Origin: Moorena producens
GTDB taxonomy: Bacteria > Cyanobacteriota > Cyanobacteriia > Cyanobacteriales > Coleofasciculaceae
DNA: 64,000 bases
Direction: 5' to 3' (one strand)
Assembly: GCF_965240435.1 (NCBI RefSeq)
Contig: NZ_CBDEKO010000003.1
Shown here: positions 1 through 64,000 of the stretch, piece after piece
Layout of the letters: every line of letters begins with the position of its first letter
Position numbering within the stretch: position 1 is the stretch's first letter
Translations under genes and position numbers: made by a program
The notes under the pieces: generated by a model
Database searches by the model: none
The model's input: only the letters and a program-made list of their open reading frames with translations
Told to the model about the DNA's origin: nothing

Positions 1-2
1 GC

Positions 3-407
3 AATGATATTTTACTGGGTGGAGCAGGGAATGATAGCTTAGATGGTGGTGATGGGGAAGACTTCCTGGTTGGTGGCATAGGGCTAGATAGCCTCACAGG
101 CTGGAATGGTGGTGATACATTTGTTCTAACCCAAGAAACTAACCCGATCACTGATCCAGGATTAGCTGATCAAATCACTGACTTCAATAAATTTGAAGGA
201 GATAAGATTGGTCTGACAGTCGAAGTCTTAGTAGACGATATTGTCTTAGACGTATTTGATAGCACTGGTAATGGCATTGCTGATGCCACTTTGGTTAAAT
301 TCAATAACGATATTCTAGCTGTAGTCAAAGGAAGCGTAGATGGACAGGGTGCAACCACCCTAACTAATGATGATTTCATCACAGTATCTGATGCAATTTT
401 AGGATAA
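3..407 (+). CDS. 5'-truncated CDS (no in-window start); C-terminal part of a hemolysin-type (RTX) calcium-binding repeat protein
   Basis: Open frame from window edge to TAA at 405-407; translation NDILLGGAGNDSLDGGDGEDFLVGGIGLDSLTGWNGGDTFVL... shows GGxGxD nonapeptide repeats typical of RTX Ca-binding repeats. Not in ORF track because no in-window start codon. Confidence 0.55.
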   Translation, partial: NDILLGGAGNDSLDGGDGEDFLVGGIGLDSLTGWNGGDTFVLTQETNPITDPGLADQITDFNKFEGDKIGLTVEVLVDDIVLDVFDSTGNGIADATLVKFNNDILAVVKGSVDGQGATTLTNDDFITVSDAILG

Positions 408-541
408 GATTGATAAGTAGTAAGAATCACCTTGATAAGTAGTCGGAATCAGCCCATCCCTTACATCTGTTAACTCATCCGTTGTCCCATATATTGCCCC
501 ATTACTCTATCAGCTAAAATCTGAGCTAGGAAAACCTAACC

Positions 542-1324
542 ATGACTATTCTTTCTAGAGCATCCCTTGAACCACAGGAAATTACTGAGTTTCTGAAACG
601 AGAAATCCAGCTCAAAGACGTCTCTGAGAAAATTTTGTATCAAAAAGTCATTAATCGAGCTGCTGCGGAAAGAAACTTAACCGTCACCGCCGAAGAAATT
701 CAGGAAGAGGCAGATAAATTCCGTCACGAAAATCGCTTGGAGAAAGCTTCAGAAACTCTAGCTTGGCTAGCGGATAATATGATTACTTCTGATGACTGGG
801 AAGCCGGAATTCGTCAGCAATTGCTAGCTAAAAAGTTATCCAAGTGTCTATTTGATAAAGACGTAGAAAAGTTTTTTGGTCAAAACCGACTAGATTTTGA
901 CCAAATCTTGCTCTATCAAATTATTGTAGCTAACGAGAAACTTGCCCAAGAACTATTCTATCAAATTGAAGAAAAAGAAATTAGCTTTTATCAAGCAGCT
1001 CATATCTACGACATTGATGAGGAACGCCGACAGAAGTGCGGTTTTGAAGGGAAGCTTTACCGTTGGAATTTACGTACAGATATAGCAGCGATTGTCTTTG
1101 GTGTACCTATTGGACAAGTGGTCAATCCCGTCAAAACTCCTCAGGGTTATCATATCTTGATGGTAGAAAGGTTTATCCCTGCTGAATTAACACCAGAAAG
1201 GTACGACGAGATATTGGATAGACTGTTTCAAGATTGGCTCAATCGTGAACTCAACTATATGCTTCATAGTGACACTATGGTTGATAATGTTGAGAGTCAA
1301 ACTGCCGAGGCGTTGGGTCAGTAG
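542..1324 (+). CDS. PpiC/parvulin-type peptidyl-prolyl cis-trans isomerase (SurA/PrsA-like)
   Basis: 260 aa ORF; C-terminal rotamase signature ...GQVVNPVKTPQGYHILMVE...; N-terminal chaperone-like region. Confidence 0.7.
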   Translation: MTILSRASLEPQEITEFLKREIQLKDVSEKILYQKVINRAAAERNLTVTAEEIQEEADKFRHENRLEKASETLAWLADNMITSDDWEAGIRQQLLAKKLSKCLFDKDVEKFFGQNRLDFDQILLYQIIVANEKLAQELFYQIEEKEISFYQAAHIYDIDEERRQKCGFEGKLYRWNLRTDIAAIVFGVPIGQVVNPVKTPQGYHILMVERFIPAELTPERYDEILDRLFQDWLNRELNYMLHSDTMVDNVESQTAEALGQ

Positions 1325-1450
1325 TGGCATGATTGAGGGTAATGGGTAATGGGTAAGTAAGCTAATCCGCTACTTGAGGTGCTATCAGCTGAATGCTTAC
1401 CCTTTAAAGTAGGTAAATCTCAATCAACAAAGCCATGGAGGCATTAAATT

Positions 1451-1669
1451 ATGATTCGCTCCAAGATAATCAGAAAATGGATAGTTTCACCAGATGGAAA
1501 TATAGTAGTCCAAGCCGAAAGTAGAACATTTGCATCTGGTGAGCAAGCAAACACCAGTCAAGAGGTTACTGTGACCAGAGAGTCGGGCAGGAGTTATAGT
1601 AGAAGTTCCAGCTCTAGCGTTGCATCTTCTACGGTCAAAGATAAGGAAGCAAAATCAGGAAAAAAATAA
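1451..1669 (+). CDS. small hypothetical protein (72 aa), Ser-rich C-terminus
   Basis: GGAGG-like RBS ~8 nt upstream of ATG; followed by hairpin GGGAGCAttttGCTCCC (1670-1686). No family recognised. Confidence 0.35.
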   Translation: MIRSKIIRKWIVSPDGNIVVQAESRTFASGEQANTSQEVTVTRESGRSYSRSSSSSVASSTVKDKEAKSGKK

Positions 1670-1686
1670 GGGAGCATTTTGCTCCC
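1670..1686 (+). terminator. candidate intrinsic terminator hairpin after small ORF
   Basis: GGGAGC/GCTCCC 6-bp stem, followed by T-rich tract (gtattttt). Confidence 0.3.
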
Positions 1687-1897
1687 ACTAGCGGTATTTT
1701 TGCTAACTAATCACTAATTATATCAAATCCGGTTGACTAATTATCATATTCCTGATATAATATGGTAACTAATGATTGGTAAATTAGTAATTGGTAGTTG
1801 ACAATTTCCCATTACCGATTACTAATTTATAATTAGCAACAATCCAGGAAATAGTTGATATGTGATTAACCGAAATTGATTATAATTAATAGTATGA

Positions 1898-2737
1898 TTA
1901 ATCCCTTAATAATTTTGATTTATCAGTAAAATTTTTGGTTTTTACTCGGTATCCAATGCTCAGTAAACCTAAGAAAAGTAAGCCTAGCAAGTTTGACGAT
2001 TCAGGAGCTTTAACGGTTGCCTTATTCGTTTTAGCTTCAACTAAGGTCAAATAAGTTGCTGTCTCGAAAGTGCGCTCATAATAACCCTGAACATCAGCCA
2101 GAGCAAATTCCTCTGTTCCTCCAAACAACTTAGTAAAGTCGTTATCAGCAAACACATTTTCACTGTGAGCAGACTCAAGGAAATCATCATCTCCTAGAGT
2201 TTCTAAATTACCAGAGAGAGCGAAGAAGTCGATGGGAGTAGTTAAGTCATCGCTGTGATATAACTCTAAAGCTACGGTGCCAAAAGCACTTGCACTTTCG
2301 GCAGGTGGATTGTCGATTAATGTGATTAGATCCAGAAAACCATTGAAATCGAAAGAAAAGGTTTCCCCTGCATCGACAAAGAAGTTGTAACCGATAAGTC
2401 CAGCAAAACTTTCCGCTACACCACGGTAGTTGCTTCCTTCACCCTCAGCGGTACTCAAAGATTTATTACGAGCTCGTTTTAGTGGATCGAGTGAATCAGG
2501 GTTAAAACTTGACTGCGCGTTCGCCTCAGCAATCACATCACCCCCAGTTGAAATCACAAAAGTGTCGGCTTCAGCCAGGGTAACGACTTCTAGAGGATCA
2601 GTACTAAAGTTTCTCAAGTCGAAGGATCCTTTAGACAAAGCGAAAGTAGCAGCCAGACTGGGTGCAGCAGCGAGAACGGAAGTGGTTACTGTAGCGAAGA
2701 GTGCTAATTTTTTAGCAATGGTTTTGTTCATTTTCAT
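1898..2737 (-). CDS. secreted protein with N-terminal signal peptide and PEP-CTERM-like C-terminal sorting region
   Basis: N-term MKMNKTIAKKLALFATVTTSVLAAAPSLAA (signal peptide); C-term ...KAPESSNLLGLLFLGLLSIGYRVKTKN (PE motif + hydrophobic helix + basic cluster) resembles exosortase substrates; 12-aa tail after basic cluster is atypical. Confidence 0.5.
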   Translation of the reverse strand: MKMNKTIAKKLALFATVTTSVLAAAPSLAATFALSKGSFDLRNFSTDPLEVVTLAEADTFVISTGGDVIAEANAQSSFNPDSLDPLKRARNKSLSTAEGEGSNYRGVAESFAGLIGYNFFVDAGETFSFDFNGFLDLITLIDNPPAESASAFGTVALELYHSDDLTTPIDFFALSGNLETLGDDDFLESAHSENVFADNDFTKLFGGTEEFALADVQGYYERTFETATYLTLVEAKTNKATVKAPESSNLLGLLFLGLLSIGYRVKTKNFTDKSKLLRD

Positions 2738-3368
2738 AATTTTCAGCGAAGTTTTTTTGAATTGCCTAAATTTGTGGTTAAATTTGGGAAATTAAAGGCA
2801 CAATAATTGTTCTGATACTAGTGTTGTCATTGTTGTAGTCAACAGTGTTCACAGATATTTATATTTATTGGTGCCAACACAAAATCCGGAAAATGATTAT
2901 AAAGAATGGTAAAAATTTTCCTTTATATCATTTTTTATCCGGAAAAAATCCCTATTTATAGGTAAGCATTAAGTTCAGACAATTGCTGATAGCTGGCAAT
3001 GGTAGGATGCGGTTAGGGCGTTAGCTGACGACTTAATACTTACATTTATAGATTAAGAATAAGCGAAAAATTCGCTATTAATTATAAAGTCAGCGTAATT
3101 ATACGTATAGATTATTTAAAGACTTTGTGAACTTAATTTCCGGCACGTAAAGAATTTATAAAAAGCTTTCGCTGGATCATTAAACTGTGCTGGAAAGGAT
3201 TGAAAGATGAACTGTCGGCTATAATCCTTATTTAGATTGGTTTTAGCCAATTCAGTTATGCAATTTATTAACCTGATTTTTATCCAACTTGGAGGGAATA
3301 ATCAGGGAGTTAGTTCTCAGTAATTGAGTTCTGATACCGAGTTAGATTCAAAGATAGTAGATTGCTTG

Positions 3369-3448
3369 GATAGGGAGATAGGGAGATAGGGAGATAGGGA
3401 GATGGGGAGATGGGGAGATGGGGAGATGGAGAGATGGAGAGATTGGGG
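3369..3448. repeat. octamer tandem array (GATAGGGA / GATGGGGA) ~10 copies
   Basis: Direct reading: gatagggagatagggagataggga...gatggggagatgggga...; reverse complement of the CCCCATCT array at 33190-33305. Confidence 0.9.
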
Positions 3449-3934
3449 GAAGAGAAAGTTGTACGTTTGTCCGCAACTTGGTATGAGTAATTGAAACTAT
3501 GCTCATGATTGTCTATATATAGTTGTGGAGCATAGTGACCTTAAACCTAAAGCTGGTGTAAAGTTAGAGCTGGTAAAGTTAAAGCTGGTCAGTATTTTGG
3601 GGTGCTTGTATTACCCCCAGACCAATTCCCGATTATCTATTACCTGATATATCTATTACCTGATAAGGGATATAAGAAGATATAATAATTAGCCAGCTGG
3701 AAATGATAATCCGATTATAGTAAGATAAATTTGTGGGTTATAGTAAGCTCGGTTAATCACATCGTTGACTCTAAAACTATCAATGAATTAAGCCAGTGGA
3801 ATTGAACCGAGTTATGGAGTATTTGATAGTGTTATGTTAGAAGTAAGCATAATTTAGATTCCAGCAATTAAAAAATTAAAGACAACTTAACTAGGAGTCC
3901 TGTTTCTAGTTTAAAGTGTAACGATTTTAAAAAT

Positions 3935-4930
3935 CTAATCTCTGCTAATGCCACTAACTTTCAGAACGTCAGTAAGTGTAGGACAGTAAGTCGGTAAACC
4001 AAAGGTGGTTGGATTAACGGGGTTGTGATAAATAAAATGTCGGTAATTCAAGGAAAACCGACTCCAAGGATCCATCTGAATCCGGAACAGCACAATAAAG
4101 ATATTGGCAAGCCAGATAAACAATGGTAGGCGAAAATAAATTTGTTTACCTAGATACTTACAAACTTCTTCTACGGCTTGGTTGACACTCAACGGCTGAC
4201 AACCTAAAACCAATCTACCACTAGACATCCACTCTGCTTCTACACTCAATGGTTGAGAGGGATGATGATCAATCAGGTATCGCACGACCTGAGCAATATC
4301 TTGGGCGTGGATGAAGTGGAAACTGCCATCAGCTCTAAACCAACGAATCAAGTTAATCCATTTGACAATATCTGGGAGTCCCGATGACAGATGGGAGTAG
4401 GGTTTAGTTTCATCTCCCCCTAGTACCAAGGTAGGAAAGAGGGTAGTAATCTTAGGAGCGGACGCTAATTGGGATAAGCGCTTCAGACAAGTGTATTTGG
4501 AATAGATATATTCTGTTCCAAGTTCACCAGCTTCTTTGAGTAATTGGTTATTCCTATCCAGTACGCTAGCAGTAGAGAAATAAATTACTTGCTCACAAAC
4601 AGTAGGGTCAAGCAAGTTGATTAACTCGATAGTTTTGACAACGTTAATATCAAATGTTTCCTGTTGCCCTCCCCAAGCGGTTGCTGCCAGAATTGCTGCA
4701 TCCATGGTCTTGAGCAAGTCACCAAAGTCTTCAATCTGGCGCAGGTCACCTTTTAGGATGGTAATGGGAGCACGCCCCTTGTCGCCAAACTTCAAGTCGT
4801 CAAACTTTAATTTGTCAGGGTTTCTGACTAACAAATACAACTCATGGTCAGTGTCGAGACTTAAGGCTTCAGTGATGTAGTGACCAATGCAGCCACTAGC
4901 ACCAGTTATAAAAATCCGCTTGGAGGTCAT
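3935..4930 (-). CDS. NAD-dependent epimerase/dehydratase family protein (extended SDR)
   Basis: ORF track 3935..4987; probable true start at internal MTSKRIFITGASGCIGHY (Rossmann GxxGxxG at N-terminus), so start placed at 4930. Confidence 0.7.
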   Translation of the reverse strand: MTSKRIFITGASGCIGHYITEALSLDTDHELYLLVRNPDKLKFDDLKFGDKGRAPITILKGDLRQIEDFGDLLKTMDAAILAATAWGGQQETFDINVVKTIELINLLDPTVCEQVIYFSTASVLDRNNQLLKEAGELGTEYIYSKYTCLKRLSQLASAPKITTLFPTLVLGGDETKPYSHLSSGLPDIVKWINLIRWFRADGSFHFIHAQDIAQVVRYLIDHHPSQPLSVEAEWMSSGRLVLGCQPLSVNQAVEEVCKYLGKQIYFRLPLFIWLANIFIVLFRIQMDPWSRFSLNYRHFIYHNPVNPTTFGLPTYCPTLTDVLKVSGISRD

Positions 4931-5737
4931 GGGATTTTGAATTTTAGATTTAATTATGTACTCCCGATCCTGACCTAACACAAACAAACAACTAGGTCAA
5001 CTACTTCTAGGGGTACAAGAAGGTTTTGATCGAGTGAAGAATACTTCCTTTATTGTTGTGGTGATGCATCTTGAAGGATTCTATCCTTAGTCGTCTAATC
5101 AAGTATCTGCACTCTCAAGATAGTTGTATAAGGTTGTTAATCTCATCCCCTTGAAGGGGATGAGACTGAAGCGAGGATTCCATTTAGTGGAGGGGCTACG
5201 TGGACAAGTAAACGTCTGCACCTTGAAAGCCCGGTCCAACTCTGACCGAAGGATACCCTAGGCAGGACTAGCGATCCCCAAACCTATGACTGCTAGAGGG
5301 AGAAAATGGGACAGAATCTGGTTATCGATTCTCTACTGTTCTATAAAACGTGAACATCGCGGACAAAAACGTCACAACGACGCCTGTTTACTTCCTGTTT
5401 CAACTAGGACTGTCGGCAGCACCCTATCCACAGGCTTCAAATCGGCTGGAACCCAACCTAATATTGAAATTGAATTTGAGGTGACAACTTTGTGGCTCTA
5501 CTCCGTTATTTTCGGGAGATTTAAAACTGATGGCTTTACTCAGTTACCTTTTCACAGGCTACCCACTCTTGTAGAAGATTATCTGGATGTCAAGCCTAAT
5601 ACTGTTATTGCTTGGTTATTGCATAGGCCGATTGTACCACATTCCCAGAGGAGTTTTGTTGAAAACATGCGGGTATGTTACCCATGCGTAACGCTAATCA
5701 TGTACTAGATTGCTACTCTCTCTTGTGTTATCGACTA

Positions 5738-6799
5738 TTATGCATGAACAGCCATTAATTCATTTGCCTTTTTGGCAGTTTCAAAGAAGAATCTAACGTT
5801 ATCTTCTGGAGTGCCGGGTAAAACACCATGACCGAGATTTAAGATATGACCTTTGTGGCCAGCTTTGCGAATAGTATCGACAATGCGATCGCGAATAAAA
5901 GCTTGTGACCCAAAGAGCACTCCTGGGTCGATATTGCCCTGAACTTTCAGATCAGGACCCAATCTTTTTCTAGCTTCTGCCATGTCTACGGTCCAGTCTA
6001 CGCTGACCATATCAACCCCGGACTGTCCCATGCGTTCAAGCACTCCAGCGCTACCACTGATATAGAGAATGAAGGGGGTATCTGGGTGAGTGGCTTTAAC
6101 CTGCTGTACTACTCGCTGCTGATAGGGTAAGGCAAAGGTTTCGTAGTCTTGGGGACTCAGTTCACCTGCCCAAGAGTCAAACATTTGTATGACCTGAGCA
6201 CCGCTATTGATTTGGTAACGGACATAGATAGCGATCGCATCAGCTAGCTTACCCAAGAATTGGTGTAGCATAGCTGGTTGTGAGAAGGCCATTCCTTTAA
6301 TAATGGAGTAATTTTTAGAACTTTTACCCTCAATGGCATAAGCGCCCAAAGTCCAGGGAGCACCGACAAAACCTAGCACTGCTGCTTTATTGCCGACTTC
6401 GTCCCGTAGCGCCTTCAAAATTTCCCGGATAAACCCAAATTTCTCTAAATCCAACAGATGTAGCTGGTCAATTTGTTCCTGGGTACGAATCGGTTGGTTA
6501 ATGATTGGCCCTTTACTTTCGACAATATCAAAATCGATACCAATCCCTGGCAATGGAGTTAGAATATCAGAGAACAAAATCACTCCATCTGGTTTAAACG
6601 CTTTCCAGGGTTGTAGAGAAATCTCAATCGCTATGTCGGGATTTTCGGAGCGCTCGCGAAAACTCGGATACTTATCCCGTAAATCGCGATAAACCTTCAT
6701 ATAACGACCTGCCTGTCGCATCATCCACACAGGGGGGCGCTCTAACTCCTCACCACGAGCCGCCCTCAACAAATAAGGAACCTGGGTTGACCCAGCCAT
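5738..6799 (-). CDS. hemE: uroporphyrinogen decarboxylase
   Basis: 353 aa; [13 protein letters not shown]..., ...[16 protein letters not shown]... hallmark HemE motifs. Confidence 0.95.
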
Positions 6800-6997
6800 A
6801 TGGTATCTATCCTATTATACTTTTTTAAGTGTATTTGTCAGCTTATCATGCTGGTATTCCGTTTACTCTCCTGATTTGAGAAGATTAAAAAAGTGTTAAT
6901 AATAAGTTACATTCTAAGACGGTGCCTTGGCCAAAAGGCCACGCTACGCGAACTTTAAAAGGTGATGGAAACAAACGGAATAACAAGCTTTCCAGCT

Positions 6998-7150
6998 TCA
7001 ACCTGCTAACCTGCTAACTGGCTAACCTGCTAACTGGCTAACCTGCTAACTGGCTAACCTTGGCCAAAAAGCCACGGGTGCGCGTTCAACCTGCCAACTT
7101 TCAACCTGCTAACCTGCTAACCTGCTAACCTGCTAACCTGCTAACCTCCA
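6998..7150. repeat. octamer tandem arrays (CCTGCTAA / CTGGCTAA) interrupted by a palindromic GGCCAAAAAGCC element
   Basis: Direct reading; array supplies the stop codon (TAG) of the adjacent minus-strand ldcA-like gene. Confidence 0.9.
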
Positions 7151-8169
7151 ACCCAACTCAACGTCCCGGCCTCAGCATCTAGTTCAACCAGCTGTCCGAC
7201 AGGAAGAGCAGCGTTAACCCCATCGTGACCGAAAGGCAAGTCAGAGACAACCGGTATACCGAGATCCCAAATGCGATCGCGCAACACTTCCTCCACAGTC
7301 CAGCTAGGAACATCCTTGGGAGGAGCACAACGGCTAAACCGCCCTAAGGCAATACCTTTCACCCCGGCCATTGCACCACTCATCCGCCACTGAGTCAACA
7401 TCCGGTCAATGCGGTAGGGAGCCTCAGTGACATCTTCGAGAGCAAGAATAACTCCTGATAAGGAAGGTTGTAGGGGTGTACCCAGCAGATGAGTAGCGAC
7501 TGTAAGATTAGCCGGTAGCAACACACCAGAAACTTTACCACCTCCCCAACCAACCCCTTTCAAGGGAGCTATGGGTCGTCCTTCCACCCAATCAAACAAC
7601 CGATTGAGTGACCATTCCGGTTCACCAGCAATAGTAGTCAGTAACGGACCATGAACACCCGAAATCCCAATCTGACCAAGACTCCACAGTAAAGCAGTAA
7701 TATCTGAAAAACCAATCAACCACTTCAAAGCAGAGGTTACAGGTTGGTTTGTTGAAGGTTGCAGATTGGTCGAGGTTACAGGCCACGCTTCGCGAACAAC
7801 CTTCAACCTGCCAACCTTCAACTCTTCTGGCCATGTCCAGTCTTCCAGAAGTCTAGCGCTACCATAACCACCTCTACCACAGAGAATGCCCCGACATTTG
7901 GGGTCAAGACAGGCTTCGAGCAACTGTTGGCGTCGCTGACTATCAGTCCCAGCTAGGTAACCTTCCCTAGCGTTCCAGTTCTGTGGTAATTGCACATGGT
8001 AGCCACGGGATCGCCAAATCTCAATCCCCCGATTGAAAGCATCAACCTCACGCAAGGTTCCACTGGGAACAATTACCCGCAATAGATCTGGCGGTTTTAA
8101 GGGTGGTGGTAGCTGGCATACAGAAAAACTAGTCCTGGTCTTCTGCACAGAAAGTTGATTCACGCTCAC
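7141..8169 (-). CDS. ldcA: LD-carboxypeptidase (peptidase S66, LdcA-like) carrying an in-frame repeat-derived insertion
   Basis: ...LKPPDLLRVIVPSG..., ...RGGYGSARLL..., nucleophile motif GFSDITALL, ...ILALEDVTEAPYRIDRML...; ~30 extra aa (ELKVGRLKVVREAWPVTSTNLQPSTNQPVTS) encoded by a STRR/palindromic-repeat-like segment at ~7730-7850. Start codon uncertain. Confidence 0.8.
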   Translation of the reverse strand: MSVNQLSVQKTRTSFSVCQLPPPLKPPDLLRVIVPSGTLREVDAFNRGIEIWRSRGYHVQLPQNWNAREGYLAGTDSQRRQQLLEACLDPKCRGILCGRGGYGSARLLEDWTWPEELKVGRLKVVREAWPVTSTNLQPSTNQPVTSALKWLIGFSDITALLWSLGQIGISGVHGPLLTTIAGEPEWSLNRLFDWVEGRPIAPLKGVGWGGGKVSGVLLPANLTVATHLLGTPLQPSLSGVILALEDVTEAPYRIDRMLTQWRMSGAMAGVKGIALGRFSRCAPPKDVPSWTVEEVLRDRIWDLGIPVVSDLPFGHDGVNAALPVGQLVELDAEAGTLSWVGG

Positions 8170-8386
8170 CGAATTCCGCAGTAGCTCTTAAGTCACCCCT
8201 TGATTTTAAACCCTTGAATCAATGTCACGAATAGCCCAGGGTTAAATGCTTACCAACACATTGAACTACAATCCCCAAAAGCGCTATGCTAGTAAGGTGT
8301 GTAGCTAAGAGGTGTGGTATATCAAAACTCTGGCGACCCAGTAAAGTAACTATAAAAACAAAACCATCACAATTGACAATTGACGT

Positions 8387-9826
8387 ATGTTTGATGCTCT
8401 CGCCGAACGCTTAGAAGATGCTTGGAAAAAACTACGGGGTCAGGACAAGATCTCTAGTTCTAACATCCAAGACGCCCTAAAAGAAGTGCGTCGCGCCCTC
8501 TTATCAGCAGACGTCAACCTACAAGTAGTCAAAGATTTCGTTGCTGGAGTAGAAGCGAAAGCACAAGGCAGTGAAGTCATATCAGGTGTTCGCCCTGACC
8601 AGCAGTTCATCAAAATAGTCTACGACGAACTGGTGCAAGTGATGGGGGAAACCAATATTCCCCTAGCCCAAGCAGACACCCCACCAACCGTTGTGCTAAT
8701 GGCTGGTCTACAAGGTACTGGTAAAACTACGGCTAGTGCAAAACTCGCTTTACATCTGCGTAAGCAAGAACGTAGCTGTCTGCTAGTGGCTACAGACGTG
8801 TATCGACCCGCAGCCATTGATCAATTAGTCACCCTTGGTCAACAAATTGATGTACCCGTGTTTGAGTTAGGTACAGAAGCTGACCCAGTAGACATTGCTC
8901 GTCAAGGGGTAGAACGGGCAAAAGCAATGGCTATCGATACGGTAATTATCGATACAGCGGGACGACTGCAAATCGACCAAGACATGATGGGAGAACTCTC
9001 CCGCATCAAAGAAACCGTCCAACCCCACGATACCCTACTAGTGGTGGATGCCATGACTGGTCAGGAAGCAGCAACCCTGACCCGCACCTTCCATGAGCAA
9101 ATCGGTATTACTGGGGCAATTCTCTCCAAACTTGATGGGGATAGTCGTGGTGGTGCTGCCCTTTCAGTCAGGCAAATTTCAGGTCAGCCGATTAAATTTG
9201 TTGGGGTTGGGGAAAAGGTCGAGGCACTACAACCATTTTATCCTGACCGGATGGCATCCCGGATTCTGGGTATGGGGGATGTACTCACCTTGGTTGAGAA
9301 AGCCCAGGAAGAGATTGACATCGCTGATGCTGAACAGATGCAACAGAAAATGCTGGAAGCAAAATTTGACTTCAGCGATTTCTTGAAGCAGATGCGCCTG
9401 TTAAAGAACATGGGATCCCTTGGTGGCTTGATGAAACTGGTTCCAGGCATGGGCAAACTCAGTTCTTCTCAACTTCAACAAGGGGAAACCAAGCTCAAGC
9501 AGTCCGAAGCTATGATTAGCTCCATGACCTCCGAGGAGCGTCGTAACCCAGATTTATTAGCTAGCTCTCCGAGCCGCCGCCGCCGCATTGCCCAAGGTTC
9601 TGGTCATACGGAAAAAGACGTCAGGGGTCTGGTGAGTGAATTTACCAGAATGCGATCGCTTATGCAGCAAATGGGTCAAGGTCAGATGCCAGCCATGGGG
9701 GGGTTAGGTGGTATGTTCGGTGGTATGGGTGGTGGAAATCCTCGTAATCTACCTGGTTGGCGTGGTAGTGGCTCTGGCAAGAAAAAGAAAAAAGGTAAGA
9801 AGAAGAAGGGATTTGGGGAATTATAG
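8387..9826 (+). CDS. ffh: signal recognition particle protein Ffh
   Basis: 479 aa; N and G domains (GLQGTGKTT, DTAGRL), M-domain Met/Gly-rich C-terminus and Lys-rich tail. Confidence 0.95.
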   Translation: MFDALAERLEDAWKKLRGQDKISSSNIQDALKEVRRALLSADVNLQVVKDFVAGVEAKAQGSEVISGVRPDQQFIKIVYDELVQVMGETNIPLAQADTPPTVVLMAGLQGTGKTTASAKLALHLRKQERSCLLVATDVYRPAAIDQLVTLGQQIDVPVFELGTEADPVDIARQGVERAKAMAIDTVIIDTAGRLQIDQDMMGELSRIKETVQPHDTLLVVDAMTGQEAATLTRTFHEQIGITGAILSKLDGDSRGGAALSVRQISGQPIKFVGVGEKVEALQPFYPDRMASRILGMGDVLTLVEKAQEEIDIADAEQMQQKMLEAKFDFSDFLKQMRLLKNMGSLGGLMKLVPGMGKLSSSQLQQGETKLKQSEAMISSMTSEERRNPDLLASSPSRRRRIAQGSGHTEKDVRGLVSEFTRMRSLMQQMGQGQMPAMGGLGGMFGGMGGGNPRNLPGWRGSGSGKKKKKGKKKKGFGEL

Positions 9827-9831
9827 TAGAA

Positions 9832-10200
9832 AGTTAGCCAGTTGTTCGCGTAGCGTGGCCTTTTGGCCAAGGTTAGCCAGTTGTTCGCGTAGCGTGGCCT
9901 TTTGGCCAAGGTTAGCCAGTTGAACGCGCACCCGTGGCCTTTTGGCCAAGGTTAGAAGGTTGAACGCGCACCCGTGGCCTTTTGGCCAAGGTTACGCTTA
10001 AGGTTAGCCTGTTGTTAGCCTTTGGCGTTCGGTGTAGGGTAGCTTAGCTCCTAGAAGGTATGCCTGAAGGTTAGCCGGTTGTTCGCCTTTGGCCTTTCCG
10101 TAGGGTAGGTTAGCTCCTAGAAGGTGACGCGGTAGAAGATTAGCCAGTAGAAGGTATGCCTGAAGCTTAGCCTGTTCCCATCAGCCATGGGGTGTCGGGT
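9832..10200. repeat. array of ~40-bp palindromic repeat units (GTTAGCCAGTTGTTCGCGTAGCGTGGCCTTTTGGCCAAG and variants), 4 near-perfect + ~3 degenerate copies
   Basis: Direct reading; each unit contains palindrome GGCCTTTTGGCC; related single copies at 6920-6960, 7058-7088, ~7730-7850 (inside ldcA), 30850-30900, 50040-50070. Confidence 0.85.
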
Positions 10201-10327
10201 AGCTGAGAAGATTGTGAACAGGTAGCGGCTTGCCTGCTGAGTCAGTTACAATCTTCACAATTCAACCTGTTCACTTTCAAACCCCCAAAGATCGCTTAAA
10301 ATCAAACAGGTGAATTAATTAGGTACA

Positions 10328-10576
10328 ATGATCAAAATCAGATTAAAACGATTCGGCAAAAAGCGTGAAGTAAGCTATCGAATAGTGGCAATTCCCAGCA
10401 GTGCACGCCGTGATGGGCGTCCTCTAGAAGAACTGGGATTCTATAATCCAAGAAATGATGAAACGAGGCTGAATGTACCAGCAATAGTGAAGTGGCTCAA
10501 AAATGGAGCTCAGCCAACACAAACCGTGCGTAATATCTTGCAAAAAGCTAATGTTTTTGAACAAATCCGTACCTGA
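10328..10576 (+). CDS. rpsP: 30S ribosomal protein S16
   Basis: [21 protein letters not shown]... canonical S16. Confidence 0.95.
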
Positions 10577-10967
10577 AATCCTATCTGCTTCTGTTAGAGA
10601 TGATGACCCAGATTATTCAGCACTGGTGAGATTTTTAATCGAGCCGTTCTTGGAATCACCAGACTCCCTCAGCGTAGACTGTGAGAAATCAAATGGGAAA
10701 GAGCGTGTCTGGATTCGACTAGCTTTTAATGGAGAGGATAAAGGGCGAGTTTTCGGTCGGGGTGGTCGCAATATTCAAGCGATTCGGACAGTAATTAAAG
10801 CAGCAGCCCAAGCTGCTGGCCAAACTGTTTATTTGGATATCTATGAAGGCTCAGGCTCAGGTAGTAGCCCTCGTCGAGACAATGGCCCTAGTCGTAGAAC
10901 CATTGTCAGAAGAAATTTACCTCGCCGAGTTTCCAGACCTAGAGTAACTCCAAGATTTCGCTCCTAG
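10551..10967 (+). CDS. KH-domain RNA-binding protein of the ffh-rpsP operon
   Basis: ...[25 protein letters not shown]...[15 protein letters not shown]... (KH GxxG motif); ORF track start 10503 overlaps rpsP, internal ATG at 10551 chosen, true start uncertain (could be TTG 10557). Confidence 0.65.
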
Positions 10968-11175
10968 TTCTCTATTGCAATAGTTTTGAAGGTTTGGGTA
11001 ATGAGAGGACAATGGAGAAAAGCGGGTGAAGAACATCCGGCTGCTGTACCTCTCATTACCAATGGCAGGAAACCTTGAAGATTGGTCAAGATTGGTAGAT
11101 TGAGTTGTATATTAAGTTACTTTAAGTTACCAGTTAACTTCGATAGTTGAGACTGAAGCCTGTAGTTGATAAACC

Positions 11176-12132
11176 TTGAGTGAAGTATCCAAAACAATTG
11201 AGCTACCCAGCCCAGAAAGTGCAATCGCCTTGGTGGGAGACCAGGAAGAAAACCTGAAAACCCTATCACGGCAAACCGGTGCGCATCTGGTGCTGCGAGG
11301 GCAAGAGTTATTGATTTCTGGCACCCAGAAACAGGTCGAGCGGGTATCATCCCTAGTGCGATCGCTTAAAATTTATTGGCTCGAAGGTAAAAGGATTACA
11401 GGAGTAGACATCCAAACTGCAATTCATGCCTTAGATACTAAGCGACAGGATGAATTACAAGATTTACATCAAGATGTACTGGCTCATACTCGCCGGGGTG
11501 AGGTGATCCGAGCTAAAACCTTCCGGCAACGGCAGTATATCAAAGCTGTACTAACCCATGACCTCACCTTCTGTGTGGGACCAGCAGGCACTGGCAAAAC
11601 CTTCCTAGCTGTGGTAATCGCCGCTCAGGCGTTACTAAATAATCAATATGAACGGCTGATTCTGACACGACCAGCGGTAGAAGCTGGTGAAAAACTTGGC
11701 TTTTTACCGGGAGACTTGCAGCAGAAAATTAATCCCTATTTGCGCCCCCTTTATGATGCTCTCCATGAACTGATTGATACAGAGAAGACTGCCAATTTAA
11801 TGGAACGGGGCATTATTGAAGTGGCTCCCCTAGCGTATATGCGAGGTCGCACCCTCAATAATGCCTTCGTGATTATTGATGAAGCTCAGAACACCACACC
11901 AGCCCAGATGAAGATGGTTTTGACTCGTTTGGGTTCACGTTCTCGGATGGTAGTGACTGGTGATCTGACCCAGACCGATTTATCTAGCAACCAACCCTCA
12001 GGATTAGCGGTAACCCTAAAAATTTTAAGATCTGTAGAAGGCATTGCTTTCTGCGAACTCACCAATAAGGATGTTGTCCGTAATCCCCTCGTTCAGAGGA
12101 TTGTTACTGCTTATCAAAATTATGAAAAGTGA
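11176..12132 (+). CDS. phoH: PhoH-like ATPase
   Basis: Walker A GPAGTGKTFLAV, ...IIDEAQN..., ...VTGDLTQTDL...; TTG start per ORF track. Confidence 0.9.
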   Translation: MSEVSKTIELPSPESAIALVGDQEENLKTLSRQTGAHLVLRGQELLISGTQKQVERVSSLVRSLKIYWLEGKRITGVDIQTAIHALDTKRQDELQDLHQDVLAHTRRGEVIRAKTFRQRQYIKAVLTHDLTFCVGPAGTGKTFLAVVIAAQALLNNQYERLILTRPAVEAGEKLGFLPGDLQQKINPYLRPLYDALHELIDTEKTANLMERGIIEVAPLAYMRGRTLNNAFVIIDEAQNTTPAQMKMVLTRLGSRSRMVVTGDLTQTDLSSNQPSGLAVTLKILRSVEGIAFCELTNKDVVRNPLVQRIVTAYQNYEK

Positions 12133-12146
12133 AGAATTGGTATAAA

Positions 12147-15100
12147 CTAGGGATCTCCAACCAGAGTGAAAGCAGCCCAATAGTAGGGATGAGAAAAGCT
12201 TTGTTTTCCTGGTCCTGACAATTCTGGCGGTAACGAGATGTTCTTGCCCGAGCCATATAACTGATTATTCTCGATACGGACATTGCCTTGAATCATCGCT
12301 AACTGTGCCTGTCGCAAGGCTTCACTTTTACTCGATGTCTTTTTCAACTGACGGTAAAACTCAGTAGTCAGCCCCAGAGCACCTTGATCACTGACATACC
12401 AAAGGGTTGCCAAAGTCGAGTCAACTCCTGCCTGAAAGGCTGACCCAGCAAAACCCAACTCTGCTTCTCGATTGCCCAAAGCAGTTCGGCAAGCACTCAG
12501 TACCAATAACTCTACCGATGGCTCATAAAGCAAATTTTCCATTTCATACAGCCTTAGTTTGTGGTTCCACATCTGAATGTAGGAATCGTTAGGAGTTCCT
12601 GGGTTGAACTCTGCATGGGTGGCTAGGTGAATGATCCCATATTGCTGCTGTTCTCGTTGAGCCCTTAAATTGTCCATAGTAAAGGCTTCGTTGAGAAAAG
12701 AGCGACCTTTCCACAGTTTTTCAGTGATGGTGGTTAACTCCACTTCTACCCCAGGCAAAGGCTGTTGATAAGGAAATTTCGATGCTCCCATTGCCAGAAC
12801 CCGGAAGGGTCTGACATCTGTGTGACGAGAATAGGTTAAGCTCAGACTAGGCACCAAGTTAACACCATATTTCTCAACCAGATATTGTTGCCCATCGTAG
12901 ATAGCTGCTATAGGTAGGGAGCGCAAACCCTCATCCATAGCAAATATTAGGCTCTGAATCTTGCGGTTATTTAATTCCTTCTCCAAGGGCGCTATGATCC
13001 ATCGATAAAGTTGCTCAGCTGGGTAATGGTGGTCTTTGGCATCCAAGCTGTCGGCATTGCTAAGCGATCGCTGAAATCTATTGGTCACAGCTAGGACTTG
13101 ATCACGACTGGCACCATTGATTCGCCGCACAATTGGATTACCTTCAGCTGTGATCACCAACAGTTCCAGCTGGTCATTTGGTTGTGGTAAGCAACGCTCT
13201 GGTGCTTGAGGAACCTCAGAGAGTCGGTAACCAAACCGTCGGTCGATTTTGGAAACAGGGATTGAGGGAGCTTGACATCGAGTGCCTGGTAATGTACTGG
13301 AATTTTCGACAAAACTGACGTAAATCACGGCAGTCTTTAGCCCTGTCTCCCTCTCAAGCTCCCGAGTCCGATTGCGGACATCATTCTGAGTGTTGATTTT
13401 GGCCTTAAACGGTCGCTGAAAGTGTGACTCATATTCTTTGGTGAAGGCTTCTTCAATTAAATAAACTGGGTCACTTTCAGGTGAAACTTCTTCAGTTGTG
13501 GAATTTGATTGAGATGAAGCAGTAGGGGTTCCAGGTTCTGAAGTACCAGGGTCTGAACTACTAGGGTCTGAACTACCAGGGTCTGAACTACCAGGGTCTG
13601 AACTACCAGGGTCTGAACTAGAGGGCTCTTGCGTGTCACTTATAGTCTTGTCAGAGGGGGAAACGGCAGGCTGGTCACCATTGTTTCTACCGTTGGGCTT
13701 ACTTGTGTCAGGGCCAGGCTCTATCGGTTCTATCGGTTCTATCGGTTCTATCGGTTCTATCGGTTCTATCGGTTCTATCGGTTCTATCGGTTCTATCGGT
13801 TCTATCGGTTCTATCGGTTCTATCGGTTCTATTGGTTCTATCGGTTCTATCGGTTCTATCGGTTCTATCGGTTCTATTGGTTCTATTGGTTCTATTGGGT
13901 TAGGATTCGTCTCAGATTCGGGAAAACGGCTAAAAATCAAATCACCTATACCCCCTCCACCGAAAGCCCGCAAATCTCCCTGGATTTGATCTCTTATTTG
14001 TTGTTCCTGCTCTGGGCTGCTCTCTTGCTGACTAACAAACTCTATATCACCGGCATTACCAGTTAGATTACCACCATCACGTTGACTCCCAGCTCCTGTG
14101 TTGATCTGCAACTTAAACTTATCAAAGTCGATATTATCTAAATTTGGAACCTGAAACGTTACTTTTCCAGCATTTCCAGGAACTTCTACCTGGGTGTTGA
14201 TTCTTATCTCGACTGTTTGTCCCCCTGTCGTAATACTGCCCTCTTTGGTTTCCAAAAATACATTACCAGAATTACTCCCATTGGTTTCTGTGGTTCTTAT
14301 TTGGGTAAACGTGAAACCACTATTGCCAAAAATAATGTCACCTTTAGCAGATAAGATTACAGGACCAGCATTATTATTTTGAATTCCAGGAGCATTATTA
14401 TTACGACCATTACCAGGATTACTGGTGTTTATATTCCCAATGGTGATACTCCCTTCGGATGAAGCATTTCCAGAATTGTCGGTAACTTGATTGCTCAATT
14501 CATCCTTATTCAAACCCGCCCTTAAAATCACGGCACGAGTCTTTATTAAGGTTTGATTCTCTAATTTGTTTAAAGTATCACTATCTAATTCGTTACGCTT
14601 TGAAGTGGAAACTAACTCTAATAAATTTTCTCGCTGAGTATCTGTTAACTCTGAGTCTAAATCTGCTAGCCCAGTATCTGGTACAGTGATTGTGATATTC
14701 CCAGCTTCAATATTTCCTGTGGACTCTACTTTAAGAGAAGACCCTGTGTAATCCCCAAACGTAACATCCCCAACAGCGGTGATAATTGGGTCTTGGAGGC
14801 TAACAAAGTTATTTGGTTCACCAGCTAAATTCTCAATTGAGAAATTACCGCCACTGGCAAAGTGAGCATCTGTAGAGATCCTGCCATCGCTGACCAAGCT
14901 CAGGTCGCCACCACTCTGGAAGCGGGTGTTGGGATTCTTCAGTGCTAGGATATCAATGCCCGGATCCTGCTTAATGCCCTGATCCTGGTTCACGCCCCCA
15001 TCCCCCTGAATCTTGAGGTTTCCTCCTGCTACCGCTTGGAAGGAATTATCTGCTGTGTCCCTAATCCGCACCGTCTCCTTAGCCAATAGGGTTAAGTCCC

Positions 15101-16217
15101 CCGTGCTAGATAGCTGGCTTTCGCTCAAATTGAGGTTATTGTTAGCAGACAGGGTAATGTTATCGCTAGATATCTCACTTGCACTCAGAGTCAAGTCATT
15201 GTTGGCAGACAGGGTGGTGTTCTTACTAGATAGCTGGCTTTCCGTCAGAGTCAGGTTATTGTTGGCAGAAACAGTCAAGTTATTATTAGCAGACAGGATT
15301 GCTCTTTGTGCTGTTAGGTCCTTAACAGTTACATCCCCAGGCGCTATAGTGATGCCAGAACTAGTCAAGGTCACGGTTTTATTATCACCATTATCCGTGA
15401 ATTCTGTGGCATGACTGACACCATCCCCGGTTAATAGCTTCGGTAAAGAGAGCGGTGTAAAAGATTGTTCTGCTGTGGAAGCATCTGAGGGTAGGGGTTC
15501 AACTTCCAAATTCAGCAAACTTCCTGGCTGGCTAATTTTTACCAAACGTTCCCCAGGCACAGCAGCTATAGTAATTGTTGCGTCTGGAAGCTCCAGTTGA
15601 TTGGTGTTGATGACAGTACCACCGATTAAACTGAGGTTATTGCCTGCTGCGACTTCTAGCTTACCCTCATTAAAAATTAGTCCCGGTGTCTCGGATGTAT
15701 CAAACGCAAAGGCACTGGGTGTACCGACTAAGGTAGAGTAGTCATTGGCACTAAAGGCATTAAACCAATTGTCATCACCAAAGCCAATCCTAGTCGCCGT
15801 AGTTGCGGTGAATGAAGCGGGGACATCCAGCTGGCTATTAGCACCAAAAATTATCCCGGCTGGGTTCATTAAAAACAGGTTAGAGTTGCCCTGTGTTACT
15901 TTTATTAGACCGTTGATCACAGAAGCATTACGACCGGTGACCCGACTCAGAATGTTTTGTATACCCGGTTGAGATAGGAAGTTAGCAATTTGGTCTTGGT
16001 CTAGACCAAATTCCTCAAAGCTGTGAAAGATATTATCTCCAGAGCGAATGCCACCATCAATGTCAAATTGATTGCCATCGGAGGTGACTTGGGTCGGAGT
16101 GCTATCATCGGCTTTAATCTGTGCTTGAGTTGGCATGACACCAATATGGGCTACCAACAAAGATACGGCTGCCAGGGACTGGCTGATTTGACTCACAGCT
16201 AATTTGATTTGGCTCAT
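12147..16217 (-). CDS. giant secreted protein: TPS (filamentous-hemagglutinin N-terminal) secretion domain + repetitive beta-rich middle + (PIE)n and (SSDPG)n linkers + C-terminal CHAT protease domain
   Basis: N-term signal + ...NIFHSFEEF...NLFLMNPAGIIFG... (TPS domain); C-term ...HLATHAEF...LVLSACRTALG...HPYYWAAFTLVG (CHAT His/Cys dyad). ORF track 12147..16262; start placed at MSQIKLAV (16217). Confidence 0.85.
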   Translation of the reverse strand: MSQIKLAVSQISQSLAAVSLLVAHIGVMPTQAQIKADDSTPTQVTSDGNQFDIDGGIRSGDNIFHSFEEFGLDQDQIANFLSQPGIQNILSRVTGRNASVINGLIKVTQGNSNLFLMNPAGIIFGANSQLDVPASFTATTATRIGFGDDNWFNAFSANDYSTLVGTPSAFAFDTSETPGLIFNEGKLEVAAGNNLSLIGGTVINTNQLELPDATITIAAVPGERLVKISQPGSLLNLEVEPLPSDASTAEQSFTPLSLPKLLTGDGVSHATEFTDNGDNKTVTLTSSGITIAPGDVTVKDLTAQRAILSANNNLTVSANNNLTLTESQLSSKNTTLSANNDLTLSASEISSDNITLSANNNLNLSESQLSSTGDLTLLAKETVRIRDTADNSFQAVAGGNLKIQGDGGVNQDQGIKQDPGIDILALKNPNTRFQSGGDLSLVSDGRISTDAHFASGGNFSIENLAGEPNNFVSLQDPIITAVGDVTFGDYTGSSLKVESTGNIEAGNITITVPDTGLADLDSELTDTQRENLLELVSTSKRNELDSDTLNKLENQTLIKTRAVILRAGLNKDELSNQVTDNSGNASSEGSITIGNINTSNPGNGRNNNAPGIQNNNAGPVILSAKGDIIFGNSGFTFTQIRTTETNGSNSGNVFLETKEGSITTGGQTVEIRINTQVEVPGNAGKVTFQVPNLDNIDFDKFKLQINTGAGSQRDGGNLTGNAGDIEFVSQQESSPEQEQQIRDQIQGDLRAFGGGGIGDLIFSRFPESETNPNPIEPIEPIEPIEPIEPIEPIEPIEPIEPIEPIEPIEPIEPIEPIEPIEPIEPIEPIEPIEPGPDTSKPNGRNNGDQPAVSPSDKTISDTQEPSSSDPGSSDPGSSDPGSSDPSSSDPGTSEPGTPTASSQSNSTTEEVSPESDPVYLIEEAFTKEYESHFQRPFKAKINTQNDVRNRTRELERETGLKTAVIYVSFVENSSTLPGTRCQAPSIPVSKIDRRFGYRLSEVPQAPERCLPQPNDQLELLVITAEGNPIVRRINGASRDQVLAVTNRFQRSLSNADSLDAKDHHYPAEQLYRWIIAPLEKELNNRKIQSLIFAMDEGLRSLPIAAIYDGQQYLVEKYGVNLVPSLSLTYSRHTDVRPFRVLAMGASKFPYQQPLPGVEVELTTITEKLWKGRSFLNEAFTMDNLRAQREQQQYGIIHLATHAEFNPGTPNDSYIQMWNHKLRLYEMENLLYEPSVELLVLSACRTALGNREAELGFAGSAFQAGVDSTLATLWYVSDQGALGLTTEFYRQLKKTSSKSEALRQAQLAMIQGNVRIENNQLYGSGKNISLPPELSGPGKQSFSHPYYWAAFTLVGDP
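13457..13640. repeat. 15-nt tandem repeat (CTGAACTACCAGGGT) x~5 inside CDS, encodes (SSDPG)n
   Basis: Direct reading of sequence and of translated SSDPGSSDPGSSDPG. Confidence 0.9.
13719..13897. repeat. nonamer tandem repeat GGTTCTATC x~20 inside CDS, encodes (PIE)n on minus strand
   Basis: Near-perfect copies with a few C>T variants; all three plus-strand frames and antisense frames produce spurious ORFs (13629..14066, 13633..13989, 13703..13903). Confidence 0.95.
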
Positions 16218-16897
16218 GGGTAATATCGTTTTTAATCGGCTATCCTGAATTCCAAAATGCATTAGTCAACTACAGGATGAGATTAGCAATTTCCTAATAC
16301 GTCTGTTTTTAAGCTGAGGTCAGATGCACCCTGGGGTATCAGCTGCTTAGGAGTGAATGACACTGAATTACACTGAATTACACTGAATCACAATACTGAG
16401 GGGAATAGTACTCTGAGTCAGGGTTTGGTAAACATCAGGCTGGTTGGCTTAACTGAAATCTTGAAGCCTTTATGAAGATCTAAGTATATACACTAGTATT
16501 ATATATACTCTTTGATTATGAAGATTACTGATTAACTTTGTTCCGGTTAATTTATATTAACTTCACTAAATCTTTTTGATATTGCAAAATAGTTTGAAGC
16601 TCTCTATGGTAAGCTAATCAGATTAATTTTTAATTACCAGGCAATTGAAGTAAAAGTCAGTAAAATCATCGATTATCAAGAACTCTAGAGATTTTGGACA
16701 GTTCTCGCGAGAGTGAACTATACTTGAGAGTTAGCGCTGGATTAGGCTAAAGGATATCTAAAAGGATATCTCAGTGGAAACAGCGATACTGCAGACACCC
16801 AAAGTTAAAATGGTAAAGGTCAGCACTCCCCTGTTGCTTTGATTCTTGATTAGATGGGGAGATCTCCCTTACGGACAAGATCGCTGACCAGTCTAAG

Positions 16898-17743
16898 GTG
16901 ATGAGGAATTTTGGTTTGAGAAGAATTTTGGGATTATGTCTGGTGTTAACCTTGCTCCTGGCTGGTGGTGAGGCTCAGGCAGGAGAGTTAGCTCAGCGTT
17001 TAGGTCAGTTTCCTGATTGGAAAAGCAAACCGCCAGTGACAGCGGCGACCGGGGATTTGCTATATCCCACTTGGATCAAGGGGACTTGGAAAGTTACCAG
17101 CACCCTGATCGAGCAGATAGCACCTCTAGCACCAGAAATAGTGACACCAGGATTTGAAGGTAATCGCAGTCATCTAAAAGAACCAATTAGTTTTCTGGTG
17201 CGGTTTCAACAAGTTGGGAAATCGCGCTCAGGGCTTGGGGATTGGTTTATTCCGTTTAGAACTCGACGTTCTAGAAAAAATCTATCAGTCTTCAAACCTA
17301 CCTCAGAGGTGGTTGCTGAAGACGTGGTTGCTGACCGAGGGTTCAATGGGTTGAATATTGCTAAGGCTTACTTAGGCGATCGCATAATTAGAGCTGTCAA
17401 AGTAGACCCCAATACCCCTAATCGTCAGATTACCCTTCTGCGCACCGGGAGCCAACTAGTTTCGGTGATTACTGGTCGCGCTTCTGAAATACCAGCTCCC
17501 GATCAGTTTATTGCCACAGAAGTTATCAACCAAGTCTTTCGCGGTACTCGCCGACCTTTTTTCAACGAAGTAGAAACCACAACAGCATATCAGTTCTATA
17601 AATCACCTAGTCCGATTATTAAGGCTGACCAAGTCACAGCAGTTTATCTGTCACCACAAGACCCCGATTACTTTAAAGCCTTGGAAAAACCTGTGGCTCT
17701 CTATCGCTATCAATTAGAGCTAGTAGCAGTCAAGGACGGTTGA
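16898..17743 (+). CDS. hypothetical secreted protein (signal peptide), divergent from the TPS-CHAT gene
   Basis: MMRNFGLRRILGLCLVLTLLLAGGEAQA signal peptide; no recognised domain; too short (281 aa) to be a TpsB transporter. Confidence 0.5.
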   Translation: MMRNFGLRRILGLCLVLTLLLAGGEAQAGELAQRLGQFPDWKSKPPVTAATGDLLYPTWIKGTWKVTSTLIEQIAPLAPEIVTPGFEGNRSHLKEPISFLVRFQQVGKSRSGLGDWFIPFRTRRSRKNLSVFKPTSEVVAEDVVADRGFNGLNIAKAYLGDRIIRAVKVDPNTPNRQITLLRTGSQLVSVITGRASEIPAPDQFIATEVINQVFRGTRRPFFNEVETTTAYQFYKSPSPIIKADQVTAVYLSPQDPDYFKALEKPVALYRYQLELVAVKDG

Positions 17744-17744
17744 A

Positions 17745-18050
17745 GGTTGAAGGTTAACCGGTTGAAAGTTGTTAAAAGTTTAAAGGTTAAAAGTTGAAGG
17801 TTAAAAGTTGAAGGTTTAATCTTAGGGTAATGCTGGGTAATGGTGTTGGGTTAAGAGTACTAGTGGCGTTGGGAAGGTGTTGGGAGATTTGCGATCGCGA
17901 TTGTTGTTAACTCAACCTTCAACTGGGTAACCTTAAACTGGGTAACCTTAAACCTTCAAGCTTCAACCAACTAACCTTCAACCTTCAACCTTCAACCAAC
18001 TAACCTTCAACCTTCAACTTTCAACCTTCAACCTTCAACCCTTTAATAAC
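17745..18050. repeat. two CCTTCAA-type heptamer arrays in inverted orientation (GTTGAAGG... then ...CCTTCAAC) flanking a ~90-bp unique core containing HIP1
   Basis: Direct reading; potential long stem-loop. Confidence 0.8.
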
Positions 18051-18051
18051 C

Positions 18052-18963
18052 TTAAACCTGATTTTCCCCAATCCAATTCAGCAAAATCGGGTTGACTATC
18101 TCTGGTGCTTCATCTTGGGGACAATGACCCAAACCTTCTAAAGGAATAAACTTTTCTACAGTCGGGAATTTAGCTAATTCTCGTCCCAAGTCAATGGGTT
18201 CCCAAGGGTCTTCGGTGCCCCATAGTATGATGGCACGACAAGGCAAAATTGGGATCAGGTCTTCTGGTAGAGGTCCTTGAGAATAGCTAGTAAAAGCAAT
18301 AAAAACATCAGCTGCACCGGGATCAGCTGCTGGTGCCATGATTAGATCAACCAGTTCATCAGTTACGGCTTCTGGACGGCAGTAGGCTTGCAACAGAATA
18401 TTACGCACTACTTTAGGCTTAGCCAGCTGACTAAAAAAATACTGGCCAACCCACTTAATTTTTAAGAATCGTTGAAGTACTGGTGCGCCAAGACGCTGAT
18501 ACCAAGGGAGTTCAGCCCGTTTACGCTCATGGAGTAGTCGTAGAGAAAAGTTGAGCAGGGCGACTCCTTTGGCTAGCTCTGGATTATCTACAGCGGTTTG
18601 CATCAGGGCAATACAGCCGATAGAGTTTCCGACTAAAAAAGCCGGACCACCAACTACCTCCCGACAGAAATCGGCAATTTGTTGCCCCCAGGTTTCAAAG
18701 GTATAGTCTATCTCTATACCAGGAGTTGGTTTAGCTGAAGCGCCAAAGCCAATCAAATCAATGGCATAACATCGGCAGGTTTCCCCTAACACTGGCAAGG
18801 TCTTGCGCCAATGTCCGGAAGATGCCCCAAAGCCATGGACCATAACCACAGCTGGTCCAGAATTACCGTAAGCTTTATACCCAATGGAAAAGCCTTGCCA
18901 CATCCAGGTTTTTGTTTCAATCTGATCCCTGATTGGGGCTGTGAAAGAGGAGGACATGATCAA
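18052..18963 (-). CDS. alpha/beta-fold hydrolase
   Basis: ...VVMVHGFGASSGHWR... and nucleophile elbow GNSIG, ...GHCPQDE... (catalytic His). Confidence 0.8.
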   Translation of the reverse strand: MIMSSSFTAPIRDQIETKTWMWQGFSIGYKAYGNSGPAVVMVHGFGASSGHWRKTLPVLGETCRCYAIDLIGFGASAKPTPGIEIDYTFETWGQQIADFCREVVGGPAFLVGNSIGCIALMQTAVDNPELAKGVALLNFSLRLLHERKRAELPWYQRLGAPVLQRFLKIKWVGQYFFSQLAKPKVVRNILLQAYCRPEAVTDELVDLIMAPAADPGAADVFIAFTSYSQGPLPEDLIPILPCRAIILWGTEDPWEPIDLGRELAKFPTVEKFIPLEGLGHCPQDEAPEIVNPILLNWIGENQV

Positions 18964-19302
18964 AAAATCCCAAGTTATGCCATACCTTTACCTTTACATT
19001 GTGTAACAAAGTCTGGTAGCTCTGGTAAATAGTCAGCTGCAGGAGTGGTGATTTTACGGATTCCCTATTCAGCCACGACAACCTATGGTAGAGGTTGCCA
19101 AAATGCTCCAGAAGCTCTTTTAGCATCTGAGCAGGTCGAATACCCTTGATTTAGAATTGGGTCGGGAAATTTCCCCTTGATGCTAAATTCGTCTATGAGC
19201 TCATTAGCGATCGCATCATCTCCCCTTAAGCAAAGCTTGCATTGTAAAGGGAGTTGACCCATAATCCATGACCCATGAACCATCACCCATCACCCATCAC
19301 CC

Positions 19303-19851
19303 ATGACTATAGAAAAAATCATCATCACCATTGGCAGTTATGCTCCGGATTTTGAATTGCCGGGAACTGATGAGCAGGTTCACCATCTCTGCCGTTACTT
19401 AGAACGTTTCTCAGGAGTGGGAGTTATTTTCTTAGGCAACAACTGCCCCTATGTCAATTGCTACATCCCAAGACTCAAACAGATTCAAGACCAGTTTGAA
19501 CATCAAGGTTTTACCCTAGTGGGCATTAATGCCAATGATGTTTATCAGTACCCCGCAGAGAGTTTTGAGGAAATGAAGCAGTTCTGCCAAACTCAGCAAT
19601 TGAACTTTCCTTACCTTTGGGATCCAACTCAAGACGTAGCTCACAGCTTTGGTGCCCAGAAAACCACTGAGGCATTTTTAATTGACCATAAGGGAATTGT
19701 ATGCTATAATGGGTCAATTGATGATAATCCCCAAGATGGTGACGCAGTACAAGCCCATTACTTGAACAGTGCGATCGCGTCTCTTTTAACAGGGCAAGAG
19801 ATTTCACCACAATCAACTAAGGTAACTGGTAGTCCTATTCAGTGGCGATAA
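19303..19851 (+). CDS. thioredoxin-fold protein (redoxin / AhpC-TSA-like)
   Basis: ...YAPDFELPGTDEQ...VIFLGNNCPYV...; preceded by CCATCAC heptamer array 19262-19300. Confidence 0.65.
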   Translation: MTIEKIIITIGSYAPDFELPGTDEQVHHLCRYLERFSGVGVIFLGNNCPYVNCYIPRLKQIQDQFEHQGFTLVGINANDVYQYPAESFEEMKQFCQTQQLNFPYLWDPTQDVAHSFGAQKTTEAFLIDHKGIVCYNGSIDDNPQDGDAVQAHYLNSAIASLLTGQEISPQSTKVTGSPIQWR

Positions 19852-19903
19852 TCCTTAAGCTGGGATTAAAAATGAGCGATCAGGGATGAGGGATCAGCTA
19901 TGA

Positions 19904-21236
<1,333 letters not shown>

Positions 21237-21394
21237 TGCTACTGTGTAATGCTACTGTGTAATGTTACTGTGTAATGCTATTCTCGGTGGGGGGTGAGTT
21301 CATTTTGGCAACTCTTCCCTCTATCAGCATTCACAGTTGTGTGTAATTGTTGTACTTGTGTACTTACTAGTTATTTGACATTTATCTAAAAATG

Positions 21395-21520
21395 AACCGC
21401 TCATCCCACGACTAGCCAGGTCTAGGATGAGCGGAAATTTTTAATCTACTTGAACAAAATCACCCGTTCATCCCACGACTAGCCAGGTCTAGGATGAGCG
21501 GAATTTTTCAATCTACCTGA
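21395..21520 (+). terminator. two tandem copies of a ~63-bp element each forming hairpin CGCTCATCC...GGATGAGCG followed by T-tract; likely terminators of pyrH-frr (or a MITE-like duplicate)
   Basis: Direct reading: ...ccgctcatcccacgactagccaggtctaggatgagcggaaattttt... twice. Confidence 0.4.
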
Positions 21521-22181
21521 ACACTTTGTTAATTTTCTCATATTTTTTATTGTTGAACAAAAAAACAAAATTTAGGAAGTAAACGACTCAATCCTAGATT
21601 TGGTAAGGGATTGAAGCAATATTGACTAAATGCTTCATCCTAATTGATGTATGAATTTTTCGTATATAAATGTAAAAAACAATAGGTTTATGTTAATATA
21701 TGTTGCAGTTGAGAGTTGGTGTTGTTAGTGTAGGCTTATGGCTTAGTTACTGGTAAAGACTCATTTCAAGGAGGGTACCAACCATGCTCTACATCAACAC
21801 CGATTCTGGCTACGGATTGATTAAGTGATGCCAAAATGATTTGAAGGATATTTCGACCACCGATTCTTACCAAGTTTCCGCAACAAACCGGGGAGAAATA
21901 TCTTAACCAGTTATCCACCAGACTGAATGGCAAATTGCCGCTGCTTTGACTCCCTTAGCCAATAGTCCGATAGCTAGGGTCGGGGATAAGGCTGTTGCCA
22001 TCAATTATTTGTAGGTAGTCTTTACCAATTTTGAACTGCCTACGGATAACCCTTGCGTGGGAGCAAGATTTCACTGTCAATAGCTTCAGTGTCACAAACT
22101 TCACTGCGACTAATTTGAGTCTGAGTGGGTTTAGCGACGCATCCGATGCTTGTTTGTTTTCAACTATAGGTATTATAGCAC

Positions 22182-23108
22182 ATGAAGATTCAGGGAAAAA
22201 CGGCTCTGGTTACCGGAGCCTCACGTGGTATTGGCAGAGCGATCGCTCTGGAATTAGCCCAGCAAGGAATAAGACGCTTACTGTTGGTGGCGCGAAATCG
22301 CCAACGTTTAGCAGAAGTGGCGGCTGAGATTGAACGACAAGGGGTACTAGTTGTGACGCTCGTCTTAGATCTCACCCAAATAGTAGGAGTCAATATTGCA
22401 ATCGCACGAGCTTGGCGAAGTTACGGACCAATTGATTTGTTGGTTAACTGTGCTGGCGTTGCTCATCAAGCTCCTTTTCTAGAATCCAAACTGCAAAACT
22501 TACAGGAAGAAATCGCCACGAATTTGATCGGTATGTACACGATGACTCGTCTAATTGGGCGACGCATGGCAGCACGACGAGAAGGCACTATTGTCAATGT
22601 TTCTAGTTTGATGGGTAAGGTGGCAGCCCCGACGATGGCAAGCTATTCCGCTACCAAATTTGGGATTGTTGGTTTTACTCAAGCGTTACGGGGAGAGTTA
22701 GCGCGAGAAAATATCCGGGTAATCGCTTTACTGCCATCGTTAACAGATACTGATATGGCGCGAGGATTACACTTGTTTCGCTGGGTCTTGCCGATGACTC
22801 CCCAACAAGTCGCTAAGGTACTAGTCGCCAAACTGGAGAAGAACTCATCGGAAATTTTAGTGGGATGGCAAAGTCATTTAGCTATATGGTGTCAGCGTTT
22901 CTTTCCTTCGCTATTGGAGAAAGTGTTACGGATTGTAGCTCCTTTATCTAGAAGTAAAAGTTTTGGAGAAATAGCAAACAGGCAACAGGCAACAAGCAAC
23001 AGGAAAGGATTTTGGAGAATAGTTTTAGATTTTGGCTTCTTTAGGTCTAATATACAAACGTTTGATAAAGGGTTTGATCAAGGTTTGAAAGACAAGTTTC
23101 CTGATTAA
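22182..23108 (+). CDS. short-chain dehydrogenase/reductase (SDR) family oxidoreductase
   Basis: TALVTGASRGIGRAIA (TGxxxGxG), ...NCAG..., catalytic YSATK. Confidence 0.85.
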   Translation: MKIQGKTALVTGASRGIGRAIALELAQQGIRRLLLVARNRQRLAEVAAEIERQGVLVVTLVLDLTQIVGVNIAIARAWRSYGPIDLLVNCAGVAHQAPFLESKLQNLQEEIATNLIGMYTMTRLIGRRMAARREGTIVNVSSLMGKVAAPTMASYSATKFGIVGFTQALRGELARENIRVIALLPSLTDTDMARGLHLFRWVLPMTPQQVAKVLVAKLEKNSSEILVGWQSHLAIWCQRFFPSLLEKVLRIVAPLSRSKSFGEIANRQQATSNRKGFWRIVLDFGFFRSNIQTFDKGFDQGLKDKFPD

Positions 23109-23737
23109 TCTTTCCGATTTGAACAGGACTTAGACAGCCTACAGATAGATTGGCTGCCTAAGTCTTGTGTAAGCTGATAGCTGACGGCACCTCAAGTAGC
23201 ACCTCAAGTAGCGCATATGCTTACTGTTATTTATGTTGGGTTAGAGTGCTGCGATTTGAGTTGATATAAACCGAAATTTTGTCAAGTCTTTGTATAAAAA
23301 ATTTATCTAACCACAATAAAATATGTGAACAAGTTTTTGCGATTGTTATAGCGGAGTTGACAGTCAAGCAACTGTCAATTATCAACAAAAATACTAGTGA
23401 TATCGGATCAAGTTTACTACTTATGGTATTGGTTAACTATATATAAATAGAAAACAATTATATATAGATGTAGAGTTAAGAATTTGTAAATAAATGTAAC
23501 TTTAATAAAAAAGTGCAAATTTGTAATGATATGATTTAACCTGTCTTTCAAAAGAAAGACAGTTGTTATAAATGATGAATGATAAAAATTGGATTCTGTA
23601 TTTTTAGGATACTCTACTTATACTCAATTTGATTTTTTCCGTGAAGGGAAACTCGGTCAGCTGTTATGCATTTAAACGGTGATAACAGCATCAGCTGTGT
23701 TTTTAAGGGGTGCATCTCCTAAAATCTGTTTGACCCA

Positions 23738-24229
23738 GTGGATGGAACGGGCAAGATGCCCATTCCACAAATTGTAACGGGCAAGATGCCCATTCCACAA
23801 ATTGTAACGGGCAAGATGCCTATTCCACAGATTGGAACGGGCAAGATGCCTATTCCACAGATTGGAACCAGCAAGATGCCCATTCCACAAATTGTAACGG
23901 GCAAGATGCCCATTCCACAAATTGTAACGGGCAAGATGCCCATTCCACAAATTGTAACGGGCAAGATGCCCATTCCACAGATTGGAACGGGCAAGATGCC
24001 TATTCCACAGATTGGAACGGGCAAGATGCCTATTCCACAGATTGGAACCAGCAAGATGCCTATTCCACAGATTGGAACCAGCAAGATGCCTATTCCACAG
24101 ATTGGAACCAGCAAGATGCCTATTTCACAGATTGGAACCAGCAAGATGCCTATTTCACAGATTGGAACGGGCAAGATGCCCATTCCACAGATTGTAACGG
24201 GCAAGATGCCCATTCCACAAAACTATTAA
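23738..24229. repeat. 30-bp tandem repeat (ACGGGCAAGATGCCCATTCCACAAATTGTA) x~16, immediately upstream of amidinotransferase gene
   Basis: Direct reading; unit contains small hairpin GGGCA-aga-TGCCC. Period divisible by 3 so all six frames are open (ORF-track ORFs 23672..23950, 23719..24213, 23738..24229, 23982..24197 are artefacts). No spacers, so not CRISPR. Confidence 0.95.
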
Positions 24230-24293
24230 AATCATCCCGCATTTAGGCAACGCCCAAAATTTAGCTAGTACGTTATAGATAAGGAGATCAGAA

Positions 24294-25439
24294 ATGTCCG
24301 AAAAAATTGTTAATTCCTGGAATGAATGGGATGAATTGGAAGAAATGGTGGTAGGAATTGCAGACTACGCTAGCTTTGAACCAAAAGAACCAGGGAATCA
24401 TCCGAAATTAAGAGATCAGAATTTAGCGGAAATCATTCCTTTCCCCAGTGGACCTAAAGACCCTAAAGTCCTTGAAAAAGCTAATGAAGAATTAAATGGA
24501 CTGGCTTATTTATTAAAAGACCACGATGTGATAGTAAGAAGACCAGAAAAATTTGATTTTACCAAATCCATAAAAACCCCTTACTTTGAAGTTGCTAATC
24601 AATACTGTGGAGTCTGTCCTCGGGATGTCATGATTACCTTTGGTAATGAAATTATGGAAGCAACTATGTCGAAGAGAGCTAGATTTTTTGAATACTTACC
24701 TTACCGGAAATTAGTTTATGAATATTGGAATAAAGACGACCATATGATTTGGAATGCTGCGCCTAAACCGACTATGCAGGATAGTATGTATCTAGAGACT
24801 TTCTGGGAGCTGTCTTTAGAAGAACGATTTAAGCGTATGCATGATTTTGAATTTTGTATTACACAAGATGAAGTAATTTTTGATGCGGCTGACTGTAGCA
24901 GATTAGGAAAGGATATATTAGTTCAGGAATCGATGACAACAAATAGAACAGGAATTCGGTGGTTAAAAAAGCACCTAGAACCAAGAGGATTTCGGGTTCA
25001 CCCTGTTCATTTTCCCCTTGATTTTTTCCCCTCCCACATTGACTGTACGTTTGTTCCTTTGCGACCAGGTCTTATTTTGACAAACCCTGAAAGACCTATA
25101 CGGGAAGAGGAGGAGAAGATTTTTAAAGACAATGGCTGGGAGTTGATCACAGTTCCTCAACCGACTTGCTCGAATGATGAAATGCCAATGTTTTGCCAGT
25201 CCAGTAAGTGGTTGTCAATGAATGTTCTGAGTATATCACCGACAAAGGTTATCTGTGAGGAAAGAGAAAAACCTCTCCAAGAATTGTTGGATAAACATGG
25301 ATTTGAGGTTTTTCCTTTACCCTTTAGACATGTCTTTGAATTTGGGGGGTCTTTTCATTGTGCAACTTGGGATATTCGCCGAAAAGGTGAGTGTGAAGAT
25401 TATTTTCCCAATTTAAATTATCAACCGATTTGTGGTTAA
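24294..25439 (+). CDS. amidinotransferase, glycine amidinotransferase (AGAT)-like
   Basis: 381 aa; closely parallels vertebrate AGAT along its length from memory: SWNEWDELEEMVVG (vs SYNEWDPLEEVIVG), ...ARFFEY..., ...SSKWLSMNVL..., C-terminal GGSFHCATWDIRRKG retaining the catalytic Cys of the FHC motif. Confidence 0.85.
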   Translation: MSEKIVNSWNEWDELEEMVVGIADYASFEPKEPGNHPKLRDQNLAEIIPFPSGPKDPKVLEKANEELNGLAYLLKDHDVIVRRPEKFDFTKSIKTPYFEVANQYCGVCPRDVMITFGNEIMEATMSKRARFFEYLPYRKLVYEYWNKDDHMIWNAAPKPTMQDSMYLETFWELSLEERFKRMHDFEFCITQDEVIFDAADCSRLGKDILVQESMTTNRTGIRWLKKHLEPRGFRVHPVHFPLDFFPSHIDCTFVPLRPGLILTNPERPIREEEEKIFKDNGWELITVPQPTCSNDEMPMFCQSSKWLSMNVLSISPTKVICEEREKPLQELLDKHGFEVFPLPFRHVFEFGGSFHCATWDIRRKGECEDYFPNLNYQPICG

Positions 25440-25487
25440 AAACTAACAATAGTAATTACAAGTTAAGAGGGTCAATAGGTCAAGACT

Positions 25488-26186
25488 ATGAATTTTGAAA
25501 GCGGTTATCAAGGGTTAAAATCAAGCGCGGATCCCCAACGATGGTCTGCTCAAAAAGAATTGCTAACGGATGAAAAATTGGTGATCGAAGGACATCCGGT
25601 TATGGAACGTTGGGAAACCCCTTATATGGGGGCTTTTGCGGCGTTAGTCACTCGCCATGGTGGTCGGATCTTAGAATGTGGCTTTGGCTTGGGAATATCG
25701 GCTCATGCTATTCAGTCTTATGCTCCAGAAGAACATGTGATTATAGAAGCCAATGACGATGTTTTTAAACGATTGATTGAGTTCCAAAACAGTGCAGTTA
25801 ATCAAGTAACCCCTATCTTGGGCTTAGCATGTGATGTCTTAGAATCATTTAATGATCAATCATTTGATGGTATTTTCTATGATACTTATCCTTTGAATGC
25901 AGATGAACAACACACCCACCAATTTCCATTTATCAAAAAGGTTTATCCCCTGCTTAAGAAGGGTGGAATTTTAAGCTATTGTAATTTGACGTCAACAGGA
26001 GTTCTCAAGAATAGATACGATTCCTGGGAAGCTCTTTTCAATGAAACTCAAGTTCCTTATCTTATTGAAGCAGGTGTTCCAGAAAACGATATTAAAGGTA
26101 TCATTATCTTTAAAGTTTCTCCACCTACCGATTGTTTATACTTTCAACACAAGACAGCTATGATTCCCATTATTGTCAAAGAGTAA
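25488..26186 (+). CDS. guanidinoacetate N-methyltransferase (GAMT)-like SAM-dependent methyltransferase
   Basis: 232 aa; HPVMERWETPYMGAFAA (vs KPVMERWETPYMHALAA in GAMT), ILECGFGLGI SAM-binding loop, DGIFYDTYPLNADEQHTHQFPFIK (vs [24 protein letters not shown]), ...YCNLTS..., ...ETQVPYLIEAG... Confidence 0.85.
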   Translation: MNFESGYQGLKSSADPQRWSAQKELLTDEKLVIEGHPVMERWETPYMGAFAALVTRHGGRILECGFGLGISAHAIQSYAPEEHVIIEANDDVFKRLIEFQNSAVNQVTPILGLACDVLESFNDQSFDGIFYDTYPLNADEQHTHQFPFIKKVYPLLKKGGILSYCNLTSTGVLKNRYDSWEALFNETQVPYLIEAGVPENDIKGIIIFKVSPPTDCLYFQHKTAMIPIIVKE

Positions 26187-26255
26187 GTGTAAGCATTCAG
26201 CAGTCAGCCGTCAGCCGTCAGCTAATTTGATTCAAAAGCACCTCAAGTAGCGTGG

Positions 26256-26274
26256 CACAGGCTTCTAGCCTGTG
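26256..26274. terminator. hairpin CACAGGCttctaGCCTGTG between convergent GAMT-like and acs genes (candidate bidirectional terminator)
   Basis: 7-bp perfect stem; similar hairpin CACAGGCttccaGCCTGTG at ~34835-34855. Confidence 0.3.
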
Positions 26275-26328
26275 AGGTAACCCATAAGCTGATGGCTGAT
26301 AGCTGACTATTTACGTTAAGCGTGCTTT

Positions 26329-28299
26329 TCAAGCCCCTTCCCGTAACTTATCCAAAACACTGCGGTCTTCTAGAGTGGAGGTATCTCCAGCAACCTCTTG
26401 ACCTGCAGCTAGCGATCGCAATAGCCGACGCATAATTTTACCGGAACGAGTCTTGGGCAAAGCATCAGTAAAGCGAATGTCACCAGGACGTGCGATCGCA
26501 CCAATTTCTTTGACTACGTGCTGCTTTAGTTCTTGCTTGAGTTCGTCACTAGCGCTATAACTGCCTTCTAAGGTCACAAAGGCAAAGACATCTTCCCCTT
26601 TTACCTCATCAGGTTTACCGACTACAGCGGCTTCAGCTACAGAAGGATGAGAAACCAGTGCTGACTCCACTTCCATGGTTCCTAAGCGGTGACCAGAGAT
26701 ATTCAACACATCATCCACACGACCCATAACCCAGAAATAACCATTGGGGTCTTTTCTGGCACCATCTCCAGCAAAATAGAAGTATTGGCCATCTTTTGGC
26801 TGAATGTGTTCCCAATAGGTGCGGCGGAAACGGTCATCATCCCCATAGACAGTACGGATCATACTTGGCCAAGGATGTTTGATAACTAAATAACCACCAT
26901 CATTCTCCCCAACTGGATTGCCGTCTAAATCTACAATATCAGCAATAATGCCTGGGAAGGGGAAAGTAGCCGAACCGGGTTTAGTAGGAGTAGCACCAGG
27001 TAAGGGGGTGAGCATGAAGCCACCGGTTTCAGTTTGCCACCACGTATCGACAATGGGACAACGTTCTCCCCCAATCACCCGATGGTACCACATCCAGGCT
27101 TCTGGGTTAATCGGTTCACCCACAGTTCCTAAGATACGTAGGGACGATAAATCACGGGCGTTGGGATGCTGGTCTCCCATCTTAATAAAGGCACGAATAG
27201 CAGTGGGAGCAGTGTAGAAGATAGTGACTCCATATTTTTCTACCACATCCCACAAGCAACCGGGATTGGAAGGACGGGGAGCCCCTTCGTACATCAGGCT
27301 AGTAGCACCATTGGACAATGGACCATAGACAATGTAACTGTGTCCCGTAATCCAGCCGACATCAGCAGTACACCAGTAGACATCGGTCTCTTTGAGGTCA
27401 AAGGTCCACTTGGTAGTCATGTGGGTGTAGAGGTTATAGCCACCAGTAGTGTGAACGACCCCTTTCGGTTTACCGGTGGTACCGCTAGTGTAGAGAATGA
27501 AGAGCATATCTTCACTATCCATGGGTTCCGCTGGACAATCAGCAGATGCTCCCGGTTGCAAGTCATGCCACCAGTGGTCTCGTTCTGGTTCCATGTCAAT
27601 CCCTTGCTTGGTGCGTTCTACCACTAGGACGTTTTCTACTGTAGGTGCGCCATTATTCTCTAGGGCTTTATCAACTTGAATCTTGAGAGGAACAATCTTG
27701 TCTTTGCGCCAGCCCCCATCAGCAGTAATTACTAATTTAGCTTGAGCATCTACCAGTCGGTCTTTGAGGGCTTCTGCACTAAAGCCACCAAAAACAACGG
27801 TGTGGGGAGCACCAATTCTAGCACAGGCTAGCATGGCAATAGCAGCTTCGGGAATCATGGGCATATAAATGCCAACGCGATCGCCTTTTTTCACTCCCAG
27901 TTGTTTGATCACATTTGCCATCTGGCAAACTTCCCGGTGTAACTGGGCATAGGTTAGGGTGCGGGAGTCTCCCGGTTCCCCTTCCCAAATCAGGGCAGCT
28001 TTATTCCGACGCCAGGTAGTCAGGTGTCTGTCAAGACAGTTGTAAGAAATATTAATCTTGCCACCAACAAACCATTTGGCAAAGGGGGGTTGCCAATCTA
28101 ATACGGTATGCCACTTTTGAAACCAGTCAAGTTCTTGTTCGGCAAGCTGAGCCCAAAACCCTTCGGGGTCAGCTTTGGCTTGTTCATAAAGTTGCTGATA
28201 CTCCGCCATGCTCTTAATCTGGGCATTCTCGGCAAAGTCAGCCGGTGGCGGGAACAGCCGTTCTTCTTGAAGGATTGATTCTATAGTTGGTTGTGACAT
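26329..28299 (-). CDS. acs: acetyl-coenzyme A synthetase
   Basis: 656 aa; ...[12 protein letters not shown]... AMP-binding motif, ...WWQTETGG..., C-terminal ...RSGKIMRR... Confidence 0.95.
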
Positions 28300-28464
28300 A
28301 GTTATCGGAAAATTTCTAATTAGGTAGTCTAGACCTAGCCAAGGCTAAGTCTAGCAATCAAGCCCTATTAAATAGGGATAATACGGTATTTAATAGTATA
28401 AACCCGACATTGACAATTCTCTAGCACTAGGGTACTATTAAAGTATAGGATTCACACAGCAGCA

Positions 28465-29937
28465 ATGCCTATGAAAGTAGGAGCAACTAAAAAAATATCG
28501 ACTCAAATCGTCCTTGTCATCGGTATGACAAAGGTGGTTGAGACAGAGTTGCTGTCTACAATGAAAAAGTTGGGCATTGTCAGATCTGAGTCTTACAACA
28601 AACTGGGAAGCATCAACTACTGGAACCTTGACTGGAAAAAAGCTATTCCAGAAGTAAAAAGTTTTAGAACTCCAGATACTCTGGGATTACCTGCAAAATT
28701 AATGGACTGGACCGTTAATGACGTAGGTAAGGCTATTACAGCCCAACAAGCAGCTTGTAAAGATGCGGTTATTAAAAAGATTTACAAAAGATTTCCAGGA
28801 AAAGAAAATAAAAACAAACGGAAGGAATATGTCACGCAACTTAAGACTTCGGCATTCCTGGAGAATTCTTTACTGCACAGACTTGTTAGAAAAGAATTTC
28901 AAAAAGGTCATTCTTGGGTTAAGAATCAGATAGTTTACCAGCAAGTTGGCTACAAGTGTAAAAGACTTTCGCGGAACACTTGGCAACTGGAACTAGCTGG
29001 ATTAACAAAGGGAAAAAGGAATAAAATAATTGTCAAATCTAATCGAAAAATCAAAGGACAGATTAGATTAATCTATGATCAAATATTGCAAAGATTTGAA
29101 ATTCACTTTTTGGTAGACCATGGTACCGTAGAAGTTCCATCTGAACGTCGAAGTATCGGGGTGGACAAAGGTTACACCGAAGCTTTTTATGACTCAGAGG
29201 GTCAGGCTTACGGTACAGGACTTGGAAAAATAATCACCAAAAAATCCGATCGTATATGTGCTAAAAACCGCAATAGAGGAAAACTGTGGGCACTTCACAG
29301 AAAGCTAGAAAAGTTAGATCCAGCAAAGTCGGCTAGAATACTAAAAAATAACCTAAGTAGGAAAACCGAAAATCGCCGTTACAGACAAAATCAATCAGAA
29401 CTAACCGCAAAAATAGGAGCGGCTTCTAAATCTCTCTTTAACGGGGAGTCATTAAAAGTATTTGCAGAAGATTTAACTCAACCGATACGAAACAAACGCC
29501 GATCCAAGACCGTGTCCCGCAAACTTAATAGTTGGATGAAAGGAGTGATGCGGGACTCTTTGCAGAAATGGGCTAATTGGACTGGTTCGGTTGTCACAGA
29601 AGTTCAACCTAGTTACACGTCGCAAATTGACTCTAGAACCGGAACCCTGTTGGGTAAAAGGACTGGGGACAATTTTACCGGATTTGATGGGGTCGTGTTG
29701 CAGGCTGATTATAATGCTGCCAAAAATATTCTTGCTCGTGGGACTGATCACGAAATTACTCGGTACATGAACAAGAACGAGGTACAGGCAGTCTTGTTGC
29801 GTCGTACCGCGCGTTACTTGGAAGGGATGGGACTAAGTTTGGTTGATGGGGTTGAGCTAGGTTGGATTGATCCCAAACATAGCAAAACTAAGGCTTTCAA
29901 GCAACTCCTGGTCGAGATGCCAGGAGCGCCCAAATAG
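28465..29937 (+). CDS. tnpB: TnpB-like (IS200/IS605-family OrfB) RuvC-fold nuclease; solitary, no tnpA; zinc-finger apparently absent
   Basis: RuvC-I ...IGVDKGYT..., RuvC-II ...VFAEDLTQ..., RuvC-III ...QADYNAAKNI...; no CxxC pairs between RuvC-II and RuvC-III; N-terminal start uncertain (several in-frame Met). Confidence 0.65.
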   Translation: MPMKVGATKKISTQIVLVIGMTKVVETELLSTMKKLGIVRSESYNKLGSINYWNLDWKKAIPEVKSFRTPDTLGLPAKLMDWTVNDVGKAITAQQAACKDAVIKKIYKRFPGKENKNKRKEYVTQLKTSAFLENSLLHRLVRKEFQKGHSWVKNQIVYQQVGYKCKRLSRNTWQLELAGLTKGKRNKIIVKSNRKIKGQIRLIYDQILQRFEIHFLVDHGTVEVPSERRSIGVDKGYTEAFYDSEGQAYGTGLGKIITKKSDRICAKNRNRGKLWALHRKLEKLDPAKSARILKNNLSRKTENRRYRQNQSELTAKIGAASKSLFNGESLKVFAEDLTQPIRNKRRSKTVSRKLNSWMKGVMRDSLQKWANWTGSVVTEVQPSYTSQIDSRTGTLLGKRTGDNFTGFDGVVLQADYNAAKNILARGTDHEITRYMNKNEVQAVLLRRTARYLEGMGLSLVDGVELGWIDPKHSKTKAFKQLLVEMPGAPK

Positions 29938-30208
29938 ACAGGTGGGAGGCTTAACTCCAATTGCCGCTTGACCACTTCTCACTTGGGCCACAATAAATTG
30001 CACCTTGACCGATTTATACGGGTTGATCCCGATTAATGACGGTTTAAGAGTATCTCTAATCAAACCATACTGAACACGTCACCCAGTTTGGCATATCCTT
30101 GGATTTCTTTAATTTCTGGTTTGTTACTACTGCTCCCTACTCCCTGCTCCCTGCTCCCTCAAACCAACTGCTAGTAAGTACCTCACCCAATTTCAAACTG
30201 CTATAGTT

Positions 30209-30748
30209 ATGTCAAGAAAAGTAGAAGTTGTTCCCCATGACCCGCAGTGGCGAGATGAATTTGAAGGTGAATCAAAGCAGATTGCTCTTGCCGTCGGCGA
30301 CAACTTAGTTGCTATACACCATATTGGCAGTACATCTATTCCAGAACTAGACGCTAAACCGATTATTGATATTTTGGTTGAAGTCAAAGACATTACCAAA
30401 GTCGATGAAAATAGTTCAGGAATGGAGACAATAGGCTATGAAGGAATGGGTGAATACGGCATACCAGGTCGTCGTTATTTCCGCAAACATAATCAACTAG
30501 GAATCAGAACACATCATGTTCATATGTTTGAGGTTAATTCCCTACAGGTAGAGCGTCACTTAGCTTTTCGAGATTATATGATAGCCCATCCTAATGATGC
30601 CCATAAATACGGTAAAATTAAGCGAGAACTTGCTAAAAAATATCCAGACAATATTGAAGCCTATATGGATGGAAAAGATGGGTTCATCAAAGAGATGGAT
30701 CGAAAAGCAGCAGAGTGGCGCAGAGGGTCAATAGGCAATAGGCAATAG
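30209..30748 (+). CDS. GrpB-family protein (nucleotidyltransferase-like)
   Basis: ...[25 protein letters not shown]...; C-terminal residues IGNRQ* are encoded by the AATAGGC heptamer array. Confidence 0.8.
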
Positions 30749-30800
30749 GCAATAGGCAATAGGCAATAGGCAATAGGCAATAGGCAATAGGCAATAGGCA
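30724..30800. repeat. AATAGGC heptamer array x~11 overlapping the 3' end of the GrpB-family gene
   Basis: Direct reading. Confidence 0.95.
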
Positions 30801-30889
30801 ATAGGCAATAGTTAATCGACTTAACCCTTAAACCTACCCTACACCGAACCCCAAAGGCGAACAACCTTGGTCTTTCGGCCACGCGATCG

Positions 30890-31085
30890 CGTTCAACCTT
30901 CAACCTTCAACAACCTTCAACCTTCAACCTTCAACCTTCAACAACCTTCAACCTTCAACCTTCAACAACCTTCAAAAACCTTCAACCTTCAACCTTCAAC
31001 AACCTTCAACAATCTTCAACCTTCAACAACCTTCAACCTTCAACAATCTTCAACCTTCAACAACCTTCAACCTTCAACAACCTTG
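30890..31085. repeat. CCTTCAA(C)-type heptamer arrays
   Basis: Direct reading; produce artefactual ORFs 30661..30903, 30867..31169. Confidence 0.9.
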
Positions 31086-31304
31086 GAGAACAATCGCTCC
31101 AATACTTCTTTCGGAATTGTCTCAAAATCTTCCAACAAGAAATCCATAATGGCCAGATGGCGCAAGTGACCAGGAGTGGGAGGGTAACAGCGACGACTGG
31201 TGTTAAACCAGTGCGATCGCTTATCTTGTCAGGTGCGTTAACCAAGTGTAACGCACCTCTTTAACTATCAGTGTGTTCCCGTAGCGTGGCCATAGGCCAA
31301 TCGC

Positions 31305-31682
31305 TTATCCTAGGGTTAACACTCCCATGGTAAAATCTACAACTAAACGCTTTGTTCGTAACCACAAAACACCTAAAAGACTATTCACCAGTTCATCTCC
31401 TCCTAACACTTCAACCGTAAACTCCTCTTCCTCAATAACCACCTTTCCCTCATATAAATTAAACCGTGCTTCTCCCTGGGCTGTTTGCATATCCTGTGGT
31501 TCATTATTACGCACCCACCCTAAACTCTCAGCATCTTGATTATCAATAGCTAACCAACCTGTAAACCCTGTATCTAACAGTGCCATAACGGTAAAAACCT
31601 CCCGATCAGCAGACATCAAGCCAATTTCAAAAAATAACTCCCCGAACCTATTAAATTCACCTTGGATCATATTGTTCCACAA
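31305..31682 (-). CDS. retropepsin-like (clan AA) aspartic protease
   Basis: 125 aa; ...VMALLDTGFTGWLAI... D-T-G active-site motif in the usual hydrophobic context. Confidence 0.65.
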   Translation of the reverse strand: MWNNMIQGEFNRFGELFFEIGLMSADREVFTVMALLDTGFTGWLAIDNQDAESLGWVRNNEPQDMQTAQGEARFNLYEGKVVIEEEEFTVEVLGGDELVNSLLGVLWLRTKRLVVDFTMGVLTLG

Positions 31683-31984
31683 GTTCCCGTTTCATTAATT
31701 TGCATAATAATACACTTTTTCCCTGGATGTTTAGAACGGGATTTGGAAAGTGCTACATTTTTATCTTGATCAATAAAATACTCCCCACTATCAGGTTCAA
31801 TAATAATAAACCAATCATAATGTTCTTGAATTAATTCTGGTTGTACTCGCTCAAAGACTTCTCGACAACGCTTATAAAACACTGCATCTTCTGCTTTAAT
31901 TCTGGCTTTTTCTTCAGGAGACAGTCGTTTCTCCGGAAAAACCCGTCCTCGCCTTACAGTGTGATGGGAAGATGATGGTGTCAT
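31667..31984 (-). CDS. hypothetical protein, 16-nt overlap with downstream aspartic protease gene (likely co-translated pair)
   Basis: 105 aa ORF, no recognised motif; overlap suggests operon. Confidence 0.4.
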   Translation of the reverse strand: MTPSSSHHTVRRGRVFPEKRLSPEEKARIKAEDAVFYKRCREVFERVQPELIQEHYDWFIIIEPDSGEYFIDQDKNVALSKSRSKHPGKKCIIMQINETGTCGTI

Positions 31985-32357
31985 TTTAGTTATACAAAAC
32001 GCTGTAGATAGGTTTATAATAACAAAAATATCCCCCCTCAGGTTATTTCTACCTTTCTTGCTAAGAAAGGGATAAGGGGTGACTTGTTCAAAATCTTATA
32101 TAAGGCCCCATAAACTAGCCAATTATTCGAGCATAGATGATCAGCTTTCTGAATAGCTTCAGCCGCTCCCTGATTTTCACCCCTGTCAAACAAACACCGG
32201 CCATAATAACACCAGCCATTAGGATTATTTGCGTACTCCTGAGTTACTCTCCATGATTCTATTAATCAGCAATGCCTTCCCTTTTGCCTCTTGCCTCTTG
32301 CCTCTTGCCTTTGGGAGTATGTTCACAACCGATGATACCAACGCGCTCATAAACCTG

Positions 32358-32753
32358 ATGATTGGAATTGTGATTATCTCCCACAGTGCTAAGCTAGCAG
32401 CTGGGGTCAAGGAATTAGCCCAACAGATGGTTCAGACCTCCGTACCGATTGCGATCGCAGCTGGTATCGATGACCCGGAAAATCCCTTTGGTACCGATGT
32501 GCTGCAAGTCCAAGCTGCCATTGAGTCGGTTTACTCCGATGCTGGGGTAGTGGTATTAATGGATTTAGGCAGTGCCGTGCTGAGTGCGGAAATGGCACTG
32601 GAGTTTCTGGATCAAGACCAGAAACCCAAGGTAAGATTGTGCGAAGCGCCATTAGTGGAAGGTGCGATCGCAGCCGTTGTCCAAGCTGCGGCTGGTGGTG
32701 ATATGGACCAAGGGATTGCTGAAGCTAGATCAGCCTTCATCGGTGACACTTGA
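32358..32753 (+). CDS. truncated paralog of dhaM 5' region: stand-alone EIIA(Man)-like phosphotransfer domain
   Basis: MIGIVIISHSAKLAAGVKELAQQMVQTS... nearly identical (nt and aa) to the first ~125 aa of the 38239..40914 gene, then diverges and stops (..ARSAFIGDT*). ORF-track start 32229 runs through a CCTCTTG repeat and is probably artefactual. Confidence 0.55.
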   Translation: MIGIVIISHSAKLAAGVKELAQQMVQTSVPIAIAAGIDDPENPFGTDVLQVQAAIESVYSDAGVVVLMDLGSAVLSAEMALEFLDQDQKPKVRLCEAPLVEGAIAAVVQAAAGGDMDQGIAEARSAFIGDT

Positions 32754-32811
32754 TACTTGAGTTGGGATTCCCGCTGCTGGTAGGGTTTCAGCAGACAGTC
32801 CAAGTAAGCAT

Positions 32812-32851
<40 letters not shown>

Positions 32852-33094
32852 AGATTTAACTCAGCATTATTCCAATGCTTACCTGTTTTATTAAAAAGCT
32901 GTTCGGTGTGGCCTGCCCATAAACTGATAGCTGATAGCTGATGGCTGAACGCGTAGCGTGCGCGTAGCGCTAATCGCTGTTCGCTTACCAGTCCAATTTA
33001 TTCATCAAAATCAAGGACAAACCCCATCAACTATGGGAAGGACTCTTTTGTCTGTCTTCAGACAAGGAGGTTAGATCATGTCGGGATAATTACC

Positions 33095-33190
33095 CTGTCT
33101 TGATGCAGTCGCTCATGGGGGAAACCACGCCAGTTGCTCATGGGGGAAACCCCCAAGACCGCACTGGCTCCCCAAGACCGCGCTGCATCG
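33095..33190. mobile_element. MITE-like element (family B: CTTGATGCAGTCGCTCATGGGGG ... CCAAGACCGCGCTGCATCGC); further copies ~45700-45775 and ~56575-56760
   Basis: Shared terminal motifs read directly at the three sites; boundaries approximate. Confidence 0.5.
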
Positions 33191-33305
33191 CTTAATAAAA
33201 ATCTCCCCATCTCCCCATCTCCCCATCTCCCCATCTCCCCATCTCCCCATCTCCCCATCTCCCCATCTCCCCATCTCCCCATCTCCCCATCTCCCCATCT
33301 CCCCA
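33190..33305. repeat. octamer array CCCCATCT x~13
   Basis: Direct reading. Confidence 0.95.
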
Positions 33306-33894
33306 CCCTCCCTCTAATTATGGGTATTCAACCGGACTTGATATTAGTTATCTCTATTTCACCCTTTAGATAGAGATAAAAGTAATCTGTTTTCGTTAAT
33401 AGTACACAATTCGTGATTTTAGCTCCCCTTACTTTCACCAGACCCTAGCCAAATCAGTACATCTTTACCACTACCCTATTTTTCTCTAGAGACCAAATTT
33501 TTAATGACATGTTGCCCACCCTACAGAGCCGATAGCATTTCTATTTGAGTTGTGAACAGAATCCTTTAAAGAAAGGCTAGAGGCTAGAGGCTAGAGGCTA
33601 GATATAATAAACTATATAGGCATTTTATGGAAGGTCAAAAACTATAATTATTGTTTACAAATCCTTTGTAAAATAAGTTAACTTGAAGGTAAAAAGTTGA
33701 AGTATACAGGTTGTTAATGTGTAGTAGAGAAAACAAGTTAACTTAAGGTTAATAAAAAGAGGATAAAAAGAGAAAAAAGGCTGAAAAAAAATTTAATAAA
33801 TAATCCCAACTCAAGCTCTGACTGCACTTGAAGGATTAAGTTGACGAACTTAACTTGTTTTATTAGAACAAGTATGGGATAGTGAATTTTGGTG

Positions 33895-34040
33895 CATCAA
33901 CAGGACTGATTCTGGCAACAAACCTCAGTTCTGATCGCCCATGGGGTGAAAATGCGGAACAGGAGGTTGCTTCTTGGGTCAAGTTCCTCTTGGAAAAACT
34001 GTCTGATCGAGATAGCAGCGCCTTTTGGGGGCTGTAAACT
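33895..34040 (+). pseudogene. fragment paralogous to the 5' end of the ECF sigma-factor gene (35599..36954)
   Basis: Translation ...GLILATNLSSDRPWGENAEQEVASWVKFLLEKLSDRDSSAFWGL* parallels MLATNLSSDGQWGDKTEKETSSWVEPLLEKLSDGDSSAFWLL... of the full gene; flanked by the same AT-rich upstream sequence (33480-33890 vs 35020-35590). Confidence 0.6.
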
Positions 34041-34229
34041 CGAAGCTGCACTCGGACAAAAGGGTGCAGGGTGCGTCTTACTTTGATAAATGTTACTTAG
34101 GGTTCTTTAGGGAGCAGCTCGCCCTAATTTTCCCCCTCCTTAGCAGTGTTGGGAGAGCCTGTTTCGTAATGCAGCATCAGGTCAAATAGCTTTTAGGATA
34201 TGCGCCCTGAGTAGGGAGCCTGTTCGATG

Positions 34230-34560
34230 GCGGTGCTTAATAATGAAATGATTTTAATGCTGAGGTGGAATGGGCATCTTGCCTGTTCCAGCGGTGCTTA
34301 ATAATGGAATAATTTTAATGCTGAGGTGGAATAGGCATCTTGCCTGTTCCAGCGGTGCTTAATAATGGAATAATTTTAATGCTGAGGTGGAATGGGCATC
34401 TTGCCTGTTCCTGGCATGGCTTAATCATGGATTTTAATGCTGAGGTGGAATAGGCATCTTGCCTGTTCCTGGCATGGCTTAATCATGGATTTTAATGCTG
34501 AGGTGGAATGGGCATCTTGGTGGAACAGGCATCTTGCCTGTTACAATCTTCGCGCGGGCA
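34230..34560. repeat. ~61-bp tandem repeat x~5 (TGAGGTGGAATGGGCATCTTGCCTGTTCC...TTTTAATGC)
   Basis: Direct reading; contains the GGCAAGATGCCC hairpin motif in reverse orientation relative to the 23738-24229 array. Confidence 0.9.
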
Positions 34561-35082
34561 GGATGCCCACTCTACTCCTATTCATTGCTTGATTCAGCAA
34601 CGCCCAGCAACGCCGGACAAGGAAACAAGATCAGCCAAGTTTCCAGATTTTAAATCCAGCAGTCACAAAATAAATCCGAAACCGTCTTAGAAGTGGGCTG
34701 GACAAAACCGCAAGGATAAGGATAGCCTCAAACCGGATTGTTATGGAGGATGTTCTAGTTTTATTTCAGGACTTTTTACCAACACTAGTAAGAGGTAAAG
34801 AGGTAACTTAAAACGTCAGCGGTCAGCTTTGTGGCACAGGCTTCCAGCCTGTGACTTAACTCATATAAAAAAAATGGTTACCTGTTTGATTCACAAACTG
34901 ATAACTGAACGCGCACCCGTGCGCGTAGCGCATTACCTGATAATAGATGAATGATTACCTAGAGGTTAATTATGGCAATATAAAAAAATAATATATGTTC
35001 CTTTAAATACAAAATTTAATTTTTTTTTTCAACCCTAGAGAGCCTATAGGATTTATATTTGAGTTGTGAACAGCATCCCTTA

Positions 35083-35187
35083 CAGGACTTACGCATGTGC
35101 CCCCTAAATCCCCCAATTCTGGGGGACTTTGACATCATTACCCCCAGAATTGGGGGGCTAGGGCGCAACTTAACCGCCTAAGTCCTG
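35083..35187. mobile_element. MITE (family A) with terminal inverted repeats CAGGACTTACGC / GCCTAAGTCCTG; second copy 56971..57098
   Basis: ~105-130 bp elements with matching TIRs and internal GGGGGACTTTGAC / CCCCAGAATTGGGGGG; copy 1 interrupts a sequence that is uninterrupted in its paralogous copy at 33540-33560. Confidence 0.7.
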
Positions 35188-35598
35188 CCTTAAAGAAAAG
35201 CTAGAGGTAAGAGCTAATTAACTATGTAGGAATTTTGGATACTCTAATCATTGTTTAAAAATGATTATTGGACTCTGTCATGCCGTATTTTTTAATTATT
35301 GATTAATATTGGCATCTATAAGCTTAAATAATTAGGAATTAGGTAAAAAAAATTAACAAAAACTTATAACTAAAGCTATGACTACACTTAAACTATTAAG
35401 TTGAATAACCTAACTTGTTTGACAATAACGAGTATGGAATAATTAATAATTTCGGTGCATCTCAGTTTTGTAAAAACATGAAATTGTAATACTTTAACTC
35501 TGATTAGATTATTTAGATTCTGATTAGCTGGTTAGCTTAGGGATCCATTTACAAATATGAGATTAAGCTGAATTGAGTTTGGTGTTTCATCAGGACTG

Positions 35599-36954
35599 AT
35601 GCTGGCAACAAACCTAAGTTCTGATGGCCAATGGGGCGACAAGACTGAAAAAGAAACAAGTTCTTGGGTCGAGCCTCTGCTCGAAAAACTGTCTGATGGA
35701 GATAGCAGCGCCTTTTGGCTCCTGTGGGAACACTATCAAGACTATCTTTACCATCGCTGCTTAAGGTGGATGGGGGGTAATACCACTGAAGCACAAGATG
35801 CTATTTCTGAGATTATGGTCAAGGCTTGGGAAAAATTGCCCAAATTTGCCGCAAAGATTACCAATCTCAAAGGATGGCTGACCAAATTTGCCCGTAACTT
35901 CTGTATAGACCGACATCGAGAAAACAACTCTGGGGCAATCGGAGTAGAAAACCTCGAAGCTATGGCAGTGCCAGAGGGGAATGGGTTGGTTACGGAATTC
36001 GATACCCCAGAAAAACTTGTAGAAAAGAGGGAGCTATTAGAGGTAATCCAAAGTGCTCTAGAGGATTTGCCGGAGAATCAGCGGCAGGTATCTGTCTTGC
36101 GCTTTGAGCAGGAGTTGTCTTATCAAGAGATAGCTCAACGACTGGCAATTTCCAACGATAGCGTTCGTAAACGTATCCAACGAGCTAGGGAAAGACTGCA
36201 AAAGCAGTTGACTAAGTATCTGGCAGGGTTGGATGAAAAGGCTTACGGGGAAATCGCCAAATTGCAGGAGATTTGGGGAGTAAAAGAGCAGGAGAGTAAA
36301 GAAGAAAAAGACGAAGAAAGCTATGTCACTCCCTCAAACAAAGAAATAGGCAAAGGAGAGCAGGAGACAATTGAGAATTTGGAGTCTTTAAGGCCGATGC
36401 CAGTGTCGGAGTCTGCTTCAGTCGAGGAGCCTTCTAAGGATTTAGACAAAACGGGAGTGGAGATAACCTCACTGGTAGAGCCAGATTTGGCAGTTAAGCC
36501 AGCAGTGGAGATAAGGTCACTGGTAGAGCCAGCATTGACAGTTGAGCCACTATCTGAACTACCAAAAGTAATCCTAATTAAAAAAGAGCCCAGAAGTAGG
36601 GACAGCAAAAACCAGCAAATTTTAAGCAGACCAAGAAGCTCCCAGGCATTACTCCCCTTGGCTGGAAAATTACGATTGGAAAGTACTCCAAATCCCCAAT
36701 CAAAGCAGGGGAGCGATCGCAATCCTATCCAGAGCCATGGCGTTAAACTGCTTATGCCCCAAGAGATAGCAATTTCTCCACCATCCCTAGGGTATAGGAG
36801 CATTAAAGCACCAAGAGGAAAGGAGCTTTCCCAGTTCCCAATCCCGATTTTGGCGACAATTGTGTCTTGGTGGGGCACTCTCAAAAAGACAGTAGACCCA
36901 AGCAGCAATCAGAGGTCACATACAGGGGATAGAGGACCCCCAGATCAGCTTTAA
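35599..36954 (+). CDS. ECF-type sigma-70 family RNA polymerase sigma factor with ~250-aa repetitive C-terminal extension
   Basis: Region 2 (...YLYHRCLRWMGGNTTEAQDAISEIMVKAWEK...) and region 4 HTH (...LSYQEIAQRLAISNDSVRKRIQRARERL...); extension has VEIxSLVEPxLxV repeats. Confidence 0.8.
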   Translation: MLATNLSSDGQWGDKTEKETSSWVEPLLEKLSDGDSSAFWLLWEHYQDYLYHRCLRWMGGNTTEAQDAISEIMVKAWEKLPKFAAKITNLKGWLTKFARNFCIDRHRENNSGAIGVENLEAMAVPEGNGLVTEFDTPEKLVEKRELLEVIQSALEDLPENQRQVSVLRFEQELSYQEIAQRLAISNDSVRKRIQRARERLQKQLTKYLAGLDEKAYGEIAKLQEIWGVKEQESKEEKDEESYVTPSNKEIGKGEQETIENLESLRPMPVSESASVEEPSKDLDKTGVEITSLVEPDLAVKPAVEIRSLVEPALTVEPLSELPKVILIKKEPRSRDSKNQQILSRPRSSQALLPLAGKLRLESTPNPQSKQGSDRNPIQSHGVKLLMPQEIAISPPSLGYRSIKAPRGKELSQFPIPILATIVSWWGTLKKTVDPSSNQRSHTGDRGPPDQL

Positions 36955-37629
36955 TTTGTGGTCATGGCTAATTTGCTCATAGCAGCTCAAGGGCATTAGA
37001 ATTACGCACAGATTCCATGGGTAGGGTGGGCAAAACCTTGCCCACCCTACAGGTAGCGTTAAATTGAGGGATTTGCGTAAGTCCTATGGCTCATAGCAGC
37101 TCAAGGGCATTAGCTAGAGTAGCTACTAATAAAGGGTAAGCATTCAGCAGTGAGCGGTCAGCCGTAAGCCATAGTCCTTTGACTGATGGCTGATAGCTGT
37201 TAGCGTAGCGTGCGCGTAGCGCATAGGCTGATAGCTGATACGCGACACGCTGATAGCTAATAGCTGGTGTGTTTTTTCACAACCAGCTAGTATTCCCATG
37301 ACAAAAAACAAAACTAAAAACTGAAAGCTGCCCTAGGACAAAAGGGTACGGGGGATGTTCGATGAAACTTGGAAAAAAGAGAAGCTTTGTTGGCAGGTTT
37401 TAAATCCAGCAGTCACAAAATGACTCCTCAACCGTCTTAGAAGTGGAAAGGACAAAACCGGAAGGAAAGGATAACCTCAAACCGGATTGTTCTGGAGGAT
37501 GTTCTAGTTTTATTTCAGAAATTTTTTCCAACACTAGTACCAACACTAGTAAGAGGTAAAGAGGTAACTGAAAACAAAAAACAGGAACATTATTGAATCG
37601 AAACGTTAATCCTAAAGGAACAAAAAAAG

Positions 37630-38037
37630 ATGGAAACTCGCCGTCAAAATTTAATCTATAGTGCATTGCTTTCTGTTTTCAAAGCAGCAATGGCGATCGT
37701 CATAGTTTTCGCCTTAGCTACCCCTCCAGCATTAGCACAAGCCAAGTCTTGCATTAGCTTATTAGTTGGTGCGGGATATGCAGCCGAAATGCGCGTTGTT
37801 TCTCAAGACGGGAATTCTCCTTGGACAGGTAGCTTTCCGATCGGACAAACAAAGTGTATTGATTTAGATAGCATTCCTGTTCAAAATGGTCATGTCTTCA
37901 ACACTGAAATTCACGCACTTCTAGGGGAAACTAAAACTTGTGATCCTCAGTTTGTTATTCGCGACACTAGCGATCCTAACAGCTTGGTGTATCAAGCCTG
38001 GGGCACAACTTTAAATGTTAGCTGTAAACAGCCTTAG
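37630..38037 (+). CDS. small secreted hypothetical protein (signal peptide, 4 Cys)
   Basis: METRRQNLIYSALLSVFKAAMAIVIVFALATPPALAQA signal peptide. Confidence 0.5.
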   Translation: METRRQNLIYSALLSVFKAAMAIVIVFALATPPALAQAKSCISLLVGAGYAAEMRVVSQDGNSPWTGSFPIGQTKCIDLDSIPVQNGHVFNTEIHALLGETKTCDPQFVIRDTSDPNSLVYQAWGTTLNVSCKQP

Positions 38038-38072
38038 TAATATAAACAACTAGGTCGTTTATATTAAAACCT

Positions 38073-38107
38073 AACCCCTCTTTTATAAAAAGGAGGGGTT
38101 ATTTATT
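38073..38107 (+). terminator. intrinsic terminator
   Basis: AACCCCTCttttataaaaagGAGGGGTT followed by ATTTATT. Confidence 0.55.
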
Positions 38108-38238
38108 GCTTGAATCAGTTATTGCGTTTATCGTAATTATGAGGTACAGTCAATTTTATTACCCCTACTCCCTATTCTCTACTCCCATTAACCCCAAGGG
38201 CGAGGTACCTTAGGGAATTGAGAAATGCTCTACACCTT

Positions 38239-40914
38239 ATGATTGGAATTGTGATTATCTCCCACAGTGCTAAGCTAGCCGCTGGGGTCAAAGAATTAGC
38301 CCAACAGATGGTTCAGACATCAATACCAATTGCGATCGCAGCGGGTATTGATGACCCAGAAAATCCCTTTGGTACGGATGTGCTGCAAGTCCAAGCTGCC
38401 ATTGAGTCGGTTTACTCCGATGCTGGGGTAGTGGTATTAATGGATTTAGGCAGTGCCGTGCTCAGTGCGGAAATGGCACTGGAGTTTCTGGATGAAGAGC
38501 AGAAACCCAATGTAAGATTGTGCGAAGCGCCATTAGTGGAAGGTGCGATCGCAGCCGTTGTCCAAGCTGCGGCTGGTGGTGATATCGACCAAGTGATTGC
38601 TGAAGCTAGATCAGCTTTAACCGCTAAAGCCTCTCAGTTATCAGTTGTTGATAGTAATGATAGTACTGATAGTACTGAGTTTGACCCGGTGGGTGGAACG
38701 GGCATCTTGCCCGTGGGTGGAACGGGCATCTTGCCCGTGGGTGGAACGGGCATCTTGCCCGTGGGTGGGACTGGCTGTTCCAACCCTGGCTACGAAGGGG
38801 AAAATGAGGGTGAGCCCGTCCCTAACGCACCACTAGCAACTACAACCAAAGAAATCCATCTTACTGTCGATAATCTACAGGGAATTCATGCTCGTCCTGC
38901 TGCCCAATTTGTTACTAAAGCTAATCGGTTTAACTGTGAAATTACGTTACAAAATATCACCAAAACTAGCAATATAGTTAATGGAAAAAGCATTAATAAT
39001 GTGATGCTTTTAGGTATCCAACAGGGAGATGAAATAGTCATCAAAGCAGTGGGAGAAGATGCCGAATTAGCGTTGATAGCGTTGCAGCAGCTAGTCGATA
39101 ACAATTTTGGCGAAACAGTAAATAAAGCAAAAGAAGACATCAACCAAAATTATAACCCTTCCAGTAACCAATCCCTTCACCCGTCATCCGTCACACTTGA
39201 TAGGTTAATTGGAATTCCTGCTTCTGCTGGTATTGCTATGGGAGCGGTTATTGTCTACCAACCCAAACGTCCAGAGATTATTGAAGAGCAAACAGATAAT
39301 CCTCAAGGAGAGTGGGAAACCCTACAACTTGCTATTAAAACAGCACAACAGCAACTTGAACACCTGATCAATACTGTTACTAACGATCAGGCAGATATTT
39401 TTCAGGCTCACTTGCTCTACTTAGAAGATCCAGCCCTAGTTAATAGAGCTTATCAGATTATAGTTGACCAGCATCTATGGGCAGGGGCGGCTTGGAAAAC
39501 TGTGATCGATGAAACGGTAGCAAATTACCAAACTCTGGAAGACTCCTACATGCAAGCTCGGGGAAATGATGTGATCGATGTCGGCTGGCGAGTGTTGCGA
39601 TTACTGACGAATAGGAAAGAAACCTGTCTAGATGTGACTGAGCCTGGTATTCTGGTTGCTGCTGATTTAACTCCCTCTGAGGTCGCGCAACTCAATCCGA
39701 TCCAAGTCCTAGGTATCTGTTGCGCTAGTGGCAGTGCTACAGCCCATAGTGCCCTGATCGCGAATATGCTCGGTATACCGATGATGGTTGGTGTTGGTCA
39801 GGATCTGTTGTCGTTGCCAGCTGGTACGGAGTTGGCACTGGATGGGACAACCGGTCAAATTTGGGTAGAGCCTTCTGAGGAACGGAAGCAAGAATTACAG
39901 CTACAGAGCAACAGTAAGGATGAATTACCTACAGAGGTAATTACTCAAGATGGACACAAAATTCCCTTGATGGCAAATGTTTTGGGAGAGGCTGATGCTA
40001 AATTGGCTCTCGATTGTGGTGCTCAAGGGATAGGTTTACTTAGGACTGAGTTTCTTTATCTGGAACGCTTAACTATTCCGATGGAAGAAGAGCAGTTGGC
40101 AACCTATCAAGCCATTGCGGAAATTATGGGTACCCATCCCTTAACGATTCGTACTTTAGATATTGGCGGTGACAAGCCCATTCCCTTCCTGAATCTAGCC
40201 TCTTCTGATGCTCCCTCTGATCGGCACACCCCAGAGCCTAACCCTTTCCTAGGATGGCGGGGAATTCGTCAGAGTTTGGATTGTCCAGAGATGCTCAAAA
40301 TCCAACTGCGGGCGATTCTACGAGGGAGTTATGGACACAACATTAAAGTGATGTTTCCTATGGTTTCTTCAGTACAAGAGGTACGGGCTGCTAAGGAAAT
40401 CCTAGCAGAGGCTCAAGCCGAGTTGCGCCAAGAAGGGTATAGTTTTAATGAACAGATGCCAGTGGGGATTATGGTAGAAGTCCCGGCAGCAGTAACCATG
40501 GCTGATCAGTTAGCGGCTGAAGTGGACTTTTTCAGCATTGGTACCAATGATTTGAGTCAATATGTGATGGCCGCTGACCGTACTAATCCCAAGGTGGCGA
40601 AGCTAGCTGATGCCCTTGAACCGGCTGTGCTACGGATGATTCAGCAAACGGTAACTGTTGCTCATCAAGCAGGGATTCCGGTTAGTGTGTGTGGTCAGTT
40701 GGCATCAAATCCAGTAGGGATACCGATTTTATTAGGGTTGGGTGTGGATGAGTTGAGTGTGAATCCACCTGCGATCGCTACTGTAATTTCAGTTATTACA
40801 CAGTTGAGTATCAACCAGGCCGAGATGCTTGCTGGTGAGGTGTTGCAGCTAGATTCGGCTCTTGCGGTTAGAGAGTATAGCGCTACGCGCAAGGCAATAG
40901 GCAATAGGCAATAG
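38239..40914 (+). CDS. dhaM: multidomain PTS-type phosphotransfer protein: EIIA(Man)-like DhaM domain + HPr domain + full Enzyme I (PEP-utilising) domain
   Basis: N-term MIGIVIISHSAKLAAG...VRLCEAPLVEGAIAAV (DhaM/EIIA-Man); HPr ...IHARPAAQFV...; EI ...GSATAHSALIANMLGIPMMVGV...LRTEFLYL...FFSIGTNDLSQY...CGQLASNP. Linker has in-frame repeat (VGGTGILP)x3-4 encoded by GGCAAGATGCCC-type repeat. Ends ...IGNRQ* inside AATAGGC array. ORF-track TTG start 38218; ATG at 38239 used. Confidence 0.85.
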   Translation: MIGIVIISHSAKLAAGVKELAQQMVQTSIPIAIAAGIDDPENPFGTDVLQVQAAIESVYSDAGVVVLMDLGSAVLSAEMALEFLDEEQKPNVRLCEAPLVEGAIAAVVQAAAGGDIDQVIAEARSALTAKASQLSVVDSNDSTDSTEFDPVGGTGILPVGGTGILPVGGTGILPVGGTGCSNPGYEGENEGEPVPNAPLATTTKEIHLTVDNLQGIHARPAAQFVTKANRFNCEITLQNITKTSNIVNGKSINNVMLLGIQQGDEIVIKAVGEDAELALIALQQLVDNNFGETVNKAKEDINQNYNPSSNQSLHPSSVTLDRLIGIPASAGIAMGAVIVYQPKRPEIIEEQTDNPQGEWETLQLAIKTAQQQLEHLINTVTNDQADIFQAHLLYLEDPALVNRAYQIIVDQHLWAGAAWKTVIDETVANYQTLEDSYMQARGNDVIDVGWRVLRLLTNRKETCLDVTEPGILVAADLTPSEVAQLNPIQVLGICCASGSATAHSALIANMLGIPMMVGVGQDLLSLPAGTELALDGTTGQIWVEPSEERKQELQLQSNSKDELPTEVITQDGHKIPLMANVLGEADAKLALDCGAQGIGLLRTEFLYLERLTIPMEEEQLATYQAIAEIMGTHPLTIRTLDIGGDKPIPFLNLASSDAPSDRHTPEPNPFLGWRGIRQSLDCPEMLKIQLRAILRGSYGHNIKVMFPMVSSVQEVRAAKEILAEAQAELRQEGYSFNEQMPVGIMVEVPAAVTMADQLAAEVDFFSIGTNDLSQYVMAADRTNPKVAKLADALEPAVLRMIQQTVTVAHQAGIPVSVCGQLASNPVGIPILLGLGVDELSVNPPAIATVISVITQLSINQAEMLAGEVLQLDSALAVREYSATRKAIGNRQ

Positions 40915-41375
40915 GCAATAGTTTACTAGAACAGCTTTTGCTGCTTTTATACATGTTAAACACCTTAATCGGTAGTGCTATATATTGTCAAGCAACTGGA
41001 CAGGTCGGTTTGAGTCTTGGCAGGAGTGATACAGCGCTACGGGCAAGGCAACAGGCAACAGGCAACAGGCAACAGGCAACAGGCAAAAAAAAAGAGAGTC
41101 GTTTTACTGACTCTCTCGATCATCAGGGTGCATCTTATATTTCAAATATACCTGAGCAAATGAGGGGTGTCACCCCTCACTGCAAAAATCAGCCAAATGG
41201 CTTAGTTTGTAATTTGGTACTGCAAAGCTGATATCCCTGACAAGACAGGGATTGAGATTGGAACAGTTATAGCGCTACGCGCAAGGCAAGAGGCAATAGG
41301 CAAGAGGCAAAAGTTAACTAAAACAGCTTAATCGGTAGTGCTATAAAATTAGGAACCATTATCAACCCCAGATCT

Positions 41376-42071
41376 ATGTTCGAGCAACAACCCCAAGCAC
41401 TACAGCAAAAGGTCAAACTTTTGGCATTGGAATCAATTCGCCAAGATAATCCATCTCAATGGTTTGACGTTTTATATGCCGAAGCTAATGGGGATTCGGG
41501 GCAAATACCTTGGGCGCGTAATACACCCCATCCCTATCTACAGGATTGGTTAGCGCGTAATACACCCCAAGGGTCGGGTCGCTCTGCCCTAGTGGTTGGT
41601 TGTGGGTTAGGGGATGATGCTGAAGCGTTGGCGCAGCAGGGTTTCCAAGTGACTGCCTTTGATATTTCCCCGACTGCGATCGCATGGTGCAAAAAACGAT
41701 TTCCCGATTCCCAGGTCAAGTACCAAGTGGCAGATTTATTCGCCTTAGATCCAGCATGGCATCACAAATTTGATTTTGTGTTTGAATGTCGTAACATCCA
41801 AGCCTTACCCCTCAAGCTCCGGTCAACTGTGATGAATGCGATCGCATCCTTACTCGCCCCAGGGGGAACCCTCTTAGTAATTACTCGATTTCGGGATAGC
41901 GACACTGAACCGGATGGTCCCCCTTGGCCGTTGTCAGATATAGAACTAGCTTACTTTCAGGAATTGGGCTTACAAGAAATCCATCGTGATACTATCCCAG
42001 AATCAGAGGATGACCCAATTCAACGGTTACGCATTGAATATAATCGCGAATATAGTCACCATGGTTCGTAA
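41376..42071 (+). CDS. class I SAM-dependent methyltransferase (TPMT-like)
   Basis: ...SALVVGCGLGDDAEALAQQGFQVTAFDISPTAI... motif I and post-I acidic residue. Confidence 0.7.
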   Translation: MFEQQPQALQQKVKLLALESIRQDNPSQWFDVLYAEANGDSGQIPWARNTPHPYLQDWLARNTPQGSGRSALVVGCGLGDDAEALAQQGFQVTAFDISPTAIAWCKKRFPDSQVKYQVADLFALDPAWHHKFDFVFECRNIQALPLKLRSTVMNAIASLLAPGGTLLVITRFRDSDTEPDGPPWPLSDIELAYFQELGLQEIHRDTIPESEDDPIQRLRIEYNREYSHHGS

Positions 42072-42426
42072 ACGCTTAATTATCGAAATGGGAATGGGAG
42101 TAGACCAACACGGTCAAGACCCAACCGTAGCAGCAGCAAGAGCTGTACGCAACGCTATTGCTCACAATGCCTTGCCTGGTGTTTGGGAAGTAGCTGGTTT
42201 AGAGCATCCCAATCAAATGATAGTTGAAGTTCAAGTCGCCGTGCCTTACCCAGAGCAAGTCCGAGAAGATGAAGTACTGGCTGTACTCCCATTTGGTCAG
42301 AAAACTCTATCCCTTGAGTCCGGTGGAATGGTGGTTCAAGGCAGAGCAATTCCAGAACTTAATGATAAAAATGATGAGATGCTGATTGCTGTTGCAGCGG
42401 TTACTGTTTTGGTCGATAGTGATTAG
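42061..42426 (+). CDS. small conserved protein, Lin0512-family-like (tentative)
   Basis: MVRKRLIIEMGMGVDQHGQDPTVAAARAV... recalls Lin0512-family N-terminus; overlaps methyltransferase stop by 11 nt; ORF-track start 41986 lies inside upstream gene. Confidence 0.45.
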   Translation: MVRKRLIIEMGMGVDQHGQDPTVAAARAVRNAIAHNALPGVWEVAGLEHPNQMIVEVQVAVPYPEQVREDEVLAVLPFGQKTLSLESGGMVVQGRAIPELNDKNDEMLIAVAAVTVLVDSD

Positions 42427-42590
42427 CTAAGCTATCAGCTATCAGCTATCAGCTATCAGTTATCAGCTATCAGTTATCAGCTATCAGTTATCAGCTATCA
42501 GCTATCAGCTATCAGCTATCAGCTATCAGCTATCAGCTATCAGCTATCAGCTATCAGCTATCAGCTATCAGCTATCAGCATACGGCGGTT
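42426..42590. repeat. CTATCAG heptamer array x~22 followed by CTGTTCG/CTGTTCC heptamers (42610-42680)
   Basis: Direct reading. Confidence 0.95.
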
Positions 42591-42744
42591 TGCATAACGA
42601 TCAGGTCAGGATTGTACCTGTTCGCTGTTCGCTGTTCGCTGTTCGCTGTTCTCTCTTCCCTGTTCCCTGTTCCCTAAAATCCAGAAATTTCTACCTAACT
42701 GAATTGCAAACCGCTGTATGCTTAAATTCATCAACCTTTGTCGA

Positions 42745-44397
42745 TCAAGTCACCAATAAAACTTCAATAAAGCGATTCCAGGTCATAGCTCGTCCATTGA
42801 TGCGACGATATAAAAAATTCACTTCCTTTACACTAAGGTGTGATTCACCTACACTGGCAAAAGCTAAATTCATTTCATCGATACTGATAACATCATCCTG
42901 GTTAGCATCAATTGGTATAAAATAAGTCATGAAGTCGTGATAGTTAGACATCAATCGTTGCTGACGCAATAACAATTCACCAAACTCAGCCAGATCAATT
43001 TCACCACTGCCATCAATATCCAGACAACGAAACAAATAATCCAATTCCTGTTGAGAGATACCTCGTTTGACTTGCCGCAGGTGTTCTGCGAGCTCGTTAA
43101 CCGAAAGGGTGTTACTGAAATCGGTATCAATGGCATTAAAGAGATATTCGATATTTCTTTTGGTTGAGGTGGAGGCAGACTCAAATAAATATAGGTGGGG
43201 TGTACCTGCAATTGCCTCTTGCATCTGACGGCGAAAGGTGGTAAGGATATCTTTGGCAACCAGGTAACGGTGGTAATGTTCTTCTGGGCTAGCGATCGCA
43301 TGTAGGGGAACCGGGACTAATGACGGCAGTGTCTGCTGCAAAAAGCGGAAACCTCCGATTGTGACCAAACAGAAGGGTAAGGTCAGGATGGGCAAGTTAA
43401 CTAGGGTGAAGATGTGGCTTAAAATGCCCCCCAGGATAGTTGAAAAAAAAGCCATAAAAATACCAGCAAGCAGGCTGCGCAGGTTGGGGGCAAAAAATAC
43501 TCCAGAGATGGCCATTGCTGTCAAGATGGCGTTGTAACTGCACAATCCAGCCGAGATGGTGTCAGGACGGAAACCTGTGATCACCGCTGCCAGGGTACCG
43601 GATATTCCCCCCAATAATCCCACAGCTGCCCCAATCGGTGTACACCAGGCAACTGCGGCCAAGACCAGCACCCCAGCCACAAACTTGTCCATTAAAAACA
43701 CCTGCCCAAACCCAATCGGCACCGAGGTGGCAAATTGCGACCAATTGATCGGTTCCAACATAGGTGGGGGAGTGGGCGTGGGCCCCAAGCTATAAACTGC
43801 TTGAGGCATCGAGAGGGCAATCACCAGAAATAACAGCGTTGCCGCAATAAAGGGCAAGGTTAGGGGGGGAAATTTCAGCTTGCTGGCAAACCAGACTCCG
43901 ACGGTCTTGATCAACAGGGTGGTAAGAGTAGAAAAGATGATAGCCCCCATGAGCCAGAGGGGATTCCAGTTACCATTCCCGGATGCCCCAAAGGTAGCAA
44001 GTGCTGCTCCGACTAAAATCCCGTTATAGCCAAAAATACCGTTGCGAAGACTATCGCGATTAAGATTAAGCAAGATGGCAGTTACGGTTGAAGCCACCAG
44101 ACCCACTACACTCATCACCCCTACCCAAGGTGACTGAATAAACAGTGCTATCAGAATCAATAAGCCACTGAGGGGGTTGTTGACAAAGATCACCTGGCCA
44201 ATGCCACGCAAGTTGTAATTCAAAAAATCCCACAGAGGTTGATCGCCTAAGCGTTGATTGAGAGATGGCAATGTGCCTGCACCAGGTAGCAACCAGGGAA
44301 ATAGCTTAGTCCTATGGGGTTTGAAAAGTACTAGGTTGGCAATTAGTTCATGGAGCGGTGAGGGTTCAGGGGTAGCCGGGGGCATAGAAGATTTCAT
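42745..44397 (-). CDS. urea transporter (UT family) membrane domain fused to a C-terminal EF-hand calcium-binding domain
   Basis: UT signatures ...GIGQVIFVNNPLSGLLILIALFIQSPW... and ...LRNGIFGYNGILVGAALA...; C-terminal ~150 aa with EF-hand loops DTDFSNTLSVNEL, DIDGSGEIDLAEF, DANQDDVISIDEM. Confidence 0.8.
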   Translation of the reverse strand: MKSSMPPATPEPSPLHELIANLVLFKPHRTKLFPWLLPGAGTLPSLNQRLGDQPLWDFLNYNLRGIGQVIFVNNPLSGLLILIALFIQSPWVGVMSVVGLVASTVTAILLNLNRDSLRNGIFGYNGILVGAALATFGASGNGNWNPLWLMGAIIFSTLTTLLIKTVGVWFASKLKFPPLTLPFIAATLLFLVIALSMPQAVYSLGPTPTPPPMLEPINWSQFATSVPIGFGQVFLMDKFVAGVLVLAAVAWCTPIGAAVGLLGGISGTLAAVITGFRPDTISAGLCSYNAILTAMAISGVFFAPNLRSLLAGIFMAFFSTILGGILSHIFTLVNLPILTLPFCLVTIGGFRFLQQTLPSLVPVPLHAIASPEEHYHRYLVAKDILTTFRRQMQEAIAGTPHLYLFESASTSTKRNIEYLFNAIDTDFSNTLSVNELAEHLRQVKRGISQQELDYLFRCLDIDGSGEIDLAEFGELLLRQQRLMSNYHDFMTYFIPIDANQDDVISIDEMNLAFASVGESHLSVKEVNFLYRRINGRAMTWNRFIEVLLVT

Positions 44398-44558
44398 CTA
44401 TAGTTGAACAATATAGAGGTTTTCAATATTAGGCTAAAAACCTCTATATTCATTAGACCTCTTCCAAAAGTATTTTTTTGATACTGTTTTCGTCAATTAT
44501 TGTTACTGTTTTCTGTCTGCTGTCTCCTATCTCCTAACAACTGCCGCGAAGTCTATTC

Positions 44559-45578
44559 TTATGCTTTCCCTGTTACTTCTAGGCGATTGGCAATGGCATC
44601 CACTACGGTTTCAAAAATGCCCAAGGAGTTTTCCACCATGGTGTTGAGGGTATCGAGCAGGGGATTAATTTCACAGATTTCCCAACAACACACCCGTGGA
44701 TCTTTAACCAAGGTTTCGTTGAGCAGACAGGCTTCCTTGACAAAAATCCCATTTGGAGCTGGGGTTCCCGTTCCCATACAAATTGTGGAGTCCATACTGT
44801 CCACGTCAAAGGTAACGTAAATCAGATCCACCCCTTCTAGCTTCTCTAAACACCGTTGGGCAACGACATCCGCACCCAAGGTACGAACTTGCTCAGTAGT
44901 CATATTTAGGATCTGGTGTGTTTCAATCAAATGGTCTTCTGCCTCTTCCGTATCTCGTACCGCAACATACACCAGATCCTCAATGCTAAAATTATCGCCA
45001 TCTGCCAGCCCCAATCTTTGGCACAGGTTCCACAGTTCTAAGGTGTCTGAGTCAAGATCATTGATTTGCTTGGCCAGATTATCAGTAGCAGTCGCCATCG
45101 CCAGAGGCATCCCATGCATATTTCCCGATGGAGTCGTATAGGGGGAGTGAATATCGGCATGGGCATCAATCCAAACCACTCCCAGGCGATGATTCGGAAA
45201 GGCTTTTTTGATTCCGGCGATTGTCCCTGCTGCCGTTGAATGATCCCCACCGATTACCACTGGAAACAGCCCCTCCTGTAGGGTTTGGGCGACTACATCG
45301 GTGGTGCGGCTCAGCACCTGATATAGCTTCTCAATATACTTGGCGTAATGATGTTTGTGTCCCAGAGCATCTGCCGAATTTTCGGTTTGTACTCGTAAAC
45401 TATCCAGACTCAACACACCATTCTCGGCATGCATCCGTGCCGCTTGTTTTTGGATAGCAGCTTCTCTCAAGGCAGCAGTTCCCATGGATTGACCGCGCGT
45501 TCCTGCTCCTAATTCCGAATCAACTTCAATCAGCGCAATGGAGGAAAACTTTGCGACTTTTTGGTACTGAATTGACAC
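44559..45578 (-). CDS. arginase/agmatinase-family ureohydrolase
   Basis: Mn-binding motifs VVIGGDHSTAAG, WIDAHADIHSP, TFDVDSMD. Confidence 0.85.
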   Translation of the reverse strand: MSIQYQKVAKFSSIALIEVDSELGAGTRGQSMGTAALREAAIQKQAARMHAENGVLSLDSLRVQTENSADALGHKHHYAKYIEKLYQVLSRTTDVVAQTLQEGLFPVVIGGDHSTAAGTIAGIKKAFPNHRLGVVWIDAHADIHSPYTTPSGNMHGMPLAMATATDNLAKQINDLDSDTLELWNLCQRLGLADGDNFSIEDLVYVAVRDTEEAEDHLIETHQILNMTTEQVRTLGADVVAQRCLEKLEGVDLIYVTFDVDSMDSTICMGTGTPAPNGIFVKEACLLNETLVKDPRVCCWEICEINPLLDTLNTMVENSLGIFETVVDAIANRLEVTGKA

Positions 45579-45964
45579 TCCCCGCCCTGGAAGGACGGGG
45601 ATTCTTGATTCAACGAGGTGACTTGTTTAACCAGGCCGGAGCCAGGAAAAATAGAGGTCTCCTCTCCACAAGCGTATTTGGTCTATGACCCAGGTTTCGG
45701 TGTGCCCCACCGTACCTTGTCTTGATGAAGTCACTCATGGGGGTTCCCCCCATGAGCGCGCTGCATCGCTTTTTTTATATATAGATAGATACTTTTTTAA
45801 TCTAATTTTTTTCATAGACGTTTAAGTCGTTAGACCAAATTACGCAATATGCATCTGATACATATTTTTTACGTTGCCTACTTATTTTTAGATAGTATTT
45901 ATCTAGCTTTTTAGTTTATTGTTTATAATTATCTTATAACACGCTCTGTGAAAACTGTCAAGTT

Positions 45965-46516
45965 TTAGCTGAAAAAGAAAGCCGTCCTATAAGGACGGGG
46001 CTTTAAACCCAATTTTTCCGGTAAAATATTTTTGAAACTGCGTAAGCCTGCGATCGAAATCTTCAGACCCGATTCATAAGTTTGAGTGGCAATAAACTCT
46101 TCAAAATCAATTTCGCCATCTCTATTTAAATCAGCTTTTCTCACCAAGGCAGCAATTTCTGAATCAGTTACGGTGGTGTTGAAGCAACGGATAATCTGGG
46201 TGAACTCGTCAATCGATAATTTGCCACTACCATCAACATCAATCAGTTCAAACACCTGTCGTAGATCAGCCCTAATATCGAGATCTTGGCGGTTTACCAT
46301 CCACTCCATAAAGGCATCCCGTGTCACAACATCATCTTTGTTGAGCAGATTGAAAAGATTGGTTCGGTCTTGAAGGGAAATGCCTTGTCCCAGAATCTCT
46401 AGAGCATCGATGATCTCCTGACGACTGATGAATCCATCACCATTGGCATCAAACAACTGGAAGACCTGGTCAAATTCTGCATATCGTTGAGATGACATTG
46501 GTTTGGTTATGGTCAT
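45965..46516 (-). CDS. calmodulin-like EF-hand protein (>=3 canonical EF loops)
   Basis: DANGDGFISRQEI, DVDGSGKLSIDEF, DLNRDGEIDFEEF 12-residue Ca-binding loops. Confidence 0.8.
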   Translation of the reverse strand: MTITKPMSSQRYAEFDQVFQLFDANGDGFISRQEIIDALEILGQGISLQDRTNLFNLLNKDDVVTRDAFMEWMVNRQDLDIRADLRQVFELIDVDGSGKLSIDEFTQIIRCFNTTVTDSEIAALVRKADLNRDGEIDFEEFIATQTYESGLKISIAGLRSFKNILPEKLGLKPRPYRTAFFFS

Positions 46517-46822
46517 GGTTGAATCTCCTCATCTGTTACCCTATTGTGGAAAAATCGGATCGCGATTATACTACCATTTGACAACGAATGTCCCTCAAAT
46601 CAGCAGATGAGCATAACTGAAATGCTAGCCCTATCGATTATTGAAGATTCTGCTTATAGCCGCACAGTGCGAGAGTGGGACTGAAGATAAAGCAGAATGG
46701 ACAGAGTTGGAAATAACTGACCCCCCTTTTCAGAAAAGCGATCGCATTCTGGCATTCGTGAAATAGCATGGGTGGTACTCCCCTGTCGGAACTGTACATT
46801 GTGTCCATCGCCAAATTAGCCC

Positions 46823-47033
46823 AAATCTGTAGTTTCAACAAAAGGGACGTGGAAATCGTGCGTAAGTCTAATTGGTCCTTATATTACGTCTCTAGAAATG
46901 CAAGGCTGCTCGATTACCCTACTCAAAATGAACGATGAGCTAATTAAATTCTGGGATTGCACCAGTCAAGACACCAGCCCTGCGTTGGGGATTATGATTA
47001 GATATGATATCTGGGAGCATCAGTATAGCGGTT
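46823..47033 (+). pseudogene. dhaK: 3' remnant of dhaK (dihydroxyacetone kinase DHA-binding subunit), roughly 55-60 C-terminal aa only
   Basis: Translation ...VSLIGPYITSLEMQGCSITLLKMNDELIKFWDCTSQDTSPALG... parallels E. coli DhaK C-terminus ...[39 protein letters not shown]...; in-frame stop immediately upstream and no DhaK-like sequence 5' of it. Confidence 0.6.
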
Positions 47034-47299
47034 TCTAGCGTAATGAGGTACACAGGATTTTTTCCCTCTTGCCTCTTGCCTCTTGCCTTCCCCTCCTGGG
47101 AGGGGTTAGGGGTGGGTTACTCTTGCCTCTTGCCTTCCCCTCCTGGGCAGGGGTTAGGGGTGGGTTACTCTTGCCTCTTCTCTGTTCCCATGTTCCCTAA
47201 AATCCCAAAATTGTGTACCTCACCCAATTGAAAACTGCTATCATTGTAAAGCTTAGCTAATTGCTAATTGCTAATTGTTACCCTGAGGCCCTGACCCCC

Positions 47300-47595
47300 T
47301 GACCCACTCTGCCACTGTCACGAACTCGCCGCTAAGTCCTTCGGACTATAGCGGGAGCTTGATTGCTCTGTCGTGACCAGACTAAGTTCTTAGAGAACTA
47401 CGTTATTCAGCTCATGACACCTACAAATATCGTGCCAGTTTGCTAGCAACTGTCGTACAGCATATTAAACAAAGGCGTAACGAGTTATTTCCAGTGAGTT
47501 GTACCTAACAAGGTCATGAATAACATTGTCGTTCGCGCAAGCTTTGTGCTTCGCACAGGCTAACTCTACCCGTTTATCGGAGTGTTCGTGCTGTA
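47300..47595 (+). ncRNA. candidate omegaRNA scaffold region upstream of the iscB pseudogene
   Basis: Position (5' of iscB) as established for IscB systems; hairpin CCGCTAAGTCCttcgGACTATAGCGG; not validated by structure search. Confidence 0.3.
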
Positions 47596-48950
47596 ATGCG
47601 AGTTTTCGTGTCTAGATCAAAACAAACAACCTCTAGATCCTTGTCATCCAGCGAGAGCTAGAGAACTGCTTAAGAAAGGGAGGGCTAAAGTTTTCAAACG
47701 CTACCCATTCACTATCATCATGCCAGATCGGTGCTATTGATGATTCTGTTACTCATTGTCACACAGAATTAAGATAGACCCCGGCTCAAAAACAACAGGT
47801 GTTGCTATTGAATTTTGAGCAAACTGGACGGAATTACCAATGCTTTAGAAATCAACCATCGAGGTCAACAGATTAAGAATGCTCTAGAATCTCGACGAGC
47901 ATTAAGACGTGGTAGACGGAATCGCAAAACCCGATATCGTCAGCCAAGATTTCTAAACTCGAAGGCACGCCCTGACGGTTGGTTGCCACCATCATTAATG
48001 AGTCGAGATTTCAATGTTGAGACTTGGCGTTAGGCGGCTGATCAAGTTGTGTCCTATGAACTGCAATATCTCAAGAGTTAGTCCGATTTGATACTCAGAA
48101 ATTGCAGAATCCAGAAGTATCAGGAGTTGAGTATCATGGACGGGGAACTATTTGGGTATCGAGCCTTGAAAGAGTCCTTTACCCCTCCTGCTAAATGGTA
48201 GTAAAAATTGTGTTTACTGTGGTGCAGATAATGTGCCGTTAGAAGTGGAACACATTGGGATTGCCAAGTCTAAAGGAGGCAGTAACAGAGTTAGTAATTT
48301 AACAACTTGCTTGTCGTTGTTGCACATCAGCAGATAAAGGTAATGACTCGATAGAGAAGTTTCTGAAGAAAAAGCCGGAGATTCTCAAACGAATCTTAGC
48401 AAAGGCAAAAGCTGCCTTTGAAGCCGACACAGCGGTTGTCAATGCAACCCGTTGGGAATTATTCAGATAGATTGCAGAATTGACAGAGTTTGCCTGTTGA
48501 GACTGGTTCCGGTGGCTTGACTAGAATTTAATCGAAAGCATTAAAGGTATTCGAGAAAACCCACTGGGCTGGTACTGCCGCTTGTGTTGGCAAGTCAACT
48601 CCTACAAAACTGTTGCTGATCGGGAATAAAACCAACTGCTGTATAACTGCTAAAGGTCACTGGAATTCGTGCGTACGTCTGATTCGTCCTGACAAGTTTG
48701 GATTTCTAGAAATGCACACGCACCAAAAGCTAAGTTTTTCCATGGCTTCCAAACGGGTGATATTGATGAAAGCGAACATCAAGCATTCTGGAAAGTACGC
48801 AGGACAATACACCAGGCCGAATCGCTATCCGGTATCGTCCAAGCTTTGTGTATGCAATTTGCTGAAGGAAAGTTTGATGTACACCCCAAATATTTGCAAA
48901 CAATTTTTAGGGCCGACGGCTATGAATATCAAGTCTCTTAATGCGGTTTC
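47596..48950 (+). pseudogene. iscB: frameshifted IscB (OMEGA-type RuvC/HNH nuclease of IS200/IS605-superfamily ISC elements)
   Basis: Pieces in different frames: ATG-RVFV (47596), PLMP region ...PLDPCHPARARELLKKGRAKVFKRYPFTIIMPDRCY*, RuvC-I ...IDPGSKTTGVAIEF*, arginine-rich bridge helix ...RRALRRGRRNRKTRYRQPRF... (ORF 47815..48033), HNH ...[34 protein letters not shown]..., C-terminal ...FHGFQTGDI...FRADGYEYQVS*. At least four frameshifts/stops. Confidence 0.7.
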
Positions 48951-49041
48951 GCTGTCGCTCAATTTGCTCATTGTTGGCGGGAATTCCTCTGACCCGCTAA
49001 AACTAACGTTTATAACGGGAGAGGAATTCCCGCATTTTGAG

Positions 49042-49668
49042 ATGGTAACTAAACATCAAATTCTACAGTGGTTACAAGCAGTCGCTACTACACTTGAACA
49101 AAACAAGGACTATCTAACCGAACTTGATGCTGCTATTGGTGATGCTGACCACGGTATCAATATGAATCGTGGCTTTCAAAAGGTGATCACTCAGCTTCCT
49201 AAAGTCGCAGATAAAGACATTGGCAGTATTCTCAAAACCGTCAGCATGACTCTAATTTCCACTGTGGGAGGTGCCAGTGGACCACTTTATGGCACCCTGT
49301 TCTTGCGCTCAAGTGCAGCAGTAGCAGGAAAGCAAGAACTGACAAAAGAGGATATGGTCAAACTATTCCAAGCAGCAGTGGAGGGAGTCGTCCAGCGAGG
49401 CAAAGCCAACTTGGGAGATAAGACCATGTTAGATGCTCTATCACCCGCAGCCAATGCTTTCGCACAAGCTGTAGATCAAGGAGACAGTATGCTAGCAGCC
49501 TTGCAACAGGCCGTCAACGCCGCAGAAGAAGGGATGAAAAATACTATTCCGTTGGTGGCCAAGAAGGGACGAGCCAGTTATTTAGGGGAGCGCAGTGCTG
49601 GACATCAAGACCCTGGTGCTACTTCAGCCTATTTGATTTTCCAGACACTGCTAGAAACTATTGCGTAA
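49042..49668 (+). CDS. dhaL: dihydroxyacetone kinase ADP-binding subunit DhaL
   Basis: MVTKHQILQWLQAVATTLEQNKDYLTELDAAIGDADHGINMNRGF... canonical DhaL N-terminus; ORF-track start 48613 extends artefactually through the iscB remnant; ATG 49042 preceded by GGGAGAGG. Confidence 0.85.
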   Translation: MVTKHQILQWLQAVATTLEQNKDYLTELDAAIGDADHGINMNRGFQKVITQLPKVADKDIGSILKTVSMTLISTVGGASGPLYGTLFLRSSAAVAGKQELTKEDMVKLFQAAVEGVVQRGKANLGDKTMLDALSPAANAFAQAVDQGDSMLAALQQAVNAAEEGMKNTIPLVAKKGRASYLGERSAGHQDPGATSAYLIFQTLLETIA

Positions 49669-49674
49669 TACAGG

Positions 49675-50035
49675 GAGTAGGGAGTAGGGAGTAGGGAGTA
49701 GGGAGTAGGGAGGAGGGAAAATTGACTGTACCTCAGTAAGTGAGATAGGGGAATAGGGATATAGTTAACTTTTTACTAGGGAGTAGGGACTTAGGGAATA
49801 GGGTTAAGAAAATCGCGTCTTTACCTCATAAGTAGGAGTCAACGCTCTAGTCAACCTTCAACCTTAGTAACTTATTCATACCTTCAAGCGATCTCATCTT
49901 GTTGAAGGTCAACCGTAACCCCTCAACCTTCAACCCTCAACCCTCAACCTTCAACCTTCAACCTTCAACCTTCAACCTTCAACCTTCAAATTTAAACTTT
50001 TAACCTTCAACCTTCAACCCTCCCTCAACCCTCAA
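49675..50035. repeat. GGGAGTA heptamer array then CCTTCAA/CCCTCAA heptamer arrays
   Basis: Direct reading. Confidence 0.9.
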
Positions 50036-50375
50036 CCGACCCTACGGGAACGCCAAGGGCGAACAGCCCTCAACCAAATTTGACGATTATAGCTTGCACC
50101 AGCTGAACAATTTCAAAGGTCACGAAGACGCTGAGAATAATTGTTACTAATTTATTCAGTATCGGTATGTTGCCATACCCAAACCAAGAGGCAACAAACT
50201 TGATTAACACCATACAAATGGCGCTAATGATTAAAAAATTGCAGGATTGCCATCGTTTGATTCCCTGATTAACACGAAACAAGTCAGTTATTTAGTGTAT
50301 TCCCTATTCAATAGGGGTTACCCTAATTACAAGGAAAATTTTATAAAGATCTTAAACAATTCATCAAAATTAACC

Positions 50376-52737
50376 CTATTGTGATCCGTAGTATATTCCC
50401 CTACCATTGGTACCAATAAAAACAAGTCCGAACTCCTGCTTACTGGCCTCCATCACAGTAGGTCTATTGCCAATTGGTCGGGAGCGATCGCCCATCCGTG
50501 TCCACGTGCGTCCCATGTCAAGAGACTGGAATATTCCTGGTTCTTGGGCACGGCTTTTGGCTGAGCTTCCTGAAGTCTCACTAACTTCCCGATTCCTAAC
50601 CCCATTCTCGACATTGGGAAGATTTCCATCAATATTGCCATCAATATTGCCATAAATATATAGTGCTGGAGTGTCGCTGCCCTGGGGTGCTTTACCAAAA
50701 GCAAATAGGTGAGCTCTGGTTACTGAAGGCAGCTTAAGGAATGACTGACCGCCATCGGTAGAGCGATAGAAACCCTTGCGGTCTAGACTCAGCCAAATTT
50801 CACCCTTAACCCCTGGCACCGTTTTCAGGGAATGCCAACCTTCATTGCGAAAGTGAATCATTCACAATTTGAAAAGATGAGCCGCCATCATTGGAACGAT
50901 AGACTTTGCCTTTAGCATAGTAATAAAACCTGTTGCCATCTACAGGGTCTGCGGCTAAAGATTGAGACCAATTCCATGGACCACCCGGACCATTGGGTAA
51001 TCCTGAAACCTTTTGCCAGGTCATCCCTCCATCCTTAGTGCGCAACGGCTGACCTTGACTAACTGTCACAACAAATAAATTGGGGTTAGTAGCAGACATA
51101 GCCACCCGCATCGGCATCGTATTGTCTGGAAATGAGGCAAACTCTTGCCATGTCAGACCACCATCGGTGGAAGTAGCTCCAGTATAGGTTGAATTCCAGC
51201 GGTAACCACCAACCCGAACCATCTGTAAGGGTTTAGTTTCACAGTAAGCAATACTATAGGTATCCTGGAATGACTTACCGGGCTCCCCCAGACCAAGTCG
51301 TTGAGAGGGGTAAGTATCTAATCCTTGGTTATGGTAGAAACCATCCACATCCGCCACCCCACTTACCAGTATCGGACCACGGGGTGGTGAAACCAGAGTA
51401 AACGGAACCACTTCCTCGTGTCCAGCGGCATAGTTAGTCCAAACAACGGGATTAGCATTAAGATCATCTGTCCGCCATACACCGTACCAATCCGTAAACC
51501 AAACTCTTCCCGGTACTTTTGGGTCAAATTCCATCGCTGCCATATGATTGGCAAAATACTTCTTCGGCCACCAGGGAATAGTGTTGTTAGCAGAAGTCAG
51601 CTGCTGTTTCCAGGTAGCGCCGCCATCCAGGGAACGGTAGAATTTGGTTTTTTGTGTGCGGTTGAAGGCAACTAAGATATCCTCAGGATTAGCAGGATTC
51701 ACACTGAGCGTACCAAAAATGCGATTAGATCCCCCTGGTTTCATGGTTTTCCAGACACCATTGGCATACTTGTGGACTCCACGATTACTGGTACTGGTGA
51801 CGTAGAGGATATTCTTTTTTCCCACAGCCATGCGATTGACTGTTTTTGGGCTACCAGCTACCTGAGTCCAGCTGACCCCAGAGTCAGTAGATTTGTAGAT
51901 GCCATCTCCATAGGGAGAAGCATACACTAAGCCCGGTACCTGTTTATCAAAGACAATCGCTGTAATACCAATTTTGTTATCTGGTTTACCTGCAAAAGAG
52001 GTGACGTTTTCCCAGGTAGCACCAGCATCCGATGATTTCCAGAGTCCATCTTCTCTAGAGCCGAACAGGATAATATTGGAATTGAACGGATCAACAGCTA
52101 GTCTCTCTCCTAGCCATTTTTTCTTGTGGTTAGCCCCCATCTTGAGGTCTAGGTTCAACTTTGTCCAAGTTTGTCCTTTATCGGTAGATTTAAATAGTGT
52201 TCCCGGTTCAGCCCAGGGATATTTTCCAGCCGCAATATAGACAATAGTTGGATCATTGGGATCAACAGCCAGTGCTTCTCCTCCATAGTAGTTTCTCTGA
52301 GAGAAGGGAAAGTGTTCTGTCAGGGGAATCCAACGTTGCTTCCCCTCATCCCAACGATAGAAGCCACCCACATCAGTCCGAATATAAACTAAGTCTTTTT
52401 CCAGTGGATGGAGGTAAACACCAGTGACATAACCACCACCTCCAATCGCTACATTAGTTGTTCCGAGGCGAATGTTTTTCTGGTATTTCCGAGAGCTAAC
52501 TACCTCAGCCTGTCCTGAATTTACCTTAACGATATCAGTGACCAATACAATTGACCCGAGCATCATGAAACTAGTCAGGAGCATCAGTCCTAGAGTAACC
52601 CTTTGCCTAAACCAACGGTTTGGTTGGGTAATAGCTCGAATCCGGTGATTGGGAATCCACTTAGCAAGGGTTAGCCCAATCGCAAAAATAAATAAGCCTA
52701 AAAGCACCCTGAGTGCGATCGCAAGCCAGTCAATCAT
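50376..52737 (-). pseudogene. BNR/Asp-box repeat glycoside-hydrolase-like protein (GH74/sialidase-like beta-propeller), split by a +1 frameshift near 50850
   Basis: Asp-box motifs STDKGQTW, SSDAGATW, STDSGVSW, SLDGGATW, STDGGLTW, TKDGGMTW, SNDGGSSF, STDGGQSF; ORFs 50842..52737 and 50376..50861 overlap by 20 nt in different frames and together give ~790 aa. Could be a sequencing error rather than a true pseudogene. Confidence 0.55.
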
Positions 52738-52901
52738 ACAAATAATAGATCAGCAACTTGGACAAGACTTCCCCAGTAACTATAACTAATAGGGTAGGTT
52801 ATTGACCAAACCTACTTATAGCGATTTCTAGGGATTTATAGGATTTGTTGCCCAGTTTTTTCCTTCGTCTTACAGAATGCTCCTGTGTTTTCTAGCTACC
52901 C

Positions 52902-53690
52902 CTAAGGCGTAGCAAAGAAATTCCAAGCAGAGTCTTCTTCACAGATTGTGGTAAATTCAGGCTCACTGAGTGGAGCTAACCCCTCTAGCCAACTGTTAAG
53001 TTTAAAAATATTCAAACCACACTGGTTGACTAGCAAATCATACATCATAGCTGGGGTTATTTTATAATCAATCATGGCACTACGACCAAATTCAAAGACT
53101 AGGTAAGGCTTGTGGCTTTTTAAGGTTCGGATAGCACCTTTGAAAACCTGAAAATCTGCTCCTTCTGCATCTACCTTAATCAAATTAACTTTGAAGTCAG
53201 GTTGAAGGATGTCATCAAGTTTGTGAGTTTTGATGGCAATGGATTCTGTTGTAGCATTGTTATAGCCCCAATAGCTGTAGTCTCTTTGTTTTAGACCACT
53301 GAGTGCTGGGGCATCAACAACATGCCAGAAGGTGGTTTCTCCCTCTAAATCACTCAAGGCAATTTGCCTAACATCAACCTTTGGGAACCGTTTTTGCAGC
53401 CGAGTAGCCAGCCGAGGGAGCGGCTCAAAAGCATAATGATGACCGAGGGGAGCCAGTTGGCATATTTTTGTCAACACAGTCCCCATGTTGCCACCCACAT
53501 CGATACAGTTTGAGGATTTGTCTAAAATCCGCTTCATAATCTGATAGACATAGGTATCATCTTTCCTGCTGGTCAGGATCTTTTGGCTAGGAGGCTTGAT
53601 CAAATCAACAATACTTCTTGCCGCAGACTCAAACGGTGTGCCAATTAAAAACTCTTTCAGGTGAGTTTTTAGGGTTAAAGGTAGATTCAT
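52902..53690 (-). CDS. FkbM-family methyltransferase
   Basis: ...NCIDVGGNMGTV... and ...LIKVDAEGADFQV... FkbM signatures. Confidence 0.8.
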   Translation of the reverse strand: MNLPLTLKTHLKEFLIGTPFESAARSIVDLIKPPSQKILTSRKDDTYVYQIMKRILDKSSNCIDVGGNMGTVLTKICQLAPLGHHYAFEPLPRLATRLQKRFPKVDVRQIALSDLEGETTFWHVVDAPALSGLKQRDYSYWGYNNATTESIAIKTHKLDDILQPDFKVNLIKVDAEGADFQVFKGAIRTLKSHKPYLVFEFGRSAMIDYKITPAMMYDLLVNQCGLNIFKLNSWLEGLAPLSEPEFTTICEEDSAWNFFATP

Positions 53691-53812
53691 TTTTTAGCCG
53701 CGTATAAACCTTAGCTTTTAGTTTATAGCAGAAACTAATCAGGGTTGAGCAGTTTTATCTACAAAGTTTTATACAAGCTTTACAAAGTGTTTGTAAAGCC
53801 CCCTATCAACTA

Positions 53813-54826
53813 TTAAGCTTGCTCCTGAGAAATTCGGCGCTTTTGTGAAGCTCCTGTCGTTTTTAAAGCCACAGCTTCCATTTGCTGGTAAATAGTTTTA
53901 GGTAAAAGTCGGAGCAAATAAGCAGCAGCCCCGGTCAACAGAGTACGAAGCGGTTCCTCTAGCAAAATACGCCAGTAAGTCCCTAAAGCCTTATTAAACA
54001 ATTCTGTTGCCATCAAGCCTTCTTTGATGCTGAGGGCACGTCGAGCACCAAACCGTAAATAATAAGCGCGGGCTGGCTTTTCACATTCAGCAATTACCTC
54101 TGGAGCATAGGCACGTGTTTTCTCAATCACCTTTTCTAGAGAATTTATATGCTTGAGTATACTAGCTGAATGCCCTTGTGAATGAATACGATATAAAGTC
54201 AGCGGCTCTGGCAAACCTTCCATGTGCCAATCAGTTTTAATCGCCATGCGCAGCCAACATTCCACGTCTTCGATATTGTGCAATTGAGTATCAAAATAAG
54301 CATCCTCCGTAGCCTGATCGTCTCGGTATCGAATTGCTTCAAACACTTCTCGCCGAATCACTGGTGTTGAACCATTCCCAATGGGATTACGACACATGAT
54401 ATAATCTGTAGTTATATCTTTAGTTTTGGCTATTTGATAGATTCCTAACGGAGTTCCTGTTTCATCAATTAACGCAGAATAGCTAAAACTTACTCCTACA
54501 TGGGGTGATGTTTCTAGATGCAAAACATGCTTTTCTAGCTTTTCTGGAACCCAGAGGTCATCTCCATCTAAGAAAGCGATATACTCTCCTTCAGCATGGC
54601 GAATGCCAGTGTTTCTAGCCGCTGATACTCCTTGATTATCCTGACGAATAACTTTAATTCTCGGATCGTTAATTTGTTGACAGATTTCGATACTGTTGTC
54701 AGGAGATCCATCATCAATGAGTAGCAGTTCAAAATTTTTATAGGTTTGGGCGAGCACAGATTCTACTGTGGCTGCTATGTAGTTTTCAACCTTATAGACT
54801 GGAATAATTACCGATACTTTTTTCAT
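53813..54826 (-). CDS. family 2 glycosyltransferase (GT2)
   Basis: VSVIIPVYKVENYI...LLLIDDGSPD...FLDGDDLW (DxD). Confidence 0.85.
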   Translation of the reverse strand: MKKVSVIIPVYKVENYIAATVESVLAQTYKNFELLLIDDGSPDNSIEICQQINDPRIKVIRQDNQGVSAARNTGIRHAEGEYIAFLDGDDLWVPEKLEKHVLHLETSPHVGVSFSYSALIDETGTPLGIYQIAKTKDITTDYIMCRNPIGNGSTPVIRREVFEAIRYRDDQATEDAYFDTQLHNIEDVECWLRMAIKTDWHMEGLPEPLTLYRIHSQGHSASILKHINSLEKVIEKTRAYAPEVIAECEKPARAYYLRFGARRALSIKEGLMATELFNKALGTYWRILLEEPLRTLLTGAAAYLLRLLPKTIYQQMEAVALKTTGASQKRRISQEQA

Positions 54827-54983
54827 CCTAGTTCACCCCTTTAAATTAGTTAAGCATGCTAGAAAAGCACAAGGTCAATAAAGATACGATACCCAACCCG
54901 ATAACCTCTTATAGAAATATAAGAAGCTTATTCTATAAGCTTTTTTAAGGTTGAATTTTTAATTTTTAATTCCGCGAGCGGTA

Positions 54984-55997
54984 CTAGTTTTGGACAAGAG
55001 GCTGTTTTTTAACATTGTTGAGCAGCTTAGAGACAAGCAATTCAATTTGAGCATATAAAGACTTCGGTAATAACCAAAGCATATAAGCGGCTATTAAGGT
55101 TAAGATTGTTCGCCGTGGCTGTTCTAGTAGGATACGCCAGTGATTGGATAATGATCGATGTATAAGTGTCACAGCATCTGAAGCTACTTTAAGACGAACC
55201 GCACTCCTAGCCAAGTACCGCAATTGGTAAGCCCTAGAAATGTTTTCCCATCGGCTGGTCAGTGTGGGAGCATAGGAACGGGTCTTTTCAATCATTTGTT
55301 CCAAGGACTCTAACTGCTTGAAAAGATTGGCTGACAACCCTTGTGTATTAATTCGATAGAGGGTTAATGCTTCAGGTATTCCCTCAATTTTCCAGTCAGT
55401 TTGAATAGCGATGCGAAGCCAACATTCAAGATCTTCAGCACGACGGAAGTTTTCATCAAAGTAATAATTTTCTGTAGAGCCGTAAAGATTATCCTGATAC
55501 TTAATTGTGTCAAAGACTTCTCGACGAACTACAGCAGCCGAACCGTTCCCGATCGGACTCTCTCGAAACAAATCAGATATAGTAATATTAGTGAGCTTAG
55601 GCATTAGATAGGCACCCATAAAATTTCCAGCTTCATCAATCAAAGCAGAACGGCTAAAACTAATCCCGACATCTGGGAATTTTTCTAAGTGTTCCATATG
55701 TCTTTCCAGTTTGTGAGGTAACCACAAGTCGTCTCCATCTAAAAACGCTAAATAATCTCCTTTTGCATGGCGAATTCCTGTATTTCGCGCTCCAGCAAGT
55801 CCCCGATTAGTTTGGTGAATAATGTTAATTCTATTATCGGAGAATTTTCGACAAATATTGACACTTTTATCTGGAGAATCATCGTCTATTATCAACACTT
55901 CAAAGTTTTGATAAGTCTGGTTTATAACCGACTTTACTGCGGTAGCAATATACTTTTCAACGCCGTATACTGGGATAATTATCGAAACAGTTTTCAT
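54984..55997 (-). CDS. family 2 glycosyltransferase (GT2), paralog
   Basis: VSIIIPVYGVEKYI...VLIIDDDSPD...FLDGDDLW; collinear with 53813, 57213, 58288 genes. Confidence 0.85.
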   Translation of the reverse strand: MKTVSIIIPVYGVEKYIATAVKSVINQTYQNFEVLIIDDDSPDKSVNICRKFSDNRINIIHQTNRGLAGARNTGIRHAKGDYLAFLDGDDLWLPHKLERHMEHLEKFPDVGISFSRSALIDEAGNFMGAYLMPKLTNITISDLFRESPIGNGSAAVVRREVFDTIKYQDNLYGSTENYYFDENFRRAEDLECWLRIAIQTDWKIEGIPEALTLYRINTQGLSANLFKQLESLEQMIEKTRSYAPTLTSRWENISRAYQLRYLARSAVRLKVASDAVTLIHRSLSNHWRILLEQPRRTILTLIAAYMLWLLPKSLYAQIELLVSKLLNNVKKQPLVQN

Positions 55998-56970
55998 CGG
56001 GTAAAATTAATTAATAATTTACAGATACGCTATACTATAATTATGGTTATAAATGTTGTAAATTAATTGCCAAAATTTTGACAATAATTTTTAATAAACT
56101 TAGTGTAAATAATCAGGTATTTTCTGAGTAATTAAAACTAGGTTTTTTTGTATATGTATAGATAGTTTGGTATCCATTTTAACCTTACACCTATATCTAG
56201 CAAGTACTTTGGGGCGCTTGTTGCAACCCAGATAAATATAAATAAAATTTATCAGTTTTTTGATAATAGTTTTTGTATAATTGTATAATATACTTTCCAG
56301 TAGCATTTGTACTTTATACTACAGTTGTATAATAAAGCGAACGCCACAAGTAGAACAGTAAGCAATATGATGATTTCAAGATACCATGGCTGTCAGCTTA
56401 TATAAAAGAGTTACAACCAGACTTTATACAAGTAAATCATACTTAAAAAGTATAGCAAAAAAAAACTATCTACCGAGAGATTTAATTTATAAAGACTAGA
56501 CATAATTTTCACAATTAGTAGACAGAAATTTTACAATTAGCTACAACTCACAAAATATCCAATTTCACTGTCTTGATGCCGTCGCTAATGGGGAGGGGCT
56601 GTGGGGAGCATGTCACTTTTGCCGAACATTTGTACTAAGGTAATAGGTAATGGGTAATAGCGATGCAGCGCGGTCTTGGGGAGGCAGTGCGGTCTTGGGG
56701 GTTCCCCCCATGAGCAACTGCCGTGGTTTCCCCCATGAGCGACTGCATCAAGACGGTAATAGGTAATAGGTCTTCAGGGGAGCTAGTCCTGGATGAATAT
56801 TTGTACATTATCTATAGCCCCCTCATGGGTTTAAGCTTGCTCTACTGGAAAATAGTACTAATGTTTAAGCATTGCAAGACCTGCTCCCGGGGCTGTGTGG
56901 GTAACCTGCGTCGGCACCGCTGTTTGCCCTGTGGAGACTCCTTCTTCCTTTGCTGCATGGCTTTATAGAT

Positions 56971-57098
56971 CAGGACTTACGCATTTGCCCCCGTTGGTCC
57001 CCCAAGCGAGGGATTGCTCGCTTGGGGGACTTTGACCTCATTCCCCCCCAGAATTGGGGGGATAGGGGGGCGAAATAAACTTCACCGCGTAAGTCCTG
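56971..57098. mobile_element. MITE family A copy (TIR CAGGACTTACGC / GCGTAAGTCCTG)
   Basis: Matches element at 35083..35187 in TIRs and internal GGGGGACTTTGAC / CCCCAGAATTGGGGGG. Confidence 0.7.
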
Positions 57099-57212
57099 TA
57101 GATGCTACAGATAGTTAATGGGTAATGGATGATTGACCGAGGCATTATCCATTACCCATTAACCAGCATGTATTGGTAGCAGAGCTTTACCTATTTGCTA
57201 ATAGATGAAATT

Positions 57213-58238
57213 TCATGTACCTCTGATTGCTTGAGAAATCCGGCGCTTTTGTGAAGACCCTGTGGTTTTTAAAGCTAAAGCTTCTATATGCTTGTAAAGA
57301 TTCTCAGGTATAAGCCAGAGCAAATAGGCCGCAGCCCCAGTTAACACCGTACGACGTGGTTCTTCCCAGAGCATCTGCCAGTAGCTCCCCAGAGCTTCGT
57401 TGAAGAATTGGACAGCCATGGCACCATCTCTCAAGGTAACTGCCCGACGAGCTAGATACCTCGAATGGTAAGCACGGGCGCGGTTTTCCCACTCAACCAC
57501 CACCTCAGGAGCATAGGAACGAGTCTTCTCAATTACCTGTTCCCAAGACCTTTGTTTTTTGAACAAGTTAGCTGATATACCACCAGAATTGACTCGGTAT
57601 AGAGTCAAAGAGTCAGGAATGCCTTCCAGGTGCCAATTGGTTTGGATAGCAATGCGAAACCAACAATCCAAATCCTGTGAACCTTGCAATCCCTCATCCC
57701 AATAAAGGTCTTTGGTCTTTCCGTCAATAGTCTCTTGGTACTTAATAGCTTCAAATACCTCCTTGCGGAACACAGCACAGGAGCCATTACTAATAGGATT
57801 ACGGCAAATGATGTCACCCATAGTGATGTCCTTCAGCTTGGGTAGTTGATAGATTCCTAGGGAATTTCCTGCTTCATCGATAAACCCAGAACAGCTAAAG
57901 CTAATCCCCAAATTGGGATTGTTTTCCAAATGTTCAATATGTTTTTCTAGCTTTTCAGGCAACCATAGGTCATCGCCATCTAAAAATGCTAAATACTCTC
58001 CCTGGGCTTGGCGGATACCTTCATTCCTTGCTGCATTAGCTCCCTGATTTTCCTGACGAATAATTTTGATTCTGGGGTCTAGGAACTGCTGGCAAATCTC
58101 TACACTGTGGTCAGGAGAACCATCATCAATCAGCAAATATTCAAAATTTTGGTAAGTTTGATCCAAAACTGACTGTACTGTAGCAGCAATATACTTCTCA
58201 ACGTTGTAGACTGGAGTGATTACGGAAACTTTTTTCAT
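57213..58238 (-). CDS. family 2 glycosyltransferase (GT2), paralog
   Basis: MKKVSVITPVYNVEKYI...LLIDDGSPD...FLDGDDLW; ORF-track start 58250 (MDYKMKK) trimmed to second Met. Confidence 0.8.
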   Translation of the reverse strand: MKKVSVITPVYNVEKYIAATVQSVLDQTYQNFEYLLIDDGSPDHSVEICQQFLDPRIKIIRQENQGANAARNEGIRQAQGEYLAFLDGDDLWLPEKLEKHIEHLENNPNLGISFSCSGFIDEAGNSLGIYQLPKLKDITMGDIICRNPISNGSCAVFRKEVFEAIKYQETIDGKTKDLYWDEGLQGSQDLDCWFRIAIQTNWHLEGIPDSLTLYRVNSGGISANLFKKQRSWEQVIEKTRSYAPEVVVEWENRARAYHSRYLARRAVTLRDGAMAVQFFNEALGSYWQMLWEEPRRTVLTGAAAYLLWLIPENLYKHIEALALKTTGSSQKRRISQAIRGT

Positions 58239-58287
58239 TTTATAATCCATCTTATACTAAATGACTAAGAGAAAATGACTAAGACAA

Positions 58288-59334
58288 TTATTGTCCAAGT
58301 TTGTCTTGTAAAATCTGACGTCTTTGGATCATTCCCACTAGTTTGACAGCCAGAACTTCGAGGTAGGAATATAGGGGCTTAGGCAACAGCCAAAGTAAAT
58401 AGGCAGCAGCCAAAGTCCGAAGGGTACGGCTTGGTTCTTCCAAGAGAAGACGCCAGTAAGTTGCCAAAGCACCGTTAATTAGTTTGACAGACATTGCTCC
58501 ATCTTTGAGACGTACTGCACTACGAGCAAAGTTTCGCAATCGATAGGCCAGGGCTAAATTTCCCCACTTGTCAATCAAGTCAGGAGCATAGGAGCGAGTT
58601 TTTTCTAGTACTTGTTTCCAGGAATCTAACTGTTTGACTAAGTTCGCTGAAAGACTGGCTGAATTCACTCGATATAGGGTTAGTGCTTCAGGGATTCCCT
58701 CAATTTTCCAGTCTGTCTGAATCGCAATACGTAGCCAACATTCAATATCTTCAGCGCGGCGGAAGTTTTCATCAAAGTAAAAATCTTCTGTAGTGCCGTA
58801 AAGGTTATCTTGATACCTAATAGCTTCAAAGACTTCCCGTCGAATTACCGGAGCTGAACCATTCCCAATAGGACTAGACCGGAATAAATCTGATCGGGTA
58901 ATGTTCTTTAACTTAGGCATTAGATAAGTGTTCAATAAATTTCCCGATTCATCAATCAATGCAGAACGGCAAAAACTAACCCCTACCTCTGGAAATTTTT
59001 CTAAGTGTTCAATATGTCTTTCCAGTTTCTGAGGCAACCACAAGTCATCCCCATCTAAAAAGGCTAAATAATCTCCTTTGGCCTGGCGAATTCCTGTATT
59101 TCGCGCTCCAGCAAGTCCCCGATTAGTTTGATGAATAATCTTAATTCGATGATCCGAAAATTCTTGACAAATTTTTACACTACTGTCCGGGGATTCATCG
59201 TCAATAATGAGCACTTCAAAGTTGGTATAGGTCTGGTCGAGAACAGACTGCACCGCTGCTGCAATATAGTTTTCAACTCCGTAGACAGGAATAATGACAG
59301 AAACATGTTTCATTGTTTGGACACTGGTTTTCAA
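58288..59334 (-). CDS. family 2 glycosyltransferase (GT2), paralog
   Basis: VSVIIPVYGVENYI...VLIIDDESPD...FLDGDDLW; true start may be the internal MKHVSV. Confidence 0.8.
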   Translation of the reverse strand: MKTSVQTMKHVSVIIPVYGVENYIAAAVQSVLDQTYTNFEVLIIDDESPDSSVKICQEFSDHRIKIIHQTNRGLAGARNTGIRQAKGDYLAFLDGDDLWLPQKLERHIEHLEKFPEVGVSFCRSALIDESGNLLNTYLMPKLKNITRSDLFRSSPIGNGSAPVIRREVFEAIRYQDNLYGTTEDFYFDENFRRAEDIECWLRIAIQTDWKIEGIPEALTLYRVNSASLSANLVKQLDSWKQVLEKTRSYAPDLIDKWGNLALAYRLRNFARSAVRLKDGAMSVKLINGALATYWRLLLEEPSRTLRTLAAAYLLWLLPKPLYSYLEVLAVKLVGMIQRRQILQDKLGQ

Positions 59335-59464
59335 GAGAACTAGTTTTGAGTTAAACGTTTTTTAAAAAATTAATCCTGAAATAGGTAAAATAGATAAATA
59401 TATGAAACTGACAACTGACCACTAAAAATTACCTCGTGAGCACTATTCTCCTCCCAGAAACTGA

Positions 59465-61822
59465 TCATAATTTTCTGCCCAAGTTTACTAGACTGTCTGG
59501 CATTTGTGATCTGGTAGGTAAGGTAGGACCGTCTACCAATTGCAGTTGGGGATAATACATAATAGATGAGTCTGACTTAACTAGTTCCCATTGGCTTAAA
59601 ACAGAGGAATAGACGGTTTGTGCAATGCGTAAATCTCGCTCTAGAATTTCCAGAGTCAAGGCATCTTGGGACATTTTGCTAAGTTTTACTTCAAGCTGAG
59701 AAATCTGAAACTCTAGATCCCTGGCCTTGTCCTCACTACCTTGTAGTTGTGGTTTAATATCATCCATTTCTAAGGGTGGATCATCTTGGAATAAGCTAGC
59801 TTGAGGCTGATGGTGAAAAGGATTCATCACCTGAGGATTTGTAGAATGACTATGATCAGACTGAGTCGGTACTAGCTCAGCCAGCAATTCAATCTTTTTG
59901 CGCCGTAATTCAATCTTTTTGCGCCGTAGTGCTTCTATTGTCTCTAAGATCTGGTTTAAGGGCAATCCTATCTTCGCCGTTTTTTGAGCTAGGCGTTGCT
60001 GTGCATTTTCTAGATCATTTTCGGCTGACTTTATATACACTGGGATAGTCTTTTGTTGTTGAGCAATTTCTTGCTTTCTGAGTTGTTCCAGTCTTTTGTT
60101 AAACGCCTGATTAATCGCGAAGGCTCTTCGTTGGGCTTCCTCAGGGGTGACTCCTGAAATTTCAAAAACCATCATTGTAGAGTTATCGATTAGTTGAATC
60201 GAAGGCTTATCTAAGCTATCTACAGATATATTTAGCTGCTTTGCCGCTTCTTCTAAAACCCCCACACTTTCAGCTATGAACTTCAGGTGTTTTCTGGGAT
60301 CATCGATGCGATCGCTTAACCCGGCACTGCTATTACTGTTATTACTGTTATTACTGTTATTACTGTTATTACTGTCAGCATCACGAAATTCAGAACCCTG
60401 AGTGTTAGGGAATGTCCCACTACTGGCTAATGATAATGTCCATTGGCTGACATAAAACTGATCAGTATCAGTCTCATCGTGAGATTGGAGTATAGTATGA
60501 GATTGGAGTACAGTATTCTCTAAGGCTACAGGAGAGGTTTCAGGTTTAGCAAAGACATACCTAGCAGACCAAACCACAAATAAGGGAATTAAAATGGCAT
60601 GAACCAGTAAAACCGATATAGCGACCGTGATGATTCCCCATTTCACTGCTATCAGTAGACTACAGGAAAATATCATGGTAAATAATACATTCCAGAGCAA
60701 GCCAATGTGCGGTTTTTCAATGGCTGCTAAAAGCTGAAATCCAGCAATATCAAAGGGTCTAGGAATTGCTGATAAGCAAACTAAAATGACGATGGGAACC
60801 ACCATACTCCAGCCTTCCGTATTAATTTTTTCCCCAACCATAATGGGAATATAAAACGGAACTAGACTTGATTGTAAAGCAACAAAACCAACAATCACTC
60901 TTCCAATCGTCTTCAGACTGTTAAAGTATGTTTGCTTAAATTTCGATAAGTTTGTCCGTACTTCACATAGGGCAGGGTATAAAGCAGTAGTAATCGATTG
61001 GACGATAGTTAAGCTAATTCCCAAGCCAGCATTGTAAGCAAAGTAGTAAACACCTAATAGGTCAATTCCTATAAAGCGACCAATGATAAGATAGTCGAGA
61101 GTTTCCCTCAGAGTCTTTAAAAGTTCAATCCCCAGGAAATTGATTCCAAAGCGAAAAATTTTACCCCAGTATTTGGTTGTGAAAGAGCCAGTTCTCCGCC
61201 AGGGATGTTTGAACAGATAGGTAATAAATTCTATAGGGCTAGCTATTAGTATGGGAAGTATTATCGCCCACATCCCCAGATGAAGAACAGCAAAGACAGC
61301 GGTTAGGATATTGGCGGTGGCATATCTGAGAGCGCGAGCTGTAGCTGTTATCTGAATTCGATTATCCCTTTGAATTAGTGCTGACTGTACTGCCCCTAAG
61401 GGAGCAATCAAAAAGTTAAATGCTAATAGACAAATGGGTAAAATAAGTTGGTTATCTTTATAAAACCACGCAACTGGAAAAGCAGCAAGGCACTGCATAA
61501 CGAATAGACTTGCAAAAAGTACCCAATTTAACCAATAAGCACTATTACAAATTTCTTCCAGCTCATCGGCTTCCGCCTGTATAATTCTAGCATGAACACC
61601 GATCCGCGTTACTGTTTGTGAATATTCATAGGTCGTCAGAACCAGTGCAGCTAATCCAAAGTCATGGGGAGTTAAGAAGCGTGGCAAAATAAACGTTGCA
61701 CCTAAACGGGAAACCCGAATAAATGCCTGGGCAACTCCCATCCAACCAAGATTGCGAGTAAAAGTGCTTCTATTACCTAGTTTGTGCTTGATGCGACTCC
61801 CGATTGTTTTGACAATGTTCAC
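59465..61822 (-). CDS. polysaccharide flippase (Wzx/MOP-type, multi-TM) fused to a C-terminal coiled-coil domain (Wzz/chain-length-regulator-like)
   Basis: N-terminal ~430 aa with ~12-14 predicted TM helices typical of oligosaccharide flippases; C-terminal ~330 aa hydrophilic, heptad-rich (..LEQLRKQEIAQQQ.., ..KIELRRKKIELL..); in-frame (NNS)n from TTATTACTG nonamer repeat at 60315-60375. Confidence 0.65.
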   Translation of the reverse strand: MNIVKTIGSRIKHKLGNRSTFTRNLGWMGVAQAFIRVSRLGATFILPRFLTPHDFGLAALVLTTYEYSQTVTRIGVHARIIQAEADELEEICNSAYWLNWVLFASLFVMQCLAAFPVAWFYKDNQLILPICLLAFNFLIAPLGAVQSALIQRDNRIQITATARALRYATANILTAVFAVLHLGMWAIILPILIASPIEFITYLFKHPWRRTGSFTTKYWGKIFRFGINFLGIELLKTLRETLDYLIIGRFIGIDLLGVYYFAYNAGLGISLTIVQSITTALYPALCEVRTNLSKFKQTYFNSLKTIGRVIVGFVALQSSLVPFYIPIMVGEKINTEGWSMVVPIVILVCLSAIPRPFDIAGFQLLAAIEKPHIGLLWNVLFTMIFSCSLLIAVKWGIITVAISVLLVHAILIPLFVVWSARYVFAKPETSPVALENTVLQSHTILQSHDETDTDQFYVSQWTLSLASSGTFPNTQGSEFRDADSNNSNNSNNSNNSNSSAGLSDRIDDPRKHLKFIAESVGVLEEAAKQLNISVDSLDKPSIQLIDNSTMMVFEISGVTPEEAQRRAFAINQAFNKRLEQLRKQEIAQQQKTIPVYIKSAENDLENAQQRLAQKTAKIGLPLNQILETIEALRRKKIELRRKKIELLAELVPTQSDHSHSTNPQVMNPFHHQPQASLFQDDPPLEMDDIKPQLQGSEDKARDLEFQISQLEVKLSKMSQDALTLEILERDLRIAQTVYSSVLSQWELVKSDSSIMYYPQLQLVDGPTLPTRSQMPDSLVNLGRKL

Positions 61823-61882
61823 AGTGGATCTCCCATCCTGCCATCCTTTTGATGATTGATATCTATCAAATTATAGTGGTAG

Positions 61883-62866
61883 TTAGTGCTCTGAAATCAT
61901 CCGATTATCCACAGATACCATCGGCATTTTCTGGCCGATTAGTTGGATTAAATGTCCAGCTAATTTTTTAGGCATAATTTTGATTATTAATAGTTTTAAA
62001 ATTAGACGGATAGTTTCCTTACTTAGCAAAAATTTGGGGTAAAGTTTTATGGAATAGCTAAGTTTTTGACTAGCTAGCTTTACTCCTTCATCATCAAAAG
62101 CATTAGCTATACACTGCTTAGCCAGATAACGATAGGCATTCGCTAAACTTTTATTTTTAAGAGACTTAAGTTCTGGTGGAGCTGCCTTGAATGCTCTTTC
62201 AATTACAATTAGGTTTGCGTTCTCCATCACATCCACTTTAGAGGTCATTGACTGGGAAGAGCGACGGTAGAGAATTTGGTATTTAGGAACCAGTACAAAA
62301 GGACATAAAGCTGCTAGCCTGAGGTAATAATCCCAATCTTCAACTGATTTTAGGCATGGGTCAAATTCTCCAGCGGCTTCAATATACTTCCGCTTTACCA
62401 TGATATTGGAACCACTGGATATGAAGTTACGAATTAGTAATTCGGGATAAACATTACCCTCCCAATAAAGTGGTTGCCAAGCAAACAAAAATTTGCTATT
62501 CTCATCTATAAAGGCAGTCCAACTGTAAGCCACTCCAGCTTCAGGATTTTTTTGCAGTGCTGCTAACTGTAGCTCCAATTTATCGGGTTTCCATAAATCA
62601 TCGGCATCTATAAACGTAATAAATTCGCCCCTAGAGCGACGAATACCACGATTACGAGCCACTGGCAATCCGCCATTTTCATAGGAGAACACTTTCAATC
62701 GATCATCGTTGACTGTACTGATTACATCTAATGTACCATCAGTTGAGCCGTCATTAATAATAATTAACTCAAAATCTGAAAAGGTTTGTACTTGAATCGA
62801 TTGGATCGTTTCTAATATAGTTTTTTCTCCGTTATAAACTGGAACTATTACAGATATGGTGGGCAT
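61883..62866 (-). CDS. family 2 glycosyltransferase (GT2)
   Basis: MPTISVIVPVYNGEKTI...LIIINDGSTDGT...FIDADDLW; ORF-track start 62929 trimmed to internal Met. Confidence 0.8.
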   Translation of the reverse strand: MPTISVIVPVYNGEKTILETIQSIQVQTFSDFELIIINDGSTDGTLDVISTVNDDRLKVFSYENGGLPVARNRGIRRSRGEFITFIDADDLWKPDKLELQLAALQKNPEAGVAYSWTAFIDENSKFLFAWQPLYWEGNVYPELLIRNFISSGSNIMVKRKYIEAAGEFDPCLKSVEDWDYYLRLAALCPFVLVPKYQILYRRSSQSMTSKVDVMENANLIVIERAFKAAPPELKSLKNKSLANAYRYLAKQCIANAFDDEGVKLASQKLSYSIKLYPKFLLSKETIRLILKLLIIKIMPKKLAGHLIQLIGQKMPMVSVDNRMISEH

Positions 62867-62944
62867 GGCGATTATCCTTTTTTTGTATATAATTAGTTCG
62901 TGGTGATTTACCACCAGAGGTCTAGACAAACCCCTTGAGCATTT

Positions 62945-64000
62945 TTATTTTAGTCCCATCCCTACTACAACCAAACCAGGCCAGTAGAGGTAAGCTAATC
63001 CCTCTAGATTTTCCCCAAACGAGAACAGGATACAAATTAATAGTATTGTTAGTGCTGTTGTGGCAACTTTACTCCTTTGAGCTTTAATTAAAAGCTCTAT
63101 AAAAGTATAGACTATAGGGATAAATATTCCAATAAAACCGACGATTCCATGAGTATATAAAGCACCATACCAAGTGTGGTGACTCCCAATAGGCATACCA
63201 GCGACAACATCAGGGCCTTTACCCACTTTAATGGCATGACCCCAAATCGGTGCATCTTCTTCCCACTTACGGTGAGAAAGCCGAGCTAAGGCCGACCTAA
63301 CCCGCGACGAAGCAGATCTTTGACCGGAAAAAGAGTCTTTCAAGTTTCTAGCTATCATTAGCAGTTGGGGACCAAATAGACCACCAATAAAACTCCCTAT
63401 TCCTGCTGTAATTTGGATAGCGGGTTCGGTGAGATTTCCCAAAAATGTTACCAGTATTGGTATACCCACTAAGCAGATTATTCCCATCCGGGACACTGAA
63501 CCCACAATTGCAGCAGCACAGCCAATCATACCAATAAAACGCCACTTTATGTCCGGGTCTCTACTACTCAGGAAAAAGTGTATGTTACAGGCAAATGCCA
63601 ATGCTGGAGCCCAAGGCGCAAATAAGAAAAGGCGTGTTTCACCACTTTTTATCACGTAAGGACTTACGGCGTAGTAACGTTGACTGTTACCACCAATTTT
63701 TGCCATTAGGGTGCTAGTATACAAGGGCATCTCTAACCCAGTCAGACTTAACCCATAGGTAATTGGCACCAAGATCAGAGTTTGTAGGGAAAGGATAGAA
63801 ATTGCTCTATAGATTATTTGTGGTCGGATGTTGAGGCAACCAATTAAAGGAAATAAGGCGAGAAGGGCCCAAGTTCTCAAAAAGGAGTTAATAAAAGATT
63901 TTATAGTTTTAACAGTTGAGAAACCCCAATCTAAATGACCCACAACTAAGGCTATGCCAATGACTGATATGCAAACAATCCAGACCCATACTCCAATGGG
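62945..64000 (-). CDS. O-antigen ligase/polymerase (Wzy/WaaL) family membrane protein, 5' end beyond window
   Basis: Multi-TM; ...PIGSHHTWYGALYTHGIVGF... O-antigen-ligase-domain His motif; reading frame remains open upstream of the M at 63943 through the window edge. Confidence 0.7.
   Translation of the reverse strand, partial: PIGVWVWIVCISVIGIALVVGHLDWGFSTVKTIKSFINSFLRTWALLALFPLIGCLNIRPQIIYRAISILSLQTLILVPITYGLSLTGLEMPLYTSTLMAKIGGNSQRYYAVSPYVIKSGETRLFLFAPWAPALAFACNIHFFLSSRDPDIKWRFIGMIGCAAAIVGSVSRMGIICLVGIPILVTFLGNLTEPAIQITAGIGSFIGGLFGPQLLMIARNLKDSFSGQRSASSRVRSALARLSHRKWEEDAPIWGHAIKVGKGPDVVAGMPIGSHHTWYGALYTHGIVGFIGIFIPIVYTFIELLIKAQRSKVATTALTILLICILFSFGENLEGLAYLYWPGLVVVGMGLK

Follow-up and report, generated by a model that had tools for sequence, protein, structure and literature searches.

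Creatine is usually regarded as an animal metabolite. Vertebrates make it with two enzymes, AGAT (L-arginine:glycine amidinotransferase, also called GATM) followed by guanidinoacetate N-methyltransferase (GAMT). The human AGAT structure of Humm, from 1997, reportedly places Asp170, Asp305, Arg322 and Ser355 in contact with the substrate. For GAMT, Komoto is said to have described in 2004 that Glu45 pairs with the guanidino group and that the Cys168-Ser172 loop, through the Leu170 and Thr171 amides, holds the carboxylate of guanidinoacetate. The AGAT catalytic triad is Asp254/His303/Cys407 in human numbering (PMC3684758), and a catalytic role is ascribed to GAMT Asp134 in rat numbering (PMC12842229, PMC12471008). 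Among bacterial proteins, CyrA and AoaA of the cylindrospermopsin pathway have been shown experimentally to be Arg:Gly amidinotransferases, with Phe245 and Ser247 linked to their narrow, strict Arg/Gly specificity (PMC3684758). BlsL, from the blasticidin S antibiotic cluster, is a GAMT-related bacterial enzyme that carries out a SAM-dependent guanidino N-methylation on a large peptidyl-nucleoside (PMC5572114). Marine phages carry 'GAMT' auxiliary metabolic genes (PMC11360552), and a 2025 study describes the expression of two other bacterial 'GAMTs' in E. coli as well as the use of mouse GAMT in current creatine biomanufacture work (PMC12093341). A 2025 review of guanidine metabolism presents animals as a source of guanidine derivatives for microbes (PMC12623156). 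Our full-text literature search, with subscription journals outside its coverage, returned no description of an AGAT-GAMT creatine pathway in bacteria or cyanobacteria, nor any enzyme assay or metabolite measurement for a bacterial AGAT-GAMT pair.

We analysed a 64-kb stretch of Moorena producens DNA, hereafter the window, in which two adjacent ORFs had been proposed to form a creatine biosynthesis pair. The ORFs are co-directional and separated by 48 bp exactly as described in the original prediction, and all peptide motifs quoted there are found in their translations. Their setting was also described correctly: the pair lies between an SDR gene and a convergent acs gene, behind a spacer given as about 630 bp and a repeat given as 16 copies. 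The features of the locus are as follows.

22182-23108: SDR gene, upstream neighbour of the pair
23109..23742: AT-rich non-coding spacer of 634 bp separating the SDR gene from the tandem repeat
23541-23562 and 23685-23698, + strand: two terminator-like hairpins inside this spacer
23743..24219: tandem repeat of a 30-bp unit, 15.9 copies with 95% match (Tandem Repeats Finder)
24281..24286, + strand: Shine-Dalgarno-like AAGGAG read from the sequence, 7 nt ahead of the ORF1 ATG
24294..25439, + strand: ORF1, 381 aa, ATG start, predicted L-arginine:glycine amidinotransferase of the bacterial CyrA type
25440..25487, + strand: intergenic spacer between ORF1 and ORF2, 48 bp
25488..26186, + strand: ORF2, 232 aa, ATG start, predicted guanidinoacetate N-methyltransferase (GAMT)
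26187..26328: spacer between ORF2 and acs, with inverted heptamer-type repeats forming a long hairpin
26329-28299: acs gene, downstream neighbour, convergent with ORF2

In a search of solved structures, ORF1 matched human AGAT best (1jdw, E 2e-78, residues 6-371 against 66-422), with SxtG (2e-67), HsvA (8e-60) and StrB1 (5e-56) ranking lower. A database entry under the name 'glycine amidinotransferase [Moorena producens]' has the same sequence (100% identity), and a CyrA-like amidinotransferase from Aphanizomenon is 75% identical. Residues D197, H248 and C356 align to the human catalytic triad, which bears out the catalytic cysteine claimed at the outset, and D111, D250, R267 and S304 align to human D170, D305, R322 and S355. 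Even the numbering of Asp197, Phe245, Ser247, His248 and Cys356 is identical in CyrA/AoaA and ORF1. At the specificity positions ORF1 carries the F245/S247 of CyrA/AoaA and not the Asn300/Met302 of vertebrate AGAT, as do all nine type-A ORF1 relatives examined; it further differs from the vertebrate enzyme in being devoid of a mitochondrial presequence. ORF1 is thus aligned end to end with a known family and is predicted to be a full-length AGAT/CyrA-type enzyme (EC 2.1.4.1) in which C356 would take the amidino group from arginine and pass it to glycine, yielding ornithine and guanidinoacetate, the product of CyrA and AoaA.

The solved-structure matches of ORF2 are GAMT chains only (2e-56 to 2e-53), including human GAMT (3orh, E 2e-56) and rat GAMT (1xcj, E 2e-55, residues 27-231 against 29-234), and its identity to animal GAMT is about 50% over the full length. 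ORF2 E43, D132, T133 and C165-N-L-T-S169 correspond to rat E45, D134, T135 and C168-S172. These pocket residues are invariant among the cyanobacterial, protist and animal GAMTs aligned, D132 (in the YDTYP motif) being so in 41 aligned sequences, and the sole aligned sequence with an altered pocket and CNLTS loop is a Thioploca protein, CSMAG_551, 39% identical to ORF2. The SAM motif I (ExGxGxG) is intact as E63-C-G-F-G-L-G69, and W19 in the N-terminal lid segment is invariant across the alignment. A neighbour-joining tree places ORF2 among the bacterial and protist GAMTs (92% bootstrap), separate from animal GAMTs. We consider ORF2 a predicted true GAMT orthologue (EC 2.1.1.2), as originally proposed down to its SAM loop, rather than a generic class-I methyltransferase. 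It would hold guanidinoacetate between E43, D132 and the C165-S169 loop and methylate the glycine-derived nitrogen with SAM as donor, giving creatine and SAH.

Both families are known ones and already so named in public databases, where ORF2 relatives appear as 'guanidinoacetate N-methyltransferase'. Profile searches were less telling: for ORF1 Pfam gave no more than a sub-threshold ADI match, for ORF2 no more than weak generic methyltransferase matches, and NCBIfam gave no match for either. The lack of a specific match reflects missing models and not a lack of homology, since PF27704 (GuanidinoAc_N-MeTrfase) is newer than the Pfam copy searched. Precomputed PF27704 matches are present in 120 of the 120 ORF2 relatives listed, among them the 97% identical P0001. 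We consequently based the family assignments on the PDB matches, the active-site residues and the precomputed PF27704 matches of relatives. Taken end to end, AGAT and GAMT are the best matches of the two ORFs, and the comparison supports the creatine biosynthesis pair as predicted: the same two families as in vertebrates, in the same reaction order, align over their full length at about 50% identity, and the residues for catalysis and substrate binding are conserved. Unlike their vertebrate counterparts, the Moorena genes are adjacent and probably co-transcribed, and the locus shows no context of a creatine kinase or creatine transporter.

An amidinotransferase gene adjoins a GAMT homologue in the window and in 17 other bacterial loci, counting all loci fetched; the pairing was recorded at L001, L003-L011, L014-L016, L102-L104, L106 and L116. 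When the neighbouring ORFs of the window and the 13 genome-scan loci were clustered, the amidinotransferase was the sole recurrent neighbour of GAMT, while the genes around the pair vary from genus to genus. A scan of metagenomes, mostly short contigs, added five informative loci. Hosts of the pair include Moorena, Lyngbya, Scytonema, Thioploca and metagenome bacteria. In an uncultured Lyngbya, DNA identity to the window reaches 85% over exactly 24292-26186, 48-bp spacer included, and nowhere else. The amidinotransferase-GAMT pair is a discrete two-gene unit, and the pairing is not unique to Moorena producens, being found again in other cyanobacteria, Thioploca and further bacteria. Because the same pair recurs across bacteria, some of them probably synthesize creatine themselves. 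A conserved bacterial operon for the standard creatine route would bring in a new class of producers, and the pair would offer a compact, prokaryote-ready system for creatine biomanufacture. We also considered a link to the viral GAMT auxiliary genes, which carry the same KEGG annotation and match the same conserved motifs, and rejected it: the viral homologues are 26-44% identical and not close relatives of the Moorena module, and an amidinotransferase-like sequence of any kind is present in only 1 of 80 viral loci, about 7.5 kb from the GAMT homologue.

The first gene of such pairs belongs to more than one lineage. In Scytonema, Lyngbya, Okeania, Thioploca and cyanobacterium J06592_8, GAMTs 69-87% identical to ORF2 follow, in the same orientation and usually after 35-40 bp, an amidinotransferase of another lineage, whose best match is the inosamine-phosphate amidinotransferase 1bwd (StrB1). 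This is so even for the sister cyanobacterial GAMTs, 82-87% identical to ORF2. The StrB1-like partner shares 35% identity with ORF1, aligns to 1bwd at E 8e-117 and carries L-G-K-H instead of F-P-S-H. It replaces the first enzyme non-orthologously; either it also yields guanidinoacetate, or the methyl acceptor of this clade is less certain than the ORF2 site suggests. The latter option bears on whether ORF2 might act on another guanidino compound, ORF1 might use an acceptor other than glycine, or both, so that the pair would make a creatine analogue. The StrB1-like partners of close ORF2 relatives would fit such a scheme, as would Moorena bouillonii, where AGAT is lost and GAMT is intact, and BlsL illustrates that GAMT-like enzymes with other substrates exist (PMC5572114). 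BlsL, however, shares only about 33% identity with GAMT (PMC5572114), against about 50% for ORF2, and where it works on its large substrate within an antibiotic cluster, ORF2 has a guanidinoacetate pocket and an amidinotransferase as its only partner. With every guanidinoacetate-contact residue of ORF2 unchanged, the altered CNLTS loop of Thioploca CSMAG_551 showing what a substrate switch looks like, and the CyrA-type F245/S247 pair of ORF1 tied to strict Arg/Gly use, we regard an analogue as unlikely.

Creatine stays the favoured product, and its fate can be approached through genes that replace GAMT elsewhere. Three AGAT relatives at 73-76% identity to ORF1 have no GAMT neighbour (L098, L099 and L100). 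In L098 and L100 the gene is directly upstream of a CyrB-like AMP-binding/PCP/KS megasynthase, and in L099 it precedes a gene of 2948 aa with no domain match on record. A Streptomyces relative (70%) is found with TruD, ATP-grasp and MFS genes in a pseudouridimycin-like cluster. The F-P-S-H signature is common to all of these, which suggests that among AGAT relatives the partner gene sets the fate of guanidinoacetate. CyrA passes it to the adjacent NRPS/PKS CyrB; the adjacent candidate consumer for ORF1 is GAMT.

Close relatives that feed PKS lines and a pseudouridimycin-like pathway lend some weight to the idea that guanidinoacetate or creatine is here the precursor of a larger secondary metabolite whose assembly genes lie elsewhere in the genome, the more so as natural products are made prolifically by Moorena. 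In those relatives, however, the consuming enzyme is directly adjacent, whereas no PKS, NRPS or ligase gene adjoins the pair here or in the scanned GAMT loci. The absence of an adjacent PKS/NRPS noted at first extends to every ORF of at least 200 aa in the whole 64-kb window, and scanned neighbours of L002-L010 are likewise free of PKS/NRPS genes. The same scan of all window ORFs of at least 200 aa spoke against embedding in a cyr/sxt-type cluster: no amidinotransferase beside a CyrB-like NRPS/PKS or an SxtA-type PKS, as in cylindrospermopsin and saxitoxin clusters, is found. The pair moreover travels between genomes as a two-gene unit, and a natural product with N-methylguanidinoacetate as its primer is not known to us. 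A precursor role therefore seems improbable, and the product most likely stays a small metabolite in free form and is not built into a larger natural product. We are fairly confident that ORF1 and ORF2 constitute a self-contained, probably co-transcribed two-gene module for making creatine. What was computed for this module is orthology, active-site conservation, conserved pairing and the lack of a downstream assembly line; from there we infer the activities of both proteins, their co-transcription and the fate of the product.

The Moorena locus itself has no transporter, regulator or kinase gene hinting at a role, and related loci are more suggestive. EamA exporter genes adjoin the pair in L004, L006 (two genes) and L008, two MscS channel genes lie near it in L006, and L004 has an MFS transporter gene. 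These neighbours hint at a free, released solute, either an osmolyte or an exported nitrogen compound, and creatine could serve benthic filamentous bacteria of the sea as a compatible solute rich in nitrogen or as a compound for export. A different use would be in a bacterial phosphocreatine system that buffers energy in very large filamentous cells. Creatine is a phosphagen in animals, and circumstantially the hosts (Moorena, Lyngbya, Okeania, Scytonema, Thioploca) are large filamentous marine bacteria. A phosphagen system would be expected to link a kinase gene to the biosynthetic genes, but neither the ORFs of the window nor the neighbours scanned in L002-L010 include an ATP:guanidino phosphotransferase gene, and the exporters and mechanosensitive channels that do recur point to a released solute. 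We judge the phosphagen explanation very unlikely. The module would then prompt one to ask which role creatine has in cells without an obvious creatine kinase.

Released creatine would be of interest in the sea, where the metabolomes of marine communities are richer in creatine, per unit of carbon, than every phytoplankton culture tested (PMC8269262) and where creatine in an isotope-tracing study of seawater showed a labelling pattern unexplained by the standard route (PMC9321204). If the release reading is true, Moorena, Lyngbya, Okeania, Scytonema and Thioploca would be an unrecognised source of this creatine. If bacteria and protists have also exchanged the genes, creatine synthesis would be neither an animal invention nor bound to a phosphagen role. 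Only tentatively do we put forward the full picture, which is possible but rather doubtful in its entirety: a mobile amidinotransferase-GAMT module, exchanged with protists, by which large marine filamentous bacteria make and release creatine as a genuine bacterial metabolite.

Composition had been taken as compatible with horizontal acquisition, both genes looking richer in AT than their neighbours. The pair does have the two lowest GC3 values in the window (0.320 and 0.310, where 33 window ORFs average 0.397 with an sd of 0.050), but the difference is modest, only about 1.5-1.7 sd under the mean. Three other window genes fall within 0.02 GC3 of the pair, which in its choice of synonymous codons is the most typical of the window. 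We thus discarded composition (GC3 z of about -1.6, typical codon choice) as strong evidence for transfer; the patchy distribution and the DNA similarity limited to the module are better arguments. Within Moorena the synonymous divergence of the pair equals that of its flanks, so any transfer would be old. Both genes are under purifying selection within the genus, with dN/dS of 0.065 for AGAT and 0.18-0.23 for GAMT. Relaxed selection on the GAMT of the AGAT-less M. bouillonii was considered and dismissed, dN/dS being 0.18 in both comparisons.

Each ORF had been credited with its own ribosome-binding site. This holds for ORF1, with AAGGAG at 7 nt; ORF2 has weaker purine-rich candidates only, AAGAGGG at 25465-25471 (16 nt upstream) or AGG 8 nt upstream. 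A scan of the locus sequence revealed no terminator-like site between the two genes, and they are consequently likely to share one transcript. Transcription from the SDR gene would stop at the hairpins at 23541-23562 and 23685-23698, and a simple scan of the + strand found no promoter-like site upstream of ORF1. Riboswitch control was rejected, as an Rfam search of the 1.2-kb region upstream of ORF1 gave no family or riboswitch at the gathering threshold or at E<=1. At the other end, the spacer between ORF2 and acs folds as RNA at -56.1 kcal/mol (z = -5.4 vs 200 shuffles), and its hairpin likely acts as a bidirectional transcription stop. A functional tie of SDR or acs to the pair was rejected as well, both neighbours being conserved only within Moorena.

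Direct repeats flank the block, GCACCTCAAGTAGC at 23187, 23199 and 26238 and GCTGATAGCTGAC at 23173 and 26295. We rejected them as insertion scars of a mobile element, since these repeat families occur elsewhere in the window. The tandem repeat ends 74 bp upstream of ORF1. Its core, GGCAAGATGCCCATTCCAC, is also present at 34264-34538 and 38692-38759 within the window, and is a dispersed genomic repeat that is not specific to the pair. Moorena sp. SIO3I8 (L001) carries about 8.6-10 copies of the 30-bp repeat at the same site, so that copy number varies between strains.

The two ORFs proposed as the arginine:glycine amidinotransferase (AGAT; ORF1) and guanidinoacetate N-methyltransferase (GAMT; ORF2) of a creatine pathway are present as co-directional genes separated by 48 bp. 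Each had been credited with its own ribosome binding site; ORF1 has one (AAGGAG, 7 nt from the ATG), but ORF2 shows only a weaker purine-rich stretch. The pair and its surroundings are as follows.

22182-23108: SDR gene, upstream of the pair
23109-23742: AT-rich spacer, 634 bp long
23743-24219: tandem repeat, 30 bp x 15.9 copies, just upstream of ORF1
24294-25439: ORF1, 381 aa
25488-26186: ORF2, 232 aa
Downstream: acetyl-CoA synthetase gene (acs), convergent with ORF2

The 142-bp gap between ORF2 and acs consists of inverted heptamer repeats with a predicted, very stable hairpin (-56 kcal/mol, z -5.4) that could plausibly serve as a bidirectional terminator. Around the pair, the window holds genes of housekeeping or unrelated function (ffh, phoH, a TPS/CHAT protein gene, pyrH, frr and acs, and likewise a TnpB-like ORF, GrpB, an ECF sigma factor, a PTS fusion and a polysaccharide cluster). 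A domain scan of every window ORF of at least 200 aa found no PKS, NRPS or phosphagen kinase, in agreement with the original observation that no PKS/NRPS gene adjoins the pair.

Among solved structures, ORF1 best matches human AGAT (E 2e-78, residues 6-371 against 66-422 of the precursor), which outscores SxtG, HsvA and StrB1. ORF1 D197, H248 and C356 align with the human catalytic Asp254, His303 and Cys407, and human D170, D305, R322 and S355 are likewise conserved. Two positions set CyrA and AoaA apart from human AGAT; there ORF1 carries Phe245 and Ser247, identical in residue and numbering to CyrA/AoaA, both characterised biochemically as L-arginine:glycine amidinotransferases strictly specific for Arg and Gly (PMC3684758). 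ORF1 is 100% identical to a Moorena producens protein and 75% to an Aphanizomenon CyrA-like protein, and many Streptomyces "glycine amidinotransferases" are about 70% identical to it. Judging from these residues and matches, ORF1 is an arginine:glycine amidinotransferase.

ORF2 contains the SAM motif E-C-G-F-G-L-G and the invariant N-terminal Trp. In the GAMT alignment its E43 corresponds to Glu45 and its C165-N-L-T-S169 to the Cys168-Ser172 loop; according to Komoto (2004), Glu45 reportedly pairs with the guanidino group while the loop holds the substrate carboxylate. D132, within a conserved YDTYP motif, matches Asp134, the GAMT catalytic base (PMC12842229, PMC12471008). These active-site positions do not vary across 41 aligned sequences that range from cyanobacteria and protists to vertebrates, except in a Thioploca protein (CSMAG_551, 39% identical) with the loop C-E-V-N-D. 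A generic class-I methyltransferase is ruled out, as ORF2 matches only GAMT chains among solved structures (human 3orh, 2e-56; rat 1xcj, 2e-55; residues 27-231 against 29-234) and keeps the GAMT substrate residues. ORF2 is thus, on sequence evidence, a GAMT orthologue. Pfam and NCBIfam profile searches gave weak or no matches for both ORFs because the library copies were without specific models; the newer Pfam model PF27704 ("GuanidinoAc_N-MeTrfase") is found on every ORF2 database relative among the matches listed.

Scanning bacterial genomes, one for each species, retrieved ORF2 relatives from Moorena sp., M. bouillonii, two Lyngbya MAGs, cyanobacterium J06592_8, Scytonema (two copies), Okeania (a fragment), "Cyanobacteria bacterium SBLK" and three Thioploca MAGs (the third a partial match); a Desulfobacterales MAG gave a weak, short match. 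When ORFs from the window and the 13 scan loci were clustered, an amidinotransferase proved to be the only recurrent GAMT neighbour. On bacterial contigs carrying ORF2 relatives at 55% identity, an AGAT-type gene lies 21-23 bp upstream, and a metagenome scan added five linked pairs, bringing the linkage to the window and 17 other loci. There are two exceptions. L017, an 8-kb contig with a GAMT, has no amidinotransferase, and in M. bouillonii PNG (L002 6677-9958) window 23163-25445 (spacer, repeat and AGAT) is cleanly replaced by a 3.3-kb cassette of two genes on the opposite strand, coding for a HopA1-effector-family protein and an APH/choline-kinase-like phosphotransferase. Over 24292-26186 only, the window is 85% identical in DNA sequence to an uncultured Lyngbya; the matching stretch begins just ahead of the start codon of ORF1 and ends at the stop codon of ORF2. 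Since the Lyngbya neighbourhood is otherwise unrelated, the pair behaves as a discrete two-gene module.

Two other arrangements were observed. On a 2.1-kb metagenome contig (Ga0256411_1019209, L104 46-1858), a GAMT (48% identical) precedes an AGAT (52%) on the same strand, 44 bp apart and in reversed order relative to the window. In Thioploca CSMAG_551 (L010 9397-12908), an FAD-linked oxidase gene separates a divergent GAMT-like gene (39% identical, the one with the C-E-V-N-D loop) from a divergent amidinotransferase, and MoaF-like and P-type ATPase genes lie upstream. The locus may serve a related pathway that acts on another guanidino compound.

Four ORF1 relatives without a GAMT neighbour were examined, three at 73-76% identity and one from Streptomyces at 70%. 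In a Caldilineaceae MAG and a metagenome contig (L098 6001-13173, L100 3014-10183), the amidinotransferase lies directly upstream of a CyrB-like AMP-binding/PCP/KS NRPS/PKS megasynthase; in L099 (6001-13173) it precedes a 2948-aa gene without a domain hit on record. The Streptomyces gene (L101 1279-7146) lies among genes for TruD pseudouridine synthase, ATP-grasp ligase and an MFS pump, in a layout resembling the pseudouridimycin cluster. All four share the F-P-S-H active-site signature of ORF1. The CyrA-type family would so make guanidinoacetate, the adjacent gene deciding its fate; as that gene is a GAMT beside ORF1, the product points to creatine.

The cyanobacterial GAMTs form a tight clade (100% bootstrap) in which the partner is CyrA-type in Moorena and one Lyngbya. 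In Scytonema, another Lyngbya, Okeania, J06592_8 and Thioploca HyVt-590, whose GAMTs are 69-87% identical to ORF2, the partner is 35% identical to ORF1, best matches the inosamine-phosphate amidinotransferase StrB1 (E 8e-117) and reads L-G-K-H where CyrA has F-P-S-H. The StrB1-like genes of the comparison loci are:

L004, 8770-9954
L005, 8840-9955
L006, 8546-9661
L007, 5347-6438
L009, 6227-7273
L102, 2703-3788
L103, 1377-2402

With the active site of GAMT unaltered, we read this partner as a putative non-orthologous replacement of the first enzyme, also supplying guanidinoacetate. It is mainly the putative nature of this replacement that keeps us from rating higher than quite likely the proposal that ORF1 and ORF2 form a two-gene module making creatine.

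The AT-richness of the pair had been considered compatible with horizontal acquisition. Its GC3 values (0.32 and 0.31) are indeed the lowest in the window (mean 0.397, sd 0.05) but no outliers, and hence weak evidence for it. Within Moorena, the pair is no more and no less diverged at synonymous sites (0.06-0.10) than acs and the SDR gene, so any acquisition would predate the divergence of these strains. Both genes are under purifying selection (dN/dS 0.065 for AGAT, 0.18-0.23 for GAMT), and the GAMT of M. bouillonii, intact despite the replacement of its AGAT, is under the same selection. In a bootstrapped NJ tree, cyanobacterial GAMTs join those of other bacteria (77%), and this group in turn joins the alveolate and euglenozoan GAMTs (92%); the animal GAMTs make up a clade of their own (100%) and the SBLK protein branches apart. 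GAMT transfers between bacteria and protists are likely from this topology.

No gene at the Moorena locus reveals the role of the product, and no phosphagen kinase is linked to the pair in the window or among the scanned neighbours of related loci. Elsewhere, EamA-family exporters flank the pair in L004, L006 (two) and L008 (one between the two genes), L006 has two MscS-type mechanosensitive channels and L004 an MFS transporter nearby, and AraC-type regulators occur in L005 (by ORF clustering only) and L006. The host genera named are marine or benthic filamentous bacteria. Together, these neighbours and habitats weakly favour a free, releasable solute, which might act as a compatible solute or be exported as a nitrogen compound.

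The families of the two enzymes are well known, and public databases already annotate both proteins, or relatives of them, accordingly. Searches of the openly available full-text literature found no paper that describes creatine synthesis by an AGAT-GAMT pathway in cyanobacteria or other bacteria. The nearest one, a 2025 engineering study, tried two bacterial GAMTs, of Winogradskyella and Streptomyces, that it calls "previously unreported", and gives no pathway context (PMC12093341). A canonical creatine pathway in bacteria, organised as a mobile two-gene module, is apparently an undescribed occurrence. Such a pair matters since creatine is still regarded as an animal-derived compound (PMC12623156) and cultured phytoplankton account poorly for marine creatine (PMC8269262; PMC9321204).

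The 30-bp repeat, 15.9 copies here, has about 9-10 in Moorena sp. SIO3I8 (L001 8408-8713), and its core GGCAAGATGCCCATTCCAC is a dispersed repeat that recurs at 34264-34538 and 38692-38759; one of these two sites falls within the PTS fusion ORF. GCTGATAGCTGAC and GCACCTCAAGTAGC lie on either side of the spacer-AGAT-GAMT block (23173-23212, 26238-26307). Both recur elsewhere in the window, including 1369-1382 (- strand) and an array at 42434-42579 that holds about 20 copies of a GCTGATA heptamer, so they are probably members of short tandem repeat families spread through the genome and not insertion scars.

Other features of the window include:

12147-16262 (-): 1371-aa protein, N-terminal TPS (two-partner secretion) and C-terminal CHAT protease-like domains
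28465-29937 (+): 490-aa TnpB/Cas12f-like ORF with a Cas12f1-like TNB domain, between acs and the GrpB gene
42745-44397 (-): urea transporter gene, fused to C-terminal EF-hand calcium-binding domains
44559-45578 (-): arginase-family ureohydrolase gene, adjoining the urea transporter gene

Two other Moorena genomes lack the TnpB-like ORF at the syntenic locus, so it represents a strain-specific insertion. The ureohydrolase and urea transporter genes, 18 kb from the creatine pair, could form a urea-yielding catabolic unit for a guanidino compound.

Follow-up and report, generated by a model that had tools for sequence, protein, structure and literature searches.

The 64,000-nt window analysed here (the whole stretch of DNA under study, from contig NZ_CBDEKO010000003.1 of assembly GCF_965240435.1, Moorena producens) very probably represents the native dha locus of a Moorena producens-like cyanobacterium, altered by several strain-specific lesions. 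Its urea-transporter (UT) protein shares 100% identity with WP_424095678.1, whose annotation gives Moorena producens. That the dha gene set is interrupted and its dhaK gene destroyed had been noticed in an earlier, sequence-only reading of this DNA, and is corroborated by a dhaK remnant and a deletion junction (Table 1). DhaK-dependent phosphorylation of dihydroxyacetone from this locus has presumably been lost. Overall, the locus looks like a case of ordinary genome decay, if one with some odd details.

Table 1 Features of the dha locus (window coordinates)
Feature	Position	Strand	Remarks
Duplicate of dhaM 5' end	32345..32737	+	12 bp upstream and codons 1-126; within ORF 32229-32753
Intervening segment	32738..38226		5.5 kb, absent here in relatives
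ECF-type sigma gene	35599-36954		Within 5.5-kb segment
Small hypothetical gene	37630-38037		Within 5.5-kb segment
dhaM	38239..40914	+	One open frame, 2.7 kb; EIIA-Man-like/HPr/Enzyme I phosphoryl-donor subunit
MITE copy 1	40878..40980		103 bp; TIRs TAGCGCTACG.../...GGTAGTGCTA, (GGCAATA)n core
Partial heptamer-repeat copy	41030..41091		Older; 73% to copy 1; common to relatives
MITE copy 2	41270..41343		74 bp; TA duplication 41268-69 and 41344-45
TPMT-like SAM methyltransferase	41376-42071	+	Pfam; syntenic in 3L, SIO1F2, L083
Lin0512-family protein	42070-42426	+	Pfam; syntenic in 3L, SIO1F2, L083
Urea-transporter::EF-hand fusion	42745..44397	-	Pfam UT and EF-hand
Arginase-family half of EF-hand::arginase	44559..45578	-	Homology 44559-45571
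IS200/IS605-family derivative	45572..46022	-	451 bp, AT-rich, protein-less
EF-hand half of EF-hand::arginase	45965..46516	-	Homology 46023-46516; last ~19 codons read from insert
Deletion junction	46579..46580		1,015 bp, window-specific; equivalent to 3L L001 8461-9475
dhaK pseudogene remnant	46580..46997	+	DhaK residues ~229-357, ~130 codons
Repeat element	47027..47242		~216 bp; (CTCTTGC)n heptamers and two CCCCTCCTGGGAGGGGTTAGGGGTGGGTTA units; repeats D5/D7
IscB element	47317..49041		1,725 bp; HEARO/omega RNA and decayed iscB
HEARO/omega RNA scaffold	47317..47569	+	Rfam RF02033
iscB pseudogene	47596..48938	+	RRXRR pieces in three frames, partial HNH_5 match
ORF-distal end of IscB element	48977..49041		Inverted repeat GGGAATTCCTCT...AGAGGAATTCCC; self-match
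dhaL	49042..49668	+	627 bp, intact

Gene order of the locus in Moorena and other cyanobacteria

Judging from relatives, the ancestral locus would have started on the plus strand with dhaM, a methyltransferase gene and a Lin0512 gene, continued on the minus strand with a two-gene cassette (EF-hand::arginase-family, then urea-transporter::EF-hand), and ended on the plus strand with dhaK and dhaL. The block genes (methyltransferase, Lin0512 and EF-hand::arginase, with or without UT::EF-hand) lie between dhaM and a full-length dhaK in M. producens 3L, Moorena sp. SIO1F2 and the metagenomic Moorena-like scaffold L083; dhaK (357 aa) is intact in the latter two and carries one frameshift in 3L. On the SIO4A3 contig, which begins within the EF-hand gene, only that gene is visible beside an intact dhaK. 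Annotated intact DhaK proteins of 357-358 aa occur in strains JHB and PAL-8-15-08-1, in M. bouillonii and in many MAGs. Given the single frameshift in 3L, intactness of dhaK in relatives rests chiefly on SIO1F2, SIO4A3, L083 and the annotated proteins.

The block is evidently native to the Moorena locus, older than the loss of dhaK (because the same genes adjoin full-length dhaK in 3L, SIO1F2 and L083) and not its cause. The sequence-only reading had proposed instead that a foreign block of about 5.5 kb, bounded by direct repeats, was inserted or recombined between dhaM and dhaK, destroying the latter. The block does separate dhaM from the remnant, repeats are located on its dhaM side, and the more distant cyanobacteria Dapis, Waterburya and Coleofasciculaceae have dhaK, dhaL and dhaM closer together and lack the block. 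However, apart from its association with full-length dhaK in three relatives, the GC content across the block is unremarkable relative to the window, the dhaK deletion has its own junction (46579|46580) outside the block genes, and the repeats stem from two separate MITE insertions, copy 1 being common to SIO1F2 and L083 and copy 2 confined to the window. Neither a foreign origin nor a role in the destruction of dhaK was borne out, the gene having been truncated by a separate, window-specific deletion of 1,015 bp, and we regard the proposal as hardly credible.

Within the native block, UT::EF-hand occupies the same place in L083 and lies beside EF-hand::arginase in L085, which represents another genus. 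The fusion gene is evidently ancestral to the locus, and one shared deletion (window 42608-44556) removed it from 3L and SIO1F2. The neighbouring arginase-family and EF-hand ORFs, taken before for separate ureohydrolase and calmodulin-like genes, proved to be halves of one EF-hand::arginase fusion, which is a single ORF of 502 aa in 3L, SIO1F2 and L085. A protein-less IS200/IS605 derivative of 451 bp, missing from 3L and SIO1F2, has cut this gene into two ORFs; the arginase half (TIGR01229 score of 217.1, below the cut-off of 227.6) has a GTG start within the inserted element. Hairpins are present at both ends of the element, one of which (...GGGGAGTGTCAA) resembles the end downstream of the SIO1F2 tnpB gene (match L081 103-144), while the other abuts TTAC.

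Deletion and decay of dhaK

Syntenic alignment by blastn placed the deletion breakpoints identically against 3L, SIO1F2, SIO4A3 and L083. The junction is clean in the alignment, with 1 bp of microhomology, and the deletion took about 228 of the 357 dhaK codons together with the 313 bp that precede the gene. The sequence-only reading had described a C-terminal dhaK remnant of 55-60 aa starting at 46823, with a stop codon directly upstream. The similarity of 46823-47033 to the DhaK C-terminus was reproduced, the stitched remnant matching residues 231-347 of E. coli DhaK (E=7e-17) and Pfam Dak1 (E=5.7e-16), and survival as a C-terminal remnant thus stands; its size does not, as the pseudogene starts at 46580 and runs through three frames, and the stop codon is a frameshift artefact. 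The remnant is 88% identical to intact Moorena DhaK; the DhaK orthologues of Moorena pass TIGR02363.

Eight insertions (14 bp in total) and eight substitutions were found in the remnant, all unique to the window in comparison with the relatives, which have 3-7 substitutions. At 2.0% (eight unique substitutions in 404 bp), the divergence of the remnant is the same as the synonymous branch length (~1.9-2.4%), so dhaK would have evolved neutrally along more or less the entire terminal branch. The 1,015-bp deletion evidently hit dhaK first, and the residual codons then gained the small insertions and substitutions. The indels of the remnant, insertions only and at a ratio to substitutions of ~1:1, are odd for natural decay. 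A clean deletion junction followed by frameshifts in the remnant, with flanking genes intact, conforms to the way in which deletion and IS insertion give rise to pseudogenes in bacteria. Decay of bacterial pseudogenes is usually biased towards deletions, whereas this remnant decayed almost only through small insertions, indels and substitutions being about equal in number.

Alternatively, the frameshifts and perhaps the deletion might be artefacts of assembly or sequencing, i.e., long-read errors, for example in regions unpolished by short reads. Such errors would fit the fact that nearly all lesions are small insertions (eight in the remnant, at least 18 of the 22 frameshifts in iscB and one +1 in the downstream BNR/sortilin gene), and the membership of iscB in a multi-copy Moorena family. 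On the other hand, about 7 kb of nearby coding DNA (dhaM, methyltransferase, Lin0512, UT, both fusion halves and dhaL) is free of frameshifts, and long ORFs fill most of the window, although random error would not spare genes; moreover, substitutions in the remnant are also in excess, and errors in base calling do not produce a 1,015-bp deletion or a 1,725-bp insertion whose junctions are clean. An artefact is very unlikely.

As to the origin of the deletion, an IS200/IS605 element (TnpB) might once have been present upstream of dhaK, as in SIO1F2, and have been lost together with the 5' part of the gene. The 1,539-bp TnpB element of SIO1F2 is inserted at the equivalent of 3L 8480/8481, close to the left breakpoint (3L 8460/8461), and there are at least five independent IS200/IS605-family insertions at the locus across five genomes. 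The two positions are, however, 20 bp apart, and the junction shows no IS remnant but 1 bp of microhomology only. IS200/IS605 elements are not known to produce adjacent deletions regularly, and we consider an IS-mediated event rather improbable.

Insertions at dhaM and dhaL

The direct repeats reported for the dhaM side of the block exist (40876-40982, 41268-41345 and, partially, 41030-41091), but instead of marking block boundaries the first two are independent insertions of a small TA-duplicating MITE. Copy 1 belongs to repeat family D2/D8, is flanked by a TA target duplication (40876-77 and 40981-82) and extends over the stop codon of dhaM; it is missing from 3L at exactly this point and is common to SIO1F2 and L083. 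Copy 2 is missing from all three relatives at its position and is unique to the window. The TA duplications of both copies can be read off the junction sequences. The stretch 40980-41269, with the partial copy, can be aligned with all three relatives. The insertions hit the dhaM stop codon (copy 1) and the spacer between dhaM and the methyltransferase gene (copy 2); the heptamer cores of the copies are scattered elsewhere in the window. In their short TIRs, TA duplication, tandem-heptamer core, intergenic siting and presence/absence polymorphism between strains they resemble TA-targeting MITEs and heptamer-repeat elements of filamentous cyanobacteria. A difference from these is that copy 1 reaches into dhaM, whose last ~12 codons it rewrites, as is evident from comparison of the C-terminus with that of 3L.

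The dhaK-dhaL spacer contains a ~216-bp repeat element, absent from SIO1F2 and 3L, and the IscB element parts dhaL from both the native spacer and what remains of dhaK. The frameshifted IscB recognized earlier at this site was confirmed: RRXRR occurs in three frames, directly downstream of HEARO RNA, and alignment with the intact Moorena IscB P0273 (84% aa identity) reveals 22 frameshifts. The nearest proteins are annotated as 'RNA-guided endonuclease IscB [Moorena]'. The frameshifts may be older than the insertion at this site. HEARO matches the full RF02033 model (1-211) with 75 bits (E=7e-14), below the gathering score of 83. The scaffold begins precisely where the insertion does, so that the flanking spacer 47301-47316 would be the segment equivalent to a guide. 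The other end of the element directly abuts the dhaL ATG, the empty site in 3L reading ...CTGCCACT|ATGGTAAC. A non-autonomous IS200/IS605-family element comprising omega RNA and iscB has landed exactly between spacer and ATG, co-oriented with the operon.

The architecture of omega RNA/IscB elements was described by Meers et al. (bioRxiv 10.1101/2023.03.14.532601). As in these non-autonomous IS200/IS605 elements, omega RNA is located directly upstream of iscB, its scaffold starts at the boundary, and the element points in the same direction as the gene upstream. It differs in that iscB is dead, HEARO scores below the Rfam threshold, tnpA is lacking, and deletion has taken away the promoter region of dhaK, the element's source of transcription upstream.

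State of dhaL and dhaM

Both dhaL and dhaM are intact, as the sequence-only reading had stated. The dhaL product, free of frameshifts, scores 266.7 bits with TIGR02365 (cut-off 138.3) and is 96-98.5% identical to its Moorena orthologues (96% in M. producens 3L, 98.5% in SIO1F2). The dhaL frame is open upstream as far as 48613; the gene has presumably lost its native promoter and spacer. The single frame of dhaM encodes EIIA-Man, HPr and complete Enzyme I domains (PF03610, PF00381, PF05524, PF00391 and PF02896; TIGR02364 136.8, cut-off 98.25; TIGR01417 499.9, cut-off 341.7), with PVGGTGIL repeats in a linker.

In comparison with the PEP-dependent DhaK/DhaL/DhaM system (E. coli type, EC 2.7.1.121), DhaL and the N-terminal domain of DhaM exceed the NCBIfam equivalog cut-offs, and the remnant aligns with the C-terminus of E. 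coli DhaK. In contrast to E. coli DhaM, in which the Enzyme I module is truncated, the window DhaM has a complete Enzyme I (PEP-utilizer) module; further differences are the unrelated genes between dhaM and dhaK in Moorena and the dhaK pseudogene of this strain, which leaves the three-subunit system incomplete.

No frameshifts were found in dhaL (627 bp) or dhaM (2.7 kb), as opposed to eight indels in the 418-bp remnant, at whose rate ~12 indels would be expected in dhaL. The N:S ratio of dhaM on the window branch (18:12) is below the neutral expectation (P=0.03); its omega of 0.46 is estimated to be higher than in other lineages, from small counts (N:S 14:18, 13:13 and 15:18). The 290-bp dhaM-methyltransferase spacer likewise contains no insertions, so that the insertion rate appears locally heterogeneous. 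Because both genes escaped the indel load of the adjacent dead DNA, dhaL and dhaM are probably still kept by selection.

The dha system might be alive or rewired, with an intact dhaK or Dak1-type partner elsewhere in the genome, or with a DhaK-independent role of DhaL and DhaM. Besides the absence of frameshifts from both genes, the neutrality of dhaK for roughly the whole terminal branch and the presence, in the translations, of the phospho-accepting His motifs of DhaM and the Asp/His motif of DhaL are in line with this idea, and allele-level duplication and recombination at dhaM makes extra dha copies conceivable. However, the 64-kb window contains no second dhaK, and protein searches gave no hint of more than one dhaK per Moorena genome, the SIO2B7 MAG, with perhaps a second copy, being the exception; the loss of the native upstream region of dhaL, the somewhat raised omega of dhaM and the local heterogeneity of the insertion rate also speak against it. 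We consider a functional or rewired system possible, if on balance doubtful.

The 5' part of dhaM is present twice as a result of partial duplication, the intact gene carrying the distal copy. The other copy (95% identity of 32345-32737 with 38227-38618), 5.9 kb upstream of the dhaM start copy, lies in an ORF encoding an EIIA-Man-like domain only (Pfam EIIA-man, E=6.4e-27). Upstream of it, GrpB and two small ORFs have been kept as in the ancestral arrangement, and the upstream region of the relatives aligns continuously into it. The two copies are separated by 5.5 kb of other DNA, which includes repeats and, near 34.1 kb, an N-terminal fragment of a sigma factor.

Gene order at the dha locus and the block between dhaM and dhaK

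The locus is best read as the native dha locus of a filamentous cyanobacterium of the genus Moorena (formerly Moorea), modified by a strain-specific deletion in dhaK, a dead IscB element, MITEs, and an insertion that splits a neighbouring gene. The sequence-only reading had proposed that a foreign block between dhaM and dhaK destroyed dhaK; its observations are largely real, but its causal account is wrong. All events and families at the locus are of known kinds.

The window was compared with relatives by tblastn and blastn and on the basis of the relatives' called genes. M. producens 3L and Moorena sp. SIO1F2 share the gene order dhaM, TPMT-like methyltransferase, Lin0512, EF-hand::arginase (minus strand), dhaK, dhaL. 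The order is the same on a metagenomic Moorena-like scaffold (L083), which retains the UT::EF-hand (UT, urea transporter) gene; in Moorena sp. SIO4A3 the EF-hand gene adjoins dhaK, and the contig stops there. DhaK has its full 357 aa in SIO1F2, SIO4A3 and L083, and the annotations of M. producens JHB and PAL-8-15-08-1, M. bouillonii, and many MAGs likewise list an intact protein. Since the block occurs together with an intact dhaK in relatives, it is a resident of the genus, present alongside a working dhaK, and should be annotated as such rather than as foreign. The three dha genes stand nearer to one another in more distant cyanobacteria, as in Dapis (dhaK-dhaM-dhaL); the block joined the dha locus before the diversification of Moorena. 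The dhaK frame of 3L shifts once, at the QGRRGVG motif, and the annotation gives proteins of 150 and 170 aa in its place; a sequencing error in the draft genome or a very recent lesion could account for this.

The “calmodulin-like” and “ureohydrolase” reading frames, taken as separate genes in the sequence-only reading, are halves of one EF-hand::arginase-family gene, which forms a single 502-aa ORF in 3L, SIO1F2, and a locus of another cyanobacterial genus (L085); they should be annotated as one interrupted gene. The gene is split in the window by a 451-bp AT-rich insert. Elements of the IS200/IS605 family typically have subterminal hairpins, insert without target duplication on the 3' side of a short motif, for example TTAC, and have a tnpB-associated right end. 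The insert shows all of these traits: two hairpins, a TTAC flank, no target duplication, and an end (...GGGGAGTGTCAA) which matches the sequence after the tnpB stop codon in SIO1F2. It is thus a protein-less IS200/IS605 derivative. A common origin with the TnpB-like element of L083 was considered and rejected, as the two elements are unrelated in sequence and their junctions differ by 15 bp.

UT::EF-hand was likewise considered as an insertion in the window strain, and rejected: its position in L083 is the same, and in another genus it is likewise found paired with the fusion gene. At L085, in an unrelated genomic context, a UT with 81% identity directly follows the EF-hand::arginase gene, and 3L and SIO1F2 have lost UT::EF-hand via one shared deletion. 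EF-hand::arginase (502 aa) and UT::EF-hand (~550 aa) thus form a two-gene cassette that is conserved across cyanobacterial genera, independent of dha genes. Over 546 aa the UT protein of the window matches WP_424095678.1, ‘urea transporter [Moorena producens]’, with 100% identity, and UT::EF-hand homologues are widespread in cyanobacteria. In the literature library searched, no paper combined urea transporter, EF-hand, and cyanobacteria; this uncharacterised cassette of a Ca-binding arginase-family protein and a urea channel may be of interest in its own right.

Positions of features at and around the dha locus
Feature	Sequence	Position	Remarks
TnpB-like ORF	window	28465-29937	490 aa; Cas12f1-like TNB domain, E=9e-8
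Upstream dhaM copy, ORF	window	32229-32753	stand-alone EIIA-Man-like domain
Duplicated dhaM segment	window	32345-32737	95% identical to 38227-38618
Tandem repeat	window	33076-33373	24-bp; MGRWGDGE units
Degenerate duplicate of sigma factor N-terminus	window	~34000-34200	
ECF-type sigma factor gene	window	35599-36954	
dhaM	window	38239-40914	single ORF
DhaM linker, EIIA-like/HPr	window	38634-38783	four tandem PVGGTGIL units (24-bp repeat)
MITE copy 1	window	40878-40980	TIRs TAGCGCTACG/GGTAGTGCTA, heptamer core, TA duplication; empty site in 3L
Third repeat copy	window	41030-41091	older, common to relatives
MITE copy 2	window	41270-41343	TIRs TAGCGCTACG/GGTAGTGCTA, heptamer core, TA duplication; empty site in 3L
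UT::EF-hand	window	42745-44397	
Two-gene cassette	window	42745-46516	
Two-gene cassette	L085	8464-11656	
Two-gene cassette	L083	7943-11641	
“Ureohydrolase” half	window	44559-45578	
451-bp insert	window	45572-46022	
Hairpins of insert	window	45582-45603, 45982-46003	
“Calmodulin-like” half	window	45965-46516	
dhaK remnant	window	46580-46997	pieces in all three forward frames
IscB element	window	47317-49041	1,725 bp
HEARO/omega RNA	window	47317-47569	putative; iscB strand
iscB	window	47596-48938	pseudogene
dhaL	window	49042-49668	single ORF
Open frame including dhaL	window	48613-49668	143 codons 5' of the ATG
dhaL-BNR spacer	window	49669-50375	
BNR/sortilin split	window	~50842-50861	one extra A
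Stretch missing in window	3L (L001)	8461-9475	1,015 bp
dhaK frameshift region	3L (L001)	9150-9420	
dhaL split by TnpB element	SIO4A3 (L082)	1826-3976	element ~1.5 kb, at codon ~25

Loss of dhaK and insertion of an IscB element

The similarity of the remnant to DhaK reproduces in a proper alignment, but its size of 55-60 aa, as given earlier, is too small: the stitched pieces span the three frames and amount to about 130 codons, corresponding to residues 231-347 of E. coli DhaK (E=7e-17). The remnant matches only positions 234-309/313 of Pfam Dak1 (PF02733), and tblastn with intact Moorena DhaK recovered only residues ~222-357 in the window. A frameshift-aware alignment showed 88% identity to intact Moorena DhaK (P0002), with six frame changes and three extra codons. 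A full-length Dak1 domain (TIGR02363; ~330-357 aa, with the N-terminal substrate-binding GGGSGHEP region) is absent from the locus, the N-terminal ~228 codons being deleted; destruction of dhaK is therefore confirmed, as only a C-terminal part with a broken frame is left. The fragment should be marked as a pseudogene. No second dhaK was found in the 64-kb window, so that the locus does not encode an intact DhaKLM set, and JGI metagenomes, scanned with a 32-mer common to the 3' ends of all Moorena dhaK genes, gave no match.

The window aligns with all four relatives (3L, SIO1F2, SIO4A3, L083) up to 46579/46580 and resumes within dhaK. The stretch which is missing comprises, in 3L, 313 bp upstream of dhaK and about 228 codons of the gene. 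These alignments indicate that dhaK was killed by a strain-specific deletion of 1,015 bp and not by the block. Microhomology at the junction amounts to 1 bp, and no remnant of a mobile element was seen there. A 1,539-bp TnpB element located in SIO1F2 20 bp from the equivalent of the left breakpoint is suggestive of a deletion mediated by an insertion sequence, but its proximity in another strain does not demonstrate such a mechanism.

Between the dhaK-dhaL spacer, which contains a ~216-bp heptamer/GGGGTTAGGGG repeat element, and the ATG of dhaL, the window carries exactly the IscB element; at the empty site, 3L has ...CTGCCACT|ATGGTAAC.... The element begins with a putative HEARO/omega RNA (full-model match to Rfam RF02033, E=7e-14, 75 bits, short of the gathering score, 83), which ends 26 nt before the iscB ATG. 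The iscB gene aligns across the full length of an intact Moorena IscB (P0273) with 84% amino acid identity and 22 frameshifts; pieces of the Pfam RRXRR domain are spread over three frames, and the HNH_5 match does not reach its cut-off. The frameshifted IscB noted earlier between the dhaK remnant and dhaL is thus real, and no single frame of it encodes an RRXRR/PLMP-RuvC-HNH protein of ~430 aa; it is a pseudogene of the IscB family. Since Moorena genomes contain intact IscB genes, the family is resident there and this copy is a dead one. IscB-type elements have their guide encoded outside the element, and production of their omega-RNA depends on transcription that runs in from a co-oriented gene upstream (bioRxiv 10.1101/2023.03.14.532601). 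The IscB element fits this published architecture, its scaffold starting at the element boundary and its orientation being that of dhaK; the upstream promoter region (dhaK) has since been deleted.

Across the five genomes compared, at least five independent insertions of the IS200/IS605 family have occurred within about 4 kb: IscB at the dhaL ATG and the 451-bp derivative in the EF-hand::arginase fusion gene of the window, a TnpB element upstream of dhaK in SIO1F2, a TnpB element within dhaL of SIO4A3, where dhaK is intact, and, in L083, a TnpB-like gene in place of the arginase part. The split dhaL of SIO4A3 represents inactivation of a different dha gene, independent of the lesion in the window. 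As the insertion sites differ among the genomes, different Moorena lineages damaged different dha genes. The locus is a hot spot of such insertions and a further example of the reshaping of Moorena loci by IS200/IS605-family (TnpB/IscB) elements and MITEs.

Repeats and duplications around dhaM

The direct repeats beside dhaM exist, but they do not delimit the block: they are two separate insertions of one MITE, with terminal inverted repeats, target-site duplication, no ORF, and presence/absence polymorphism. The final ~12 codons of dhaM, with its stop, come from copy 1. A role as block boundaries was rejected after comparison with the far side of the block, where the only match is the heptamer core, in inverted orientation; the same cores are found at 30.7 and 32.3 kb.

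Part of dhaM occurs twice, namely its first 126 codons together with the 12 bp that precede them. The upstream copy still has its ancestral surroundings on the 5' side (GrpB and two small ORFs), while the full dhaM is located 5.5 kb downstream, behind the ECF-type sigma gene and repeats. The two copies differ as much as alleles of different Moorena lineages, which suggests that DNA of another strain recombined here, and not that the segment was recently duplicated in place. The TnpB-like ORF of this region lies between the acetyl-CoA synthetase and GrpB genes; as these are adjacent in L083, it is another window-specific mobile-element insertion.

Probable maintenance of dhaL and dhaM and decay of the dead DNA

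As proposed earlier, dhaM and dhaL are intact, both passing NCBIfam cut-offs, which for dhaM are those of the DhaM-type domain and PTS Enzyme I. DhaM contains an EIIA-Man-like domain, HPr, and complete Enzyme-I N-terminal, mobile, and PEP-binding domains, as defines the phosphoryl-donor subunit; its scores (cut-offs in brackets) are 136.8 (98.25) for TIGR02364, 75 (47.9) for TIGR01003, and 499.9 (341.7) for TIGR01417. A score of 405 against the full-length E. coli-type model NF008478 (cut-off 520) is expected, because the domain architecture differs from the E. coli type. The number of PVGGTGIL units varies among strains, and in the window these are followed by an extra ~20-aa insertion. DhaL scores 266.7 bits with TIGR02365 (equivalog cut-off 138.3), covers positions 1-173/174 of Pfam Dak2 (PF02734), and is 96% and 98.5% identical to DhaL of 3L and SIO1F2, respectively. 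The gene retains its own ATG, and its native 5' region is gone. The frame is open upstream across the end of the IscB element, which may partly result from reading old iscB coding frames; an N-terminally extended DhaL would be formally possible. Promoter and terminator scans gave results at shuffle expectation.

Pairwise dN/dS values of dhaL and dhaM (0.15-0.30) are similar to those of neighbouring genes and hence uninformative. On the window branch, dhaM shows N:S = 18:12 (omega about 0.46, below neutrality, P=0.03, albeit with small counts); the other lineages show 14:18, 13:13, and 15:18 (estimated omega roughly 0.25-0.3). For dhaL, the ratio on the window branch is 0:1, likewise a small count. 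In the surviving 418 bp of dhaK, 8 substitutions and 8 insertion events (14 bp) are unique to the window, and there are no deletions; each of the four orthologues has 3-7 unique substitutions and no indels. The unique substitutions of the remnant (2.0%) equal the synonymous length of the window branch (1.9-2.4%), indicating that dhaK has been neutral for about the whole branch. While the remnant gained one indel per ~52 bp, dhaL (627 bp, about 12 expected at this rate) and dhaM (2.7 kb) acquired no frameshifts, from which we infer with moderate confidence that both remain under selection; insertions are, however, locally uneven, with none in the 290-bp dhaM-methyltransferase spacer and six in the 707-bp dhaL-BNR spacer.

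The dead DNA of the window, i.e., the dhaK remnant, iscB, and the dhaL-BNR spacer, decays almost only via small insertions, which account for 8/8, at least 18/22, and 6/6 events, respectively, and for the single +1 event in the BNR/sortilin gene; the rate of insertion in the dhaK remnant about equals that of substitution. Sequencing error is an unlikely cause, since neither the adjacent genes (about 7 kb) nor most of the window shows any frameshift. The far-reaching reading, in which purifying selection has kept DhaL and DhaM since the death of dhaK for a DhaK-independent role or a new partner, and the lineage in addition has an unusual insertion-biased mutation, is one to which we would give rather little credence. 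Were it true, the PEP-driven EIIA-HPr-EI phosphorelay would have such a role or partner in a cyanobacterium without a classical sugar PTS, and decay almost only by small insertions, at a rate equal to that of substitution, would point to an unusual mutational process. Function of DhaL and DhaM without DhaK is of possible interest. The BNR/sortilin-like gene, a single ORF of 782-783 aa in 3L, SIO4A3, and L083, is split in the window into ORFs of 631 and 161 aa (CGAAAGTG vs CG-AAGTG).

Follow-up and report, generated by a model that had tools for sequence, protein, structure and literature searches.

A probable damaged copy of a conserved EF-hand::arginase and UT::EF-hand cassette in Moorena producens

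The locus and its urea channel gene

The window, the 64,000-nt stretch of Moorena producens DNA analysed here, contains three consecutive minus-strand ORFs (Table 1), which the original prediction described as three genes. The ORFs, their coordinates and their domain content were borne out, but the EF-hand ORF and the arginase ORF proved to be two pieces of a single ancestral gene whose product had about 500 aa. The same prediction placed an AGAT/GAMT pair 18 kb away. The AGAT-like enzyme is real, but the "GAMT" is a weak methyltransferase match.

Table 1. Features of the locus, in window coordinates.
Feature	Position	Strand	Basis
UT::EF-hand gene, intact, 550 aa	42745–44397	-	ORF call; Pfam, AlphaFold2, Foldseek, full-length alignment to 105 homologues
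Calmodulin-like module, four EF-hands, aa 410–550	42748–43170	-	Pfam, phmmer, Foldseek
EF loop 3, DANQDDVISIDE, aa 497–508	42874–42909	-	Canonical 12-residue loop
EF loop 2, DIDGSGEIDLAE, aa 460–471	42985–43020	-	Canonical 12-residue loop
EF loop 1, DTDFSNTLSVNE, aa 424–435	43093–43128	-	Canonical 12-residue loop
Juxtamembrane helix, PEEHYHRYLVAKDILTTFRRQMQEAI, aa 371–396	43210–43287	-	Helix in AlphaFold2 model, conservation
UT channel domain, ~aa 45–360	43318–44265	-	Pfam, Foldseek, phmmer against human UT-A2
Thr339 codon, second selectivity-filter threonine	43381–43383	-	phmmer alignment
Thr180 codon, first selectivity-filter (Sm-site) threonine	43858–43860	-	phmmer alignment
Arginase–UT spacer, expanded, 161 nt	44398–44558	-	Alignment, sequence, promoter scan
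Arginase ORF, 339 aa	44559–45578	-	ORF call
3′ half of gene 1: arginase catalytic domain (P0121 residues 166–502)	44559–45571	-	Pfam, TIGR01229, PDB, P0121
Insertion resembling a non-autonomous IS200/IS605 element, 449 nt	45572–46020	-	Absent from L001 and L008; BLAST blocks, junctions
EF-hand ORF, 183 aa	45965–46516	-	ORF call
5′ half of gene 1: N-terminal four-EF-hand domain, aa 1–165	46021–46516	-	Pfam; alignment to P0121, P0122, P0134, P0191
Remaining native upstream sequence, 64 nt	46517–46580	-	BLAST block structure

The 550-aa protein was predicted to be a urea channel with an EF-hand tail, and both parts were confirmed. The Pfam UT model (PF03253) matched aa 61–347 with an E value of 5e-76 and 256 bits against a cutoff of 25, whereas the score with TIGR03441 (Yut equivalog) was 170 bits, under the cutoff of 274.6. 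The protein is therefore a member of the UT family and not a Yut equivalog. Its AlphaFold2 model had a pLDDT of 84.9 and a pTM of 0.83, and Foldseek matched the membrane part to UT-B, UT-A, zebrafish UT and dvUT at target TM-scores of 0.88–0.91. In this model the membrane part has the ten-helix two-repeat UT fold. The pore motifs are PPLTLPF (aa 177–183) and PILTLPF (aa 336–342), with both filter threonines present. The phmmer alignment pairs Thr180 with Thr176 of UT-A2, which corresponds to Thr177 of human UT-B, and Thr339 with Thr338 of UT-A2, which corresponds to Thr339 of human UT-B. The selectivity-filter threonine has a role in the passage of urea, water and NH3 (PMC12171576).

The tail scored as EF-hand or calmodulin by Pfam (EF-hand_7, E 4e-12, aa 415–474), by sequence (phmmer against calmodulins, E ~1e-12) and by fold (with calmodulin, troponin C and the CDPK calmodulin-like domain as Foldseek hits). 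The three predicted canonical loops were all found, and the fourth is degenerate. D424 of loop 1 and D460 of loop 2 are invariant, and S432, E435, D462, D468 and E471, together with D497 and E508 of loop 3, are kept in at least 90% of sequences. Between channel and tail lies the juxtamembrane helix, in which P371, E372 and H374 are invariant across 106 sequences and E373, R377, A381, F388 and R389 are nearly so; it may be the junction or target helix of the EF module. The gene lies directly downstream of the arginase gene and is predicted to encode a UT-type urea channel whose C-terminal domain, calmodulin-like with four EF-hands, is cytoplasmic.

An EF-hand::arginase gene split by an insertion

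The 339-aa ORF was predicted to be a ureohydrolase of arginase/agmatinase fold, in agreement with its matches to Pfam Arginase (PF00491, E 1.8e-51, 175.7 bits against a cutoff of 22) and to PDB arginases (E 1e-43). It carries the GGDHS, DAHAD and DVDSMD motifs and is 96% identical to the 502-aa fusion P0121. The 183-aa ORF matched EF-hand_7 with an E value of 2e-24 and had three EF-hand_1 stretches, consistent with the predicted three or more EF loops. Its canonical loops are at aa 23–34, 93–104 and 129–140, and its second EF-hand is degenerate; no variation was seen in 94 fusions at D23, E34, D93, G98, E104, D129 or E140. The UT tail and the arginase N-domain thus both have 12-residue loops, Pfam matches above the cutoffs and conserved ligand positions, with loop positions 1 and 12 invariant or nearly so in both families. 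In the canonical pattern, loops within paired helix-loop-helix motifs have Asp at position 1, Asp/Asn at 3, Asp/Ser/Asn at 5 and Glu at 12.

The two ORFs aligned end to end onto P0121 with the break at K-I-L/L-Q-Y, and the AlphaFold2 model of P0121 had a pTM of 0.82. The arginase homologues found were mostly EF+Arginase proteins of 495–530 aa, and most of the shorter arginase-only entries sit on short contigs. The EF N-domain was present on the arginase in 21 of the 23 loci where it was readable. Since the homologues are proteins of about 500 aa with an N-terminal EF-hand domain and the gene is split here by 449 nt, the ancestral unit consisted of two genes. The product of the first is predicted from its sequence to be a cytosolic arginase that carries a calmodulin-like domain of four EF-hands at its N terminus.

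In rat numbering, the binuclear Mn cluster of arginase is bound by His101, Asp124, His126, Asp128, Asp232 and Asp234. L-arginine is recognised by Asn130, which binds the carboxylate, and by Thr135, Ser137, Asn139, His141 and Glu277. Among 94 sequences of the EF-arginase family, the Mn ligands H276, D301, H303, D305, D421 and D423 (P0121 numbering) are invariant, as are H318 and E466, the TTPSGNMHG loop (equivalents of Thr135, Ser137, Asn139 and His141) and the Glu277 equivalent. The Asn130 position is an invariant His (DIHSP). The TIGR01229 (rocF_arginase) scores of the window half (217.1 bits) and P0121 (216.5 bits) both lie about 10 bits under the equivalog cutoff of 227.6. This shortfall, the His at the carboxylate-binding position and an insertion of ~35 residues with low model confidence (aa 187–222 of P0121) would fit an enzyme that still yields urea but acts on a different guanidino substrate (agmatine, a guanidino acid or peptide-bound arginine). 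Cyanobacterial arginase-family enzymes have been reassigned before, Sll1077 being described as a guanidine hydrolase (PMC8390497). We consider a substrate other than arginine quite unlikely: the arginase model scored three times as high as the agmatinase and formimidoylglutamase models (217 against ~70 bits), only true arginases appear among the best sequence matches in the PDB and among the top 50 fold matches, and the remaining arginine-binding positions listed above are kept.

The insertion splits the gene exactly at the linker helix. With slashes marking the joins, the intact sequence reads ...GATTTTAC/TTCAGTACC... and the window reads ...TATTTTAC/CGGAAA...GTGTCAA/TTCAGTACC... The junctions, mapped to the nucleotide, are TTTTAC/CGGAAA... 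and ...GTGTCAA/TTCAG, and the insertion therefore sits 3′ of TTAC without target duplication. Hairpins with the common core CCCCGTCC lie close to both ends, at a distance of 17–20 nt on the left and 7 nt on the right; their energies of −8.8 and −9.7 kcal/mol and z-scores of −1.6 and −2.7 give modest support. The 64-kb window holds no second copy, just matches of 23–31 nt, and the insertion does not resemble the TnpB element that occupies this site in L002. A 64-nt stretch of it is present in Microcoleus loci at 83% identity. Judged by its sequence, the insertion appears to be a non-autonomous IS200/IS605-like element.

Because the arginase gene is cut by this small mobile element, the 183-aa "calmodulin-like protein" is its detached front end and not an independent gene. 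The insertion supplies the last 18 residues and the stop codon of the EF-hand ORF. It also supplies the GTG "start" of the arginase ORF (45578–45576), which lies one base past a GC-rich hairpin without usable ribosome-binding spacing. A terminator-like hairpin (45998–45982) follows the EF-hand ORF. Beyond 46580, about 1 kb is deleted in comparison with L001 and L002, including the 5′ part of dhaK and the divergent intergenic region, and the promoter scan found a promoter-like site (46594–46565) straddling the deletion junction. The arginase–UT spacer is ~15 nt in the intact relative L008, and ~145 nt have been inserted in the window. A palindrome with a 13-bp stem (~44410–44451) is common to the window and L001, whereas ~100 nt (44454–44554) are present in the window alone, and a promoter-like site lies at 44496–44469. 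With its long spacer and split upstream gene, the window lacks the short-spacer arrangement of an operon. Co-transcription of the three ORFs, on which the original prediction leaned, appears doubtful because of the hairpin after the EF-hand ORF, the upstream region cut to 64 nt and the ~145 nt inserted before the channel gene. Gene 1 in the window has probably lost its activity or, at the least, its coupling to the sensor; the channel gene remains intact. An NtcA box was absent upstream in 19 of 22 loci, and promoter-level nitrogen control is therefore unsupported.

Three separate co-transcribed genes, with a free calmodulin-like protein acting in trans on the channel, the arginase or both, would also place three ORFs on one strand. 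The EF fragment retains all its Ca2+ loops, and its dN/dS against relatives is low (0.16–0.27); in principle it could therefore still fold as a detached sensor. The fragment is, however, the 5′ part of a split gene with a terminator-like hairpin behind it, and the arginase start that follows is borrowed from the insertion and badly placed for translation. No free-standing EF gene occurs here in the sampled relatives, except a 174-aa remnant in L002. Action in trans by a free sensor is thus very improbable.

Distribution of the cassette and damage in close relatives

The original prediction asked whether homologues elsewhere carry the EF tail, and they do: the UT::EF-hand fusion is conserved and fills more than 110 clusters when proteins are grouped at 90% identity, and ~25 at 50% identity. 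Of 61 assessable UT-EF loci, ~29 have the EF-arginase immediately upstream on the same strand, and the two genes lie head to tail with gaps of 2–150 nt in about half of the sampled UT-EF loci. L008, L009, L010 and L089 all have the EF-arginase in this upstream, co-directional position. Gaps in this range occur in these four loci and in more than 20 metagenome loci whose flanking genes are unrelated, and the adjacency is thus conserved. The paired loci come from filamentous cyanobacteria, from a freshwater clade of high GC and from one high-GC contig whose appearance is not cyanobacterial. Roughly every second UT-EF gene has no arginase beside it, and the EF-arginase L090 has no channel neighbour. 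The pore Thr/Thr pair was present in 26 of 26 arginase-linked channels and in 4 of the 29 EF-tailed channels without that link (Fisher p 1e-11, with no correction for phylogeny); only the arginase-linked channels always keep both threonines. A second UT-EF subfamily is paired with a 5′-nucleotidase::EF-hand. The EF modules of arginase and channel are related (33% identity over 60 aa, E 2e-9). In Microcoleus, a UT-EF gene has an EF-hand NOX5-like gene in its vicinity.

We think it fairly probable that the window holds a damaged copy of a conserved cassette, EF-hand::arginase followed by UT::EF-hand, whose products would be under joint Ca2+ control. The architectures of both proteins and their operon-like adjacency in many lineages were observed, as was the conservation of the metal ligands, most arginine-binding residues, the channel threonines and three Ca2+-loop ligand sets per protein in the sequences compared. 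We looked in the literature for a description of either fusion (EF-hand::arginase or UT::EF-hand) and found none; the unit appears to be unstudied.

Of four close relatives, three (the window, L001 and L002) have a broken cassette, which is therefore dispensable, at least in this lineage. L001 has a nonsense codon and a truncated channel. In L002, TnpB takes the place of the arginase and has truncated the EF part to the 174-aa remnant. These lesions are independent of the damage in the window. It is possible, though short of probable, that the whole module in the window is a decaying relic without present function, its conservation elsewhere being real and uninformative on this genome. The split of gene 1, the shortened promoter region, the sequence inserted before the channel gene and the independent lesions in L001 and L002 are consistent with decay. 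The channel ORF, however, is full length with every key residue intact, and a promoter-like site lies within the inserted spacer. The dN/dS values are 0.17–0.52, not clearly above those of the flanking genes (0.26–0.44).

Possible calcium control and comparison with known systems

The calcium link turns out stronger than the original prediction had it, since four EF-hands are a native part of the arginase itself. Ca2+ signals are tied to nitrogen metabolism in cyanobacteria (PMC4915528, PMC7065334). We infer that in the intact cassette Ca2+ controls both the conversion of arginine to urea and the flux of urea. A rise in cytosolic Ca2+ would be bound by both sensor domains, which would switch on arginine hydrolysis (arginine to ornithine and urea) and open the channel simultaneously. 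The probable means is release of the conserved amphipathic helices beside each EF module, in the manner of CDPKs and of the mitochondrial carriers that Ca2+ regulates. Urea would then come to equilibrium across the membrane, with efflux the most plausible direction.

An EF-hand can also have a purely structural role, and arginases and UT channels are both three-fold oligomers. The EF-hands might be assembly or stability modules with constitutive Ca2+, by which an arginase trimer docks on a channel trimer and urea is channelled to the pore as in a metabolon. The shared symmetry, the recognisably related 3+1 EF modules on both partners and the 5′-nucleotidase::EF-hand partner of the second subfamily would suit a shared docking tag. 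Where cytosolic Ca2+ is submicromolar, however, canonical loops that have Glu at position 12 are typical of sensors, and many UT-EF genes have no EF-tagged neighbour. We regard docking as unlikely.

As for Ca2+ sensing, we tentatively suggest that the cassette is a self-contained bacterial Ca2+-signalling output with releasable autoinhibitory helices, in which the UT fusion arose once and then diversified. A Ca2+ transient, read by the calmodulin-like domains in enzyme and channel, would give a pulse of urea production and release. Later diversification may have paired altered-pore channels with other enzymes, such as the EF-tagged 5′-nucleotidase. If so, the urea pulse could hand nitrogen to neighbouring cells or partners, or shed an osmolyte.

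The UT/SLC14 channels (Desulfovibrio vulgaris dvUT, Yersinia Yut, mammalian UT-A/UT-B) share the Pfam family, the ten-helix fold (target TM-score ~0.9), the paired LPxxTxPF motifs and the two selectivity-filter threonines with UT-EF. UT-EF has ~170 extra C-terminal residues, the four-EF-hand calmodulin-like module, and none of the solved urea transporters retrieved from the PDB covers this tail (query TM-score ≤0.59). Its gene adjoins an arginase, not urease. RocF, the arginases of Bacillus caldovelox and Thermus and rat arginase I share the six Mn ligands, the proton-shuttle His and the guanidinium-binding Glu with EF-arginase, which also keeps most alpha-carboxylate contacts of bacterial and animal arginases and has arginases as its best fold match. 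It differs from them in its native N-terminal four-EF-hand domain with linker helix (~165 aa together), in the His for Asn130, in the ~35-residue insertion and in a score just below the equivalog cutoff.

Plant and apicomplexan CDPKs, NOX5/RBOH, the mitochondrial ATP-Mg/Pi and aspartate-glutamate carriers and plant TPC1 likewise have a cis-fused four-EF-hand module beside a conserved amphipathic helix, and the release of inhibition suggested for the cassette is borrowed by analogy from CDPK-type systems. The cassette differs in its effectors (a urea channel and an arginase), its bacterial host and its two fusions in one putative operon. The filamentous cyanobacterial proteins CSE and CcbP bind Ca2+ and are tied to nitrogen metabolism (PMC7065334, PMC13578307); CSE is a free two-EF-hand buffer or sensor without a fused effector, whereas the cassette sensor is built into the effectors. 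Helicobacter pylori (RocF, proton-gated UreI, urease) also pairs arginase-derived urea with a gated urea channel. UreI is unrelated to UT and is gated by protons, whereas the cassette channel would be gated by Ca2+; the H. pylori genes are not arranged as such a pair, and their purpose is acid resistance.

A conserved pair of EF-hand fusion genes

The original prediction described three co-directional genes, encoding a urea channel with an EF-hand tail, an arginase-family enzyme and a calmodulin-like protein. The three minus-strand ORFs were found in place (see table), and profile searches upheld the domain content of each. Pfam scored both domains of the 550-aa channel (UT-EF), with UT at residues 61–347 (E 5e-76) and EF-hand_7 at residues 415–474 (E 4e-12). 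The 339-aa protein matched the Arginase family (E 1.8e-51), and the 183-aa protein matched EF-hand_7 (E 2e-24) with three EF-hand_1 stretches. The 183-aa ORF is not a gene of its own, as had been supposed, and is instead half of the arginase gene. A search of 5.8 billion proteins showed that the arginase homologues are mostly 495–530 residues long, with EF-hand domains ahead of the arginase domain (EF-arginases). The nearest is P0121 of Moorena sp. SIOASIH (502 aa, 96% identical), named arginase. Alignment to four such fusions showed that the EF ORF corresponds to fusion residues 1–165 and the arginase ORF to residues 166–502, with the break within SFKKIL/LQYQKV.

The ancestral arrangement is two genes conserved side by side, EF-arginase and then UT-EF (the cassette). 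On the long genomic contigs L008, L009 and L010, which have differing neighbours, EF-arginase lies directly upstream of UT-EF on the same strand. The same order was found on L089, a contig of 65% GC where the neighbouring genes (F420H2-dependent reductase, luciferase-like oxidoreductase, TauD) are not cyanobacterial in appearance. The synteny is based on exact-protein look-ups and a metagenome scan; a single-protein scan of genome contigs gave one locus. The metagenome scan, for which 15 aligned UT-EF proteins served as the query, yielded 78 loci. The sequence upstream was long enough for assessment at 61 loci of EF-tailed channels, and approximately 29 of these had an arginase directly upstream (tblastn, gaps of 2–150 nt). 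The arginase carried the EF N-domain in 21 of 23 readable loci, the two exceptions being truncated arginase matches. Channels without the EF tail had no arginase neighbour (0/6, a small sample). L090, a MAG labelled Polyangium, carries EF-arginase without the channel.

A distant UT-EF protein from the representatives search (P0263, 943 aa, 32% identity) has a 380-residue N-terminal extension. This extension had no Pfam match and gave no support to a Rosetta-stone fusion of arginase and channel. Control by NtcA was also rejected. The box GTAN8TAC had three matches in the 350 nt upstream of 22 EF-arginase genes, approximately the chance level, and none in the window; no box was conserved, and a GTA-N9-TAC in the arginase–UT spacer is wrongly spaced.

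The EF tail also occurs on homologues elsewhere, and the UT+EF architecture forms more than 110 clusters at 90% identity. Among 1.84 billion representatives at 50% identity, approximately 25 of 185 UT matches (E ≤1e-30) also matched the tail. Source names of the two fusion families include Microcoleus, Allocoleopsis, Nodularia, Nostoc, Moorena, Coleofasciculus, Leptolyngbya, Pleurocapsa, Crinalium, Oscillatoria, Okeania and Symploca, and all members are annotated just as "urea transporter" or "arginase". A rough neighbour-joining tree built from the channel domains placed all EF-tailed channels in one group separate from plain UTs, with arginase-linked channels on both of its deep branches.

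Features of the window and of the loci used for comparison
Feature	Position	Strand	Remarks
UT-EF ORF	42745-44397	-	550 aa
Arginase-half ORF	44559-45578	-	339 aa, GTG start
EF-hand ORF	45965-46516	-	183 aa
HEARO RNA and IscB remnant	47317-48033	+	Rfam match, short ORF
AGAT-like/methyltransferase pair	24294-26186	+	
TnpB-family RNA-guided endonuclease ORF	28465-29937	+	490 aa, NF040570, 75 bits
DhaM-HPr-PtsI fusion protein	38218-40914	+	tandem repeat (GGTGILPV)x3-4 between domains
Insertion-like stretches	L006 9819-9881; L006 8592-8637; L007 935-997		Microcoleus contigs
Subgroup 1 loci	L006 11676-15542; L034 6681-8378; 12 further loci		
Subgroup 2 loci	L043, L046, L049-L051, L059, L060, L062, L064, L067, L087		

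The channel and the enzyme

The AlphaFold2 model of UT-EF, built from 106 sequences, had a pLDDT of 84.9 and a pTM of 0.83. Its target TM-score was 0.88–0.91 against human, bovine and zebrafish UTs and dvUT, and the fold of its tail resembled calmodulin, troponin C and the calmodulin-like domains of CDPKs. The tail by itself matched calmodulins in a sequence search (approximately E 1e-12). Both termini of UT proteins are intracellular, so the EF module of UT-EF should face the cytoplasm; EF-arginase, being signal-less, should likewise be cytoplasmic. A strongly conserved helix (residues 371–396) lies ahead of the EF module, in which P371, E372 and H374 are invariant and E373, R377, A381, F388 and R389 nearly so.

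A phmmer alignment placed Thr180 and Thr339 of the window channel opposite Thr176 and Thr338 of human UT-A2. These are the selectivity-filter threonines, and valine in their place abolishes the passage of urea, water and NH3 (PMC12171576). The Thr/Thr pore was present in 26/26 arginase-linked channels versus 4/29 others (Fisher p 1e-11, a value that ignores shared ancestry). Its near-confinement to arginase-linked channels supports the view that these conduct urea.

Two derived UT-EF subgroups have lost the arginase and altered the pore. In subgroup 1 (Microcoleus and relatives), UT-EF is followed by a 5′-nucleotidase with C-terminal EF-hands and by inosine-uridine nucleoside hydrolases; the first threonine position is Gly or Ala and the second Ser, Ala or Gly. 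The replacement of both pore threonines suggests that this channel carries a different solute. Subgroup 2 (high-GC, from freshwater samples) has alanine dehydrogenase upstream and a pore of Thr and Gln (Asn in one case). The Microcoleus contig L006 also encodes, 4 kb upstream of UT-EF, a NOX5-like protein (3743–5755) with EF-hand and ferric-reductase/FAD/NAD domains, another EF-hand-fused effector in the UT-EF neighbourhood.

Among the NCBIfam models, the window enzyme is closest to true arginase. It scored 217 bits with TIGR01229, ten under the equivalog cutoff, and approximately 70 bits only with the formimidoylglutamase and agmatinase models (NCBIfam). The best PDB sequence matches were Thermus and Bacillus arginases (E 1e-43 to 1e-37), and the P0121 model (pLDDT 79.4, pTM 0.82) had nothing but arginases among its best 50 fold matches (50/50). 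Across 94 fusion proteins there is no variation in the six Mn ligands, the proton-shuttle His or the guanidinium-binding Glu, and almost none in the TTPSGNMHG loop, which contacts the substrate alpha-carboxylate. One contact is different, the arginase Asn130 position being an invariant His in EF-arginases. L-arginine is the likely substrate.

In both EF-arginase and UT-EF, three of the four EF-hands have canonical loops and the fourth is degenerate. At loop positions 1 and 12 there is little or no variation, even among sequences just 35–50% identical, and the two modules are recognisably related to each other (33% identity over 60 residues, E 2e-9).

Damage to the window copy

BLAST against two closely related contigs showed that 449 nt of the window (45572–46020) are missing from L001, where the EF part is continuous with the arginase part. 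The uninterrupted junction is GATTTTAC/TTCAGTACC, and the window junctions are TATTTTAC/CGGAAAAATT...GGGGAGTGTCAA/TTCAGTACC, exact to the nucleotide. The insertion lies 3′ of TTAC without a target duplication and has hairpins with the common core CCCCGTCC near both ends, as is typical of the IS200/IS605 family. It carries no transposase and has no second copy in the 64-kb window, and we therefore consider it, with moderate confidence, an IS200/IS605-like, non-autonomous element. This insertion contributes the final 18 residues of the "183-aa protein" together with its stop codon, and also a terminator-like hairpin (45998–45982) that follows immediately past the stop. The GTG listed as the arginase start is also insertion-derived and lies one base past a GC-rich hairpin, which makes translation of the arginase half doubtful. 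In annotation, a split by a mobile element can make one gene pass for a two-part "module".

Two other origins were rejected. One was a self-splicing intron or IStron: when 40000–50000 was scanned with Rfam by E-value, no group I or II intron came up, and the one match, HEARO, lay elsewhere. The other was descent by deletion from the TnpB element that occupies this spot in L002, with which the insertion has no sequence similarity. Pieces of the insertion (64 nt at 83% and 46 nt at 89% identity) recur in Microcoleus contigs just upstream of UT-EF, and may represent a small repeat that is widespread in cyanobacteria.

Of the native sequence that preceded the EF ORF, just 64 nt are left. Past 46580, BLAST showed that approximately 1 kb of the L001/L002 sequence is gone, a loss that takes in the divergent intergenic region and, from its 5′ end, two-thirds of dhaK. 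The arginase–channel spacer is 161 nt versus approximately 15 nt in the intact relative L008, grown by a 46-nt palindromic element (also in L001) and approximately 100 further nt. The window channel gene is full length. In L001 (MAG Moorena sp. SIO3I8), EF-arginase has a nonsense codon at position 120 and the channel gene is broken off past residue 284; in L002 a TnpB gene stands where the arginase would be. Among close relatives, only L008 (Moorena sp. SIOASIH) has an intact cassette, and the window's own copy is broken. The dN/dS was 0.16–0.27 for the two gene halves, 0.37–0.52 for the channel gene and 0.26–0.44 for flanking genes. At dS of approximately 0.1 these values show no decay, so the lesions appear recent. 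Relaxed selection was rejected as proof of pseudogenisation, since dN/dS was not clearly raised and the sequences have diverged too little to settle the point.

The dihydroxyacetone kinase locus is also damaged (46580–47026 and 48613–49668); besides the truncated dhaK (Dak1), dhaL (Dak2) persists within a longer artefactual ORF. Relatives of the DhaM-HPr-PtsI protein vary in length at the repeat (854–948 aa). A HEARO RNA (IscB-associated omega RNA; 75 bits, E 4e-14, just below the Rfam gathering score) is followed by a short ORF (47815–48033) with an arginine-rich stretch typical of IscB; full-length IscB is absent, and the two look like a decayed IscB element. This remnant sits in a 2-kb insertion (47026–49046) absent from L001 and L002. 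Together, the TnpB ORF, the IscB remnant and the 449-nt element point to a region heavily colonised by IS200/IS605-type elements.

A proposed AGAT/GAMT pair stood for its first member. The 381-aa ORF is a clear relative of L-arginine:glycine amidinotransferase (human AGAT 1jdx, E 1.5e-78; also SxtG); the GAMT assignment was left unproven, with a weak methyltransferase match only (E 0.003–0.05) for the adjoining 232-aa ORF. The acetyl-CoA synthetase and short-chain dehydrogenase genes that flank the pair lie next to each other in L002, so the pair (3.2 kb) may have been inserted.

Possible Ca2+ control of arginine hydrolysis and urea flux

We infer that a rise in cytosolic Ca2+ would load both sensor modules, and that the loaded modules would activate arginine hydrolysis and open the channel. 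Urea uptake feeding a urease would be an alternative role for the channel. Efflux or equilibration is more parsimonious, since urea is produced intracellularly by the partner enzyme and a passive channel has no means of concentrating it.

The cassette, built from known kinds of component, joins two EF-hand fusions in a pairing that is conserved yet uncharacterised. No description of an EF-hand fusion to a urea transporter or arginase was found in the full texts searched, which include few subscription journals, and the papers retrieved there on cyanobacterial urea transport and arginase mentioned neither fusion. One of them, a genomic review covering 308 cyanobacteria, treats UrtABCDE as the only urea transporter (ABC type), names Yut for Yersinia only, and mentions neither arginase nor a passive urea channel. 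The cassette brings a probable arginase, together with a passive urea channel, into cyanobacterial nitrogen metabolism.

To our knowledge, the effectors of bacterial Ca2+ signalling are largely unknown. A 2026 paper on cyanobacterial CSE noted only two Ca2+-binding proteins analysed in Nostoc. The cassette encodes together two easily assayed proteins (urea production and urea flux), each with a built-in calmodulin-like sensor, so direct Ca2+ control of bacterial metabolism becomes testable by standard biochemistry. The calmodulin-like domain would act by capturing the adjoining amphipathic helix, on the model of CDPKs, NOX5 and mitochondrial carriers regulated by Ca2+, whose calmodulin-like domains bind a neighbouring helix of this kind.
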